This document shows, piece by piece, positions 1-64,000 of a stretch of DNA of 64,000 nt. The stretch covers positions 1-64,000 of the forward strand of contig JAUCBJ010004675.1 of the NCBI GenBank assembly GCA_032718475.1, read 5' to 3'. Below the pieces are notes generated by a model. The model was not told where the DNA came from. It worked only from the letters and a program-made list of their open reading frames with translations, and made no database searches. This DNA is from Nemertoderma westbladi. Its lineage: Eukaryota; Animalia; Xenacoelomorpha. The position numbers were made by a program, and so were the translations under genes. Positions within the stretch are counted from its first letter, which is position 1; each line of letters opens with the position of its first letter.

Positions 1-83
1 ACAAATTGTCTAATGTGACAGAGGGGGCGGGGGGGGGGCAAAAATCGGAAAAATTTGCGTGACATACTTTATGAACGCCCCCT
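1..83. mobile_element. Probable right end of a Harbinger/PIF-like MITE
   Basis: Ends GCGTGACATACTTTATGAACGCCCCCT after a G-rich tract, resembling common invertebrate Harbinger-type termini. The other end is outside the window. Confidence 0.3.
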
Positions 84-103
84 TACATAATGCCAAACAT
101 TAA

Positions 104-190
104 CCCTATTAGTACCGGGCTATAAAATGTTGTACAAATACCGGGGGGGGGGGTCATATTGACCCCCCCCCCCCCCCCCCCCCTGTAAGA
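104..190. mobile_element. Possible TTAA-specific (piggyBac-like) MITE left end
   Basis: TTAA (100-103) followed by CCCTATT..., then a poly-G/GTCATATTGAC/poly-C hairpin. No matching right end was found. Confidence 0.25.
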
Positions 191-618
191 GCGGTTGCTA
201 TGCTCTTGTGTATAAAACAATAAGATGATCTATGTGATTGTAATATGTTCAACTATAGATGGATTTCACCCAGTTTACACGGTTACGTCCCATAAAGAAG
301 AATAATTTGTTTATTTGATTGGCAATTAGGAGCATATTTATTATAGAGAATATATAAGATAATAATATACGATTATAAGCGGTAAGGGGGTAATAAGATA
401 ACGGAAACATAAGAACATTAATACATAATAAGAGATCTAATAATATAAACATAAAATATCGTAAGAGTCAAGAATACAATGTAATAAAGAGTGTTAATAG
501 GGGGAGTTTCCGTTTGAGAAACTGCGGAATGAGACCGACTATATTGAATGAGTAATGTTGAGCTTGGTAAGCTGTAGAAATACAGTGAAGTAATAATAGG
601 GGTGACAGTGTGGTGGGC

Positions 619-895
619 AGTAGTATAGAAAAGGACTAAATGAGAACACCAACTACCCCAGGTTAAAATTGACTCCTTATAATGCACGTGGAGCTACTTC
701 AATATATATTAAGCAAATAATAGGTTCTCACACGCTGATCAAAGGTCATTGTAGATAAAAAAAAAACTGTGAATGTATGAGTAGGCTTTGGTTTGGAAAC
801 TAAGGTATTGAAACCTCCGAGGTATTGAAAGTTAATTAAAGTAATTTTTATAATGACTTGCATTCTATATAGTTTAATCTTGGGATCAAAGGTTA
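619..895 (+). repeat. Polinton left TIR
   Basis: Reverse complement of 11281-11661 (near-identical over ~648-876, diverged near the tip), plus an 11-bp match of 885-895 to 5014-5024. Confidence 0.85.
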
Positions 896-970
896 ATGTT
901 AGAAGTAAGATGTAATCTATAAATAATTGATTTATAAATAAATGGTTTAAAGAAATAAAATATATATAAA

Positions 971-3900
971 ATGGCAAGTTTATCAAATACACAAAATCAG
1001 TCAGGTAAACATTCAGTTGAATTGCACATGAGCAAGCAATTCAAAAACGTAACTTTTGAATATGAAATCATGGCATTTGAAAAACAATCTGTTGATACAT
1101 TCTTTGAATCAATAAGAGACAAAGTTTCGATTGAAATGAGACGAATGTTAACAAAATCATCAATCAAAATGCAAATTGTTATGGGAATAACATTTATACA
1201 TCCTATAAATGGAGACATTGAATTGTATTACAATAGACACGATCCAGAATTAATACTTTCAGAAAACAACATTGATCAGGCAATAGAGTCTAAAAAAACT
1301 AAAACAACTACATGGGTTCAAGAAATGGAAGGTGGAGGGTCAGGGTTGATATTTAAAGAAATCACTGAAGCAAAATTAAAATTATCTGTTTTTAAAAATA
1401 TGGGTGGGTCTAGTTTTATAAAACTACCTTTTAGATCAACCTATATTGTCAATGTGAAAAATGATGATGAAAAATGTTTCCTATGGAGCATATTAGCACA
1501 CATCCAACCCCAATCAAATAATAGATGTCGAGTTACTAAGTATAAACCATTTGAAAATATCCTAAATATGAAAGGTATAGATTACCCAGTCTCTTTAAAG
1601 TCAATTAACAAATTTGAAAAACAAAACAATTATGCTATTAATGTATTTTGTATTGAAGATAAGAAAGCTCTTCTTCCCCTTCGTATTAGTAATTTCAGAG
1701 ATAGAGAGCAGATAGACTTGTTGTTTCTCACCATCTGTAAGAAACAACATTATACTTTGATTACAAAATTTTCATCATTTTTAAACGGCTTCAATCTAAA
1801 AAACACATCGCTTACTAATTCCTTGTTTTACTGTCGGAATTGTCTGAGAGGTTTCTTTGAAACAGAAGGTCTACAAAAGCATGAAGAATTATGTTATGGG
1901 AATAAATCAGCAAAAATCATCATGCCTATTAAAAACAAAAATAATATTCTAAAATTTCAAAAGTATTGGTATAAGTCAAAGCTACCTTTTGTTATTGTTG
2001 CAGACTTTGAAAGCATAAATGTACCAATGAACCAGAATGATGTATTATGCAAACAAATTCCTTATTCATTTGGACTTTACATAAAGTCAGAATACCAAGA
2101 GATTCTAAAGGATATATACATCACATATAGTGGACCAGATGTTGTTGAGAAATTCTTAGACAAGATTCTCTATTATAATAATTTTATAGGTTCAATATTT
2201 ACACAGTATACAGAATATCCTAAACCCTATAATTTAACAGTAGAAGAAAAGTCCAACTATCAAAATGAACTCAGATGTCATTTTTGTAAACAATCGTTTG
2301 ATGTTAAGATTTGCCAGGGGGAAAAATGTAATTGCGATAAAGTTGTTGACCACTGCCACTATTCTGGAAAGTATCGAGGTGCAGCACATAGATGTTGTAA
2401 TTTACATGAAGGTTGGGTTACAAAGTTCATTCCTGTCTATTTTCACAATTTATCAGGTTACGACTCTCATCTGTTTGTAAAAGAATTGGCACTTAAACAA
2501 ACAGAGAAGCAGCATTTAAAAATTCTCCCTAAAACAAATGAAGAATATATTTCTTTCCAATTTGATAATTTACGATTTTTAGATACCTACAGATTCTTCC
2601 GGAAATCATTAGCAGATGTTGTGGAATCGATGCAGGAATCAGATTTAAACATTACAAGAAGACATTTTTCAGATGATAAACAATTCTCTTTGATGAAAAA
2701 GAAAGGTATATATCCATATGAATATTTTACATCATTGGAACAATTTAAAGAGACAAAACTACCTCCTAAAGAAAAATTTTATTCAAAGTTACGAAATAAT
2801 GATATTTCAAAAAAGGAATATTTACATGCTGAATATGTTTGGAATACTTTCAATTGCAAAACCTTGCAAGAATACCATGACCTATACCTCAAAGCAGATG
2901 TGTTGCTATTAGCTGATTGCTTTGAAAAGTTTAGAAATTTCTTTCTTGAACATCATGAAATTGACCCTTGTCACTGTTACTCAACTCCAGGTTTGACTTG
3001 GCAATGTGGTTTAAAATATACTGGAATACAATTGGAATTGCTTACTGATTATGATATGTTACTAATGTTTGAAAAAGGGATCAGAGGTGGTTTTTCTGGA
3101 GTTTTAGGTGAGAGAATTATAAAAGCAAACAATAAGTATTTGTCACACTTTGATAAAAATAACCCTTCAAATTTTCTACTCTATTTGGATGCAAATAATC
3201 TATATGGGTGGGCGATGAGTCAACAGCTTCCAATAAGGGATTTCAAGTGGGAAGATCCAAATACTTTTAACTATGACAAACCATACATTATGGAATGTGA
3301 CCTTGACTATTCAGATACAAATCTCAAATTCAAAACTAGAAACCTCCCCTTAGCTCCAGAAAAAAGACTGATTGAAAACTGTGAACTGAGTGATTATCAG
3401 ACAAACCTCCTTGAGGTTAATGATGAAAAATTAGGAAATATACCAAAGCTAATTCTTGATGTTAATAATAAATACAAATATGTTATTCATCACAGACTAT
3501 TAGAATTTTATAAATCCATGGGACTGAGAGTTTCAAAAATTCATAGAGTAATCTCATTCATTGAAGAAGCTTGGTTGAAACCATATATTGATTTTAACAC
3601 ACACCAAAGGACATTGGCTAAGGCTAATTTTGAAATAGATTTTGATGAATAATAGCTTTTATGGGAAAACTGTAGAAAATATCCGTGATAGGGTAAATGT
3701 AGAAATTGTAAATTTAGAGAAAAGAGGGTTGAAAATTCAAAGTCATCCATTATATAAAGGTATAACTATATTAAATATGGATCTTGCCATTTATCAAAAA
3801 CATATCAAGGAAGTTTGTTTTGATAAGCCCCTATATCTTGGAATGTGTATTTTGGATTTGTCAAAGCTATTAATGTATGAATACTATTACAATGTTATTA

Positions 3901-4508
3901 ATAAAAGATGGCCAATGAATCAAGTACTATATCAAGATACTGATGCTCTCTTTCTAAATATATATACTGATGATGTTTATAAAGATATGGAAGATATCAA
4001 ATATACATTGGATACTTCAGGATATCCACTAGATCATTCACTTTATAGTACTGAATATAAAAAGGTGGTCGGTAAATTCAAAGATGAGCTAAGTGGTAAA
4101 ATAATAGCAGATGCATGCTTTATAAGGTCAAAACAGTATTCATTCAGAACAGAAGAAATGACAGTGGAAGTAGTTAGAAAGCTTCAGAATATTGTGAAAG
4201 ATTTTGTTTGTGATAATTATAATTCCATTCACTCAAGCAAACCTAAAATCAATACAACTAAACGATTGAAGGGGATTACTAAATCAGTCGTTGAGAAACA
4301 AATAATCTATGAGGATTATGAAAATATATTGAAAGGTAAAAATAATAATATTTTTCGAGAGGTAACATTGTTGGGAAGTAAAAATCATGAAATATATCTA
4401 CAATCTTTAAAAAAGAAGGCATTCAGTGCTTTTGATGATAAAAGATTTATTGATTTTAATGGTATCACTACATATCCACATGGACTCGAAAAATCATATT
4501 TCATATAA
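971..4508 (+). pseudogene. polB: Protein-primed family B DNA polymerase (pPolB) with endonuclease VII-like Zn domain, frameshifted
   Basis: ExoI ADFES, DHCHYSGKYRGAAH (endo VII-like), ExoII HNLSGYD, motif A YLDANNLYG, motif C YQDTD. A small deletion at ~3640 removes the expected FKL before MNNSFYGK and splits the gene into ORFs 971-3652 and 3642-4508. Confidence 0.93.
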
Positions 4509-4513
4509 TTAAA

Positions 4514-4939
4514 ATGAATATAGCTGACTTCTTAAACAGATTTGGGAAAAACTCAACAACCTACTTTCAGTTAATCAAGTATGCAAAAGAACTAAAAATA
4601 CCAAATTTCTATATATGTATGCGAGATGAAATTAATGATTTACCAACAAGCCAAACACCCTTAAATGTAATCACAAATATTCATACCTTAGATGAAAGGG
4701 GTATTCATTGGAGTGCTTTTCATTTAAATCATAACAATGTGTGTTACTATTTTGATTCCTATGGTCTACCTCCATTAATAGAAATTATTGATATATTCCC
4801 AAGCAAAACAGAAAAGATTCGAAATACTTTTAGTGTTCAAAATTTTAATGAATCACATTGTGGTCAGTTGTCATTATATGTTTTGTATAAACTAAACCTT
4901 GAGGGTGATTTCATAGATTTAATTCTAAATTTAACGTGA
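4514..4939 (+). CDS. Adenain-like cysteine protease (Polinton PRO)
   Basis: GIHW, YFDSYG and QNFNESHCG give an intact H-D-Q-C catalytic set. Starts 5 nt after the polB stop. Confidence 0.9.
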   Translation: MNIADFLNRFGKNSTTYFQLIKYAKELKIPNFYICMRDEINDLPTSQTPLNVITNIHTLDERGIHWSAFHLNHNNVCYYFDSYGLPPLIEIIDIFPSKTEKIRNTFSVQNFNESHCGQLSLYVLYKLNLEGDFIDLILNLT

Positions 4940-5348
4940 GATATATCAATCATTTCTCATCATACCTATTTTTTTTTTAAATATTTACCAGTCGTGAGAG
5001 ATGTTATCTAAAGTAACCTTTGATTTATTATATTTACCAGACTGACAAAAAATGTCAAACTACAGTAAAATTTCAACTACTTTTTTACACCGATTTATCA
5101 CAAATTATTATAATTTTCATCAAATTTTTCGCTTAAAAATGGATGGATTCCATTTTCCTGAAAGTTGTTCACATGTTCTGACTCTACTGTATATATGAGC
5201 ACAATATGGTTGTAAGTTCATACATATATAATGTAGTAGAGTTGCACCAATCCAAATGTTCTGTCCAATATATTTATTGTCTTGCTGTAACTAAGATTAG
5301 GTAAAAAAATTGATTTAGTTAAGAAATCAAAACTAATAGAAAACTTGT

Positions 5349-7901
5349 ATGGCTACTACTATATGTGAAAACATCAATAAACCAACTAGTATGGATACTA
5401 CCCAGTTCGTGACATTTGAACAGATGGGATTGAGAGCACCGAAGTCAGCATGCATGCATCTACTGTTAGAGAATGCCTATGAGTCTAATCTTTTGACTGA
5501 TATATCAAAAGTAGATTACCTAGCAGGCAATGGAGGTAATATGTTGCTTCAAGATGTGCCTGAATTGGAAATGTTTGTTGACGATCTTTATGTGTATGGG
5601 TATCTTCGAGAAGATCAAGTTGTGAGAACCAAAAGTTCTGTCATGTTGACAACTGGAAGGTTTGGGTCTGCCTCTTATATTGTGGAGAAGTTGAGGAGGG
5701 AGGCAACACAAACAATCGGAAAGAACTGTGATGACTTTATACACACAAAAATATTAGCCTCTGTACCGCTACATTCTCATGGAGTGATAATGCAAACAGT
5801 GCATAAAATTGAAGGAGAGATGAAGGATAAATATATAAAAAACTGGAAAAATCTGGAACAAAAAGAACCTATTGCTGTCTTTGTTGGAAAGTTGTATGTA
5901 TCTGTAATCAACCTAGATGATCTGCAGGAGCACTTGGCTGAATTTGGTAGAGTACTGCAGTCATATGGATGGGGAGTATACTCTGTTGACTACACAAAGG
6001 ACTTTGCTGGAACCCTCGATAGGAAGGCAATAGTCAAACATCTAGTGGAAACAAGAGGTTGGAGGTTGGAAGGGACATTTCAAGCAGCATTGGAGGCTGA
6101 TTAGCCCACAATTTTGGAAAACACTTCATCTGTGGGAAATCATGTGTTGACATACATCACATCTTGGGGCGGAAATACAATGAGAGTGAAGCTGTACAAC
6201 AAAATTGTTTGCCAGTTTGAAGCAGGAGAAGTATTGGAGAATTTTGGAGGGCATTTGGCAGACTACGCTGATTGCAGGAACCCTGTTCTTCGGAAATCCT
6301 TAGAACATCCATTGATCCAGCAATATGGATGTACAAGAGTTGAGATATCCTTGTACTCTATGAATTATATATCTAGAGATCTTGGTGTGGCAGTAATGAG
6401 AAGTGCATTAGAAAACATACAGCCATATCACGGATTATTTGTGCAGCAAAGTGGGAGGAATCACTGGCTAGCTCTAGCAAAAGAGGTGACAAGGTGTTGT
6501 GTCATTGCCTCTAAGACCACAGGAACAATCTATGTAGCTTGGTATGCTCACACAAGAACTGGGAAAGTTTCTGGAGTGAAAGTGCAGTGTAAGTTTGATA
6601 TACAAGAAAATAGACAAAGATGGGAGAAGGCTATATTGTGGAGTTGTTCAGAATTTGGATTTCGAGGTTGTCCTATATTTTGCTTCCAAATTAGAAATCA
6701 AAATGAAATTGAAAATGGCACGGAAATAGCTCCTCTGAAATGCTATTTCAAAGACCCCACTGCAAAAACAATAATTTGCTCATCGAAACTACCAACACAG
6801 TGTAGGTCAGTTCAAGCAAGAATTCCGTTGGAAGAAATGTTGCCACCAACAGATTTCATAGAGTGGACATGGAGGCAAGAGCCTTGCAAATCATTGGGAA
6901 CAGCAAAAATGCAATGGAAACTACTAGAGGTGCCTGAATACTTGCAAACACATCAGGTATCTTGGTTGTCAACGTGGAAAAGAGCGCAGAGGAACATTGA
7001 TATTCTAGATTATTTAGAATGTGAAAAATGGAGACAAGATGCACTGCAAAGAAGTGCAAGAAATCGAGAAGAAGTAGCTTTGATACACAAAAGGTTGCTG
7101 GAGTTCAAGAAAAGAAAACGACATGAAAATGAACAAAAGGAATATGTTTTGCATCTATTGAAGCATACTCCCATACAAAAAATTTGTGAGTTGGATGGTA
7201 AGAAACCATTAAAAGTAACAGTGCTTGGATTTCGACAAGCAACTGGACCATACCAAAGATACGAAATTTTGCTTTCGATTAGTTGTGAAATTTCCAAGAT
7301 ATATTCTAACCGAGGCTTGGAGTGTGTTTTAGATGAATTGAGAGATGCTTTTCACAGAGCACAAGAACCAAAAACAAAAGACATTTATTTTTTGGTTGAT
7401 GGAGTGCTGGAAATTGAAATTCAAGCTCCCAAAGAGTTCAATAATGAGCAGCAGCAGATAATTATTTGGTATCCAATTAAATTATTGAGAAGCCCAATTG
7501 AAGGCGAACAACAAAATATACAAGATAGATTGAAGAAAGTCGAAAATGAATATGAGAAGGCCAAGTCCCTGTGTTTGGTTGAATATCCTGCAAAAGAAAA
7601 GAGGAGTGTGAGAAAAGTGCTTCAATTGGAAGAAGGTGAATATCAATGTATAGCATATTGGAACCAAAACTATAGGGGAAAATTGCGTCACATATTATAC
7701 TTGCAGAATAAAGCTGGTGAATCTGCGAGACCAGTATATGGCTATTTCTTGCAGAGAGAGGTTTTGCAGATGCAGTGTGATTTGTCCACAGTATTATCTC
7801 CATTGCTAGTGAAAGTTGGAAGAACAAAGACAACACCACAGAAGAACAAGGATAGAATCATAACTTTAGCCCACACTCTGCTTAGCACAACAACCATGTA
7901 G
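5349..7901 (+). pseudogene. ~850-codon protein with Rep_trans/CRI-like initiator motifs, one in-frame TAG
   Basis: ORFs 5349-6104 and 6114-7901 are in the same frame, split only by TAG 6102-6104. Ordered motifs SVDYTKD, GNHVLTY, RVKLYNK, TRVEISL. The family assignment is inferred from motif order only. Confidence 0.55.
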
Positions 7902-8679
7902 GAGTAGCACAACATTGATAATAATTGTATACTAAACTTATGTACATGACTGAAACTGAGGAGTCCATTTTGCCTATTCAACAAAAGTTGTGCATACTGC
8001 ATACATATGCAACAGACACTGTCTGATGAACAAAGCAATATAGTCCGATTAAAGAAATGCATGCAGTCTGATGCAAGAGATATTGTCTCATACAATAAAT
8101 TCGGACACTTTTAGAGGATTTCATGCAGCATCCATTTGTCCTGGATTTTAACCAATTTTGACTAACAAAAATTGTATTTTGCAAAATTAGGCTAAATCTT
8201 TTGCCATAACACAACATCTTAGCAGGTTAAATATTTGGGCAACTATGCATTTACATAGATGCATACTTACCCGCACTGCAGTCAAGTATACTTACCCACA
8301 CTTTTTCCTGTAAGTTGTCAAAATGAAGTCTAAATGCATACTTACCTGCAATTTAGCAGCCCCGGAGCTCATGAACTCATCAACTATCGGTAACTAAATA
8401 ATGACAGTAATTTCGTGGTATACCTGATAATGTGATTGTCCAGTGCAAGCATGATATGGTGTCAATGGTGATAACAACATGAAGGAACTCGGGCCTAAGG
8501 TTCCCCCTTTGTATTTATACATACTTGATAGTCATTTCCCTCTGGCCCTTTTTGAATAAATTTGGATTTGTAAATAATTTGTTCCAAAAGTCAAATGTGG
8601 AAAATGCACCAATGTATGGGAGTATTACTGTATCTCACAACACTTCTCAATGTTTCCCTAAAGTTTCCCAAGGTGTCTC

Positions 8680-9113
8680 AATGTTGCACAAATGACCTTT
8701 TCGGCGTTGTTTTTGGTGTCATATTCTGTGATATCCGATCCTGAAGCCCAAATGTCCTTTTCCGAGTCGTTTTGGGCTTCAGGGCCTCGGAAGCCGAGAT
8801 CCTGAAGCCCAAATGTCCTTTTCCGAGTCGTTTTGGGCTTCACACTCTGTGATATCTGAGATCCTGAACCCCCTGAAGCCCAAATGTCCTTTTCCGAGTC
8901 GTTATGGGCTTCACACTCTGTGATATCTGAGATCCTGAAGTCCAAATGTCCATTTCCAGGTCGTTTTGGGCTTCAGGGTCTCGGAAGCTGAGATCCTGAA
9001 GCCCAAATGTCCTTTTCCGAGTCGTTTTGGGCTTCACACTCTGTGATATCTGAGATCCTGAACCCCCTGAAGCCCAAATGTCCATTTCTATTCGTTTTGG
9101 GCTTCACACTCTG
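8680..9113. repeat. Minisatellite of 61/62/71-bp hairpin-containing units
   Basis: TGAAGCCCAAA-N18-TTTGGGCTTCA units start at 8742, 8803, 8874, 8936, 8997 and 9068, plus a degenerate unit upstream. Confidence 0.9.
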
Positions 9114-9738
9114 TAGGTAATTTGTTGGTTTGCGCACAAACTAATCCAATTTTCGTTGTTTGTTGTTGTTTGAGTTGTTGTTTTATTTTAGAACGAAGAC
9201 AATTCGTTCTGAATGCGATGAATTGCAGTTTATTTTTAGCTAGGCCTACTAAAATACTAACATCATCGCCATTCGGCGGCATCAGCCAAAACTGGCCAAC
9301 ATTTTGGAGGTGATTCACTTCAGGTTTACAATCCCTAACTGCATCGAGGTCTCAAGAATGGGGTGTGGGGTGGGCCCATGGCGATTGCCATGGGTGGGTC
9401 CAATGGCATAATGTCTCGAAGGGCAAGGAGAACCAAAGTATACAAGGTAACAGCAATTTACAAACCAAACTAAGGTAATGCATGTTGCAAACCTACTCTA
9501 AATGCAGCATCTCCATGCCTTTCTGCAAAGACACCAAACTTGCATCAGGTGGACCACTTTTGATGGAAGACAAATCACTATAACAATAATGCAATTAAGA
9601 AGTGTGTTCTTTGCAGAAATGTGTGAAGCCAGGTCACATAACATCATATTTGATAAGAGATTTTATCTAATTTTGATAAAAGAAATTCACAATAATGTTG
9701 GCATAGTAGGTACTCATACTGTACCAAGACCTGAGACA

Positions 9739-10719
9739 TCAGTGTGTTTCTTCCATAAATCCAAACAGTTCTTTGAGGACCCGCACCACTTTGGGCATCA
9801 CAACAGAAGGGTGAATCCTTTTTGGATGGTGATTACGATTCACAGGAAAAAACTCAGTGATGCCTGATACATGGGATATTTCTCCCATGAAGCCACACAG
9901 CTTTGCAGCCTTATAGATGCCGCTAAATTCCCACTCTCCGATAAACTCTCCACGTGCTTTTCCTGTTTCATAGTCCTCTAACGTTATACGGTGTCCCTTA
10001 CTGTATATCGGAGCTTGCACCAGGTAACCATTTTCGTCCGAAAAGGCACAAACTATTTCCGAAGGAAATCCACATTCAGCAACATGCGTTTTATTTTCCA
10101 CTTGATCTATCATCGCCACTCCTTGGTTCGTTCCTCCAACTGTAATTGTCGCAGGTGGCAATCCCCGGGCGCAAGCTGTACCTGTTTTCAGCAGCAGTTG
10201 CGCTTGTGGTGCCACTTCCAAGATGGAGAGTGTGGCCGCGTATGAACACAATGGTCCTGTTGATTTTGGACATAACATAATTTTTGGAACTGCGCTCATG
10301 GGCAAAAATCCAACCATGGCAATACGGGTGGCATTAGTGGGGTGCAGAAGGTCCTGAATATTTGTTTCATGCTCTAAAAGCTTATTTAAGTAACGAAACT
10401 CCTTTGTATAGTGCCCTGTGATAATAATAACATTCGCCTTTTTTACCAGTTCTAATTTTGTTATAAATCGAAGCCCTTTGAACACTTTTATAGGACTCCT
10501 GTAACTACCTCCGCGAAGTGTTGTTTCCGGTTTTTCAGTGAACTTCCAACCCAATTCTAATCCAATGGTGCGAACACTTTGCACGATGCTTAGTCGTGTT
10601 GATGTTGTTGCATTCTGGACCTCGAATCTGTCCAGAATTTATGTATTTGTTATTTCTTTTGATTCGTCGGGTCTTATGAATCTCTTCAAAAAGACATTAA
10701 CTGTTGATGATGACTCCAT
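9739..10719 (-). pseudogene. Nucleoside phosphorylase/MTA-nucleosidase fold (PNP_UDP_1-like) protein
   Basis: VIIITGHYTKE, STGPLCSYAAT...LLLKTGTACA, GEWEFSGIYKAA (EME-like) and VSGITE (GISD-like) occur in canonical order. In-frame ATG at 10719, with one TAA at 10641-10639 upstream of the listed 281-aa ORF. Confidence 0.65.
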
Positions 10720-10790
10720 TTACATATATGTGCAGTCGCAATTGCCAGAGGAATCTCAGTACGCAGATGACCTGGACTTTATTAGTACAG

Positions 10791-10933
10791 ATGATGCCAT
10801 GCATTATATATATGATGCCATGCATTATATATATGATGCCATGCATTATATATTTGATGCCATGCATTATATATATGATGCCATGCATTATATATATGAT
10901 GCCATGCATTATATATATGATGCCATGCATTAT
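10791..10933. repeat. 21-bp tandem repeat (ATGATGCCATGCATTATATAT), ~7 copies
   Basis: Directly visible; it accounts for the DAMHYIY-repeat ORFs. Confidence 0.95.
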
Positions 10934-11280
10934 AATTTATCAAGTTGCCTACAGTACAATGCCATTAGCTAGTAAAATGCTGGTATGTTAAAATGTTACA
11001 TGATATAAATACAATGAACTAGTTGAACTTGGTTTCTGATTTCTAGAAAACGTTTTTAATGTGATGGAAACAATAATAGCTTCAGTTGGTAATCCAAAGC
11101 AGCAGACCCTAATCTTAAGTGTCATAATAACCCTAACATTAGTTGTTTTTTGAGAATTTTGCGAAATTTGCTTAGTGCATCGGCCAAAGCCAAACCGAAG
11201 GCCAAATCCCGAGAACTTGACTAATTGTCAAAGAGTAGTTGAATTTTTACTGTAGTTTGAAATTTTTTGTCAGTCTGGTA

Positions 11281-11661
11281 AACTATATAGAATGCAAGTC
11301 ATTATAAAAAAAAATTACTTTAATTAACTTTCAATACCTCGGAGGTTTCAATACCTTAGTTTCCAAACCAAAGCCTACTCATACATTCTCATTATTGTTT
11401 CTGATATCATTTTACTACACATTCCTGAGTCCGACTGTGGTCGGACTCAGAAATGCAATTCAGATTTAACCTTTGTAATCAGAATTGGATAAGATCTGCA
11501 AATCTCATTTTTTTTTTTTTTTTATTTACAATGACCTTTGATCAGCGTGTGAGAACCTATTATTTGCTTAATATATATTGAAGTAGCTCCACGTGCATTA
11601 TAAGGAGTAAATTGTAACCTGGGGTAGTTGGTGGCCGCATTGATCCCTTTTTTATACTACT
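11281..11661 (-). repeat. Polinton right TIR
   Basis: Reverse complement of 619-876, with an extra ~120 bp (about 11389-11507) absent from the left arm. Confidence 0.85.
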
Positions 11662-12298
11662 GTGGGCCTTGATTGGTTAATGGGTAATAAGGGGTTGTAG
11701 CGCAGTGGAGATACCTACCTAATATAGCTGAACAGGAGTGTATAGGATAAACGGCTGTGAATGGGGGCAGCCACTAATGGTCGAATGAGTATATTGGAGA
11801 TGAGATAGATATTGGTTTGCAACAATAAGCTGGGAGAATGGGCGGTAATGTAATGATAATATATTTTTTATTGTTTGAGAGAGACCCGCCACTACAGTCC
11901 CCCTTAAAAATTTTCAAATTTTTACACGATATCTGGGCTTCCTCAAAACATCTTAAAAATTTCAAATAATCGAAGGAACATCTTGTCCCACTCAAATAAT
12001 ATTAATCTATGGCCTTTATATTTTACCTCGGTGGACGAACTGGACATACAAAACAACGATTACACACAGGACATACATTTAAAAGTATGGAGTTGCCATA
12101 CGAGTGAAACAGACGTACAGAAGACAACACATGTAACACATAGAGGACAAACATTTAAAAGTATGGATATACCATACAAAGGAGATAAGAAGCTCCTTGG
12201 TATCTAAAGGGTCATTGAAGGTCAAAGATTAACATTATTAATACAATACTTAAGGAAGGTAATATGTTCAGTAATGTATTTGTCGAAGTTAAGATACG

Positions 12299-13170
12299 TG
12301 TAATATCCAAATAATGTATCGTCAATTTTGTAAAATTAAGTTAAAATTGTTTATAATATATCTCATCTTAAGGACACTATGTAAATAGGAAACGATAAAC
12401 AATTATGACACAATGATTTAGGATTATAGATTAGGTTGTTAGGAGAGTGGTGATAGATTAGTTAGAGTAACTACTATAGGGTGAATAAATTCAAAATACT
12501 TATGAATTACACCACTACATTACATTGTTTACAATGTACCCTGTAAACTCGACCATCACCAATTGACACGGTTTATACTTAATAATATCTTTACCAATGG
12601 ATCTCTAGTTATAATTTTATAGTTCGTTGCTATAGTTCCATTTAACCGAGTTCAATATGCATCCTTCAGTGGTAGTCAACAAAGATGTGGACGACCATCA
12701 CATCATACCCAGGAATTTTGGTAGCCAAAACCTAAAAGGAAATTAAGGGAAATTATTTAATATTTGATAAGTATACAAAGTATGCTGGTTTATTAGTTAA
12801 TTAATTTTAGTAGTAGTTTATTGTTACTTATTTATTTCCTCTAAGAGGCATAGTTTATCAAGTGGTCTTTTGTAAACTCCCAAGGAGGTTTTTACTTCAA
12901 CTGATCTAATTAACCCCACATCATCAAGGTATACTTGTGTTATATGACCCACACTCCAACTACTGCGTGTTTGACCTTCATCTACAAGCAATACGACATC
13001 GCCTACTGCAAGGTTGTTGCGAACGCGTGTCCACTTCTGTCTTGATTGAAGTGTCACTAAGTATTCGCGTACCCAGCGAGTCCAAAAATGATTGGCTAGT
13101 AACTGAGCCTGGCGCCATTTACGAGTTGAGTATGTATCACTGTCGTAGATGGGACCTGGTGTCCTCCTTA
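12299..13170 (-). mobile_element. BEL/Pao retrotransposon 3' remnant (integrase C-terminal DUF5641-type domain, possible LTR 12702-12299)
   Basis: RKWRQAQLLANHFWTRWVREYL...VGDVVLL...RPLDKLCLLE at 12824-13170. The LTR limits (TGTG...TACA on the minus strand) are tentative. Confidence 0.75.
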
Positions 13171-13188
13171 AAAATTTGAGCTTACAAT

Positions 13189-14016
13189 ATGCAGCAATAT
13201 AAATCGCAAAATAATAATTATAACTATATATTAACATGTATTGATGCCTTCAGCCGGCTTGCTTTTGCTTATGGTATGAAAACAAAAACAGGTATTGAAA
13301 TTATTAGTATATTGCAAAAAATATTCCAAAAGGGTAAACCAAACAGAATCGCCACGGATCAAGGGTCTGAGTTTCTAAATAAATCTGTAAGGAAATATTT
13401 AGATACGTTAGGTATACAGTATTACGTAATGTACTCTGTGAATAAGGCGGCTATTGTTGAGAGATTCAATCGCACATTAAAAACAAAGATGTTCAAAATT
13501 TTCACGCAACGGGGAAATAATGTTTGGATAAAAATTTTACCAAAGCTCATTTATGCTTATAATAGGTCAGTTCATAGGACTATACAAATGATGCCCATTG
13601 AAGTTAATAAATTTAATGAAACTGAATTAATGAATAGATTATATGGGAAATATAGACAGATAAATCACAAGAAAATAAAATTTAAAGTTGGGGATACAGT
13701 ACGATTATCTATCGCTCGTACTGCTTTTGCTAAAGGCTATCGAGAACAATGGACACGAGAATTATTTATTATTCATCGGGTTAGATTGGATAGAGTACCA
13801 GTGGTAATGTTCGATATTAAGGACAGCGCTGGAGCTATAATAAATGGCTCATTTTATTCTCACGAACTCCAAAAGGTCCACCCGAATAGTAATATTTATC
13901 TTCCGATTGACAAAAATATTGACAAACTTAAAGAACGTGTACGCAATGGGAAGAAAGAATATTTAGTCCGATTCATTGGATCCAAGAAACAGTCGTGGGT
14001 ACAGCATATTCAATAA
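13189..14016 (+). pseudogene. Polinton rve integrase with chromo-like C-terminus, N-terminally truncated
   Basis: YILTCIDAFSR, TDQGSEF, VERFNRTLK, FKVGDTVR, EYLVRFIG...SWV. The first catalytic Asp (WQADL motif) is missing at the junction with the BEL remnant. Confidence 0.9.
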
Positions 14017-14261
14017 GCTTAGGTTTATACTGTATATTAATTCATTTTGGTCGCATATGACCATAATTAATCAATAATATTAACTCGAATGATATTACTA
14101 TATCTATAGTTGATCCGCTTTAAATAAAGTCAGTAAAATATTGATCCCTCGCATATATTGTAGATGCGACAATGAACGTGGTCACAGATGTCTATAATTT
14201 AACATTATACTGTATGTACAAAGAAGTCAAGTAGAGAGAGCGAGCTTAAATAATAATAATA

Positions 14262-15134
14262 ATGGCCACAGATACATATATCACTCTACTTTCAGATAGC
14301 TCATTAAACACTTATCCCAATAATAATCCTAGCGACTTTACTGTTGATTTAGCCGAAGAATTATATATTGGTCCAAACGCTAAAATTGGGCTTGCCGAGC
14401 TACAATACCAAGCAACATACAGTAATATTACACTGCAAACTCAAATCTCGCTGTCAATCGTGGTAGATGCAAAAGATGCCAAATTATATAGTTTATTTCC
14501 TGGTATGCATAGCTCTATTCAAGTGATTATTGATGATATAAATAAACTGTTTAATTCTGAAGCGAAATATAGAGATTTCGAATTCATTTTTAATACAAAT
14601 AATTCTAGAATTAAATTTAAATTTCCTAAAAAGTTGAAAAAAATACAATTAAGTCTACGCGGTGATTTAATACAAATTCTAGGCTTAAAAGCGTTATTGG
14701 ATCAGAATCATCCAGGTATTCCGAATTGGGATATATACAGTACCACTAAAGTAGATGAATTCAGCAATATAGAACAACCGATATTAATTTTAAATTATAG
14801 CGGACCAAAAATTTCAGAAATTGGGATTTTAGATTTTCCTGATCCCACGAATATAACACGCAATAAAGATACAATCTTCATATATACTGATATTATTAAG
14901 ACCTCATTTGTTGGTGATGCTTTAGCTCCGCTCTTAAGAACCTGTCCATTAACACAATTAAATCGAAAATATATTAATCACGAATACGAGAGCATTTGCT
15001 ACTACCCATTGTTGAATAAAAAACTAAAAACAATATTAATTACTTTACGTGACGGGCAAGGCGAATTAATTAATTTTAGCGGAGGTAGCACTATTATAAC
15101 ACTTAAGTTAATACGTGGTGGCAGTGATGGATGA
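14262..15134 (+). CDS. Polinton minor capsid (penton) protein 1
   Basis: N-terminal YITLLSDSS..YPNN.PSDF.V.L and C-terminal FIYTDII...VGD...PLLR...YYPL...I.ITLRD..G..INF.GG signatures. Confidence 0.8.
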   Translation: MATDTYITLLSDSSLNTYPNNNPSDFTVDLAEELYIGPNAKIGLAELQYQATYSNITLQTQISLSIVVDAKDAKLYSLFPGMHSSIQVIIDDINKLFNSEAKYRDFEFIFNTNNSRIKFKFPKKLKKIQLSLRGDLIQILGLKALLDQNHPGIPNWDIYSTTKVDEFSNIEQPILILNYSGPKISEIGILDFPDPTNITRNKDTIFIYTDIIKTSFVGDALAPLLRTCPLTQLNRKYINHEYESICYYPLLNKKLKTILITLRDGQGELINFSGGSTIITLKLIRGGSDG

Positions 15135-15965
15135 GTTCTATGTCAGACTACAGAGTAATTCCTGTCCAATTGATTTTCCCCGCAATAGTGCTAGTAATTA
15201 TCAAATTAATTTCCATGGCGCCTTACCTATAAACCCAAACGAAAACTGGGTGGTAGGTATAAAAAGTATATTTTACTTAGCTACGTTGCCGTCAATGTAT
15301 AACAATGTAGAGAATGTTATTTTATTAAAAAAGGGGAAAAAAAATTTTGTGGATACACTTCCATCCGGTTTGTTCTACAGTATCAATGACATTATAGATT
15401 ATTTTAACACGGGGGCGTTGAAAGATAAATTACAAATAGTTGAAAATACTCAGCAAAATAGGTTGCAATTTATTTTAGGGAAAGCAGTGCGAGAGTTATT
15501 TATAGGTCAACAATTAGCCTATTATTTTGGATTTACTGAAAATAATCTCGGTGCGAATTTAAATCCAAATTTTAAAATTATTTTGAAGATGAAAAATAAC
15601 ATAAAGGGTTATTTAATAAAGATTATCGGAAATGGAGAAAAAGCTTACCAGATAGTATTTTTATGCCCTCAACCACCCAATTCTATTCCAGAACCTAAGT
15701 CGAACATGTATGTGACTACTAATATAATTGAAAATCAATATATTAATGACTTTGGTTTAGCTTTACTTCGTCGTGTCGCGATACCTGATGACGTGAAATA
15801 TGGTAGTGTAATAAATAAAGAATTTGCAATTCACTGGATACAATTCATTATATCCCTGTAAAAAAATCATATAAGATAACATACATTCATATTGAAATAA
15901 CAGACGAAGAAGGAAAATATTTAAATTTTGAATACGGGACAACATCTATTACATTACACTTAAAT
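15127..15965 (+). pseudogene. Polinton minor capsid (penton) paralog 2, frameshifted
   Basis: MDEFYVRLQSNS...FPRNSASNY...WVVGI. After a frameshift at ~15830 (CAATTCA duplication) it continues HYIPV...IEITDEEGKYLNFEYG..SITLHFK. Confidence 0.72.
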
Positions 15966-16026
15966 TACATTACATTATTACATTAATATTGATATTTACA
16001 TTGATATTACATTACACTAAATTAAA

Positions 16027-16587
16027 ATGGATTCTGATTTATTTCAAAGATACAGTAAACCTCAATATGGTGGGGCAGACTCTAATCTTGCTGTTTTTAA
16101 AGGCGGTAGAAGTACGAGAGGTTCGACGCAAGTTCCTGTTTTTCGAGGTGGTTCATATATTGACCCTTACGGTCAACAAATTGGTGCATTTGGTCCAAAC
16201 TTAAAACAACGTCGTTTTCAACGTTATCCTAGAGGTATGCGGGCAAATCAACACGGAGAAGGTATATTTACAGACGCTTTATCCACATTGAAAAAATTTG
16301 GTAAGCCATTAGCCAAAAAAGTGTTACAAAAAGCTTTACCATTTACCACAAAATTTATGAGACAACACGTAATACCAAAAGGTAAGCGGGTCTTACATCA
16401 GCAGGCTAATACGGTTATTAATAAAGCATTAAATAAAATGAAACCGTCAACAAGGTCAGTTGTAGAAAAAGTTTATAGAGATTTAAAGCGACCCGCTAGA
16501 CCAATGTCTATGAACATACATCATCGACGTAGTAAAAAAAGAAATATAAAAGGCAAACTGAAACACTGCGAAAAAAGTATTTTTTAA
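16027..16587 (+). CDS. Basic pX/pVII-like core protein with GG-type protease sites
   Basis: QYGG, FKGG, FRGG and QHGEGIF followed by an amphipathic helix; K/R-rich; lies between penton and MCP. Confidence 0.65.
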   Translation: MDSDLFQRYSKPQYGGADSNLAVFKGGRSTRGSTQVPVFRGGSYIDPYGQQIGAFGPNLKQRRFQRYPRGMRANQHGEGIFTDALSTLKKFGKPLAKKVLQKALPFTTKFMRQHVIPKGKRVLHQQANTVINKALNKMKPSTRSVVEKVYRDLKRPARPMSMNIHHRRSKKRNIKGKLKHCEKSIF

Positions 16588-16589
16588 TA

Positions 16590-16680
16590 ATGTCAATTAT
16601 TAAGGAATTAGATTTATTTTCTACACAGCCAATACAGACTGAATTTAAAGCAAAGCATTATGAAACAATTTATCCTCCAC
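16590..16680 (+). pseudogene. N-terminal stub of a Polinton major capsid protein
   Basis: ATG 16590 gives MSIIKELDLFSTQPIQTEFKAKHYETIYP, matching the ELDLF..P.QT.......HP start of Maverick MCPs. Similarity ends abruptly. Confidence 0.65.
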
Positions 16681-18344
16681 TTGAAGGTTATGACTTAGAG
16701 TTATTTTATCCATGGTGCAGGCCGCATTGACAGCGCAATGGTAGTTAATCCCGGGAATCCTGTTGTGCGGTCCATAGTGGTTGCAAAATTTAGACATATC
16801 ATTTAAGTATAGACGGTGTACTGCTCCCTTTAAATAGGTGGTTTCATCTGGTATTTGGTAATCCACTACTCTACAGAAGTAGGCCAACTCAAACAGCAAG
16901 TCGAAAACGTCGAATTTAGACAAGTTTTCTATACGCTTATTGATGGTTAAAGATTGTATTTTCTGACTAGCCAGAGTCGTACCGCCTGTTCTCACTAGGC
17001 GATAGGAGACGATATTTTCAATATTTCTAGGGCGGTAATTCCCAGTAATAATCTCTTCTTTCCCTTTGGTATTGTATAAAGTAATCTTAAATCCAGAGCC
17101 GACATGCAAATGAGGGACGCTAATGTCCAATTCAGGCACTATATATAGTAATGTGTTCGTTCCCGTGGGATAATCGAGAAGACACACCAAAAAGTGTTTT
17201 GATAGTTGATAATTCTACTTAATCTCCTAGTTCACTACTTACAAAACTTCGTAAAGATTTCCCTTGAATCGTATCATTTGTTATTAATTTAAACAATTTG
17301 GATTTGCGTTCGTGTTCTACGGCCTCAAACGCTATATGATAGTTGCGCTTTAACTTATTGATGGCCATTGGCTTTACTGAGATACAGTCTTGTCTAACAT
17401 CGAAGTTAATATCGAAGGATCTAGACGCAAAAAGATAACTGACATCAAACATGCCATCTACCATTTTCTTGGAGGTCAGGATACTTTTGGATCTAGCGGT
17501 GATGAGCTGCCGGACTTTCTCTGCAGCCACAGTGCTGTCGAGGAAACCGAATTGGGAAAGGATATCCTTTGCCTGTTCAAAGGCGACGACCCCATCCTTG
17601 GTGGTTATTGGCGGAGCAGTTTCCGGCCAAGCTATCTGCCACAGGAGAGCGTCTGTGTCCGCAATAGGAACATCCAGGTTAACTTCTCTGATTATCCGGG
17701 CCTTACAGGGGCTTTGGGTGTGTTTGGTCACAGTATATTTGAAATTTAAGACATTTTTCACGGTTTTGAGCTCGAAGTGTAACACCTTCTTGACGACTTA
17801 TTTATCCGCAGGTTGGCCATGGAAGGCCCACCAGTCCGCAACAGCAAATGGTGCTCTTTGTGTATCCTCACTGTAGGGGTTTCCCCATGACACCTTCTCT
17901 TCCGGCGTTGCGTTTATGGGGCATTTGAATTCGATACCATTCCATGTGGAAGGGATATGATCCAAATTGGCAACCTTGGCCGATATAGGCCTTTTTCGGG
18001 ACATTTTGGACATCAACTCGAGACCTGGTTGGGTAGAAGTCTTCACTGAACCAACAGAGTTTATTAGTCTGATCTCGTCGAGCTTGATGTTATATAGGGA
18101 GGGATCCTCCCTATACGCACTCAGTACGTGTTGCAATCCCTTTAACCGGGAAGAGTTAACAGTTGTCATTATTAAACCTCTTGCTATTGCTATTGTTGGA
18201 TACAAACCGAGCTTTAGCAACTGTCGGAGACAGGCCAATATTATGACTGTGACATAAACATTCCCTCCCTGTTGATAAATCTAAGGAGATAGTCTGTGTG
18301 GGAAGAACCCACAACTCAAATGTCTTGAATGTGGTCGCGTTCAC
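16645..18344 (-). pseudogene. Disrupted unknown gene(s), probably Polinton accessory
   Basis: Collinear ORFs of 62, 146, 188 and 181 aa. The 146- and 188-aa ORFs are in frame across one TAA (17798-17800). No recognisable motif. Confidence 0.45.
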
Positions 18345-19050
18345 ATCGAGGAACTGAGTGTAATGAATTACGAGTATGTGGCATTATTCGAGATTTGTAA
18401 TGGTAGTTATCTACATATAAAATAAGTGCATTCCTTTTATATGAGATGGTTCTTTTATAGGAGATAAACATTGAAGAAGAAACAACTATTTGGTACAGTG
18501 CATTTATTATTTACAAGGAAGAAATTTGTTTTAGTTACAATTAATTATAACTTTAGCTTGATCAGCATACTTTGTCATGATGAGTTCACCAAAGCCTAAC
18601 TAACCATTGGGTTTAAAGCCAATAATTAAATACGGCAGTGATTTTTTATGTCCTTTTATTTGACTTTTTTTCCTCCTTTTTTTACGAATTATGCATAATG
18701 ACTTTTGTTGTCCTTTTAATGACTTTTATTGTCCTTTTAATGACTTTTTCTGTATGTATTTATTCAAACTGTCAGACTGCTGATTTCTGGACTGTCAGAC
18801 AGTTGATTTCAACATGCCTATGCCAAAACATTCAAAATTTGTTAATTTCTGGTCTGTCGGACAGTTGGTTTCACTATGCCTGTGCCAAAACATCCTATGA
18901 TTCCATGATTTATAGACTATGAGATAGAATTCCATATGCGCCTGTGGTAAAAGACTCTAAATTTAATAGTTTGTGGTTGTTGTCGATAATCGATTACCAC
19001 ATGACGTAGCAAAACACTCATTTTATAGCCAAAAACAATTACCAATTGAT

Positions 19051-19503
19051 GGAAAGGAGCAGGTTAAGGCCGGATTTTCTAACCAAAACAATAAACAGTT
19101 ACTTTACCAAATCAGGGAAAGGAGCAGGTTACAGAGGTGGGATTTTCTAACCAAAACAATAAACGATCATTTAACTAATTGAGGGAAAGGAGCAGGTTAC
19201 AGAGACGGGATTTTCTAACCAAAACAATAAATGATAACATTACCAATTGTGAGAAAGGAGCAGGTTACAGAGGCAGGATTTCCTAACCAAAACAATAAAC
19301 GATCACTTAATTAATTGAGGGAAAGGGGCAGGTTACAGAGGCGGGATATTCTAACCAAAACAATAAACAGTCACTTTTACAAAATGAAGGAAAGGAGCAG
19401 GTTACAGAGGCGGGCCTTTCTAACCAAAACAATAAACGGTCACTTTACCAAATCAGGCAAAGGAGCAGGTTACAGACGAGGCGGGATATTCTAACCAAAA
19501 CAA
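19051..19503. repeat. ~68-bp tandem repeat, ~7 copies
   Basis: GAAAGGAGCAGGTTACAGAGGCGGGATTTTCTAACCAAAACAATAAAC core at ~68-bp spacing. Confidence 0.9.
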
Positions 19504-20447
19504 CCAGTCAGCCGGTTGGCCTACCAGTACCGTATTTAAATGGTAGGCTACACAGTAGGCCTGCAGCAGTACTGGTGCCGGTACCGGTACTAAAATACAG
19601 AAATGCCTGCTTTATACCTACATCTGTACATACAATACAGCAAAATAGTGCTATATATACTAATACCGGTACTGATAGCCTGAGAGAACAGCAGTAGAGA
19701 AACCGGTAGCATGGAACCTAACATTCGATTTTTGGAGAACATAAAAAATAAAAAATAAAAAGGACAAAAAAAGGATTTAAACGGACAATAAAAATTATTG
19801 CGATTAAATACACATTGAAGCAAGTGCTTTGCTTCAAGGGTAGCTAATCAATCTTCTTGCCTGAAACATTAGCTTGAGTGTAATGAGGTTCAAAATTTGA
19901 TATTTTTTATGTTGTGATCAGGCTACTGAATAATTTGAATCATCAGAATGAGTTAAACAAAATGTCTAAACATAATACCATCCTTTGAGTTTATGCTCAT
20001 CTGGTCAGAGATTTAAACGATCAAAAAGCATATAAAAATAAGTAATTTAAGATGCACAAATTTATACGTGCATTAACATAAATTACTATTTAATTTACAG
20101 CACACACAACAGAGCAATAGGGCACAATGCTGCGAAGTGTTATCTTGTAGCAATATGAGGCTTTCACTAATGCCCTAATAATATATCAGATTACAGTTTA
20201 ATTTAGGTGAGAAATCAGTTGAACTTTGGTTCAATTTTCTCCTGAAGAAGTTTTCATCTTGATTACATTGAAAGTTCCACCATATATGAAAGTTGTTCTC
20301 TAATTTCAATAGTAAATTTGAAAAAAAAAATAAAGATTTGATATAATAGTTAATTAAGTTAAGAAAAAGTGAATAAAGTAAAAAATTTGTGGTCCTTTTT
20401 TAAGTAAAATATAAATCCTTTCCTAACCTTCATCTTTAATTCATCCA

Positions 20448-20626
20448 TTGGTACGTAACTGTCAGGGTCAGTGAATGGTACGTAACTGTCAGGGTCAGTG
20501 AATGTGTTCTAATAGATATCCCCTGTCCAACCAGCTACCCCATAGATTCCGTTTAGATATCCCCTGTCCAACCAGCTACCCCCATAGATTCCGTTTAGAT
20601 ATCCTCTGTCCAACCAGCTACCCCAT
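20448..20626. repeat. 27-bp x2 and ~41-bp x3 short tandem repeats
   Basis: TGGTACGTAACTGTCAGGGTCAGTGAA twice; TAGATATCCCCTGTCCAACCAGCTACCCCATAGATTCCGTT three times, with the last unit completed at 22527-22550. Confidence 0.85.
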
Positions 20627-22526
20627 TCATGCCCCATGCATTCTTAACATTCCTGGGAGACTTTAATGCAAGTCTGCATCAATCACCTACATCGCCCTGG
20701 GTCTATAGCAATAGTGTTAACCGAAATTCTGTCCATCTTCAGGATTTTATCTCTGGAAGTGGATTGTTTTCGGCTGGAACCCAGTTCAAGAAGCGAACTG
20801 GAAAGCTATGGACTCATAGTGGACCCAGTGGTCACAACTCCCAGATAGACCATATTCTGTTTCGTAGGAAATACAGGAGCTCTATATAAGACTGTAATGC
20901 ATTTACACTTCGACCCTTCTCCAGTGATCACCGCCTTATTGTGGCCAAGGTAAGACTTAGTCTGCGTGCTAGCAGAACAACGAAATCTGCCTTGCCGCGG
21001 CATGACTGGTCCTCTCTGTTGCAACAGCCAAGTGTGAGATCCAGCTTCACACTACAGCTGAGCAACAGGTATGAGGCTCTTGCCTCTGAGGCGGCAGATC
21101 ACTGCGAGGGCTATACTGCCTTTACAGAAGCAGTTAAGTTAGCTGCTGCAGAAACAGTTCCTGTATACCCTCGAAACAGGAAAAGGGCCCCCTGGACTGA
21201 CAACAAAATTCAAAAGTGTCGAAATGACCTTCATAAGGCGCAGAAAGAGTCCCGACTCAAACAGACTACAGCGGCCAAGAATGCAGTTAAGGCTGCATCT
21301 AGGTCCATGAACAGGCAGTACTCTGTTAATCTACAGGAGCTAATAAACCAACAGGTTGATGCCATCAATGATGCTGACGACAGCAGGCAATGATCCCAGG
21401 CATGGAAATCGATCAATCTGCTTACTGGGCGGAAAAGCCAACCAACCACCAAGGTTAAGGCTGAATCACCAGCCGATCACCTCAATGGTTGGAAAGCCCA
21501 CTTTGAAAAGCTCCTCAATAATGACAGGGTATTGCCTGATAACTTTATAGAAGTCTGACACACTTGCACCATTCTTGTTCATTATTGTGGTTGACTATGT
21601 TCTACGCATGTCCTTAGATCATCATAATGATGATGGGGTGATGATAACTCCACCTACTGACTCCAGAAGTCGAGGAAATCCTGCCAAGTACCTAACTGAT
21701 CTAGACTTTGCTGATGACTTTGGAGTACTCTCAGAATCATTAGAGGGAGCCCAACGACACCTCAGCTCATTAGAACATGCTGCTTCTAGTGTTGGTCTTT
21801 TTATTAACTCCAGAAAGACCAAAATTCTGACAGTTAACTTTGAAAGTCCTCAGCAAGTCTCTGATCGGATGAGCATAAGCTCAAAGGATGGTATGCTTGA
21901 GCATGTGGACGACTTCTGTTACCTGGGATCATGGATCGGGAAGTCAGGTGAGGACCTTCGAATATGTAAGGGAAAGGCATGGGCAGCCTTGAATAGCCTT
22001 TCCAGGATTTGGAAGTCACCGAGAATTAATCGGAAACTTAAGGTCCGATTATTTAGAGCAGCAGTAGTTCCAGTACTCCTCTACGGGAGTAAATACTGGG
22101 CTCTAACTGCTGAGGACACCAAATCTCTGGATGGCACATTCACAAGAATGCTACGCCGGGTTCATTGTGTCAAGTACAATGCACACATCTCCAACCAGAC
22201 ACTATATAACATTGGAGGTGTCTCATTGGTTCCCCCAAGCTTGACACTAGAACAAAATCGCCTCCGCTTTGCAGGACATTGCTTTTGCCGTGAGGACCAG
22301 CCAGTGCATAATCTTTTTCTTTGGCAGCCTCATGGAGTGAATAAGCATGGTGGACAGCCCATGACTTTCTTGAGACGCATCTTAAAGGACACTGGCCTTA
22401 AAGATGCGGATGATCTAGCAAATGTCATGGGTGATAGGGAGTTGTGGCGGTGCAATTTTGTTGACAAGCCGGCACAGCATTCTTAAAAATACAGCTGCAA
22501 TGCAGCATGCCGATCCTAGTAGTAGT
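20627..22526 (+). mobile_element. RTE-type LINE, 5'-truncated, internally deleted, with TSD
   Basis: APE (LGDFNA, QIDHIL, SDH) and RT (DLDFADD, YLGS). Stops at 20887 and 21391, deletion at ~21555, (TAG)n tail. TSD AGCTACCCCAT at 20616-20626 and 22527-22537. Confidence 0.9.
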
Positions 22527-24179
22527 AGCTACCCCATAGATGCCGTTTAGGTTATAGAAGGCACACCACTGATACTACCAATCTCCTTTATGGATGGTGG
22601 CACAGTTTCCAAGGGACCGATCATTATCTCTATTGTACGAGGAGATAGGGGATCCATTGAGGTAGACACTCTCACCAGGACTCCCAAAAAGTATTAAGTC
22701 AAAAGCCGTACTGTTTAATCCAGTGAAACCACCAAGAGGTACTCTCTATAGCCGAGTGGGGGCACTTTTAATTAATGTAACCCCAAAATGAAAAAATATC
22801 ATAACCCTCTATCAAATAAAATAAAATAAAATTTATTATAAGGTAGGTGAGTACAATTTATGGTGCGAATTGGTGCTTATATTTGTGTGAGTATGTGGGT
22901 TTGGCCCCTTTTTATAAAGTAACATTATATACATGAAAGCTTTCACTAGAACCGTTAAGGTTCACGAGTCAGCAAGTTTCACTTAAATACTTGGAATTTA
23001 ATTTGGGTGGGGAGGAGGGGGGGGGGGGGTTCGATGAATATTTTATTGGTGGTTTATGCTTAGTTCTCGAGATAACCTTCTACTCACTCCTCAAAAATCC
23101 TGAAACCAGTTCAGCTAGGTGTGTTGGATTGGCTGTGTTAGCACGGCCGGGTTGATTTGAGTACTCCTACAGACATTACCCTCCCTGTCAGTGTGTGGTC
23201 CATACATCCGGTAAGCAACCGAGGGTGCACTCTCTAAAGCCGAGTGGGGGCAATTTATAATAATAACTGGTAATCACAAACCCCGTCCTCTTATAAGTAA
23301 GTAGTTAAATGAGCGAATTTGGTTTGGTTTTCTTAATCTATCATAATTTAGGAGTAAATGAGATGGTTTTAGACCCAATTGATAAAGTAACATTATTATT
23401 CATTATTAGCGTGATATAAGATTTATTAGAGTGATATAAGATTTTGAGTGAAATACATAATTTGTAATTATCTTCTGATTTAGTTGAGTCAAATGTACCT
23501 TAGTAAGTTATTATAAGTCCTATTCAAAATTCATAATTGATTAAATTTATACAAGTTGCAATATGGCCCTCGCAAAATTATCTTCGAAATTACAAACTTT
23601 TAGAATAAAAATCTCCGAAATATTGTTCTTCAATAAAATAATATGCCATCTACAATTTTTCAAAAAATTTAAGCAAACTAATTTTTTACAGTTTTTTTAG
23701 GTGACATACATATATAATATGTATGTCCAAACTTCCCCAAAAAATGAGTTTGAATATAATATTATGGACCTGATACTAACTTTTAGCTGCGAAACAAATT
23801 TTTTATAACATTCAATGATGGTTTTATTTTGCGACTTTTTATATTTGAGTAATGTAACTTACATACACAGGTATTGAATAGTGACCGAATGAGCACATTT
23901 ACCGTATTGTAAGCAAATTAATTAATTTTTTTAGGTTTTCTTGGTGTGGCCATATGGTTGATATTAGAATCAACTACATCAAGCTATATTATTTTATTTA
24001 ATTATACTCATTTTATAATTATAATTGGCAGTATTATTATTATTTACGCAGAAACCGCATCTGAAAATTGTAGCCTTTTACATACTGCTTTACTAGTGTC
24101 TGGAATACAGTCAAAAATCGAATTTATTCGGTACATACTAAAACATAAAACAACCTGAAACAAGATAAACAACATGAAC

Positions 24180-26086
24180 CATATACGCCTATAGGATCTA
24201 AGTTCGCCTATAGGATCTAAGATCGCATATAAGATCGAAGTTCGCCTATAGGTTCTAAGTTCGCCTATAGGATCTAAGTTCGCGTATAGGATCTAAGATC
24301 GCATATAGGATCTAAGTTCGCCTATAGGTTCTAAGTTCGCCTATAGGATCTAAGTTCGCGTATAGGATCTAAGATCGCATATAGGATCTAAGTTCGCCTT
24401 TAGGATCTAACTTCGCCTATATGATCTAAGTTCGCCTATAGGATCTAAGTTCGCCTATAGGATCTAAACAGAGTCTAGGATCTAAGTTAGCCTATATAGG
24501 ATCTAAGTTCGAGTCTACGATCTAAGATCGCGTCTAGGATCAAAGTTCGCCTCTAGGATCTAAGTTCGCCTTTAGGATCTAAGTTCGCCTATAGGATCTA
24601 AGTTCGAATATAGGATCTAAGTTCGCATATAGGATCTAGGTTCGCGTTTTGTATCTAAGATCGCACATAGAATCTAAGTTTGCGTATATGATCTAAGTTC
24701 GCCTATAGGATCTAAGTTTGCCTAGGATCTAAGTTCAAATATATGATCTAAGTTTGCATACGATCTTAGTTCGCGTATAGAATCTAAGTTCGCTTCTAGG
24801 ATCTTAGTTCGCGTCTAGGATCTAAGTTCGCATATAGGATCTAAGATCGCATATAGGATCTAAGTTCACCTATAGGATCTAAGTTCGCCTCTAGGATCTA
24901 AGTTCGCGTCTAGGATCTAAGTTCGCGTCTAGGATCTAAGTTCGCGTCTAGTATCTAAGTTTGCGTCTAGGATCTATGTTCGCGTCTAGGATCTAAGTTC
25001 GCATATAGGATCTAAGTTTGCAGTTTGCATCTAGGATCTAAGTTCGCATATAGGATCTAAGTTCGCGTCTAGGATTGAAGTTCGCGTCTAGGATCTAAGT
25101 TCGCATATAAGATCTAAGTTCGCGCCTAGGATCTAAGTTTGCCTATAGGATCTAAGTTGGCATATAGGATCTAAGTTTGCGTCTAGGATCTAAGTTCGCA
25201 TATAGGATCTAAGTTCGCGTCTAGGATCTAAGTTCGCATCTAGGATCTAAGTTCGCCTATAGGATCTAAGTTGGCATATAGGATCTAAGTTTGCATCTAG
25301 GATCTAAGTTCGCATATAGAATCTAAGTTCGCGTCTAGGATCTAAGTTCGCGTCTAGGATCTAAGTTCGCCTATAGGATCTAAGTTGGCATATAGGATCT
25401 AAGTTTGCATCTAGGATCTAAGTTCGCATATAGGATCTAAGTTCGCGTCTAGGATCTAAGTTCGCGTCTAGGATCTAAGTTTGCATATAGGATCTAAGTT
25501 CGCGCCTAGGATCAAAGTTTGCCTATAGGATCTAAGTTCGCATATAGGATCTAAGTTCGCGTCTAGGATCTAAGTTCGCGTATAGGATCTAAGTTCGCTT
25601 ATAGGATCTACGTTTGCGTCTAGGATCTAAGTTCGCATATAGGATCTAAGTTCGCGTCTAGGATCTAAGTTCGCGTCTAGGATCTAAGTTCGCGTATAGG
25701 ATCTAAGTTCGCTTATAGGATCTAAGTTTGCGCCTAGGATCTAAGTTCGCATATAGGATCTAAGTTCGCGTCTAGGATCTAAGTTCGCGTCTAGGATCTA
25801 AGTTCGCCTATAGGATCTAAGTTCGCCTGTAGGATCTAAGTTCAAATATATGATCTAAGTTCACATATAGGATCTAAGTTCGCGTATAGGATCTAAGTTC
25901 GCATATAGGATCAAAGTTCGCGTCTAGGATCTAAGTTCGCGTCCAGGATCTAAGTTCGCGTCTAGGATCTAAGTTCGCATATAGGATCTAAGTTCGCCTA
26001 TAGGATCTAATTTCGCCTATAGGATCTAAGTTCGAAAATAGGATCTAAGATCGCCTATAGGATCTAAGTTCGTGTATAGGATCTAA
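24180..26086. repeat. 19-bp satellite (TAGGATCTAAGTTCGCSTM), ~100 copies
   Basis: Directly visible head-to-tail array with CCTA/CATA/CGTC/CGTA variants. Confidence 0.97.
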
Positions 26087-27281
26087 ATTATCAAAAAAGA
26101 AAGACAGGCATCTGGCTGTTATCTTTGTTGACTTCTTCAAGGCCTTTGATTCAGTCTCACGCTCACGTATGTTCAGCATCCTTTCATTATATGGGATTCC
26201 TGATGAAATTATTGCAGCAATCAGATCAGTATACGATGGTTCGACAACATTTGTGTCAACTGTTGACGGTGACACAGAACCATTTGAAGTGTTATGGGGC
26301 GTCCTCCAAGGAGACACACTTGCACCATTCTTGTTCATTATTGTGGTTGACTATGTTCTACGCATGTCCTTAGATCATCATAATGATGATGGGGTGATGA
26401 TAACTTCACCTACTGGCTCCAGAAGTCGAGGAAATCCTGCCAAGTACCTAACTGATCTAGACTTTGCTGATGACTTAGGAGTACTCTCAGAATCATTAGA
26501 GGGAGCCCAACGGCTCCTCAGCTCATTAGAACATGCTGCTTCTAGTGTTGGTCTTTTTATTAACTCCAGAAAGACCAAAATTCTGACAGTTAACTTTGAA
26601 AGTCCTCAGCAAGTCTCTGATCGGATGAGCATAAGCTCAAAGGATGGTATGCTTGAGCATGTGGACGACTTCTGTTACCTGGGATCATGGATCCGGAAGT
26701 CAGGTGAGGACCTTCGAATACGTAAGGGAAAGGCATGGGCAGCCTTGAATAGGCTTTCCAGGATTTGGAAGTCACCAAGAATTAATCGGAAACTTAAGGT
26801 CCGATTATTTAGAGCAGCAGTAGTTCCAGTACTCCTCTACGGGAGTCCATGCTGGGCTCTAACTGCTGAGGACACCAAATCTCTGGATGGCACATTCACA
26901 AGAATGCTACGCTGGGTTCATTGTGTCAAGTACAATGCACACATCTCCAACCAGACACTATATAACATTGGAGGTGTCTCATTGGTTCCCCCAAGCTTGA
27001 CACTAGAACAAAATCGCCTCCGCTTTGCAGGACATTGCTTTCGCCGTGAGGACCAGCCAGTGCATAATCTTGTACTTTGGCAGCCTCATGGAGTGAATAA
27101 GCATGGTGGACAGCCCATGACTTTCTTGAGATGCATCTTAAAGGACACTGGCCTTAAAGATGTGGATGATCTAGCAAATGTCATGGGTGATAGGGAGTTG
27201 TGGCGGTGCAATTTTGTTGACAAGCCGGCACAGCATTCTTAAAAATGCAGCTGCAATGCAGCATGCCGATCCTAGTAGTAG
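26087..27281 (+). mobile_element. Second RTE copy (3' RT portion)
   Basis: FVDFFKAFDSV, GVLQGDTLAPFLF, FADD. Near-identical to 21557-22526 and has the same TAG tail. Confidence 0.92.
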
Positions 27282-28860
27282 AGCCTCATCTTCCGGTTCC
27301 TTCAGTATTATCTCGTTGTTCCAGGTTGTCCTTATGGGGATGTGTTTCCTAATGGCATTTGGTTCGAGCTTTATTGATTCCGCTTGTATGTTAGAGAAAA
27401 TCAAATCGATTGCGCTGCTTCCATTGTGACATATATATGTTGGTTCTTTGTTATTTTGTAGGCCTAAATCGAAGTCATCCATCAGTAACTGCAGAGCAGT
27501 TGCTTTTGGTTGGTCCTCTAGATCGATACGCGCATTGAAGTCTCCCCCGACTATTATTGGACCGTCGTAACTAACGGGAATATCGTCCAGCATAAACAGC
27601 ACTCCCTCAATGAGATCCTCCAGGGCTGTTGACGGGTTGAAGTAGCTACATGTAATGATACCAAAGTCTGTCGAGACTACAACATAATTATTGTCCTTAT
27701 TGAGATAAAACATGGGTTTAACCGTGGTTTTACAGCAATGGAAATCCCCCCTGAAGGCTGACCCCTAGGTCCTTTTGTAGCCGGACTTTCAAAAATGTAA
27801 AACCCTGGAATTTCAATCGGATCGGTTGCCATGGTTTCGGTTAGCATTATAATATCACACTGGAATATTGGATCCATATGAGATTGATTCATAATTGTTT
27901 CCAGTCCTTCAACATTCCATAGTACAACTGAAACCCTTCCCCTGTCGGTCTATGTAGCCTCTATAGTCGTTTTGGTCTGCTTGCTATGTCAGTTCCTGCG
28001 AACCGAGAGTCTCGGGCGGAGTCCAAACTGCGCGCGTTCCTCGTTACTTAATTTGTAATTCTTGATTATTATTCCCTCTTCCCAGATATCAGGATTCATT
28101 AGTGAGCTTCGCAAGTCCTGTGTGCAAACTAGATGAAACGATTTAGTCGTTGAATCTGGTTGAACGGTTAGAGGTATAACTGAATCGATTGCGATGCCCT
28201 CGGTATCCAGGTATTCTATGAGCTGATCCTTTGTGACTGTTTTGTCTAGGCGCCCGATGTACACATGGGTTTTCATCTGAGCAGGCGTTGTACCGGTATC
28301 GGGTTGGGATGCGGATTGGGCAGTCTGGAGGGTTCTGCCGGCCTTCCGTCCACGGCGTACTACGGAAAAGTTCTCGGTGAGACCTCCTGTGTCAATCTGG
28401 GTTGGTCGGTCAGGTGTCTGTTGCGGAGGGTGAATGGCCAAAGAGAATCGGTTTTGGCGGGAGATGTGAATCGGTTGTCGTGGGACGATAGGCGGTTCAT
28501 TTAACGGGGTTCTTGCAACGTTGTTGTAAGCTCGAGCGGGGTTTAGCCTGATGAGATCGTTTTTTGCCTGGATTGTTTCTCGCCTAGCTTCTGCTAGCTC
28601 TGTGCTTTTTTCCGCTAAATTCCCTAGCATTGTTACAAACAGCGAGTTCATTCTTACCAATCGGTCCGTAAAATGTCTTTCCTCCTCGTTTGTAACACTC
28701 TTCTTTTGTTTGAATTTTCTGACCAGTTGCATGAGCTCGTTCTGGATGTCCGCGAATTCGGTTGCTGACGCCATTTCTTTAATTACATTTATATAATACT
28801 GTTAAGTTTATTGATATTTATTTATAATAATAAGAACAGCACAGAGGCACGCAGTAGAGT
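27282..28860 (-). mobile_element. 5' part of a two-ORF LINE (ORF1 with coiled coil + RRM; ORF2 APE, frameshifted)
   Basis: ORF1 28774-27989 ends VYIGRL...SFHL...PDIWEEGIII. ORF2 has WNVEG, LTET, SGG, GGDFNARI, SAIDLIFSN. Truncated by the RTE 3' end. Confidence 0.8.
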
Positions 28861-29009
28861 AGTGGTAGTTTCCAGCAGTCAGGCAGTGCGATAAAAACTG
28901 TATAGCTACAGCAGTACAGCCCGACAGCTGTAGGCTGATATAGCCTAGGCCTAAAGTTATATCATTCTACCCATCATCAATTAAGCTCAGATTGAAGTTG
29001 AAGCTTCTT

Positions 29010-31354
29010 AAAGCTCGCATGTGTTATAAAACACAATACTAAAACATACGCAACAAAAATAATATAGAACACTTACTTAACCTCTGAACACATTTAGGTG
29101 CTCGTATGTGTTATAAAACACAATACTAAAACATATGCAACAAAACTAATATAGAACACTTAGAACACATTTAGGTGCTCGTATGTGTTATAAAACACAA
29201 TACTAAAACATACGCAACAAAAGTAATATAGAACACTTAGAACACATTTAGGTGCTCGTATGTGTTATAAAACACAATACTAAAACATACGCAACAAAAC
29301 TAATATAGAACACTTAGAACACATTTAGGTGCTCGTATGTGTTATAAAACACAATACTAAAACATACGCAACAAAAGTAATATAGAACACTTAGAACACA
29401 TTTAGGTGCTCGTATGTGTTATAAAACACAATACTAAAACATACGCAACAAAACTAATATAGAACACTTAGAACACATTTAGGTGCTCGTATGTGTTATC
29501 AAACACAATACTAAAACATACGCAACAAAACTAATATAGAACACTTAGAACACATTTAGGTGCTCGTATGTGTTATATAACACAATACTAAAACATACGC
29601 AACAAAACTAATATAGAACACTTAGAACACATTTAGGTGCTTGTATGTGTTATAAAACACAATACTAAAACATACGCAACAAAACTAATATAGAACACTT
29701 AGAAAACATTTAGGTGCTCGTATGTGATATAAATTACAATACTAAAACATACGCAACAAAACTAATATAGAACACTTAGAACACATTTAGGTGCTTGTAT
29801 GTGTTATAAAACACAATACTAAAACATACGCAACAAAACTAATATAGAACACTTAGAACACATTTAGGTGCTCGTATATGTTATAAAATACAATGCTAAA
29901 ACATACGCAACAAAACGAATATAGAAAACTTACTTAACCTCTGAACACATTTAGGTGCTCGTATGTGTTATAAAACTCAATACTAAAACATACGCAACAA
30001 AACTAATATAGAACACTTAGAACACATTTAGGTGCTCGTATGTGTTATAAAACACAATACTAAAATATACGCAACAAAACTAATATAGAACACTTAGAGC
30101 ACATTTAGGTGCTCGTATGTGTTATAAAACACAATACTAAAACATACGCAACAAAACTAATATAGAACACTTAGAACACATTTAGGTGCTCGTATGTGTT
30201 ATCAAACACAATACTAAAACATACGCAACAAAACTAATATAGAACACTTAGAACACATTTAGGTGCTCGTATGTGTTATAAAACACAATACTAAAACATA
30301 TGCAACAAAACTAATATAGAACACTTAGAACACATTTAGGTGCTCGTATGTGTTATAAAATACAATGGTAAAACATACGCAACAAAAATAATATAGAACA
30401 CTTAGAACACATTTAGGTGCTCGTATGTGATATAAAACACAATACTATAACATACGCAACACAACTAATATAGAAAACTCACTTAACCTCTGAACACATT
30501 TAGGTGCTCGCATGTGTTATAAAATACAATACTAAAACATACGCAACAAAACTAATATAGAACACTTAGAACACATTTAGGTGCTCGTATTTGTTATAAA
30601 ACACAAAACTAAAACATACGCAACACAACTAATATAGAAAACTTAGAACACATTTAGGTGCTCGTATGTGTTATAAAATACAATGGTAAAACATACGCAA
30701 CAAAACTAATATAGAACACTTAGAACACATTTAGGTGCTCGTATGTGATATTAAACACATTACTAAAACATACGCAACACAACTAATATAGAAAACTTAC
30801 TTAACCTCTGAACACATTTAGGTGCTCGCATGTGTTATAAAATACAATACTAAAACATACGCAACACAACTAATATAGAAAACTTACTTAACCTCTGAAC
30901 ACATTTAGGTGCTCGCATGTGTTATAAAATACAATACTAAAACATACGCAACAAAACTAATATAGAACACTTAGAACACATTTAGGTGCTCGTATGTGTT
31001 ATAAAACACAATACCAAAACATACGTAACACAACTAATATAGAAAACTTAGAACACATTTAGGTGCTCGTATGTGTTATAAAATACAATGGTAAAACATA
31101 CGCAACAAAACTAATATAGAACACTTAGAACACATTTAGGTGCTCGTATGTGTTATAAAACACAATACTAAAACATACGCAACACAACTAATATAGAAAA
31201 CTTACTTAACCTCTGAACACATTTAGGTGCTCGCATGTGTTATAAAATACAATACTAAAACATACGCAACAAAACTAATATAGAACACTTAGAACACATT
31301 TAGGTGCTCGTATGTGTTATAAAACACAATACTAAAACATACGCAACACAACTA
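29010..31354. repeat. 77-bp satellite (with 87-bp variant), ~30 copies
   Basis: GTGCTCGTATGTGTTATAAAACACAATACTAAAACATACGCAACAAAACTAATATAGAACACTTAGAACACATTTAG; some units carry an extra CTTAACCTCT. Confidence 0.97.
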
Positions 31355-33100
31355 AGTAGTGCGTGCGAGGTAGAAATTTTGGGCCGAAAACCGAACTGGG
31401 AATTAGTTAATATTTTATATTTAGTTAGATAAGCGAGTAGCTGGGAGTTTATTATTTGTTCGAATATTTTACTGAGGACTGGGAGAAGTGATATTGGTCT
31501 ATAGTTGTTAGAATCAGTTGGATCGTCAGCTTTGTATGAAGGAATAACAACCACGTTTTACGAATATTTTTAGAATTGTTTTCAAATTGAGTGGAGTAGT
31601 ATTGTTTTTCCGCTGATCGCAACGTTGAAGTCAATTTATTTCTGTAACATTTGAACTTTTTGGAATTTGTTTCTGTGGGATATTTTAAGTATTGACGATA
31701 GTCTATTTTTAGTTAGGGTACTATTTATTAGAGCATCAGTTATCCAGGGTTTATTTGGTACCTTTCGTGGGGGGACAATTTTTTTTGGTACGTGTTTGCT
31801 GCAAATATTTTCCAAGTCCTTATAAAATAGATCAAATTTTTTTTATCTGGAATATTGTTTGAGTTGAATGTCCGAATTCGGTGATTTAATTTCTTTAATA
31901 AAATTCTGTGAGTTAAATTTAGAAAAGTCAAATACAGAGTAATTTTTTGGTTTATTAAAATAACAAGAATAATTTTGGAGTAGAGTAAATGTCGGTTGAT
32001 GGTCAGATGTCCCGATTTTAACACGAAAAGTACCAGATTTAGTAACTGAAGTTGTGATGTTCGTAATTATATGGTATATACATGATTTGGTCCAAGGAGT
32101 TACGCGTGTAGGGTCATTTATTAATTGAATAAAGCCATATGAGTTGAGTAGGTTAATATATTCCATGGGATTATCTTGAGATGTATGTAGTGTGTTAAAT
32201 GTTAGTGTCTCCAGTTATAATGACGTCACAGTGCGAGTTAGCTAGATTAGATAAGGAAGAATCTAGTATAGAGAGAAAGTGTTCACGTTGTATAGCTTGC
32301 GTTACTGGTATAGAGTTCCTATAACTAGAGGTTTAGATTTTTGTCGTTTTATTTCAATCCAGGAGCTTTCAAGATCGCTAATTGTTAGATCGTCCCTTTT
32401 TGATACCTCGAGAGATTCTTTGACGTATATAGCAGCCCCCCCTCTATTTAATTTGCCAGTTTTACGGTTACCTAAAAATGGATCTTTGTAGCCACTAATT
32501 TTTATACTGTTACCAGGTGAGTTGTCCGTTAGAAATGTTTCAGAAAAGGTAAGTAAGTATGTCAAATTTGTTGTCAATTGTCAATAAAAAATCAGTTATG
32601 GCAGATAAATTGGCTGGTAAACTACGGCAGTTAAACTGAAACACAGAAAGCGAAGGATTATTGTCTGTAAATTTATTTTCGTTATTAAACATTTTTTCAG
32701 TGTAAGTACCTCCGTCTATATTTAGGTTTGTTAAATTACTATCAGGGTCGAGATGAGAAAATGTTTGATTAAAAATATTAATTTGGGATGATACATTATA
32801 ACCAGGAAATATGTCTAAATCATCTGTACTAACTGTGAAAAAAGGGAAAATTTGAGAATAACAGTATATACAATAAATGTCAGTTCGATTTCGCTCAGCA
32901 ATGAATAGTTCAGTCGGAAGTAGGTATGAGACACAGGGTAAGTGATATTGAACGGTGCATAGACTACAAATTATTATACTCATCAGTCGGATCGAATCTA
33001 GAATAGCAAAAATTACAGAAGTCGGGGGTGTGAAACATGGAGCAGTTGCACGCGGGGAAGGAGGAGGAAGGGAGGGGGGGGGGGGGGGGGGGGGTTACAA
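31355..33100 (-). mobile_element. Degraded CR1/L2-group LINE ORF2 (PHD, APE, RT N-terminus)
   Basis: C..C...YH..C PHD remnant, NCRSL, SETFL, RGGAAIY, PTRVT, SDH, NYRPISLLPVLSKIFE, QFGFR. Multiple frameshifts and a deletion. Confidence 0.85.
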
Positions 33101-33497
33101 CAATATATCCTAGAGTTTACGTAGACAACAAAAAAGCACGCACCAAAAGTAACACAGAATGGCCTACGTGAGGTACCGATAAATTATACCGCTACACTGC
33201 ACTAACATAAGGAAAAGCCTCTACTGAGCTTTATAATGTAGCATTAAAAACTAGTCCTAATTAACGAATATATAGTGGATATTGTTCTTGAGAATTAATA
33301 CAGTTCTAAATTGGACTTATTCTGAGATGTAATTAGTATAAAATTAGAGTGACCCATCATGGCAGTAAACAACCATCAAGTATAGAGTGGCCTATTACTC
33401 TAGATATCAGTTTCGGGATCATCGATGATCGGGGTAAAACTTGAGCGCAATCGACGAACGGAAGTGTTTGGACCGTGGTCGCCGGGAGATCCATATC

Positions 33498-36257
33498 CGG
33501 AATTGAGGACCTTAGGTTTATTACTAAATCTAGAATAGCTGGGATGACATATTATTGGTAGATGTGTGTCTGGAGATCCGTTGAAACATAGCGGAATTGA
33601 GGACCTTAGGTTTATTACTAAATCTAGAATAGCTGGGATGTGATGGGATGAGATTATTGAAAGATGTGTGTCTGGAGGTCCGGTGAAACATAGCGGAATT
33701 GAGGACCTTACGTTTATTAGTAAATCTAGAATAGCTGGAATGGGATGACATATTATTGGTAGATGTGTGTCTGGAGGTCCGTTGAAACATAACGGAATTG
33801 AGGACCTTAGGTTTATTACTAAATCTAGAATAGCTGGGATGACATATTATTGGTAGATGTGTGTCTGGAGGTCCGTTGAAACATAGCGGAATTGAGGACC
33901 TTAGGTTTATTAGTAAATCTAGAATAGCTGGGATGGGATGACATATTATTGGTAGATGTGTGTCTGGAGGTCCGTTGAAACATAGCGGAATTGAGGACCT
34001 TAGGTTTATTACTAAATCTAGAATAGCTGGGATGGGATGACATATTATTGGTAGATGTGTGTCTGGAGGTCCGTTGAAACATAGCGGAATTGGGGACCTT
34101 AGGTTTATTACTAAATCTAGAATAGCTGGGATGGGATGACATATTATTGGTAGATGTGTGTCTGGAGGTCCGTTGAAACATAGCGGAATTGAGGACCTTA
34201 GGTTTATTAGTAAATCTAGAATAGCTGGGATGGGATGACATATTATTGGTAGATGTGTGTCTGGAGGTCCGTTGAAACATAGCGGAATTGAGGACCTTAG
34301 GTTTATTAGTAAATCTAGAATAGCTGGGATGGGATGACATATTATTGGTAGATGTGTGTCTGGAGATCCGTTGAAACATAGCGGAATTGAGGACCTTAGG
34401 TTTATTAGTAAATCTAGAATAGCTGGGATGGGATGACATATTATTGGTAGATGTGTGTCTGGAGATCCGTTGAAACATAGCGGAATTGAGGACCTTAGGT
34501 TTATTAGTAAATCTAGAATAGCTGGGATGGGATGACATATTATTGGTAGATGTGTGTCTGGAGATCCGTTGAAACATAGCGGAATTGAGGACCTTAGGTT
34601 TATTAGTAAATCTAGAATAGCTGGGATGTGATGACATATTATTGGTAGATGTGTGTCTGGAGATCCGTTGAAACATAGCGGAATTGAGGACCTTAGGTTT
34701 ATTACTAAATCTAGAATAGCTGGGATGGGATGACATATTATTGGTAGATGTGTGTCTGGAGATCCGTTGAAACATAGCGGAATTGAGGACCTTAGGTTTA
34801 TTAGTAAATCTAGAATAGCTGGGATGGGATGACATATTATTGGTAGATGTGTGTCTGGAGATCCGTTGAAACATAGCGGAATTGAGGACCTTAGGTTTAT
34901 TAGTAAATCTAGAATAGCTGGGATGGGATGACATATTATTGGTAGATGTGTGTCTGGAGGTCCGTTGAAACATAGCGGAATTGAGGACCTTAGGTTTATT
35001 ACTAAATCTAGAATAGCTGGGATGGGATGACATATTATTGGTAGATGTGTGTCTGGAGGTCCGTTGAAACATAGCGGAATTGAGGACCTTAGGTTTATTA
35101 GTAAATCTAGAATAGCTGGGATGTGATGACATATTATTGGTAGATGTGTGTCTGGAGATCCGTTGAAACATAGCGGAATTGAGGACCTTAGGTTTATTAG
35201 TAAATCTAGAATAGCTGGGATGGGATGACATATTATTGGTAGATGTGTGTCTGGAGATCCGTTGAAACATAGCGGAATTGAGGACCTTAGGTTTATTAGT
35301 AAATCTAGAATAGCTGGGATGTGATACATATTATTGGTAGATGTGTATCTGGAGGTCCGTGAAACATAGCGGAATTGAGGACCTTAGGTTTATTAGTAAA
35401 TCTAGTTTAGCTGGGATGTGATAACATATTATTGGTAGATGTGTGTCTGGAGATCCGTTGAAACATAGCGGAATTGAGGACCTTAGGTTTATTAGTAAAT
35501 CTAGAATAGCTGGGATGGGATGACATATTATTGGTAGATGTGTGTCTGGAGGTCCGTTGAAACATAGCGGAATTGAGGACCTTAGGTTTATTAGTAAATC
35601 TAGAATAGCTGGGATGGGATGACATATTATTGGTAGATGTGTGTCTGGAGGTCCGTTGAAACATAGCGGAATTGAGGACCTTAGGTTTATTAGTAAATCT
35701 AGAATAGCTGGGATGGGATGACATATTATTGGTAGATGTGTGTCTGGAGGTCCGTTGAAACATAGCGGAATTGAGGACCTTAGGTTTATTAGTAAATCTA
35801 GAATAGCTGGGATGGGATGACATATTATTGGAAGATGTGTGTCTGGAGGTCCGTTGAAACATAGCGGAATTGAGGACCTTAGGTTTATTAGTAAATCTAG
35901 AATAGCTGGGATGGGATGACATATTATTGGTAGATGTGTGTCTGGAGGTCCGTTGAAACATAGCGGAATTGAGGACCTTAGGTTTATTAGTAAATCTAGA
36001 ATAGCTGGGATGGGATGACATATTATTGGTAGATGTGTGTCTGGAGGTCCGTTGAAACATAGCGGAATTGAGGACCTTAGGTTTATTAGTAAATCTAGAA
36101 TAGCTGGGATGGGATGACATATTATTGGTAGATGTGTGTCTGGAGGTCCGTTGAAACATAGCGGAATTGAGGACCTTAGGTTTATTAGTAAATCTAGAAT
36201 AGCTGGGATGGGATGACATATTATTGGAAGATGTGTGTCTGGAGGTCCGTTGAAACA
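33498..36257. repeat. 99-bp satellite, ~28 highly similar copies
   Basis: 99-bp period (e.g. 33886 to 33985); produces the long 33-aa-repeat minus-strand ORFs. Confidence 0.97.
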
Positions 36258-36611
36258 ATTAAATTTTGAATGTTTCTTATTTATTTAATAAATTATTCAA
36301 TGTAGAATATAGAACATACAGAACATTTAAACTATTAATGTACAAAATGTTTATTATTAGATTATACTAAATTTATAAATCTAAAAGTTTAAATTTTACA
36401 AATGCAAGCAACAAGGCAACATTATTTCTGCGATGGAAAATAATTCTAACTTTAATGCTTAATAGGTTGTATTAATTGTACATCAATCATCAATTTTATA
36501 TTTATTTGCCTTGCTACGCGGACCTAACAATATTTATAATGTAATAAAGACAACAACAAAGAAATACTATGGAAAAACTTATCTAAGTTCTTTTGAGTTC
36601 ATAATTGTCAA

Positions 36612-36955
36612 TCAAAATTGCACTAGCGAGTTTTTGTTATTTCTTATATAGTCTTTTATATTTCTCCAAGTTCTATCTTTTAAGACGGGAAATGTTGTTG
36701 ATCGTATAGACTCTATGACCTTTTTTCCAGGGAGTTCCGTTGTTTTTGTAGCTCGTAATCCTTTCATTACGGCCTCCCTCTCCTCCTTAGTCCAGGGTCG
36801 TTTATTTGAAACGCGATTTCTTTTCTTAGGTGACTCCTCTCTCTCAATTGCTTTCCTTTTTTTGGTTTCCCGGCCTTCATCATCTGTGCAATTGGAGCAT
36901 CTGGCAATCATTGGCAACTCCATCTGCGCAGGTTGTGCGTCTTCTCTGTTCATAT
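36612..36955 (-). CDS. Terminal exon encoding NLS + Myb/SANT-like domain
   Basis: Acceptor TTTGTTACAG precedes 36955. KKRK...PKKR, then RPWTKEE...PGK...LKDRTWRNIKDYIRN. Confidence 0.55.
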
Positions 36956-37199
36956 CTGTAACAAATCATTCCAACAAAATCATACCGCTATTTATTGTTT
37001 CTATTATCAAGTGCAAATACAATTTATTTTATTGGAAGATTTCAGAACAATGTTCTACAAGGTGTTCCCATTTTTTTTTAACGAAATTAAATTTTCTGTC
37101 GGTGTCAGTTCGTTTAATTTCAGTTTAATTTATAAATATATTTCTAATTAATAATATTTATTAATAAGTGAGTAAGTAAGTAAGTGAGTAAGTAAGTAA

Positions 37200-38496
37200 G
37201 GGGGGGGGGGGGGTACACCACCCTATGGACCTTTTTTGCAAATGGCTATAATTTCTGCTTGTTTGAATTGCTTGTATGTATTTTATACCTTTCGGGGGAT
37301 TAACATACGGCCAAAGATTGGGTTCAAAAAAAATTTTCAATTTTGCGTCGCCCTCTAGCGGCCACCAGCAAAATTGTTAATTTCACTTAAGGGCACGTGT
37401 TTGTGGTCAAAATTTAAAAAAATCAAAATTTTTTTTACGGATTCTGGATCAAAATTTAATGGCGATTTCAAACCTGAAAACGACAATGCGAGATCTATTT
37501 TAGCTCTCGAGTTATAGCTGTCTGTTTGTCTGTCAGTCGGTCAGTCTGACGAAATTTAAGAAACATGCAATGTACAATTTTGCCATACTGTAGGAATTTT
37601 CCCGTTTAGTGATTACATTTATAATGTCAGTCTCAACGACGTTTCATGTATTCTAGATTGTCTGTCATTCTGCCTGCCTGCCTGCATGTCTATCTGTCTG
37701 CCTGTCTGTCTTTCTGTTTGTTGGCCTGTCTGTCAGTCAAAAAGTAATGAATGAAATACACAACTGAAAATGTTGTTGTAGAGGTTTTCCTGGTCTATGA
37801 TTCCATTTCTTATGTCCGTTTTAACGGTTAAAGGATTCTAAATGGTCTATTAGGATGTCTGTCCGTCTGTTATATTTTGACGGACAGACCGACATGAATA
37901 CAGACCCAATACAAAGCCAATATATTTAAATATTGACATCAGAAATGGAATCACCGACCAGGAAAACCCCTTTAACAAATACAGCCAGACTGACAGACTG
38001 GAATTCATCAAACGTCAAAACTGACATCGGAAATACAATCACCATCCCAGAAAACCCCCATATCGAAAATTTTAGTTAAGAAGTATTCTTCCTTATTTTT
38101 TCAATACAATTTCAATTATCCCCCCATTTAACATACAATGGCGGGAAGGTTTGAAAACTTTAAATGGATTTTTCACTCATGTACCTGTTTCTCAGGAACT
38201 ACTGGACCAAATTGCATGAAATTTTCAGTATATGTTCTTCTACTAATCCTTATTTATAGGTGGTAGCACATTTAGACATGTGAGTTAGAAATTTAAAAAG
38301 TTACATCTCAAAAAACGGCCAAAATACGTGTTTTTTTCACTTTTTGCAAATAACATTTTTCACTTTGAAAATTTCTGGTGTTCACAATAATTTTTTTATT
38401 TTTTCTGCTACCACGTCTGAGACACATGCAAAATTAATTCCCCTCCAAATTTGGTCAAATCTCCAAATCGTGGTGTTTCATTGTCCGTTCCTTCTC
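37200..38496. mobile_element. Non-autonomous DNA transposon remnant(s) with Sola-like (GAG/CTC) terminus
   Basis: Ends CATTGTCCGTTCCTTCTC; internal TGTC/GACA repeats. The matching opposite end was not found. Confidence 0.3.
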
Positions 38497-38909
38497 CATT
38501 TGGTACTTCACACTGACTCTAAATGTCATTGTTTGGCTTGGCCTCTAGAGATAGCCTTCCGTCGTGACGCAAAACCTACCAATCAGCTGACTGCCATCAG
38601 CTCAACACTGATTGCATGCAACCGTCTAGGTCCAGTTGCTTTTTAGATTTTTACATACATTGGTCCTTTCGACTGTGGACCGCTAAGGTTTTTTACTTAA
38701 CAGCTTATATATATATCGATATTGATATTGATATCGATGTTGTCATATCATAAGGGCCTAATACTAAAGTCTCTTTTTTACAAAAAATAATGGGATTATT
38801 ATGATCCATTATGATATGATATGAGCCTGTAATTATAAATTAATATTAAAGTTTCTTGAAGCTATCAAACTATCAATCACTTCAAACTATCAATAACTTC
38901 TTAACTTAC

Positions 38910-38999
38910 CCTCCAGAAGATTTAAATCATCCTCTCGAACTGGTGGTGGCGGTACCCCTCCACTTTGCAATGCCATATCTTCCACTAATTTCTCAGTAT
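38910..38999 (-). CDS. Candidate 90-nt phase-1/1 internal exon
   Basis: TTTTACAG acceptor, G|GTAAG donor, open frame TEKLVEDMALQSGGVPPPPVREDDLNLLE. Confidence 0.45.
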
Positions 39000-39359
39000 C
39001 TGTAAAATATAATAAACCATTAAATATAATTAAATAATTATATATATATATATATTATATATATAACAAGTAGTACTTCTCCAAACTGCAGAAAGGATAC
39101 ACTAAACCGGTCAGTAACGCCTGACTCCCGAACCCCAGTCATGCAGTAATGTTACGGTACTGCCAGACTACCGAACTACAGTAAGTCTACACACAACACA
39201 ATGGCGACGATACAGTACAAAAACCCTTACCAAACTACAGTAAGCCTACACCCCACACAGGGACGACGATACAGTACAAATGCCCATACAGTATAAACCA
39301 CGCTACCATAATACCAAAACACAAGAAATGGTACAGTATAAACTGCTAGTAAACCATAA

Positions 39360-40005
39360 CAACATAAAAGTAAATTATTAACATAAAAGTAAATTATTAA
39401 CCTATTGACGAAATTGCCAAATTACCGAATCATTATCTAATTAAATTCACATTAAACCAAAGCAAATCCAAGTCAAATGGTAACTATTCACTGCTACTAA
39501 ATTACTGTACTGTACATAAAATAAAAGTAAATTATTAACCTATTGACGGAATTGCCAAATTACCGAAACATTATCTAATTAAATTCACATTAAACCAAAG
39601 CAAATCCAAATCCAATTGTAACTATTCACTGTTACTACATTACTGTACTGTACATAAAATCAAAGTAACTTAATAACCTATTGACGGAATTGCCAAATTA
39701 CCGAAACATTATCCATTTCAATTCACATTAACCAAAGCAAATCCAGAATCAAATAGTTAACTATTCACTGTTACTAAATTACTGTATATAAACTTAAACG
39801 TCACCGTTCGGTTACAAATCACCATGTAATATAATAAACGTTACCAACAAAACCAGTTACAAATTACGGAAACCGAAACATTATCTAATTATATTCACAT
39901 TAAACCAAAGCAAATCCGAATCAAATGGTTACTATTCACTGTTACTAAATTACTGTATATAAATTTAAACGTTACCAACCAACCAGTTACAAATTACAGA
40001 AACCT
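39360..40005. repeat. ~138-bp diverged tandem repeats 3' of the Penelope ORF
   Basis: CCTATTGACG at 39401, 39539 and 39677, plus a partial fourth unit. Confidence 0.8.
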
Positions 40006-40050
40006 AAAAATATATAGAGTATAGTTAATACAGCAATATGGTAAATAATT

Positions 40051-41793
40051 TTATTTTACTTGCGCAAAATCATGAGTCGAATTTAAACCTCGTATGTTTG
40101 TCAAAAGAGTACCGATCCAAAAGTTTTCCTGTTTACCCAGCACAACCAAATCCGAACTATCTGTTTTATCAATCAATGTAAAAGTTAAGGTAGAAATATC
40201 AGACCCATGGACATTAATAAAATGACTCCCGATCATACATGTATGCTTTTTGTACTTAATATGTGACTTATAGTTAGATAAACGTGCCTTAAAATTTACA
40301 GAGTAACCAACCCCCTGCAAGTTACAAGCAGAACAGTAAGCCAAATATATTATATTCGGTGATTCACAATCTCTAATCTATGCTTAATAACAAATGTTCG
40401 ACCAGTTACCACCGCCCTAAAAGCTTTGCGAGGTATGAGAAAATTATTACAACAATCACATTTATTTGAACTGCATTTAAAACACCCAAGTGACACACGT
40501 GAGTCCTCTATCGGCCGTGGAACTTTGTAAGGGTTAGAAGGTGCTAAAAGTTCCTTTAGGTTTGGGTTACGTTTATAAGCCACCTGAATAGAGTTAGTAG
40601 GGAAAATGGCCCTAATCTTATCATCCGATTGTAACAAATACCGGTGTTTATTAAAAATCCCCGATATCGCCGGTCCACCCCTGTTAAACTTAGAGACAAA
40701 AACACAAGGTCGAACAGTTGACTCCTTGGTCTTGGGCATCCTCGCCTCCTCCCGCGACATAGATGAGACTGCATTGAAGACTTTAACTACATGTTTCCGT
40801 TCATGGCCACAATTAATTAAATATTGAATATATTCTTTCGACTTATCAGCATAGTCTGACTCAATTGAACAAATACGGCGTAGACAAAGTGCCACGCCCT
40901 TTGGTATTCCCTTTATTTGCCCCGGGGGGTGAGCAGACTGACCCTGTAGATATAGATGACAGTCCGTTGGTTTACTGTAGATGGTGGTATGCAGCACATT
41001 ATCCTTAACAAATATATTTAGATCCAAAAAGTTAATCGATAGACCGCCTATCTCGATAGTAAACTGTAGAGATTGGTTAAATGAATTAAGGAGAGTGTGG
41101 AACTCCCTTAAGCGACCAACCGAACCCCGCCAGATACCAAATACATCATCGCGAAATCTGTACCAACATCGTAACTCGGAAAACGTCTCCTGTGCAAATT
41201 CAACATTTGTGTCTATATCTTCTGCTACAATGTCGGCATATGAACACGCATTTTTGGGCCCCATAGCAGTACCATCCCGTTGTAAAATGAAAGTGTTCTT
41301 ATACTGTGATGCATTATTATTCAAACATATCTGCAAAGCTTCCACAATACATTCAATAGGCAGATCAAATAAATGTTGGAAGTCAGATAACCGTTTTCTA
41401 ACCAATTCCACACCTTCTGAGTTTTTAATTGAAGGAAACATATTAATAATGTCGAAACTTACAAGAATGTCCTCACTAGTTATACCCTCTCTATTCAGGT
41501 TATCCACAATTTCCAACATGTGTGAAGTATCTTTAACTCTGGATTTAATCGAATCGACCACAAGTTTGCAATATGTTTCTACAAATAAAGATAAATTCTC
41601 CGTCGCGCTCCCACATCCGGAAGTGATCATTCGAGCCGGATTGTTGTCCTTGTGAGTTTTAATAAGCGGATAATTTGTACCTGGTTTAGGCGATGTATTT
41701 GACTTAATGTAACTAATCCATTTAGCAGATAAACCTTCATTTCGCCATTTCTCAATCCATTCGTCAATCGTTTTGACTAAATCCAATGTGGGG
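40051..41793 (-). mobile_element. Penelope-like element (RT + Cys-rich linker + GIY-YIG), frameshifted, interrupted at its 5' side
   Basis: KTHK..NP.R.I, SFDIINMFPSI, GTAMG, RFRDD, FLD, YSKPTD, GCFKC...CDCC. A 2-nt insertion at ~40372 separates NIIY...QGVG...ENFW...GLN. Confidence 0.92.
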
Positions 41794-43456
41794 TGTTACG
41801 GTATATGGCGCTGTATCCACATTATTAGTCGTTATACTGTATGCATTATTAGTCGTTATGCAGTATGCAATATTAGTCCGTTATACTGTACGTAATATTA
41901 GTCCGTTGTGCAGCATAATATTTTAGATAAGGCATAATAACGCAATGATATTTAGATAGGAAGTTAAAACGCCCATATATTTTGCATCCATCCATTTTGT
42001 ATAGTATGTAGCCCTACCTACGTAATTTTGTATTAGGATATATGTAGATAGTCCCAGGGTAGCAAGTTTATTCGGACCCTGGATTTTGTGCTTGCTGATA
42101 TTAGCATCAGTAGGGCTATCATATAGGGACGCTGTCCTGGCCATTCAGCGGCCAGGGACGTGAACCATTACCATATAAGGTAATAATTCGAGGTTTGGGC
42201 AAGCGATAGGGCTACAATCCGGCCTCCTTATTGGATTAACTGCTTCCAGGTTGGTTTAATGCTAGCACGGACTGGAGAGCCAATAGGAGAGCGATTGAGT
42301 CACCTTATTGCATCACCCCATCCGGATCACCTATAAATTGGCGGTGTGCCGGTAGAACCTTACTGTTCATGCTGTATACCCTTACTCATCACATGACACA
42401 CCCCTGTTACAATTTACTTGCTGAGCTGTCTCAATTTTGTATTAGGATATCGTATTTTCTGCATTTTGCTAATTTTGATTAATTTCTTGGAATGATTTGC
42501 TAGTGCGATTACTCTTGCTTGTGTTTCTCAATAATTCCTTCGATTACTGCAAATTACAATTGAACTATGATTTCTACCTTTTGATTAATGGTTCTATGTG
42601 ATTCTTTTCTGCGCAATAATCCTAAGGGATTCCTGAGACTGTCAGACTTTATGATTTGCATGCGCCGCTATGGTAGCTATTAGCATAATGGAGGGCTAAG
42701 GTGCCAGTGGGCGGTGGGCGCATCGGGGGGTTGAGCGACTAGGAGAGAGCGGAGGATTCAAAACGGGCAACGCTGGCCAGGGTCACCGTTGCGGGCGGGT
42801 ATCTTGCACTGCGGCACGCAGACCTATCGCTGGTACAGTCACTAGGGGGCTGATGATCCAGGTTTTGTCTCTATTTAGTATTAGGGGGGCAGGAATTGGG
42901 TTAGTTAGGAATCCTAGATGTACCTGGGAGAGGCCTGCGCGTATTACAACGTTGAGTGTGGAGTACGAGTAGTGAATTGCACAATTGTGAACTGTGATTT
43001 CTAACGCTGATTGGTGTGTTATTGAAGTGTGCCTAAGATTACGAATGTTTAGGTAGGCGCTCTTTTCCCTTTGATTGATTTCTATTTCTTAGTTACAATA
43101 ATTGGTTACTGATTAGGTCAAAGTAATACGGCAATTTAGGCTATTACTAGCGAAACCTGTTGCGTGATAAATTAGAATTACGTATTCTGGAACTCTTAGT
43201 AATTAGTACGCTGTTAAATATTTGTGACTGTAATTAATTAGTAAAAATTAAGAATTAGTACGCAGCATAGCGGAGAGTAGCTAAGGTAATAATTAGTGTA
43301 CTGTAAACTATTCACGCTGGGCGGTTATTTGCATTAGCGGGCAATCAGCTAGAACGCACTATTCGGTACGCACGATACGCTAGTAATTTTGCTGGCCTAA
43401 AGCCAGCCGCGGGCAGTTTTAGACCCGGAGTGGTACTATCCACGAGAGACAAATAC

Positions 43457-45379
43457 TAATTGGAGAGATACGCCTATTCCTACTATTGGAAGAGACGGTA
43501 ACAATACCTGCAATATCTTACTGTAAAGTTTGTAAATCAAATCATAAATCCGACCTTCTCACCAAAACAGTAAACTCTAAGTAAGCGAATATATTGCAGT
43601 ATTGATCTCTTATAACCGGTGAGGCAGAAAACAGTCTACGAGCAGACAAACTTCGATAAAACAAAATCCCGCGCAGCGAATCCTAAAATCAGGCCGACTC
43701 ACTGACGGACTAAGGGGCTCGTATACTTTGCCGCGGTGTGATTTATATGGTTGGGCAAAAGGGACGCTAGCTAGGTACAGAGGCAGATATTTGGAGATGT
43801 CTAACTAGCGAGCAAAGTGCAGTAAGGACGAAAGTTAATTTTTATATATTTTGAGGTGTAAATAATTTCTAACGCGCGTGTGTCAATTCTGAACGGTCAA
43901 AAGCAGTTTTGCTCCTTCACATATATAATTACTGGGTACGGTGTGCATTTTACGAATATTCTAATTTTATAACTTGTATGTCCAATACTCACGAATGATA
44001 AGGTTCCTTCCCCTCTTGCGTATTTCCAGGACTCAAATTCAGGCATAAGGTTAATACTACGCCCAGAATTCGGCAATGTTAGGTACCAGGTCCCTGATAC
44101 TAAGAAGAGATGTGTTAGTTTACTACTGTAGGCGTACGGGTACTAATAGCTATCCTGGCTCCTATCTAGAATTTTAGTCACCCAGGTAGTCCGGGTAACT
44201 TCCTATTAGGGCGTTGGCGGGGACACGGTAGATGTTAGTATATCCCTGATAGCCTCAATTTATTTGCGCCTAGTGTAAACTGCCCTACCGCCTGAACGGT
44301 ACAATCCTAATTCAGGTGAAAACACAGCAACCCCCCTAGCCTACAAGTTCTAATGCAATGGACACCGTTGTACGGCAAATAGTCACAGACGCACCTGTAC
44401 TTAGCAAGAGTTAAGCGTACAGTTTGCTGCACCCTAACCATTTGTATGCCTTGTACCGGTGTGCCTACGTCCTATCTGCGTACTAGTATCTGCCTGCGCT
44501 CTCTCCCTCCCCCCGTAGGAATATGAAGGTCTACTGCGGTTTTTCCTGAATCAAGACAGTACAGTCCCTTAGATGTAATTTTAGGCTCACAGCGTGTCAC
44601 TACTTCTACCTTTTGATCTTTTGGTCTTACACTTAGGTAGCAAGGATCGAACGCTGTCTAACCTTTCAGGCGATGGGCGAATAACTCTAGATGGTATTGC
44701 GGGTTGTCTCTCGTCTACATTCCCGTGATGTTCCCATTCATTGCTGCGGCCCGATCTCTAGACTGCCATCCTGTCCCTTAGTTGGGTTCACCGTGGTGAA
44801 TCATAGTAAAACAGATAGGAAAAGCAGATTAGCGATAATTCTGACTTTATTACAGAAGATATAATTATAATACAATGTAATCTGAAAACTAATGACAGAA
44901 TAAACAAATATCAGATAACTGAATAACTGAGAGAGAATAATAACTAATGAACAAATCGCACCTTTTTATAGCAAATTTGTGCCGCAATCAATCGAGAAAA
45001 TTCTCGATTGTTCTATGGGTTCTAACAAGGTTTTAAAGATAGCTATTGGTCCAGCTAATATATAACTTGCACGACATTGGTTACAATCAAATAACTACAG
45101 TCTCATTGGTACAGATAAATGCAATTAATTTGTAGCGGTTAATTTAAATGAGTTGAAATTCTGCACAAAAAATAATTCGCACTTACTAGGATTCGAACTC
45201 AATACCTACTACACATATAATTTCCAACGCTCTACCGACTGAGCTACTGAACCACTTGACCGATGGGTGTACAAATGATAGAACCAATACGAATGAGAAC
45301 TCAAAGCAATCTTTACAAAGTTAATCCGAATAAAATAAAATTTTGAAAATCCACGGCATTTAGGGAATATAATTCTATA
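43457..45379 (-). repeat. BEL 3' LTR
   Basis: Direct repeat of 57976-59898 with about 6 substitutions seen by eye. Short PPT-like GGAGCGG precedes it on the minus strand. TATAAAA at ~44970 and AATAAA at ~44851. Confidence 0.95.
45170..45253 (-). ncRNA. tRNA-derived Pol III cassette in LTR U3 (second copy ~59689-59772)
   Basis: GGTTCAGTAGCTCAGTCGGTAGAGCG (A box), GTTCGAATCC (B box), then a T6 run. No proper anticodon or acceptor stem. Confidence 0.6.
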
Positions 45380-46081
45380 CCGCTCCATGAAAACAGGATA
45401 TTATCGTGCATAAAATATACGGTTTTCACCAATAATCAATCAAACTATAGAACACTTAGGGCGTACTTACATATTTACAATTAAATTTCAAATAATACTT
45501 CCTTTCTACGTAATGATTCGATACAAAATAATTACAAATTCAAACTTTACGTATTTAAGGCTTTACTAAGTAAGTACAATATAAATCTAAATTAAATTCA
45601 CCAATATAAATCTATTGCATCTCAATATTGCATAAATTCAAACAATTACAAATACAAATAAATGAAAAGAGACTTCCATCTACTCTTACTTTCTGTTTCA
45701 CTGTAATACTGCCTATAAAATGTAGATTGCATAATATTCGGAACAATATAAATTGCATAAGTTCGGAATAATATAAATTGCATAAGTTCGGAATAATCAC
45801 AAATATAAAATATAAATTCTTACAAATATAAGTCTTACTAAATATAAGTTTTACTAAATATAAGTTCTTATTTCTAAATTTCATAAATTCGGAACAATAC
45901 AAATTGCATAAGTTCGGAATAAGCACAAATATAAAATATAAGTTTTACTAAATATAAGTTTTACTAAATATAAGTCTTTTCCAGAATACAAAACTTTCTA
46001 AATATAAAACATATAATTCAAAATAAATCACAAATTCACAAGAAAGGCTCACGAGTCTTCCGTCCACCCTTGCCCTCCCTT

Positions 46082-47928
46082 TTATCGCTTAGTTGATCGA
46101 GCCCTGCCGCGTCCTCGAAAACTGCGCACAGGTGACTTTGCTCGCGATATGGGACTCGTGGGGCGAGTCACTGGTTTACCTGGGACGTTGAGAGACGGTG
46201 CGACTATTTCCTCGCAAATTCGTCTATTTGGCATCCCAAAACCTCGACCGATTCCTCGTGACCGATCAGTCGTCACTGCAGTTGGTAGAACGTCTGGGAA
46301 CGCGCGAAAGGCGGACGACGCAGACCCAAGAGTAGCTTGCGCCCCCTGTTGATCAGCTGGTGTATGTCCCGATCCTCCTACTGGTTCTCTAGGAAGCGAT
46401 ACCGTATCCCGAGTAACTCGAATAGTCGGCTCAACTCCCTTGCGTTCTTCTTCATTAATAATTTTCTTTAATTGTTGGCCCACTTTCTGGACCCGTATGA
46501 TCCTACCCTGCCCGTCCTCCCGAGGGTGACGTGCAGACGGCGCAACCGGAGTGGCTGATATATTTGTCGCCTCTAGGACCTCCTCTTCCTCGAATACGCT
46601 CGCTCGTATACGTTTATGGTAAAACGCGGCTCGGTACGCCCATGCGACGGTTAACCAAGCTCCCTTGTTCCGCTTTTCAGTTCGGAAACGATCGAATTCA
46701 CCATACGTAATCCGATTAACGACTTTCTGAAAATTCCACGTGTTTTTGTTATCCGGGTGAATCTGTAACAGATACTCGCGCACCACTCGAAATCCGCTGT
46801 CGTGGGGCAAAATATCGACAACCTCGATAAGTTCGTCATATTGGGGCATAGCGGAGATATATCCTTCCGACATCATCGTCTGGGGATTTACCGCCCAAAA
46901 TCCGAGATTCGCTCTCATCGGAAACCGTCTTCTTTGTGCTGATACATGTTCGTCGGCTAAATCTTCCCACTCATCAAATAACTTCCTCACGAGTTTTACA
47001 GATTCGTGTTCATAAGGTATGTCTCTTAGTTGGCATTCAGATGCTCGATGTCCCTTTATATTGCAATAAGTACATTGAGCCATAAATCTCCAGCAAGTAT
47101 AAAAGGTATGAGACCCTTGATCCCCACACCATCCACAGATTAGCTGAGTCGTAGTAATGTGCTTTCCACTGCACTTTGTCATATGATGTCCAGCGACGCC
47201 ACATTTACTACACATCGTATTGGCAGGGTACCACACTCGTTCGTATATAAGATCTCCAATCGGTCGAGCGCTTCCTCCCATACTATAATCGTAATCATCT
47301 GGGTCTATGGGTTGGTAGGTTTCTGAAGGTTGTATACAAACTATAGCATCTGTTGCTTCAAGTTGTCGAATCTCCGTCTGAGATTTCTTCGGGAGGTTCC
47401 TTTCTATCTCAAGAAGTTCCTCTAAAGGATCGTCGGCGATCGTAGTAGTTACTTCGAATTCATCACCAAGGTGACCGATAGGCGCGCGCGTCTGCCGTGA
47501 TTCATCCGTAATTTCCACGATACGTTCTCCTTCATAGGGTAACAGTGTAAACATAGATGGTCTTTCGATAAGAGATCCCGCACAGCGAAGATACACGTCT
47601 CGAAATATACTAAATCCTGCTCGAGTAAAGGCATTACACTGAGCGTCGGAGTTGTAGAAGGGTTGTCATATTTAGTCTTTGCGAGTTTCGCTGTACTTTC
47701 CGATAATTCCTTTATACCGAATATAGTATAGTCCTTGGCTCCAAATCTTTCGAATGGCGCTGCTGCCTCCTCTTGGATATCATATCCCCATCTCGGCTCT
47801 CCTTGTATCCCTTTCTCCATAATTAGAGGTGTAGTTACATAATCATTACTACTAGAGGGAATACAACAGAGTTTGTGGTTAGTTGTGAGGAGACGTGAGA
47901 GTTTCGTCTGCCTTTTGGGCTTCGACAA
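46082..47928 (-). CDS. Additional BEL 3' ORF(s) with three CCHC-type zinc knuckles
   Basis: The 504-aa ORF has CSKCGVAGHHMTKC, CGWCGDQGSHTFYTC and CTYCNIKGHRASEC. An overlapping 159-aa ORF lies upstream, probably frameshifted. Confidence 0.7.
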
Positions 47929-48481
47929 CGCTCTAACCTCCTACCCATAGCCTAAGATCTAAGGTTTCTTTAATGACACGCTGCTTCTTATCTAAAATTT
48001 TTTGCCGAAATAAAAAACGAATTTGGGCTAAACTGGCCGTGAGTCTAAAATACTCACCTTTTGATCCCAAACTATTATCAGAAAATAAGCAATCAAGAAT
48101 TAGTAATAAATATAGGGGAGTCTATTTTGACGTAACTTATTGAAACAAGACCGTGTAAAATTTAATTAAAATTTTAAGAAAGGCTCGCAAGTCTTCCTCT
48201 CTTGTTTCTCTAATTTTAAGTTCCACCCGACTGTACCCTGAAATCTATTCACTGGAGAAAATTTTAAAAATTTTTCAAATCCAAATGGATTGTCTAAATT
48301 TTCGAGAATGTCTCAATATTGTGAGTTCCAAGTAGAATTCCATTTCTTATACCTACAAATCCCGCTCCTATGTGACACATAAGGGTACTACCCTCAATGT
48401 TCACATATAAAGACAATGGAATTCTACCGCTGTCCTTACTACGGTGTACAGGTACGTGGAAATCTATTTGTAAACTCCTAA

Positions 48482-51400
48482 TTATTTACTAGTATTAGGT
48501 GGAGATTTGTAGTCTCCAGACTCGTTACGAGTCTCTTCAAGGAGTACGAGACGTTGAGTCGGTCTGTCTACTGTACGACCGTCAATTGTCCGTACCGTCA
48601 CAGTTCTTGTCACTCCATCCATAGATGGATGTGTGGCTAAAATTACACCTGTTATCCAGAAGCGTCTTTTTAGATTCACTTCTGCTAACAGCACGTGATC
48701 TCCCGGCTTTAATGCGCGGGTTTTATTGTACCAGTTTGTTCTGGCAGAAATAGAGGGCAAATAATGGTTTTGCCATATTTCCCAGAATTTGTTAGCCAGT
48801 AGTTGCGTGATTTTCCACGCTTTTCTACCGTAGCTGTCGCTTTCTATCGGAATAGAAATCGGCGTCAAAGTGGTCGGTGCCTGCATAAGCAGGTGTGCCG
48901 GTGTCAAAGCGAACTGAGATTGTTTGTCATCGGGTACTAATACTATTGGTCTAGTATTTAGTATTGCCTCGATTTCAACAAACAATGTTGTCAGTTGGTC
49001 GTCTATCAGTATGTGGTTTACTGGAATGACTTTTGCCATGGCTGTCTTGATAGATCTAATCAATCTCTCCCAGACTCCGCCTCTCCAAGGACTATCTGGA
49101 GGATTGAACTTCCAAACAATCTTGTGAGGTTGTAGTTCGTTCGAGATTTGATCGTGATCTAATTTCTTAAAGGCTCTAGCAATCTCATTCCGAGCACCAA
49201 CAAAGTTTGTCCCTTTGTCTGAGTACAAGCATTTTACTAGTCCGCGTCTAGCGATAAATCGCCGCAGTGCTAGTATAAACGCGTTGGTGGAAAGATCCAT
49301 CACACGTTCAATGTGAACTGCCCTACTGGACATACATGTGAAAATCAGTCCCCAGCGTTTTACTAGTATACGTCCACGTTTCGTATGTATGGGACCAAAG
49401 CAATCAATACCAGTCTCTGTAAAAGGTGGTCTGAATGCTTGAAGTCGTGCTTGTGGTAGCTCACTCATTTCTTGGGTACCTATTCTAGAATGTACCTTTT
49501 TACAAATAATACACGTACGTGTCACTGAACTTAACGCTTTACTGGGTCTAATCAATACAAATCTTGTACGTAAGTAGGAAAGACAGTGGTGTCTTCCAGC
49601 GTGTTTCAGATGTAAATGTGCGTCCAGTATCATTGCACGTTGTAGTTCGTGGTGTTGCGGTATCATTATTGGGTACCTAAAGTTTGTGTTAAAGTCAATG
49701 TTTTGAAGCCGAGATTTATGACAAATTAAGCCATTATAAATAATCGGACTCCAACTCAGTATTGATGACGACTTGATTGGTTGACCTTGATTTATAGATG
49801 TGAATTCGCGCGCGAAATATCGCAGTTGGTAATGGCGAATTAATTTAATCTCACACCTGTCAATCTCAGCCAATGTAAGTCGACGTGTAAAGTCACGTTT
49901 GCCTTTAACGTATTGTACAAAACGTACAATCCACGCTAATTTTCGGCAAGCGTTTGTCCAAGAATCTGTTAAGTTTACAATACGGTCGACATAAGTATTT
50001 GTGACGTCATCAGGTAAATCAATGGAGATCTTGGAAGGTTTTGAATTACTAGAAGGGCCCACGGGTCCGCCGGTAAGTATTCCCTTGTTGACTGTTGATC
50101 CGTCCGGGTCTACAAGTAATTTGTCCTTCTTCGTCTTCTTACCTTGATTGTCAGTACTTTGTAAGTCGATCGTTAATGGTGGTTTGAACTCTATGGGGTC
50201 AGCAGGTTTCGGTAAACTTATTTTTCTGCCGACATTAATCCCAGGTTTCACCATAGGTTGCAAGTTTGGTATGTCTCTTGAGCGCAAAGTAACACCTGTA
50301 TTTACATTAGCGTAGGTACTACCCACATCTGTAATACATGAGGTTTCACCGTGCTTATGGTTGCTCAAGTGTGTCGAAATTGGTAGTTTGTCAATACAAG
50401 GCCGCTCCAATAGGGAAACTGCGGCTTTACTGTTAGTCGATACATTACTAATGTCCGGTAGAACATTTTGTGATGTTTCTGACAAAATGTCTAGTCGACT
50501 GTCTAGTAATGTGTCTGGTCTGTTGTTTGTCAATAGAAGGCCGCTCCAATAGAGAAACTGCGGCTTTACTGTTTGTCAGTGTGTTACTAGCGTCTGGTGG
50601 AATGTCTGGTTGACCGTCTAGTAACGTGTCTGGTTGACCGTCTAGTAACGTGTCTGGTTGACCGTCTGGCGATATGTCTGGTGTAGAAAGGCTCGCAAGT
50701 CTTCCTCTCTTGACCTTTGAAGTTATATCTTTCCATTTCGCCTTCGGTTTCTTCTTGAGTTTCGCCGCCGTCGTCTTTTTCTTTGCCTTCCCCTTTTTTG
50801 GTTTCTTGATTTCGGCGTCCTTAGGGATGGTGTTGGAATTGTTGTCGTATAACGGCGGCCAATGTAGTGTTGAACCTTGTAAGAATTGTGGTCCGTGTTG
50901 CCAAAATTCTTTGTTCTCCGGTTTACAGAATTCCTCAGGCATCATTCCTCGCGACGCAATATCAGCTGGGTTTTGTGGTCCGGGACAATGTCGCCAATCC
51001 TCTTTTATCGAACGGTCTAGAATTTCCGCGCGACGGTTAGCTACGAATGTCTTGAATTCGAGTGTGTCGTTGTTTATGTAAAATAAAACCAACGTCGCGT
51101 CAGTCCAATAAAATATCTGTAAACTCGACTGTAGTTCTGTCTGTATGAGGTTCACGATGGTGGTTGACAGGGTTGCGGCTTGTAGCTCAGCTCGTGGTGT
51201 CGTCATATACTTAGTAGGCATGGTCTTAGCCTTAGAAGGAATGAGCGAAACATCGAACTCGTCTGAGTCTACTTGTCTGCGCAAGTACGCTGCCACACCA
51301 AAACCGTTGTCACTGGCGTCAGAAAAACAGTGTAATTCCAAGTTGTCAGGAAATGTACTTTGTAATGGAAAGTAAACCCTGGGTATGAAATAATCCTCTA

Positions 51401-54400
51401 GCGAAGATAATTCCGCCTCCCAGGTCTTCCATAAGTCCACTTGGTCTGATGAGATCGGCTCGTCCCATGTTAGTCCATCCTTCCATATACTGCGCATATA
51501 AATGCGGGCTTGCAGTATCACTGGACTGATGAATCCTAACGGATCGAACAATCGGCTCAACTTTGACAAGCATGATCTCTTTGTCAGTATGTTCTCTTGA
51601 CTGTCCAGTCTCACTTTCACTCGAAAGTTGTCTGTGTTTGGGTCCCAAAAGAGCCCCAACACCTTAGTCGTCGGTAGTGGTTCGAACTCTAGGTCTATGT
51701 CACCACCTCCACGCTCAGTCGTCCCGAATGAGTCTACTAATTCGGCACTGTTTGAGGCGAATTTGGTGAGGTTAAAACCTCCGCCCGCTAAGCAGTCCCG
51801 TAATTGATGTGCTACTGTTGTAGCACGTTCTACTGTGTCGCAACTTTGTAATCCGTCGTCTACATAAAAGTCACGTTCTACGATTTTAATTATCTCTGGG
51901 TCATATAGATGTTTCTGATCTCTAGCGGCCTGCTTTAGGGCGTACATCGTACAATTTGGGCTGTCTCTGGCACCGAAAACGCGAACTTGCATTTGGTAAG
52001 TCGCTGGTGGTAGACTTAAGTCTCCTTCCGGGTACCAGAGGAACCGCAAACTGTCTCTGTCTCGCTCTAACGCTCTCACTTGGTGAAACATCGCTTCAAC
52101 GTCGCAAGTAAAGGCTACTTGACGCTGACGGAAGCGCATAATCACCCCCATTAGATAATTATTCATGTTTGGTCCATCCATCAACTCACTATTGAGGGAC
52201 ATTCCCTCAAACAGAGCCGCACAGTCGTTGACTACGCGTACTTTATCTGGTTTGTCGGAGTGTCTCACATAGTGATGTGGCAAGTAATATGTTTGGTCAG
52301 TCACTATCTCCGGGTTAGTCATTCGGATAGCGTATCCCTTTGTCAAATACGTCTCCATCTGAGTGTTGTACTGCAGATGGGCCTTCTCGTCCTTTAATAG
52401 ACGTTGCTGTATTGAGTGTAGACGTCTTAAAGCCAGTGGGTAGTTGTTTATAAGTTTAGGACTTTGGCTACGCCATAACATCCCTACCTCATAATGTCCG
52501 TCTTTCGTCTGGCGGATAGTATCTTCCATGATCTTCAGAGATTGTTTCTCCTGTTCCGACATACAAGGTTCGTAGCTACCAGGTTCAGCTGTATCTTGTT
52601 CTAACCACCTGATAGTCTTCTCCGTTAATTCTTTGTCTAGTGCAGCTTGTTCCACTTGATGAATTTTCAACGCGTCATCATCGATATCGAAGGGCACTGT
52701 TGAGGTTATTTGGGTAGGTAGACTCGCAAGCCTATCATCTGTCTTCGATGGAATCTCTAGCTGACTCGTCTTCTCCCCAAGTTCTAAACTCCGCTGGTGG
52801 ATTAGCTGCTCCTTGTGACTTATCATACTAGTTACACGTCTGTCATGTTTTGTCGACTGTAGTGTAGTATGGTTCACGTCATGTGAAAAGGAAAGAATTG
52901 AATTTGTAGTTAATAAACTACATGTACTCTGTACATCGTCTTCCTCGTCACTTACGTCTAGTGTGCGCACAGGCGCTCGAGTATACCACCCTATCGGCGT
53001 TCTGCAGGCGTATGCGTTTCCCGCTACAACTGCCGATGGTCTGGTTTCCCACACCTGATGTAGGTTGAATTGGTCCGTCCCGATCAGCATGGCTACCGAT
53101 CTATAATTGACAGGACATTCGGGTACACCAAGGTGTCTGAAATACTTACGGTCCTCTAGAGATTGTTCCGGCACTGGACCTAGTAGGTTACTAAAGTCCT
53201 TCGTGGCCGCAAAGGTTAGATCTCTAAAGGGCAACAAAGACCTCTCCCTCTCGCTGTGCTGCGATTTTGGAAGAAGAGAGTCTAAGTCCAACGTAACTCG
53301 TGTCACTGGTATTGCACGCTGTCCGTGCATACTACTTACTGTATAACTGACGTGCTTACCTTGTCTGAGATCCGTCACGACGTCAGCTATCTTTTCATCC
53401 ACGTAACTGTGAGATGAGGCTGAATCTAGAATCGCGTAGATCCTCTTACTCCCCTTTGTGCCAGTGATCTTAATCGGGATTACACTGAATCCCTTCAGTT
53501 GGTCAGTGGTCAGAAGCGCGATCGACGGTTGTTCGTCTCCATTGGAATATTCGTCGTCGTCTTCTGATTCTTCGTCCGACGATCCGGATTGTTCTGAGAA
53601 GCAATCCTCAATATGGGTCACGAAGGTTGGAGTCGTTTTCGATTCTCGTTTTCTATAGGCCGCATCACATCTTGCTGCTGCTTCCGGGTGTTCCCTGGCG
53701 AAGCGTTTTGTCGGCGTGTGGCTGTCTGTGTGGAGCAGACCGTCGTGGTTGCGTCCACAGGATGGACAAGTGTCAGTATTTGGGCAATCTTTACGGACGT
53801 GTCCGTGTCGCGTACACCGCCAACAAGAGTCCAATGGCCGTATTTGCAGCCGTCGTTCTTCCGAGTTCAACTCGCGAAATTGTCGACAACCTCGTAACTT
53901 GTGACCGATATACCGCTTGCCTAGATGCTCGCAGTATTGGCAGCCACTGAAGTTGGTACCAAGTTGCTGTCTCGTCTGTTTGGTCCCAATGGGCGCAGAT
54001 ACCCTACCTCCGTCCGAGAATTGTCGTGATTCCGTCGGTGTGGTGTAAGTGGCCGTCTTAGTGGATGTTGTCTGGGGTTTTTGTCGGTTGGAGGATGGCA
54101 ATGTGATTCCTTCTGCCACGATGTGCTGGTCGGTGTAGTTAGATCGAGTTTCTACTACGGCCTCCCTGGATATTAAAAGGTACACATCTTCTAATTTTAA
54201 GAATCCTCCCCGCTCTTCTCGCTGGTATTCGACCTTTCTCCATTCCCGACGAAGTCGATGGTGGAGTCGTCCTATGATCTTTAATAGGACTGTAGGGGTA
54301 TTCCCGTAATCAAGTTGTCCAATTGATCTTAAGGTAGTGATAGCGTTCTTGATCTCGTCAGCTAGTTTTAGTAAGTCGACGGGTTTAGTGATAGCCCCTC

Positions 54401-57164
54401 CCTTACAGAGTTCCTCTATTACTGACCTGGCCATGCTCACTGTACCTCCGTATATCGAAGTTAAACGATCGTACGCTAGTTCGAAAGCGTCCGGTACACC
54501 AACGAAAGTCTCCGCCAAACGTTTAGGTTCTCCTGACAACGTTTGGAGCAAGTAATTGAACTTCTCCCGTGATGTAAAGGCGCACACGGCGATCTGGGAT
54601 TCGATATAGTCTACGAAAGTATGCCAGTGTTTTGAGCTACCGGAAAACTTCGGTGGTTGTTGTACCGGCAATCCCTGTCTGGCTGCGAATTTCGCTATCT
54701 CCTCGGCAACGTTCAGAGTTTCGCGTCCTTGGTTGGTAACCTTGTTGTTGTTCTCCCTTCTTGGCGCTTTTCTTTGATACGATGTGGGGTTTGAAGGTAC
54801 CGGTCTTTGTGGTTCCTTCGGGTGTCTATTGTGTTCGAATTCGGAATTTCTCGAACTGTCGATTTGAGCTTCCTCCAGACGTTCCTCGATCTGAGCCAAC
54901 TTGTTGACAACTGGTTGCAGAATGTCGGCGAACTGTTGCGTACTAATTGCGTCCGTTGGTTGTAACGCCTTCTGTGTTGGTGTATTCTGTGGAGGATTGT
55001 CTACAAAGGAGTTGTCTGAACGCTCGCGTTTATATTCATCGGCCGCCCCTGTTCTAAATACCTCGCGTTTCGGGTAATCCGATTCGCTCGAAGTACTACT
55101 ATCATCTGGATATGGTGGTCGACGTGCTCGCGTCCGTTGCGTCGTACTAATTCTAACGGTTCGTTTCGGAACATCGTCTCGCTTTCGTTGTTCGGTAGGC
55201 TCACAAGTCTTCCTCGAAGTCGTAGATTGCGATGCAAACTGGTTGAACGGTCGCGTATCCACTGTTCTCCGTTGTTCGGTAGGCTCACAAGTCTTCCTCG
55301 AAGTCGTAGATTGCGATGTAAACTGAACCGGTGGTCGGACGACAGCGTTTGAATCAACTGGCCTTGTAGGTCGAAACGTCATTGGGTAAGCGTAGTGTGT
55401 AACGGGTTTAGGTGTCAAAGGTGGACTCACCTGTTTTGTCGTCAGTAGCGCAGGCCCAGTCAACAAACTACTACGATCTGTAATCGGTGGGTTACTTACC
55501 TTGACTTTCGGAATAGGCGACGACGTTGCTCTTGGCGGTGTAAACTTGTCCGGAATAACAAACCTGTGTTCCGTCGCACCATGGATAGGAGAAATATCAC
55601 TACTACCCGCAATCGAAACAGGTTCCTTAGTCGTAACCGGTGCAAACATATGAGTTACCTGTGGGAATCGTTGACACACGTCTTTTACTAATTGTCGTTC
55701 CCGTCCGGGTGCTCCTACGCTTCCTTCCTTCTTCCGTTCCTGAATTTGGCGATGTCTTACCTCTAACTGGTCCAAATCATGTCCGTCACGAGATCTCATC
55801 GATCGATCGCGGGCCTTTTGATCCAGATCTTCCTCGGCGTTCGCTAATTCTCTCGCCTTCTTCTCGAGTTCGAAATGAAGTTTAGCCGTCTTCTCTCGTT
55901 GTTCCGTTTGTTGTCGTTGCGCCTCAAACTCCGCTTGTCGTATAGCGGATTGAGCTTTTATTTGCCGTGTTCTCATTTCGGCCCGTGCTTCCGAAACTAA
56001 CCTTTCTCGTTTTAATTCCGCCGCTGCCGCTGCCGTTTGTCACTCTAGTTCGGCCGCTGCGTTTCGTTGCTCTAACTCGGCCGCTGCGTTTCGTCGCTCT
56101 AACTCGGCCGCCGCCGCTGCCGCTTGTCGCTCTACCTCGGCCGCTGCCGCTGCCGCTTGTCGGGCAATGTCTACTTCTAATCTTTTCATTTCGGCCGCTT
56201 CGAGTTCGGCTTGTTCCTGCAGATGAGAGATTCTCGCTACGTTTGCAACGCGTAGCTTCTCTTCCTCTACTGCTGCCTGCATCACTAGAAGTTGAGCTTG
56301 TTCTTCCATTTCTTGTCGTTGTCGGTGGAATTCTTGCTGTTGTCGAGCAACTTCTGACGTGACTATACTTCCCTCGCAGATTTCGCTACGAATACTTACC
56401 AGCGATTGATTTAGTATTCCCGGTGCCGATTCGATTCGTACGGGTGATATTTCCCTCGTATATTCCGGCACGGTTTCCCAATCTCCGACGTCTTTGCCGC
56501 ACATACGTAAGTGGTCCGTCAGGTGTTTTAATTGTCCATCCAGTCGGTACAGTTCCTGTTCTTCCTCGGGTTGTAATAATTCGTCCGAAACTGACTCACC
56601 TAACAACTGGTCCGCTTGTTCCTGTTGTATCTGTCTAATCGTCGACTTAAACTGAATCAGTTTCTCTCTAGCGATCATCAGTTTCTCGAGGATTCTAAGT
56701 TGAGTATCCATGTCCTGTCTCTGTCTAGCTAGATCTTGTATACCAATTAGGTTATCTACGGACTTGTGTACTCTACTTTGTACTCTAACCTGGAGGGTGT
56801 AGAACTCGAATCGAGACATCGGAGCGGTCAACTCGTCTAATATGCGTTGGCCTTCCCCAATACTCCTGGTTATATGCGCCATGTAACCACCGACGCTTCT
56901 AATCACACTTTCTGTGCTTCCTGCTGAACTTACCATTTCCGTTTCCCTATATCTAGGTTGCGGAACAGCCAGAAAGTCCTCGGTCCTGCCGTCGCCTCGT
57001 ACTACGGCATCCGGTACTCCCGTTGGATGTACTGGTGACGCACATGGTGTAGGTTCGGTAGGCTCGCGAGTCTTTCCCTGTTGTTCTTCCGCTGCTGACT
57101 TATCTCCGTCGCATGAGTCATAGTCGGTTTGTGTATTCTTCGTATAGTCTTGTTTGTCACTCAT
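48482..57164 (-). pseudogene. BEL/Pao Gag-Pol polyprotein (one nonsense codon, one frameshift)
   Basis: Gag knuckles, protease ILDSAS, RT YLPHH/FYVDD, RNase H FSDAS/WTDA/NPAD, IN GIDCFGP/SDKGTNF/WERLI. TGA at 56042-56040 is in frame; frameshift at ~50530. Confidence 0.93.
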
Positions 57165-57975
57165 TTCGGTAGTTGTAAGTCAAGTAAAGTGAGTGTCAAA
57201 GTATCGAGTTTACCGTATTTGTACAAAACGGTACTAATTACAGTCTTATAAAATTAGCCTACCGGCCGATTTTATAGCAGATGGATAAAATTAGCCTAAA
57301 CGGCCAATTTTACAGCAAATAAATGTCACGGACTAAGTATATAATAAAATTAGCCTAGCGGCCAATTTTATAACAAATAAATCGGATAACGATATGCGTT
57401 ATCAAAAGGTAAATTAAATACAATAATACGGACTAATTCAGCAATGAACAAAGAAATCATACGGAATGCATAAATACTTGAGACAGTGGAACCCACAATA
57501 ATTTTAACTAATACGGTAATGCCTAACTTATTTATGCAACTTTTCAAACTCACCCACTCCAATAATTCTCCAGAAAAACAGATTCCCAGATACAAACCGG
57601 ACGTGAACCTTTCCGTTTTTAACGTTGCGGACGAAACGCGATTTTCCCAACCAAAGTTGTTGAGTTATCTATCTCCCAAACTTGCTAAACACGGTCTTGC
57701 TCCCGTTACAGCCTAGAAATGAGTTCTGAATCCTGAAAAAACAAAAGAGTTAGGTTTTACTTTACGAAAATTTTGTACCGGTACAATATGGTATTTAAAC
57801 CCTTTTAAACACCGGTATTCAATTCCAAAATATTTTTACACGCGGTTCAAATCAAATTTTTTATTTCAAAAAATTAGCACTTAGCTAATCAAATATAAAT
57901 TTTTTACCTCAAAATACAAAATTTTCAAATAACTTTAGTCCTACCGAACCGTAGTTCAGTAAAACATATTCCTAC

Positions 57976-59898
57976 TAATTGGAGAGATACGCCTATTCCT
58001 ACTATTGGAAGAGACGGTAACAATACCTGCAATATCTTACTGTAAAGTTTGTAAATCAAATCATAAATCCGACCTTCTCACCAAAACAGTAAACTCTAAG
58101 TAAGCGAATATATTGCAGTATTGATCTCTTATAACCGGTGAGGCAGAAAACAGTCTACGAGCAGACAAACTTCGATAAAACAAAATCCCGCGCAGCGAAT
58201 CCTAAAATCAGGCCGACTCACTGACGGACTAAGGGGCTCGTATACTTTGCCGCGGTGTGATTTATATGGTTGGGCAAAAGGGACGCTAGCTAGGTACAGA
58301 GGCAGATATTTGGAGATGTCTAACTAGCGAGCAAAGTGCAGTAAGGACGAAAGTTAATTTTTATATATTTTGAGGTGTAAATAATTTCTAACGCGCGTGT
58401 GTCAATTCTGAACGGTCAAAAGCAGTTTTGCTCCTTCACATATATAATTACTGGGTACGGTGTGCATTTTACGAATATTCTAATTTTATAACTTGTAGGT
58501 CCAATACTCACGAATGATAAGGTTCCTTCCCCTCTTGCGTATTTCCAGGACTCAAATTCAGGCATAAGGTTAATACTACGCCCAGAATTCGGCAATTTTA
58601 GGTACCAGGTCCCTGATACTAAGAAGAGATGTGTTAGTTTACTACTGTAGGCGTACGGGTACTAATAGCTATCCTGGCTCCTATCTAGAATTTTAGTCAC
58701 CCAGGTAGTCCGGGTAACTTCCTATTAGGGCGTTGGCGGGGACACGGTAGATGTTAGTATATCCCTGATAGCCTCAATTTATTTGCGCCTAGTGTAAACT
58801 GCCCTACCGCCTGAACGGTACAATCCTAATTCAGGTGAAAACACAGCAACCCCCCTAGCCTACAAGTTCTAATGCAATGGACACCGTTGTACGGCAAATA
58901 GTCACAGACGCACCTGTACTTAGCAAGAGTTAAGCGTACAGTTTGCTGCACCCTAACCATTTGTATGCCTTGTACCGGTGTGCCTACGTCCTATCTGCGT
59001 ACTAGTATCTGCCTGCGCTCTCTCCCTCCCCCCGTAGGAATATGAAGGTCTACTGCGGTTTTTCCTGAATCAAGACAGTACAGTCCCTTAGATATAATTT
59101 TAGGCTCACAGCGTGTCACTACTTCTACCTTTTGATCTTTTGGTCTTACACTTAGGTAGCAAGGATCGAACGCTGTCTAACCTTTCAGGCGATGGGCGAA
59201 TAACTCTAGATGGTATTGCGGGTTGTCTCTCGTCTACATTCCCGTGATGTTCCCGTTCATTGCTGCGGCCCGATCTCTAGCCTGCCATCCTGTCCCTTAG
59301 TTGGGTTCACCGTGGTGAATCATAGTAAAACAGATAGGAAAAGCAGATTAGCAATAATTCTGACTTTATTACAGAAGATATAATTATAATACAATGTAAT
59401 CTGAAAACTAATGACAGAATAAACAAATATCAGATAACTGAATAACTGAGAGAGAATAATAACTAATGAACAAATCGCACCTTTTTATAGCAAATTTGTG
59501 CCGCAATCAATCGAGAAAATTCTCGATTGTTCTATGGGTTCTAACAAGGTTTTAAAGATAGCTATTGGTCCAGCTAATATATAACTTGCACGACATTGGT
59601 TACAATCAAATAACTACAGTCTCATTGGTACAGATAAATGCAATTAATTTGTAGCGGTTAATTTAAATGAGTTGAAATTCTGCACAAAAAATAATTCGCA
59701 CTTACTAGGATTCGAACTCAATACCTACTACACATATAATTTCCAACGCTCTACCGACTGAGCTACTGAACCACTTGACCGATGGGTGTACAAATGATAG
59801 AACCAATACGAATGAGAACTCAAAGCAATCTTTACAAAGTTAATCCGAATAAAATAAAATTTTGAAAATCCACGGCATTTAGGGAATATAATTCTATA
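57976..59898 (-). repeat. BEL 5' LTR
   Basis: 1923-bp direct repeat of 43457-45379. Confidence 0.95.
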
Positions 59899-61550
59899 AA
59901 TACTGTACCATTTTGATTATTTTAAATATTCTCGCATTCACACATTACGTTAGGGAACCCCCAGTATTCGCGATTAGAAAGACGTAGGCAATAGCGTGTT
60001 TTAGTAGTGATAAAATTAGGCGTAAGAATACTCTGAGTGCAAGGCCTCTCGCAAGGCAAGGCCTCTCCGACTCGGGTTTATTGTTTTGGTTATTCCCGCG
60101 TGGCTCATAGATTCGAACAGTTAGCTCTCTATCGAGCGATCGGTAGAGAAAGGAACAAGCGATTTTGCAGGAGTTGTGTAAAATTAGTAAAATATATTAG
60201 CGAACGGCAGATTAGCGCCATCTAGCGGTAAGTAGCGGTTTGGTATTTAGCAACCTTTACAATTTAGTAATATCACGCTCCTGATCCCCTTTACTTAACA
60301 GTAGGGCAGTCTTTGTGTCTTATTGGTTAGACGAGAACTTATTAGGTTGGCAGAGAAGTATACCGGTATTTGTCTGTTCAACAGTTCTGCTGTTAGTATA
60401 GAGGTCGCGGTTGTTTATCAGTAATACGCGTTTGTTTTGCTGTACTGCGTACAGTAAATACGAATTAGATTACTGTATTAGGTACTGTACTGCGTACGAT
60501 AGTACAGTAGTACATTAGGCTGATTGCTGTTACTGCGTACGGTAGAAGGGACATTTGTTTTGCCGTACCATACACAGTATCATTAGGTAGTTAGGTTGGT
60601 GTACTGTTTTACTTACTGTACTGCATACAGTGGATGTACGGTAGTGCGTTTTTGCTAATTGCGAATACAGCAGTTCCTTAGGCCTTAGGGCAAACTGTAA
60701 TTAGTAAGTTTTTGAAAATTTTAGCTAGGTTTGTGAGAATTCAGTTTTCGGTCAAAATTATTTTGTAAAATTCTAGAGTTTTGTACCGGTATGTTAGGTA
60801 ACCGCTTAGTTATTTTATACCATCTGGAGATACATGGCAAGACGGAACTTCTGAGTTTGGGGTTCGTGTGGGTCTGCGGGTTCGGTTTGCAATCAGCGAA
60901 GGGCCTGAATCTTTGGACGCGGACGTGGAATCTCACAGCAAACAAGGTTAGTTGTTCTGTTGGCACCAGTGTGTTTGTGGAAGCAGTAAAAAATTATCGG
61001 TTGTTTAACTGCGAAGCTGAACTCAATTTATTAGTTAGGATATTTAGGTTTAGCCGGCCATGGTTTTTTGAATCGCTCAAGTTAGAGAGAGAGTTAGAGA
61101 GAGTCGCAACCCGAAGATGTAGCCACGCGCTAGTGGATACATATAATATTTGAAATTAAAATTACGTTGATTAGAGCTATATATATATAAAATTAGAAAT
61201 ATTCGGGCGGCAAGTTTATTTTGAATATTTTGTATTAGATTCAAAGTTATTTTGTGCTATACCGGTATTTAATACTATATAGTAGCTATATAATAATATT
61301 TTTGTTTAAATATTGTGCTAGTATTTGCTATAACTATATACCCCATTAAATTCACAATATTGCATTGCGAATTTATTTGACATATACCGTATTTTCGGTT
61401 AAATTATAATTATATCTCGAACTTTTGCGAGATTTTTGCCGGAAGGCAAACATTATTTAGACCATGAGTGTCTCAGACAAGGAGGCACTAGAGGACAGCT
61501 ATGAGACGGCGGCAGGACCGCCGACTGACGATAGCGTAAACATTACTGTT

Positions 61551-63847
61551 ATAATAATAATAAATAATAATTCTTTTATTCATTCTCGATAGTTATAAGC
61601 ACCAATCGAGGCAGTTTGTCTCAGGCGACAACTGATAATTGAATAAGCGTTAAAAGACCACATGCATATAATGCATGAGCTGTACAGTAGAGGACATAAC
61701 AGTATTGTAACAACTTAATTTAAATTTAGATACACAATTTATTTAGATACCCACAATCCAATCATTGCCCCCCCCCCCCCCCCCCCCCCCCACAACAAAA
61801 ACTTAAATAAATATTTTAGGTGACTTCCTCCCGGTGGTAGCGAGATAGAAAATGGGATTTTAATTTGTTTTTGAATTCTGTCGTTTTGTTATAACATTTT
61901 TTGATAGGTAAAGGTAACATATTCCACATTTTTGTTAGTTGTACTATCATACTGTTGTGGCCATAGATATTGGTTGTTTTCGGCAGTCTTAGTTGAATAG
62001 TGCGTTTATTTAGATGGATATGTGTATTTGATATAAATGGTAATTCAAGGATTTTGTATGGTTCTGACAGGTGAAATAGGTATTTGTAATAATATATTAG
62101 CCCAAAATATTCCCGATATGCTGTTAGAATTGGAATTTTGGCTTTTGATCTTAGTTCAGTGCCGGTACAGTCCCTGGTTTTTTTGTTAAATATTGAGCGA
62201 AGTGCGAAGTTTTGCATCTTTTCTAGCTTATATAGTAGTTCTTTGTATCCGTATTTATTGTGTAGGGAAACCAGAAGTTGGCTACAGTAGTGATGGTGCG
62301 GTAGAACTATTGTTTTATATATGTTAATTTTGGTTTGTATCGGTAATTGTCCTTTAATTTTCCGTAAACATGATATACTTAGTGACATTTTTCGTACTAC
62401 AGAGTCTATTTGTTCTTTCCAGGTCAGTTTGTTGTCTATATGTACTCCTAGGTATTTTACACTTTGTGATTGGTTAATATGAATGTCATGGGATAACGTA
62501 AGTTTAGAATCGTCAATATTGCTGCGGTCAGTTTTTGGGGATAATAGTATGAATTCAGTTTTTTCAGGATTTAATTTTAGTTTCTTCTTACCGAAAATGT
62601 CAGATATTTTATTAATTGTTAGTGTTAGTTTGTCAGTTGCTTCAGTGGGATCGTGAGACGAAATATAGATTGCTGTGTCGTCTGCATATTGGACAGTATT
62701 GGCAGAGTCAGATATTAGTTCTGGTATTTCGTTTGTATATAGTGAGAATAAAAGCGGTCCAATAAGTGTTCCTTGTGGTACCCCCCGTTGCTCCTTCAGA
62801 AAAGACGATAATTGTGACCCAACCCTAACCCTCTGGAATCTGTCAGTTAAATAACTTTTAATTAATTTGCAAGCTGTTGTGTGGAACCCCAAATTTGATA
62901 AGACATTTATGAGCTGTGAATGATCGAGAGAATTAAAGGCCTTACTAAGGTCGAGAAACGCTACTGCCACATATTTTTGTTTATCTAATTGTTCACGCCA
63001 TCGTTCGGTCGCATACGTAACAGCGTCAAGTGTAGAAAATTTCTTACGAAATCCGAACTGAAAAGCAGTGCGTAATTTGTGTTTGTAAAGATAGCATTCA
63101 ATTTGGCTTACAAGTACCTTTTCTATTATTTTTGAAATTGGATGTGTGATGCTTAAAGGGCGATAGTTTTGTGGGTCATCATCGTCTCCCTTTTTAAATA
63201 CGGGCGTTATGGTTGAGAGCTTTAATGTGTCTGGGAAAATGGAACGTGTAATACAGTCATTTATAATATGAGTTAGAGGTGATAAGATCATAGGGCGAAT
63301 CTGTTTCAATATTCTTATAGGGATTTTAGAGTGGCCGCATGGTTTGTTTTCGTTCAAATTTTGTATAATTTTATCTAGGTCAAAAATATTAATAGAAGAA
63401 AAACAAAAAGCGTTGTTGTTTGGAGAAATTTGAATTGTGTTTGGAATCGGTAGTGACTTACTTGTAATATTAAGATCTGAAAATTTACCAATATCAATAT
63501 ATATTTCATTTAAAATGTTCGATATTTCTTTTTTATCAAATATACTTTTCCCACCATAGCTTATTTCCGAAACAGATTTACTATTTTTATTTTTATTTAA
63601 AACCTCATTTATCACCTTCCAACGTCCCTGAGTTGTGTTTTGAGTTAAGAATTTATTTTTTACGTATGCATTTTTTAAATTTTTGTTTAAATTATTGTAC
63701 AAATTTCGCGTTTTCTTGAAGGAATTAAAATCAGCAATATCTTTAGAAGAGCGCCAAATGTTTAATTTTTCATACTTTAATTTTCTTAAATTTCCGAGTT
63801 CTGTTGTGTGCCATTTCTGTGTGGCTCCTAAGTATTTTTGTGGCATT
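61551..63847 (-). mobile_element. 5'-truncated L2/Crack/Daphne-type LINE with open RT (63846-61816)
   Basis: NYRPLS, QFGFR, FLDLSKAF, GVPQG, QYADDT, KYLGV. AATAAA plus (TTA)n tail. TGTT duplicated at 61547-61550 and 63848-63851. Confidence 0.92.
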
Positions 63848-64000
63848 TGTTGACGACAATGCCGACTATGACGACGCAGCGAGCGACGCTGACGTAAGTG
63901 AACAGGAGGACGAGACAGTGACTAGTGAGGAAGAACAACAACCTCAGGTAATAGTATTAGGATCCCCTACCGCTACTGTAAGGAAGGATTGTACAGCAAC

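Follow-up and report, generated by a model that had tools for sequence, protein, structure and literature searches.

Among the known systems closest to the element described here are the Rep_trans proteins (PF02486), namely the pT181-family RepC/RepD, RepSTK1, the inovirus Phage_CRI proteins, the MOBT relaxases and archaeal Rep-Arvir. As far as the consulted sections of a 2026 paper (PMC13107129) go, this fold has been reported from bacterial elements and from one newly found archaeal branch, and our literature search found no eukaryotic Rep_trans protein. The Rep-mobilised transposons described in the sources, as far as these were available, use HUH enzymes. Among them are the Replitrons, which the accessible part of PMC10288648 describes as eukaryotic, Rep-driven elements of plants, algae and protists with an HUH Rep, short direct terminal repeats and no fused helicase, and which were first found without a Pfam hit.

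Our analysis revealed a multi-copy mobile element of 6.2 kb (5037..11278) inside the right arm of a Polinton in Nemertoderma westbladi. The window is the whole stretch of DNA that was analysed, 64,000 nucleotides of contig JAUCBJ010004675.1. The features of the unit and its host are given below.

619..11661, plus strand: internally deleted host Polinton with AGTAGT ends and a 6-bp duplication (GTGGGC) at 613-618 and 11662-11667
971-4508: host pPolB, broken near 3650, recognised by motifs only
4514-4939: host protease (E 0.0086)
5033..5036, no strand: left target flank TTTA, to be read either as a TA duplication or as one half of a site for blunt TTT^AAA insertion
5037..5089, plus strand: left terminal inverted repeat (TIR), starting CCAGACTG; copies with other flanks were found
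5349..7901, plus strand: gene 1, 850 codons; predicted nuclease fold, middle domain, coiled coil and two OB folds
5556..6437, plus strand: predicted TBP-like Rep_trans catalytic domain, residues 70-363 of gene 1
Residues about 365-540 of gene 1: middle domain
6972..7166, plus strand: predicted long helix / coiled coil, residues 542-606
7197..7880, plus strand: two predicted OB folds, about residues 617-720 and 759-844
8680..9114, no strand: hairpin array of 60-71-bp units between gene 1 and gene 2 (z = -10.7)
9739..10719, minus strand: gene 2, 326 codons, lineage-specific cargo
10786..10934, no strand: 21-bp tandem near-palindromic array upstream of gene 2
11226..11278, minus strand: right TIR, joined to gene 2 on one contig of run X2
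11279..11282, no strand: right target flank TAAA, adjoining the right TIR

Like Replitrons, the unit carries a Rep-type gene without a fused helicase and without a Pfam match, whereas the predicted TBP fold and the 53-bp inverted ends set it apart from them. With Helitrons and IS91 it appears to share a tyrosine-linked single-strand chemistry, which we infer for gene 1, as well as cargo capture and a fixed junction in relatives; Helitrons have OB-fold partners. However, Helitrons and IS91 use HUH enzymes of an unrelated fold, with the YxxK on a helix, and have neither TIRs nor a TA duplication, while the unit shows symmetric TIRs and an apparent TA duplication and has no helicase. Non-autonomous TIR 'pack' elements (CMC/EnSpm, Tc1/mariner) combine TIRs and captured genes with the lack of an internal transposase. 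The unit resembles them in its TIRs, its apparent TA duplication, its putatively captured genes and the absence of a transposase inside, but what it mainly carries is the gene for a putative nuclease that is conserved in a large mobile family, and no transposase partner has come to light. Transpovirons and other satellites of viruses are likewise small DNA elements, linked to a larger helper that is virus-like; the unit differs from these satellites in its replication protein and in its chromosomal insertions with precise ends, and its own link to a helper is putative.

Ends and insertion site of the unit

The first-pass annotation had described a TIR unit of this size with ends of about 44-50 bp. 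The unit is real, and its TIRs form 53-bp arms, of which 46/50 and 49/53 bases are identical between the left and right ends and which continue across the palindromic TTTA/TAAA flanks. The exact first 14 bases of the TIR occur in the window only at the two ends, and with up to two mismatches there are three matches in the 64-kb window against 0.58 expected. A Pfam family search of the unit detected no DDE gene and the near-invariant columns of the gene 1 family contain no conserved His pair of the HUH type, in line with the earlier reading, which had seen neither motif. That reading had also allowed the flanks to stem either from a TA duplication or from blunt insertion at TTT^AAA, and the flanks indeed do not permit the two to be distinguished. 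The proposal that excision would rejoin the Polinton TIR agrees with the right flank, which from 11279 on is a nearly perfect mirror of the left Polinton arm, and with TAACCTTTGAT, which mirrors 885-895 of that arm, but not with the 8-9 bases immediately left of the insertion site, which have no mirror in it.

Hallmarks of Polintons are TIRs starting with AG, a 6-bp duplication and genes for pPolB, protease, integrase and capsid. In the host, pPolB and protease are the only Polinton genes, and since integrase and capsid genes are absent from 619-11661 we consider it a deleted Polinton derivative. The empty site of the host Polinton is present in run X5; this run hardly covers the unit, which is no proof of the unit's absence.

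Gene 1 and its predicted nuclease domain

Gene 1, which is interrupted by one premature stop codon (codon 252, 6102-6104), belongs to a large family of 1,172 clusters at 50% identity. Neither gene 1 nor gene 2 matched a Pfam family at E <= 1, and sequence-level searches gave no link between gene 1 and known proteins, with a probability of 0.9% in an hhalign comparison to pT181 RepC. In structure searches with the predicted model (pLDDT 86), residues 70-363 matched RepSTK1 (4cij; Z 6.3, 184 aligned residues, rmsd 6.4) and RepDE (4cwe, Z 5.4; 4cwc, Z 4.9). TBP reached Z 6.3-7.3 in the same search, level with RepSTK1 and with all Z under 8, and the fold alone is therefore no proof of the Rep_trans family. 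In the Atlas, residues 1-380 of a homologue (P0007) were grouped with Rep_trans/Phage_CRI, at 0.84-0.85 by features and at TM 0.36-0.42 for the predicted structure. Matches of the two predicted OB folds included eIF5A, PRD1 P12, SSB, HIN, LEF-3 and RPA70N (Z 3.5-5.1).

The putative catalytic-domain residues are D78, D214, D218, Y283, K285, R330 and E332. Conservation was evaluated in 51 members of 19-46% identity and is nearly complete both in the acidic set (D78, D214 and E332 in 50/51, D218 in 51/51) and around the tyrosine (K281 49/51, Y283 50/51, N284 and K285 51/51), with T216 and R330 likewise found in all 51. Their order follows D46, D142, D146, R189, Y191, K193, R212 and E214 of RepDE, for which residue roles were taken from the accessible part of PMC4797284. 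D78, D214, Y283 and E332 are located on predicted strands (Y283 in strand 276-284), as in described Rep_trans proteins, and in the sequence alignment D78, D214 and E332, the candidates for a D-D-E triad, have the right order for motifs N', I and IV.

Gene 1 is like Rep_trans in its predicted TBP-like fold, a strand-borne Tyr in YxK, three acidic positions of a putative metal site and RxE. It is unlike Rep_trans in its animal-type context and in its length of 850 residues, which beside the catalytic domain includes a middle domain, a coiled coil and the two OB folds. Furthermore, the Arg of motif I (RxD) is missing, position 212 being S, C, Q, D, A or E in the 51 members; in motif II (T/SxYxG) T268 is present in 40/51 while the following Y and G are missing; and PF02486 was matched by 0/51 members among the families listed (best E of any family 0.0011). 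No helicase family was detected in gene 1 or its 50 homologues, with the exception of one AAA_7 row at E 0.13. Fold search, Atlas and residues support the first-pass call of a Rep-like protein and sharpen it to a Rep_trans/TBP fold with two OB folds. The predicted product of gene 1 is a tyrosine nuclease of the Rep_trans type to which these OB folds are fused. In a quick tree P0001 groups with P0003, the deeper order being unsure.

Copies of the unit and relatives of gene 1

The same TIR ends were found elsewhere in this organism as well. At these several sites they mostly follow TTA, and one site is again a Polinton arm, where one contig of run X1 joins Polinton-arm position 901 to the TIR. 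Among the best 24 of 91 contig pieces, 14 start at 5029-5037, with eight at 5034 (TTA) and two each at 5035, 5029-5030 and 5037. Gene 1 variants differ by about 1%, 4% and 10%. A diverged left end at another site continues into the gene-1 leader, at least two diverged copies have gene 1 linked with the left TIR, and contigs connect the ends to both genes. Some TIR copies, on the other hand, switch to other internal sequence after 30-53 bases, of which the contig pieces cover up to 30 letters. Nine of 18 gene 1 differences are synonymous (p about 0.015; 18 gene-1 rows among the best 40 of 479), a hint of selection on gene 1. No joint between right and left end was present among the contigs listed; since contigs drop rare forms, this says nothing on circles.

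Relatives of gene 1 were compared at 41 other loci, where neither this TIR (0/41) nor gene 2 (0/41) was found. This in part contradicts the first-pass annotation: the two-gene TIR unit is not a conserved entity. The closest relative (L005, 51%) is without this TIR, and other relatives end in long hairpins (L001/L002, L024 and L030/L031) or in repeat-built inverted ends (L003), while several contigs of the L007 family show a long hairpin at the end and shuffled modules. Nine relatives have a common sharp left junction at TTA with five different flanks, two of them in a pPolB gene. In another cluster pPolB-like pieces form the start of three of the 15 listed members, with two different breakpoints among them, and L025 adjoins a homologue of that pPolB-like gene. 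The pPolB label of the P0250/L025 gene is tentative, being drawn from a weak alignment (E 0.013), a weak Vsr match (E 0.18) and motifs. Polinton pieces stand beside only 2 of about 14 locus groups, and the flanks are short. The earlier idea of a Polinton parasite gains some support from the second insertion in a Polinton arm and from the relatives joined to pPolB pieces, both uncorrected for a genome-wide background.

No transposase family was detected in 20 neighbouring ORFs scanned, apart from a weak Mu DNA-binding match (E 0.024). Small partner ORFs are conserved across diverged loci, one of them with an HTH and hydrophobic segments predicted by eye, and the clusters contain many near-identical members on megabase ENA contigs; Elysia crispata is among the assembled genomes with the family. 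Viral contigs yielded no relative, no TIR and no relative of the pPolB-like flanks, and there was no relative in plasmids and phages either. From prokaryote genomes one locus of 23 candidates was obtained, on a 1.5-kb contig in a symbiont MAG, and this is likely host DNA. The motif GTTGYCRAAA upstream of gene 1 was dropped as a general origin because it occurs in 4/14 regions tested and not in the window; a TTA target mimicking a Rep_trans nick site was not confirmed by literature search.

Proposed mode of movement and cargo

With a probability of roughly 0.5, we interpret the unit as a multi-copy element, here with both genes broken, whose predicted Rep_trans nuclease with OB folds likely mediates a single-stranded, rolling-circle-like movement into TTA-containing sites, likely with a preference for Polinton DNA. 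The main rival, somewhat unlikely in our view, is that the TIRs form a non-autonomous shell mobilised in trans by a Tc1/mariner- or CMC-like DDE transposase, with TA duplication, and that this shell picked up gene 2 and, from a separate family of rolling-circle elements, a Rep module, which would be a passenger or an amplifier of excised copies. Cut-and-paste elements of the DDE type are usually recognised by symmetric TIRs together with a TA duplication, and the 53-bp TIRs, the TA/TTA target, the TIR copies with other internal sequence and the relatives with other ends, including the closest one, fit such a shell. It is less easily reconciled with the diverged copies that join gene 1 to the left TIR, the share of synonymous differences in gene 1, a left-junction TTA common to a TIR-less family and a unit without a DDE gene.

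The Rep might also be that of an extrachromosomal replicon (animal plasmid, satellite or small DNA virus) that enters the genome by recombination or with Polinton help, in which case the Rep would integrate nothing. All described Rep_trans proteins are replicases and relaxases, which agrees with a replicon, as do the partner ORFs recurring in diverged loci and the hairpin-ended, shuffled contigs of the L007 family; yet the base-precise junctions at TTA, the near-identical cluster members on megabase contigs and the lack of relatives in the viral contigs, phages and plasmids searched make this origin improbable. Far less credible still is a gene 1 product that has the TBP fold and binds DNA but is no nuclease, or a unit that is a chance nest of unrelated repeats. 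The tie of TBP with Rep in the fold search and the missing HMM support would allow for this, but a full D-D-Y-E set is found among the near-invariant residues at about 20% identity, and the ends recur at several sites and are tied by contigs to both genes.

If the element is moved by its Rep_trans-type protein, the enzyme would act as a dimer and nick the element ends, using Y283 and a metal site formed by D78, D214 and E332. We propose that the strand displaced in this way would be bound by the OB folds, and that its TIRs would let it adopt a panhandle in which the two ends meet. If this strand were then joined into a T^A step, what looks like a TA duplication would be a blunt insertion. Because the protein is without a helicase, the strand-displacing Polinton polymerase is proposed as a plausible helper, and its single-stranded DNA would be a plausible target. 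Tentatively, and at clearly less than even odds, the element could represent a new class of eukaryotic transposons, the first whose transposase is a Rep_trans tyrosine nuclease of the TBP fold that brings its own single-strand binder in the form of OB folds. Such elements would be widespread in animal genomes and would live as parasites of Polintons, which they would target and whose strand-displacing polymerase they would use. If so, the gene family (>1,000 clusters, animal-type genomes, catalytic residues as in Rep_trans) would take the Rep_trans fold to the third domain and bring a new chemistry to eukaryotic mobile DNA, and Polintons would gain a candidate satellite, giving a handle on the question whether they replicate extrachromosomally via single-stranded intermediates. 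A helicase-free single-strand integrase might also be a useful tool. Since intact natural homologues exist, P0007 and P0107 among them, the claim is directly testable.

Gene 2 is interrupted by one premature stop codon (codon 27) and is probably a cargo that can be exchanged. For the PNP fold suggested by the first-pass annotation, the Atlas points to PNP_UDP_1 (nucleoside phosphorylase; 0.87, 10/10 best matches in one family or clan), but there was no family match and no useful PDB match, and we regard this fold as a lead only. No gene 2 homologues were found among proteins of near or longer length, and the single-sequence model (pLDDT 33) was unusable. Hairpin arrays had been placed between the two genes; one array does lie there (8680-9114), whereas the 21-bp array sits upstream of gene 2 and is missing from one X2 contig, which joins 10776 to 10953.

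The 6.2-kb unit and its host sequence

The observation in the first-pass annotation was confirmed and its interpretation was partly supported. A 6.2-kb unit with TIRs is indeed inserted in a Polinton arm, and 49 of 53 bases are identical between its two ends.

619..11661: host, an internally deleted Polinton carrying the unit in its right arm
5037..11278: the unit
5037..5089 and 11226..11278: left and right TIR
5349..7901, plus strand: gene 1
9739..10719, minus strand: gene 2

The host, which we take to be a Polinton on the usual rules for Polinton ends, begins with AGTAGT and shows a 6-bp GTGGGC duplication at its bounds; one contig of sequencing run X5 joins both outer flanks and represents the empty site. 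Of Polinton genes it carries only a protease and a pPolB that is interrupted near 3650, and we therefore regard it as deleted. The TIRs are flanked by TTTA on one side and TAAA on the other. From 11279 onward the right flank mirrors the left Polinton arm almost base for base, and TAACCTTTGAT on the left side of the unit mirrors 885-895, except that the 8-9 bases adjoining the site do not match. Eleven bases across the left junction are found again 49 bp upstream in the Polinton (4981-4991), either by chance or as a footprint. The right arm also contains about 122 bases (11392-11513) that are absent from the left arm and enclose a short GC-rich hairpin. The two genes are convergent, as had been described, with one premature stop in each; they are separated by a single hairpin array that folds strongly (z = -10.7), where arrays had been reported.

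The unit is a mobile element. It is present in three of six listed runs, from two studies, and one of these three runs could have supplied the window itself. Contigs aligned to the left end comprised 91 pieces; among the 24 listed, 14 begin at 5029-5037 (eight at 5034, TTA; two at 5035, TA; two at 5029-5030; two at 5037), and several left-end pieces carry foreign flanks of 26 to 1,599 bases. On a contig of run X1 a second insertion in Polinton sequence was found, where arm position 901, ending in TTA, is joined to the TIR. At another site, a left end of diverged sequence continues into the gene 1 leader, the right TIR is linked with gene 2 on one contig of run X2, and in some TIR copies other sequence follows after 30-53 bases. 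Gene 1 exists in several variants, since the contigs covering it differ by 4/353, 19/505, 46/459 or 51/503 bases. Nine of the 18 listed differences are synonymous, a weak hint of selection.

The gene 1 protein and its family

The predicted model of the gene 1 protein (mean pLDDT 86) supports the proposed Rep-like initiator. Its residues 70-363 matched TBP (Z up to 7.3) and the known Rep_trans initiators RepSTK1 (Z 6.3, 184 aligned, rmsd 6.4) and RepDE (Z 4.9-5.4), and two C-terminal domains matched OB folds including PRD1 P12, SSBs, HIN and LEF-3 (Z 3.5-5.1); all these Z values are middling. As leads, both the feature and the structure comparison in Atlas placed P0007, a homologue, with clusters of Rep_trans and Phage_CRI over its residues 1-380. 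It is the residue set that sets the putative Rep apart from TBP. Among 51 members (19-46% identity) D78, D214, Y283 and E332 each occur in 50, and T216, D218, N284, K285 and R330 in all. The available text on RepDE names D46, D142 and E214 as metal residues, Y191 as nucleophile, and D146, K193 and R212 as conserved (PMC4797284). RepC of pT181 has IYNK and RVEI, and the matching stretches of gene 1 are LYNK and RVEI. Against this, the motif I arginine and the motif II Y/G of Rep_trans are absent from the family, no member matched the Rep_trans Pfam model among the families listed, and hhalign obtained no link to RepC. Taken together, gene 1 probably acts in the manner of a Rep_trans enzyme, yet it forms a distinct family.

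Of 6,770 candidates in a word-seeded search, 75 proved to be relatives; most are about 40% identical, and one is named (Elysia crispata). A profile search yielded 1,172 clusters (E <= 0.001), many with several members on contigs of up to 13 Mb. Searches of viral contigs, phages and plasmids gave no relative, and the sole prokaryotic match is a 1.5-kb contig of a symbiont MAG. We infer the host range from the one name and from context. P0214, P0216, P0220 and P0237, from JGI metagenomes, form a deep clade (~20% identity) that keeps the catalytic set.

Searches with gene 2 recovered neither a homologue nor a family, and its structure model was not usable. Gene 2 is likely cargo, as had been suggested, because it is absent from related loci; the proposed PNP fold is a lead from Atlas (PNP_UDP_1, 0.87).

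Possible routes of mobilisation

We favour self-mobilisation of the unit, at a probability of about 0.5. This route would begin with a nick by the nuclease at the element ends; the displaced strand would be held by the OB folds and closed into a panhandle by the TIRs, and it would then be joined into a T^A step. Since the gene 1 protein has no helicase, the strand-displacing Polinton polymerase would be a plausible helper. On nick sites the available part of PMC6499999 contains nothing relevant. Symmetric TIRs with a TA duplication would also fit well with a TIR shell that captured a Rep module and is moved in trans by a DDE transposase, and IS91 and Helitrons do not have such ends according to the accessible text of PMC5714925; we consider this main rival possible, if somewhat doubtful. 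A free replicon that integrates passively seems improbable.

If the gene 1 enzyme is the mobiliser, the element would be categorically new; if it is not, the family would still be the first eukaryotic branch of the Rep_trans fold. In the accessible portions of the sources, Rep_trans enzymes are apparently restricted to bacteria, with an archaeal family added (PMC13107129), the fold is listed only for bacterial and archaeal viruses (PMC13595969), and Replitrons differ in having HUH enzymes and direct repeats (PMC10288648). Searches of the openly accessible literature, supplements excluded, listed no paper on a eukaryotic Rep_trans element; repeat collections such as Repbase or Dfam may contain an unclassified entry.

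Related loci and other Polinton sequence

The gene 1 family, more than the two-gene unit as such, is the lasting finding: the TIR occurred in none of 41 related loci (from 150 candidates, ~14 groups), most on contigs too short to show both ends, and gene 2 was missing there, which argues against a shared two-gene TIR entity. In one family of nine loci (L007, L009-L016) the left junction, at TTA, is sharp, and five different flanks adjoin it; two of these, seen in five loci, are separate points in a pPolB gene. In L007, L009, L012 and L013 the pPolB N-terminus and the Rep share one reading frame. Downstream follow shuffled modules with coiled-coil-like cargo ORFs and a common right region, which closes with a hairpin of ~110 bp; in L013 unrelated sequence stands at its end instead. 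In another cluster three of 15 listed members start with pieces of a pPolB-like gene (two breakpoints), and L025 adjoins a homologue of that gene. The evidence for calling it pPolB-like is a weak alignment to the pPolB of the window (E 0.013), a weak Vsr match and a VSR-bearing pPolB2 reported from molluscs in the available text of 10.1101/2023.08.22.554363. An identical breakpoint in this gene, immediately behind its YDFE motif, is seen with two unrelated Rep families (P0250 and L025:3881).

Polinton pieces thus adjoin two of ~14 groups and one protein cluster, and the unit twice in N. westbladi, counts that come without a background rate. The pattern makes a Polinton association of the family, and the idea of a Polinton parasite, suggestive.

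Long hairpins (126-170 bp) precede the Rep gene in L001/L002, L024 and L030/L031:

L001:620-785: hairpin
L024:77-222: hairpin
L031:3921-4046: hairpin, with Polinton-like AGTAGTATA ends

Two small partner ORFs are common to diverged families (L001:4225-4620, L003:3267-4393, L020:1809-2875, L038:385-741), with no significant Pfam match in the copies scanned.

Elsewhere in the window, a second Polinton-like cluster (13189-16720) encodes an integrase (rve, E 7e-11), two unassigned ORFs, a basic ORF and what by eye may be a truncated capsid start. The regions 24057-36400 and 46082-57164 contain large tandem arrays (19-, 77- and 99-bp). Several fragments of LINEs are present there too, as is a long coding region of BEL/Pao-like LTR type; these labels were assigned by eye.

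Follow-up and report, generated by a model that had tools for sequence, protein, structure and literature searches.

The window, a stretch of 64,000 nucleotides from Nemertoderma westbladi, contains a Rep-like gene of 850 codons (5349..7901, plus strand). In our judgement this is probably a genuine, decayed representative of a large and unnamed eukaryotic mobile-element family with a probable non-HUH nickase. A single frame runs from the ATG at 5349 to the stop codon at 7899-7901 and is broken once, by a TAG at 6102-6104 (codon 252, translated as X). An earlier note, made from the letters of the window, had picked out a series of peptides from DDLYVYG to TRVEISLY and a TAG splitting the domain. 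The TAG is present, all quoted peptides lie in the one frame starting at ATG 5349, and the codons of D214, Y283 and E332 are found where the note placed them, at 5988, 6195 and 6342. Its interval 5349..6360 is too short as the extent of the gene. Besides the TAG, the window copy deviates at 19 of the 142 columns that are at least 90% conserved (13%; the homologues have a median of 2% and a maximum of 16%), and 12 of these 19 columns are still intact in its closest relative. Reassignment of the stop codon was considered and ruled out: adjacent frames terminate at TAG normally, and the homologues are open at that column.

Distribution and conservation of the family

A homologue search returned 149 sequences at E ≤ 0.001 among 7998 scored candidates, most of them about 850 residues long, which makes the Rep-like frame more than a chance reading. 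Searching 1.84 billion proteins with a profile of the core recovered 728 clusters at 50% identity, of which 150 reached E ≤ 1e-30. There are multiple copies per cluster. Intact natural copies of the gene exist, so the proposed nicking chemistry is directly assayable.

The named members come from Elysia crispata, Porites lobata, Tetrahymena utriculariae and Sinanodonta woodiana, together with one partial protein from a symbiont metagenome-assembled genome (MAG). A scan of the GTDB genomes gave a single locus, on a 1516-bp MAG contig, and viral contigs and phage records gave no relative. For these reasons we regard the family as eukaryotic as far as tested; a prokaryotic origin of the window copy is ruled out by the GTDB result and the named members. 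The surroundings of the gene are an animal-type repeat region, in agreement with the animal-like setting described earlier. Plasmids gave just three rows with E between 2 and 8, Pfam, PHROGs, NCBIfam and PDB sequences gave no match, and the clusters returned by the ESM Atlas were all unnamed and scored low for recognition. No RNA holder is listed for the sequence.

Among the 120 homologues listed, D214, D218, K281, Y283 and N284 are present in all 120, K285 and R330 in 119 and E332 in 119 of 119. A more divergent set of 46 cores (less than 65% identity, filtered from 192 sequences covering the domain) retains D78, T216, D218, K281, Y283, N284 and K285 without exception and D214, R330 and E332 in 45 of 46. 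Over the core, dN/dS was 0.09-0.25 in four of seven pairs; the other three pairs were saturated.

Predicted nickase domain

The conserved residues fall into a predicted TBP/Rep_trans-fold nickase domain of approximately residues 69-366 (5553..6446, plus strand). Its motifs D78/D79, D214-x-T-x-D218, K281-x-Y283-N-K285 and R330-x-E332 are each placed on a β-strand, with Y283 on the predicted strand 276-284 and the motif around it invariant in the 46 divergent cores. The candidate metal residues D78, D214 and E332 also lie on predicted strands. The model resembles the Rep_trans/TBP fold across the motif span and includes the curved, TBP-like sheet. In the structure comparison the Z-scores for TBP equalled or exceeded that for RepSTK1, and the structural matches of the model include A0A345MNV4 (E 0.029).

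The earlier note read this region as a Rep_trans-like, non-HUH initiator and proposed to check it by the conservation of the YNK tyrosine, by structural similarity to the Rep_trans fold and by profile similarity to PF02486/PF05144. The tyrosine is invariant and the predicted model matches over the motif span, so neither of the outcomes that the note named as refuting its reading occurred. The note mentions neither the multi-copy mobile element with its fixed end, to which the gene belongs, nor the surrounding Polinton. Profile similarity was not found: the Pfam families Rep_trans and Phage_CRI matched neither the window copy nor 34 homologues, and hhalign against 100 RepSTK1 homologues gave a probability of 0.8% and an E-value of 0.073, with a profile-profile score inside the shuffle range. 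Because of these negative results, and because TBP fits as well as RepSTK1, the support for the Rep_trans reading is moderate rather than strong.

Two details of the motifs have to be corrected. The note listed the serine in place of the arginine of RxD (motif I) as a caveat; the serine is indeed there, but the arginine is missing family-wide (S in 22, C in 10 and D in 6 of the 46 divergent homologues), which is no defect of this copy. For the tyrosine it gave the known motif R.Y[ND]K and quoted RVKLYNK. Tyr-Asn-Lys is present, but the arginine it quoted (R279, 40 of 46) sits four residues before the tyrosine, and the position two before is occupied by the invariant K281. The T/SxYxG pattern of motif II is absent, though G263 is kept in 45 of 46 cores.

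Behind a long helix follows a C-terminal β-region (7209..7877, plus strand) that likely consists of OB folds for single-stranded DNA. In the model one OB fold is weakly indicated at residues 759-843, and we infer a second.

The 6242-bp unit and its Polinton host

The gene lies in a unit of 6242 bp (5037-11278) bounded by inverted ends of ~55 bp, each preceded by TTA (2 matches, 0.05 expected). The left end (5034..5089, plus strand; TTA, then CCAGAC...) is found 312 bp before the ATG and is the probable fixed 5' end of the element; the right end (11226..11281, minus strand) is 93% complementary to it over 57 nt. Between gene and right end the unit contains a tandem array of ~61-bp units at 8680..9114 with two copies of a 43-nt hairpin (8771-8813 and 8965-9007; fold z -6.1), a candidate origin or terminator. 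An orphan frame of 299 codons (9739..10638, minus strand) had no homologue in Pfam, PHROGs and other searches, or among proteins of 154-490 residues. No frame for a DDE transposase was found in the unit.

Polintons are defined by AG...CT inverted ends and a 6-bp target duplication. The unit is nested in an element with both features, a deleted Polinton/Maverick at 619..11661 (plus strand) with AGTAGT...ACTACT ends, terminal repeats at 619-876 and 11279-11661 and the duplication GTGGGC at 613-618 and 11662-11667. Contigs of runs X1 and X3 represent the empty site and connect 612 directly to 11662. This Polinton retains just a split polymerase and a protease. The former (959..4508, plus strand), split over two frames near 3640, has matches to endonuclease VII; from its motifs and the Polinton ends we take it to be the protein-primed DNA polymerase with an endonuclease VII insert, and Pfam gave no polymerase match for it. 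The adenain-type protease (4514..4939, plus strand) matches Peptidase_C5 with an E-value of 0.0086, under the family cut-off. The right repeat carries an insert of ~120 bp at 11401-11513 that includes a hairpin with a 16-bp stem (11420-11455).

The Polinton repeat to the right of the unit is continued by the flank on the left side; the score of 26 for this match was reached by none of 390 local windows and by 9 of 2000 shuffles. The unit was therefore probably inserted in the inner part of the right repeat. According to the contig tables the same unit end is joined at two further places, positions 901 and ~5276, both after TTA. The evidence for these two joints is one joint row and loose ends in two runs, single table rows each, and the three runs derive from at most two samples, one of which may be the source of the window. 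Contig depth at the end sequence is several-fold that of the unit interior. The joints in the window are compatible with insertion at T/A without duplication or with a TA duplication, and no circle junction was seen. A simple rolling-circle model does not explain the inverted ends of the window copy; two copies of one end facing each other are one possibility, a hairpin-ended replicon another.

The remainder of the window holds other repeats. A second Polinton-like gene block (13180-16587) has an rve integrase (E 7e-11), and the repeated DNA into which the first Polinton is inserted lies upstream of this block. Two similar frames in the block resemble minor capsid proteins, and a further one a basic core-like protein. 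Three neighbouring frames of 160-192 codons at 16645-18280 (minus strand) have no Pfam match and no PHROG match below E 0.06. At 40350-63921 we assume retroelements, with a BEL/Pao-like polyprotein at 48482-57179 (minus strand) and, in the window, LINE-like frames at 21551, 26061, 40350 and 61816. Satellites have periods of 19, 77 and 99 bp.

Ends and insertion sites of the relatives

Forty-two metagenome loci of the family were available for comparison. Nine closely related loci have one 5' end in common, ~230 bp ahead of the conserved start; it is joined to five different flanks, and TTA stands at every joint. Three of these flanks lie within one and the same Polinton polymerase gene (E 7e-19 against that of the window), with joints within ~620 bp of each other (L006/L009/L011/L015, L010 and L022), and another shows a partial match to the region downstream in the element itself. 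The uninterrupted polymerase sequence, present in L011, reads AT/AAA at two of the joint sites, as would fit an element entering between T and A; L002/L003 depart from the TA rule. An inverted copy of the 5' end is absent in all nine loci, and across relatives a single fixed end precedes the gene by 230-450 bp.

A further set of eight proteins has one and the same translated leader after seven different sequences, and three of these sequences come from a single polymerase-like gene. A relative of that gene adjoins L029 on its 3' side (E 1.8e-81). From its motifs and domain order we take this P0457/L029-type gene to be a Polinton polymerase as well; BLAST, phmmer and hhalign gave no link between the P0457/L029 frame and the window polymerase in four comparisons. 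For the domain order compare 10.1101/2024.03.18.585575. The joints at L029 3881 and at residue 522 of P0458 lie within two codons of each other, just past YDFE, an exonuclease-like motif in the polymerase-like gene, and P0459 breaks where P0458 does, with a different sequence after it. The longest family member (1532 residues) is a join to a polymerase-like piece. A true polymerase-Rep fusion protein was ruled out: since the same leader stands behind many different upstream sequences, L011 and P0458, where the two are joined in frame, are cases of read-through across an insertion joint.

In total, a fixed end at a short target is observed as five flanks in nine loci, seven upstream sequences in eight proteins and four joints in this species. 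A Polinton or polymerase-like neighbour was found in 8 of 43 loci, many of which are too short to reach an end; in L025 it is an N-terminal polymerase piece just upstream (E 4.5e-5). Host-like flanks occur in L009 (a Na/Ca exchanger exon) and L034 (Ig and endonuclease frames). Polinton DNA appears to be a frequent target, but given these host-like flanks, and short assemblies that favour high-copy flanks, targeting is only suggested.

The end structures differ between loci. L004 and L032 have inverted repeats of ~140 nt, and palindromes of 126-166 nt stand upstream in L002/L003 and in L035-L037, the latter with AGTAGT/ACTACT ends. Downstream of the gene, small coiled-coil frames (~130 codons) are duplicated and shuffled between L008, L009, L010, L011, L012, L013 and L015, with no Pfam match in those scanned; another frame is common to L004 and L016/L018/L019/L028. 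L011 has a Polinton-like start (AGTAGTATAG) at 5031-5040, after the accessory frames of the element, and L002, L003, L023 and L024 carry, behind the gene, a minisatellite of more than 1 kb based on CGCAGGCTCTGTT.

Proposed mechanism and alternatives

The reading that we favour, with moderate confidence, takes the gene for a decayed copy from an unnamed, multi-copy mobile element of eukaryotes that encodes a single large protein. This protein is likely a non-HUH, Rep_trans-type tyrosine nickase, which would mobilise the element from its fixed end into TA sites. In analogy to RepD, the tyrosine Y283 would cut a phosphodiester at the element end and stay covalently bound to the 5' phosphate, D78, D214 and E332 would bind the metal, and K281 and K285 could assist religation. 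In the rolling-circle step suggested by the same analogy, a host or Polinton polymerase would displace the strand, which the predicted OB tail may bind and which would then be joined in at a T/A step. The element encodes no helicase and would have to borrow this activity.

The inverted ends could alternatively be those of a TA-duplicating, Tc1/mariner-like element of the cut-and-paste type, itself non-autonomous, into which the gene was captured; the Rep-like protein would then not have moved the unit. The TA flanking the ~55-bp inverted ends on both sides, the Polinton repeat continuing across the unit and the elevated depth at the end sequence fit this idea. We nevertheless consider it quite improbable, as no DDE transposase frame was found in the unit and the relatives have their single fixed end without an inverted partner in nine loci, at a distance from the gene similar to that of the left end in the window. 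The domain itself might be a TBP-fold DNA-binding domain or another nuclease acting without a tyrosine-DNA intermediate, as the Z-scores for TBP and the non-significant sequence link to Rep_trans could indicate; we judge this very improbable.

A rather unlikely explanation is that Polinton viruses have the element as a satellite replicon: it would replicate with hairpin or inverted ends by means of Polinton enzymes and would enter genomes mainly by recombination into Polinton DNA. The nickase would then resolve hairpins or start replication and would not be a general transposase. Such a life cycle would account for the nesting of the window unit, the clustered joints in one polymerase gene, the polymerase piece of L025, the three of seven leader joints and the 3' side of L029 inside the polymerase-like gene, and the long upstream palindromes. 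Against it stand the small share of loci with such a neighbour (many loci being too short to reach an end), the host-like flanks of L009 and L034, the bias of short assemblies towards high-copy flanks such as Polintons and the viral contigs, in which no relative was found. Moreover, the identity of the P0457/L029-type polymerase is our assumption from motifs, and the comparisons gave no link.

The Rep_trans-type mobile element that we prefer may also be part of something wider: a eukaryote-wide class, from ciliates to molluscs and corals, driven by such a tyrosine transposase and with a preference for parasitising Polinton viruses. It would insert in polymerase genes and terminal repeats of these viruses and be carried along in the viral genomes. 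This is possible but doubtful; if true, the element would be a transposon-satellite of endogenous DNA viruses. To our knowledge, Rep_trans-type enzymes have not been described outside prokaryotic plasmids, phages and conjugative elements. A large family on the other rolling-circle fold, unrelated to HUH, would bring new transposase chemistry to eukaryotic genomes and would put a name to an unannotated repeat present in several animal phyla and a ciliate. With repeated joints in Polinton polymerase genes, a host-virus-parasite relationship is testable with existing long-read assemblies. Full-text literature searches (Rep_trans, Phage_CRI or non-HUH with eukaryotic transposons, Helitron, Replitron, Polinton, Maverick or adintovirus) gave no description of such an element; most subscription journals, Repbase reports and supplements were outside their scope, so the element may already have a name.

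Comparison with known systems

The closest known proteins are those of Rep_trans (PF02486), i.e. RepD and RepC of pT181-family plasmids, RepSTK1 (PDB 4CIJ, 4CWC) and the MOB_T relaxases. Common to both are the curved TBP-like sheet, predicted here, the order D...DxxxD...(R/K)xYxK...RxE with the candidate tyrosine on a β-strand, and the lack of an HUH motif and of a fused helicase. Carr et al. (PMC4797284) give the RepD motif residues as R140/D142/A144/D146, T176/Y178/G180, R189/Y191/K193 and R212/E214; measured against these, the spacing of the family agrees in three of four motif groups, without the first arginine and the TxYxG strand. According to Wawrzyniak et al. (PMC5714925), the Rep_trans tyrosine lies in the sheet and the HUH tyrosine in a helix; the candidate Y283 is likewise on a strand, unlike HUH. 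The family differs from Rep_trans by a lysine (K281) at the position of R189, by longer motif spacing, by the missing RxD arginine and TxYxG pattern, by the absence of a Pfam match and a non-significant profile score, and by its 850 residues with an extra domain, long helix and OB-like tail in a eukaryotic, chromosomal setting.

Inovirus gpII (Phage_CRI, PF05144) and the archaeal Rep-Arvir are likewise non-HUH initiators related to Rep_trans (PMC13107129). Rep-Arvir was connected to Rep_trans by structure only, with TBP among the top matches, and A0A345MNV4 is cited as an inovirus Rep_trans protein in the same work. The Rep-like family has no sequence similarity in phage records, an OB-like tail rather than a winged helix, and no capsid genes.

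In the accessible text of Craig 2023 (PMC10288648), Rep-mobilised eukaryotic transposons are described as HUH groups only. Replitrons and Helitrons, as presented there, resemble our element in having a single Rep-like gene, multiple copies and a short insertion target, and Replitrons also lack a helicase. They use an HUH endonuclease with the tyrosine on a helix, whereas the Rep-like family has a different fold and no conserved HUH (an H-hydrophobic-H string occurs in only 3 of 47 cores). As for a fused PIF1-type helicase, a Walker A-like string was seen in 2 of 154 members of at least 800 residues. The ends of the Rep-like element, in addition, include inverted repeats and long hairpins.

For a small element that depends on a DNA virus, transpovirons offer a precedent; 10.1101/2024.03.18.585575 discusses their helicases. 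The window unit is hosted by a Polinton/Maverick. In the text available to us the Rep-like gene is not among the listed Polinton genes, and rather than holding a fixed position it interrupts Polinton polymerase genes and repeats at several sites.
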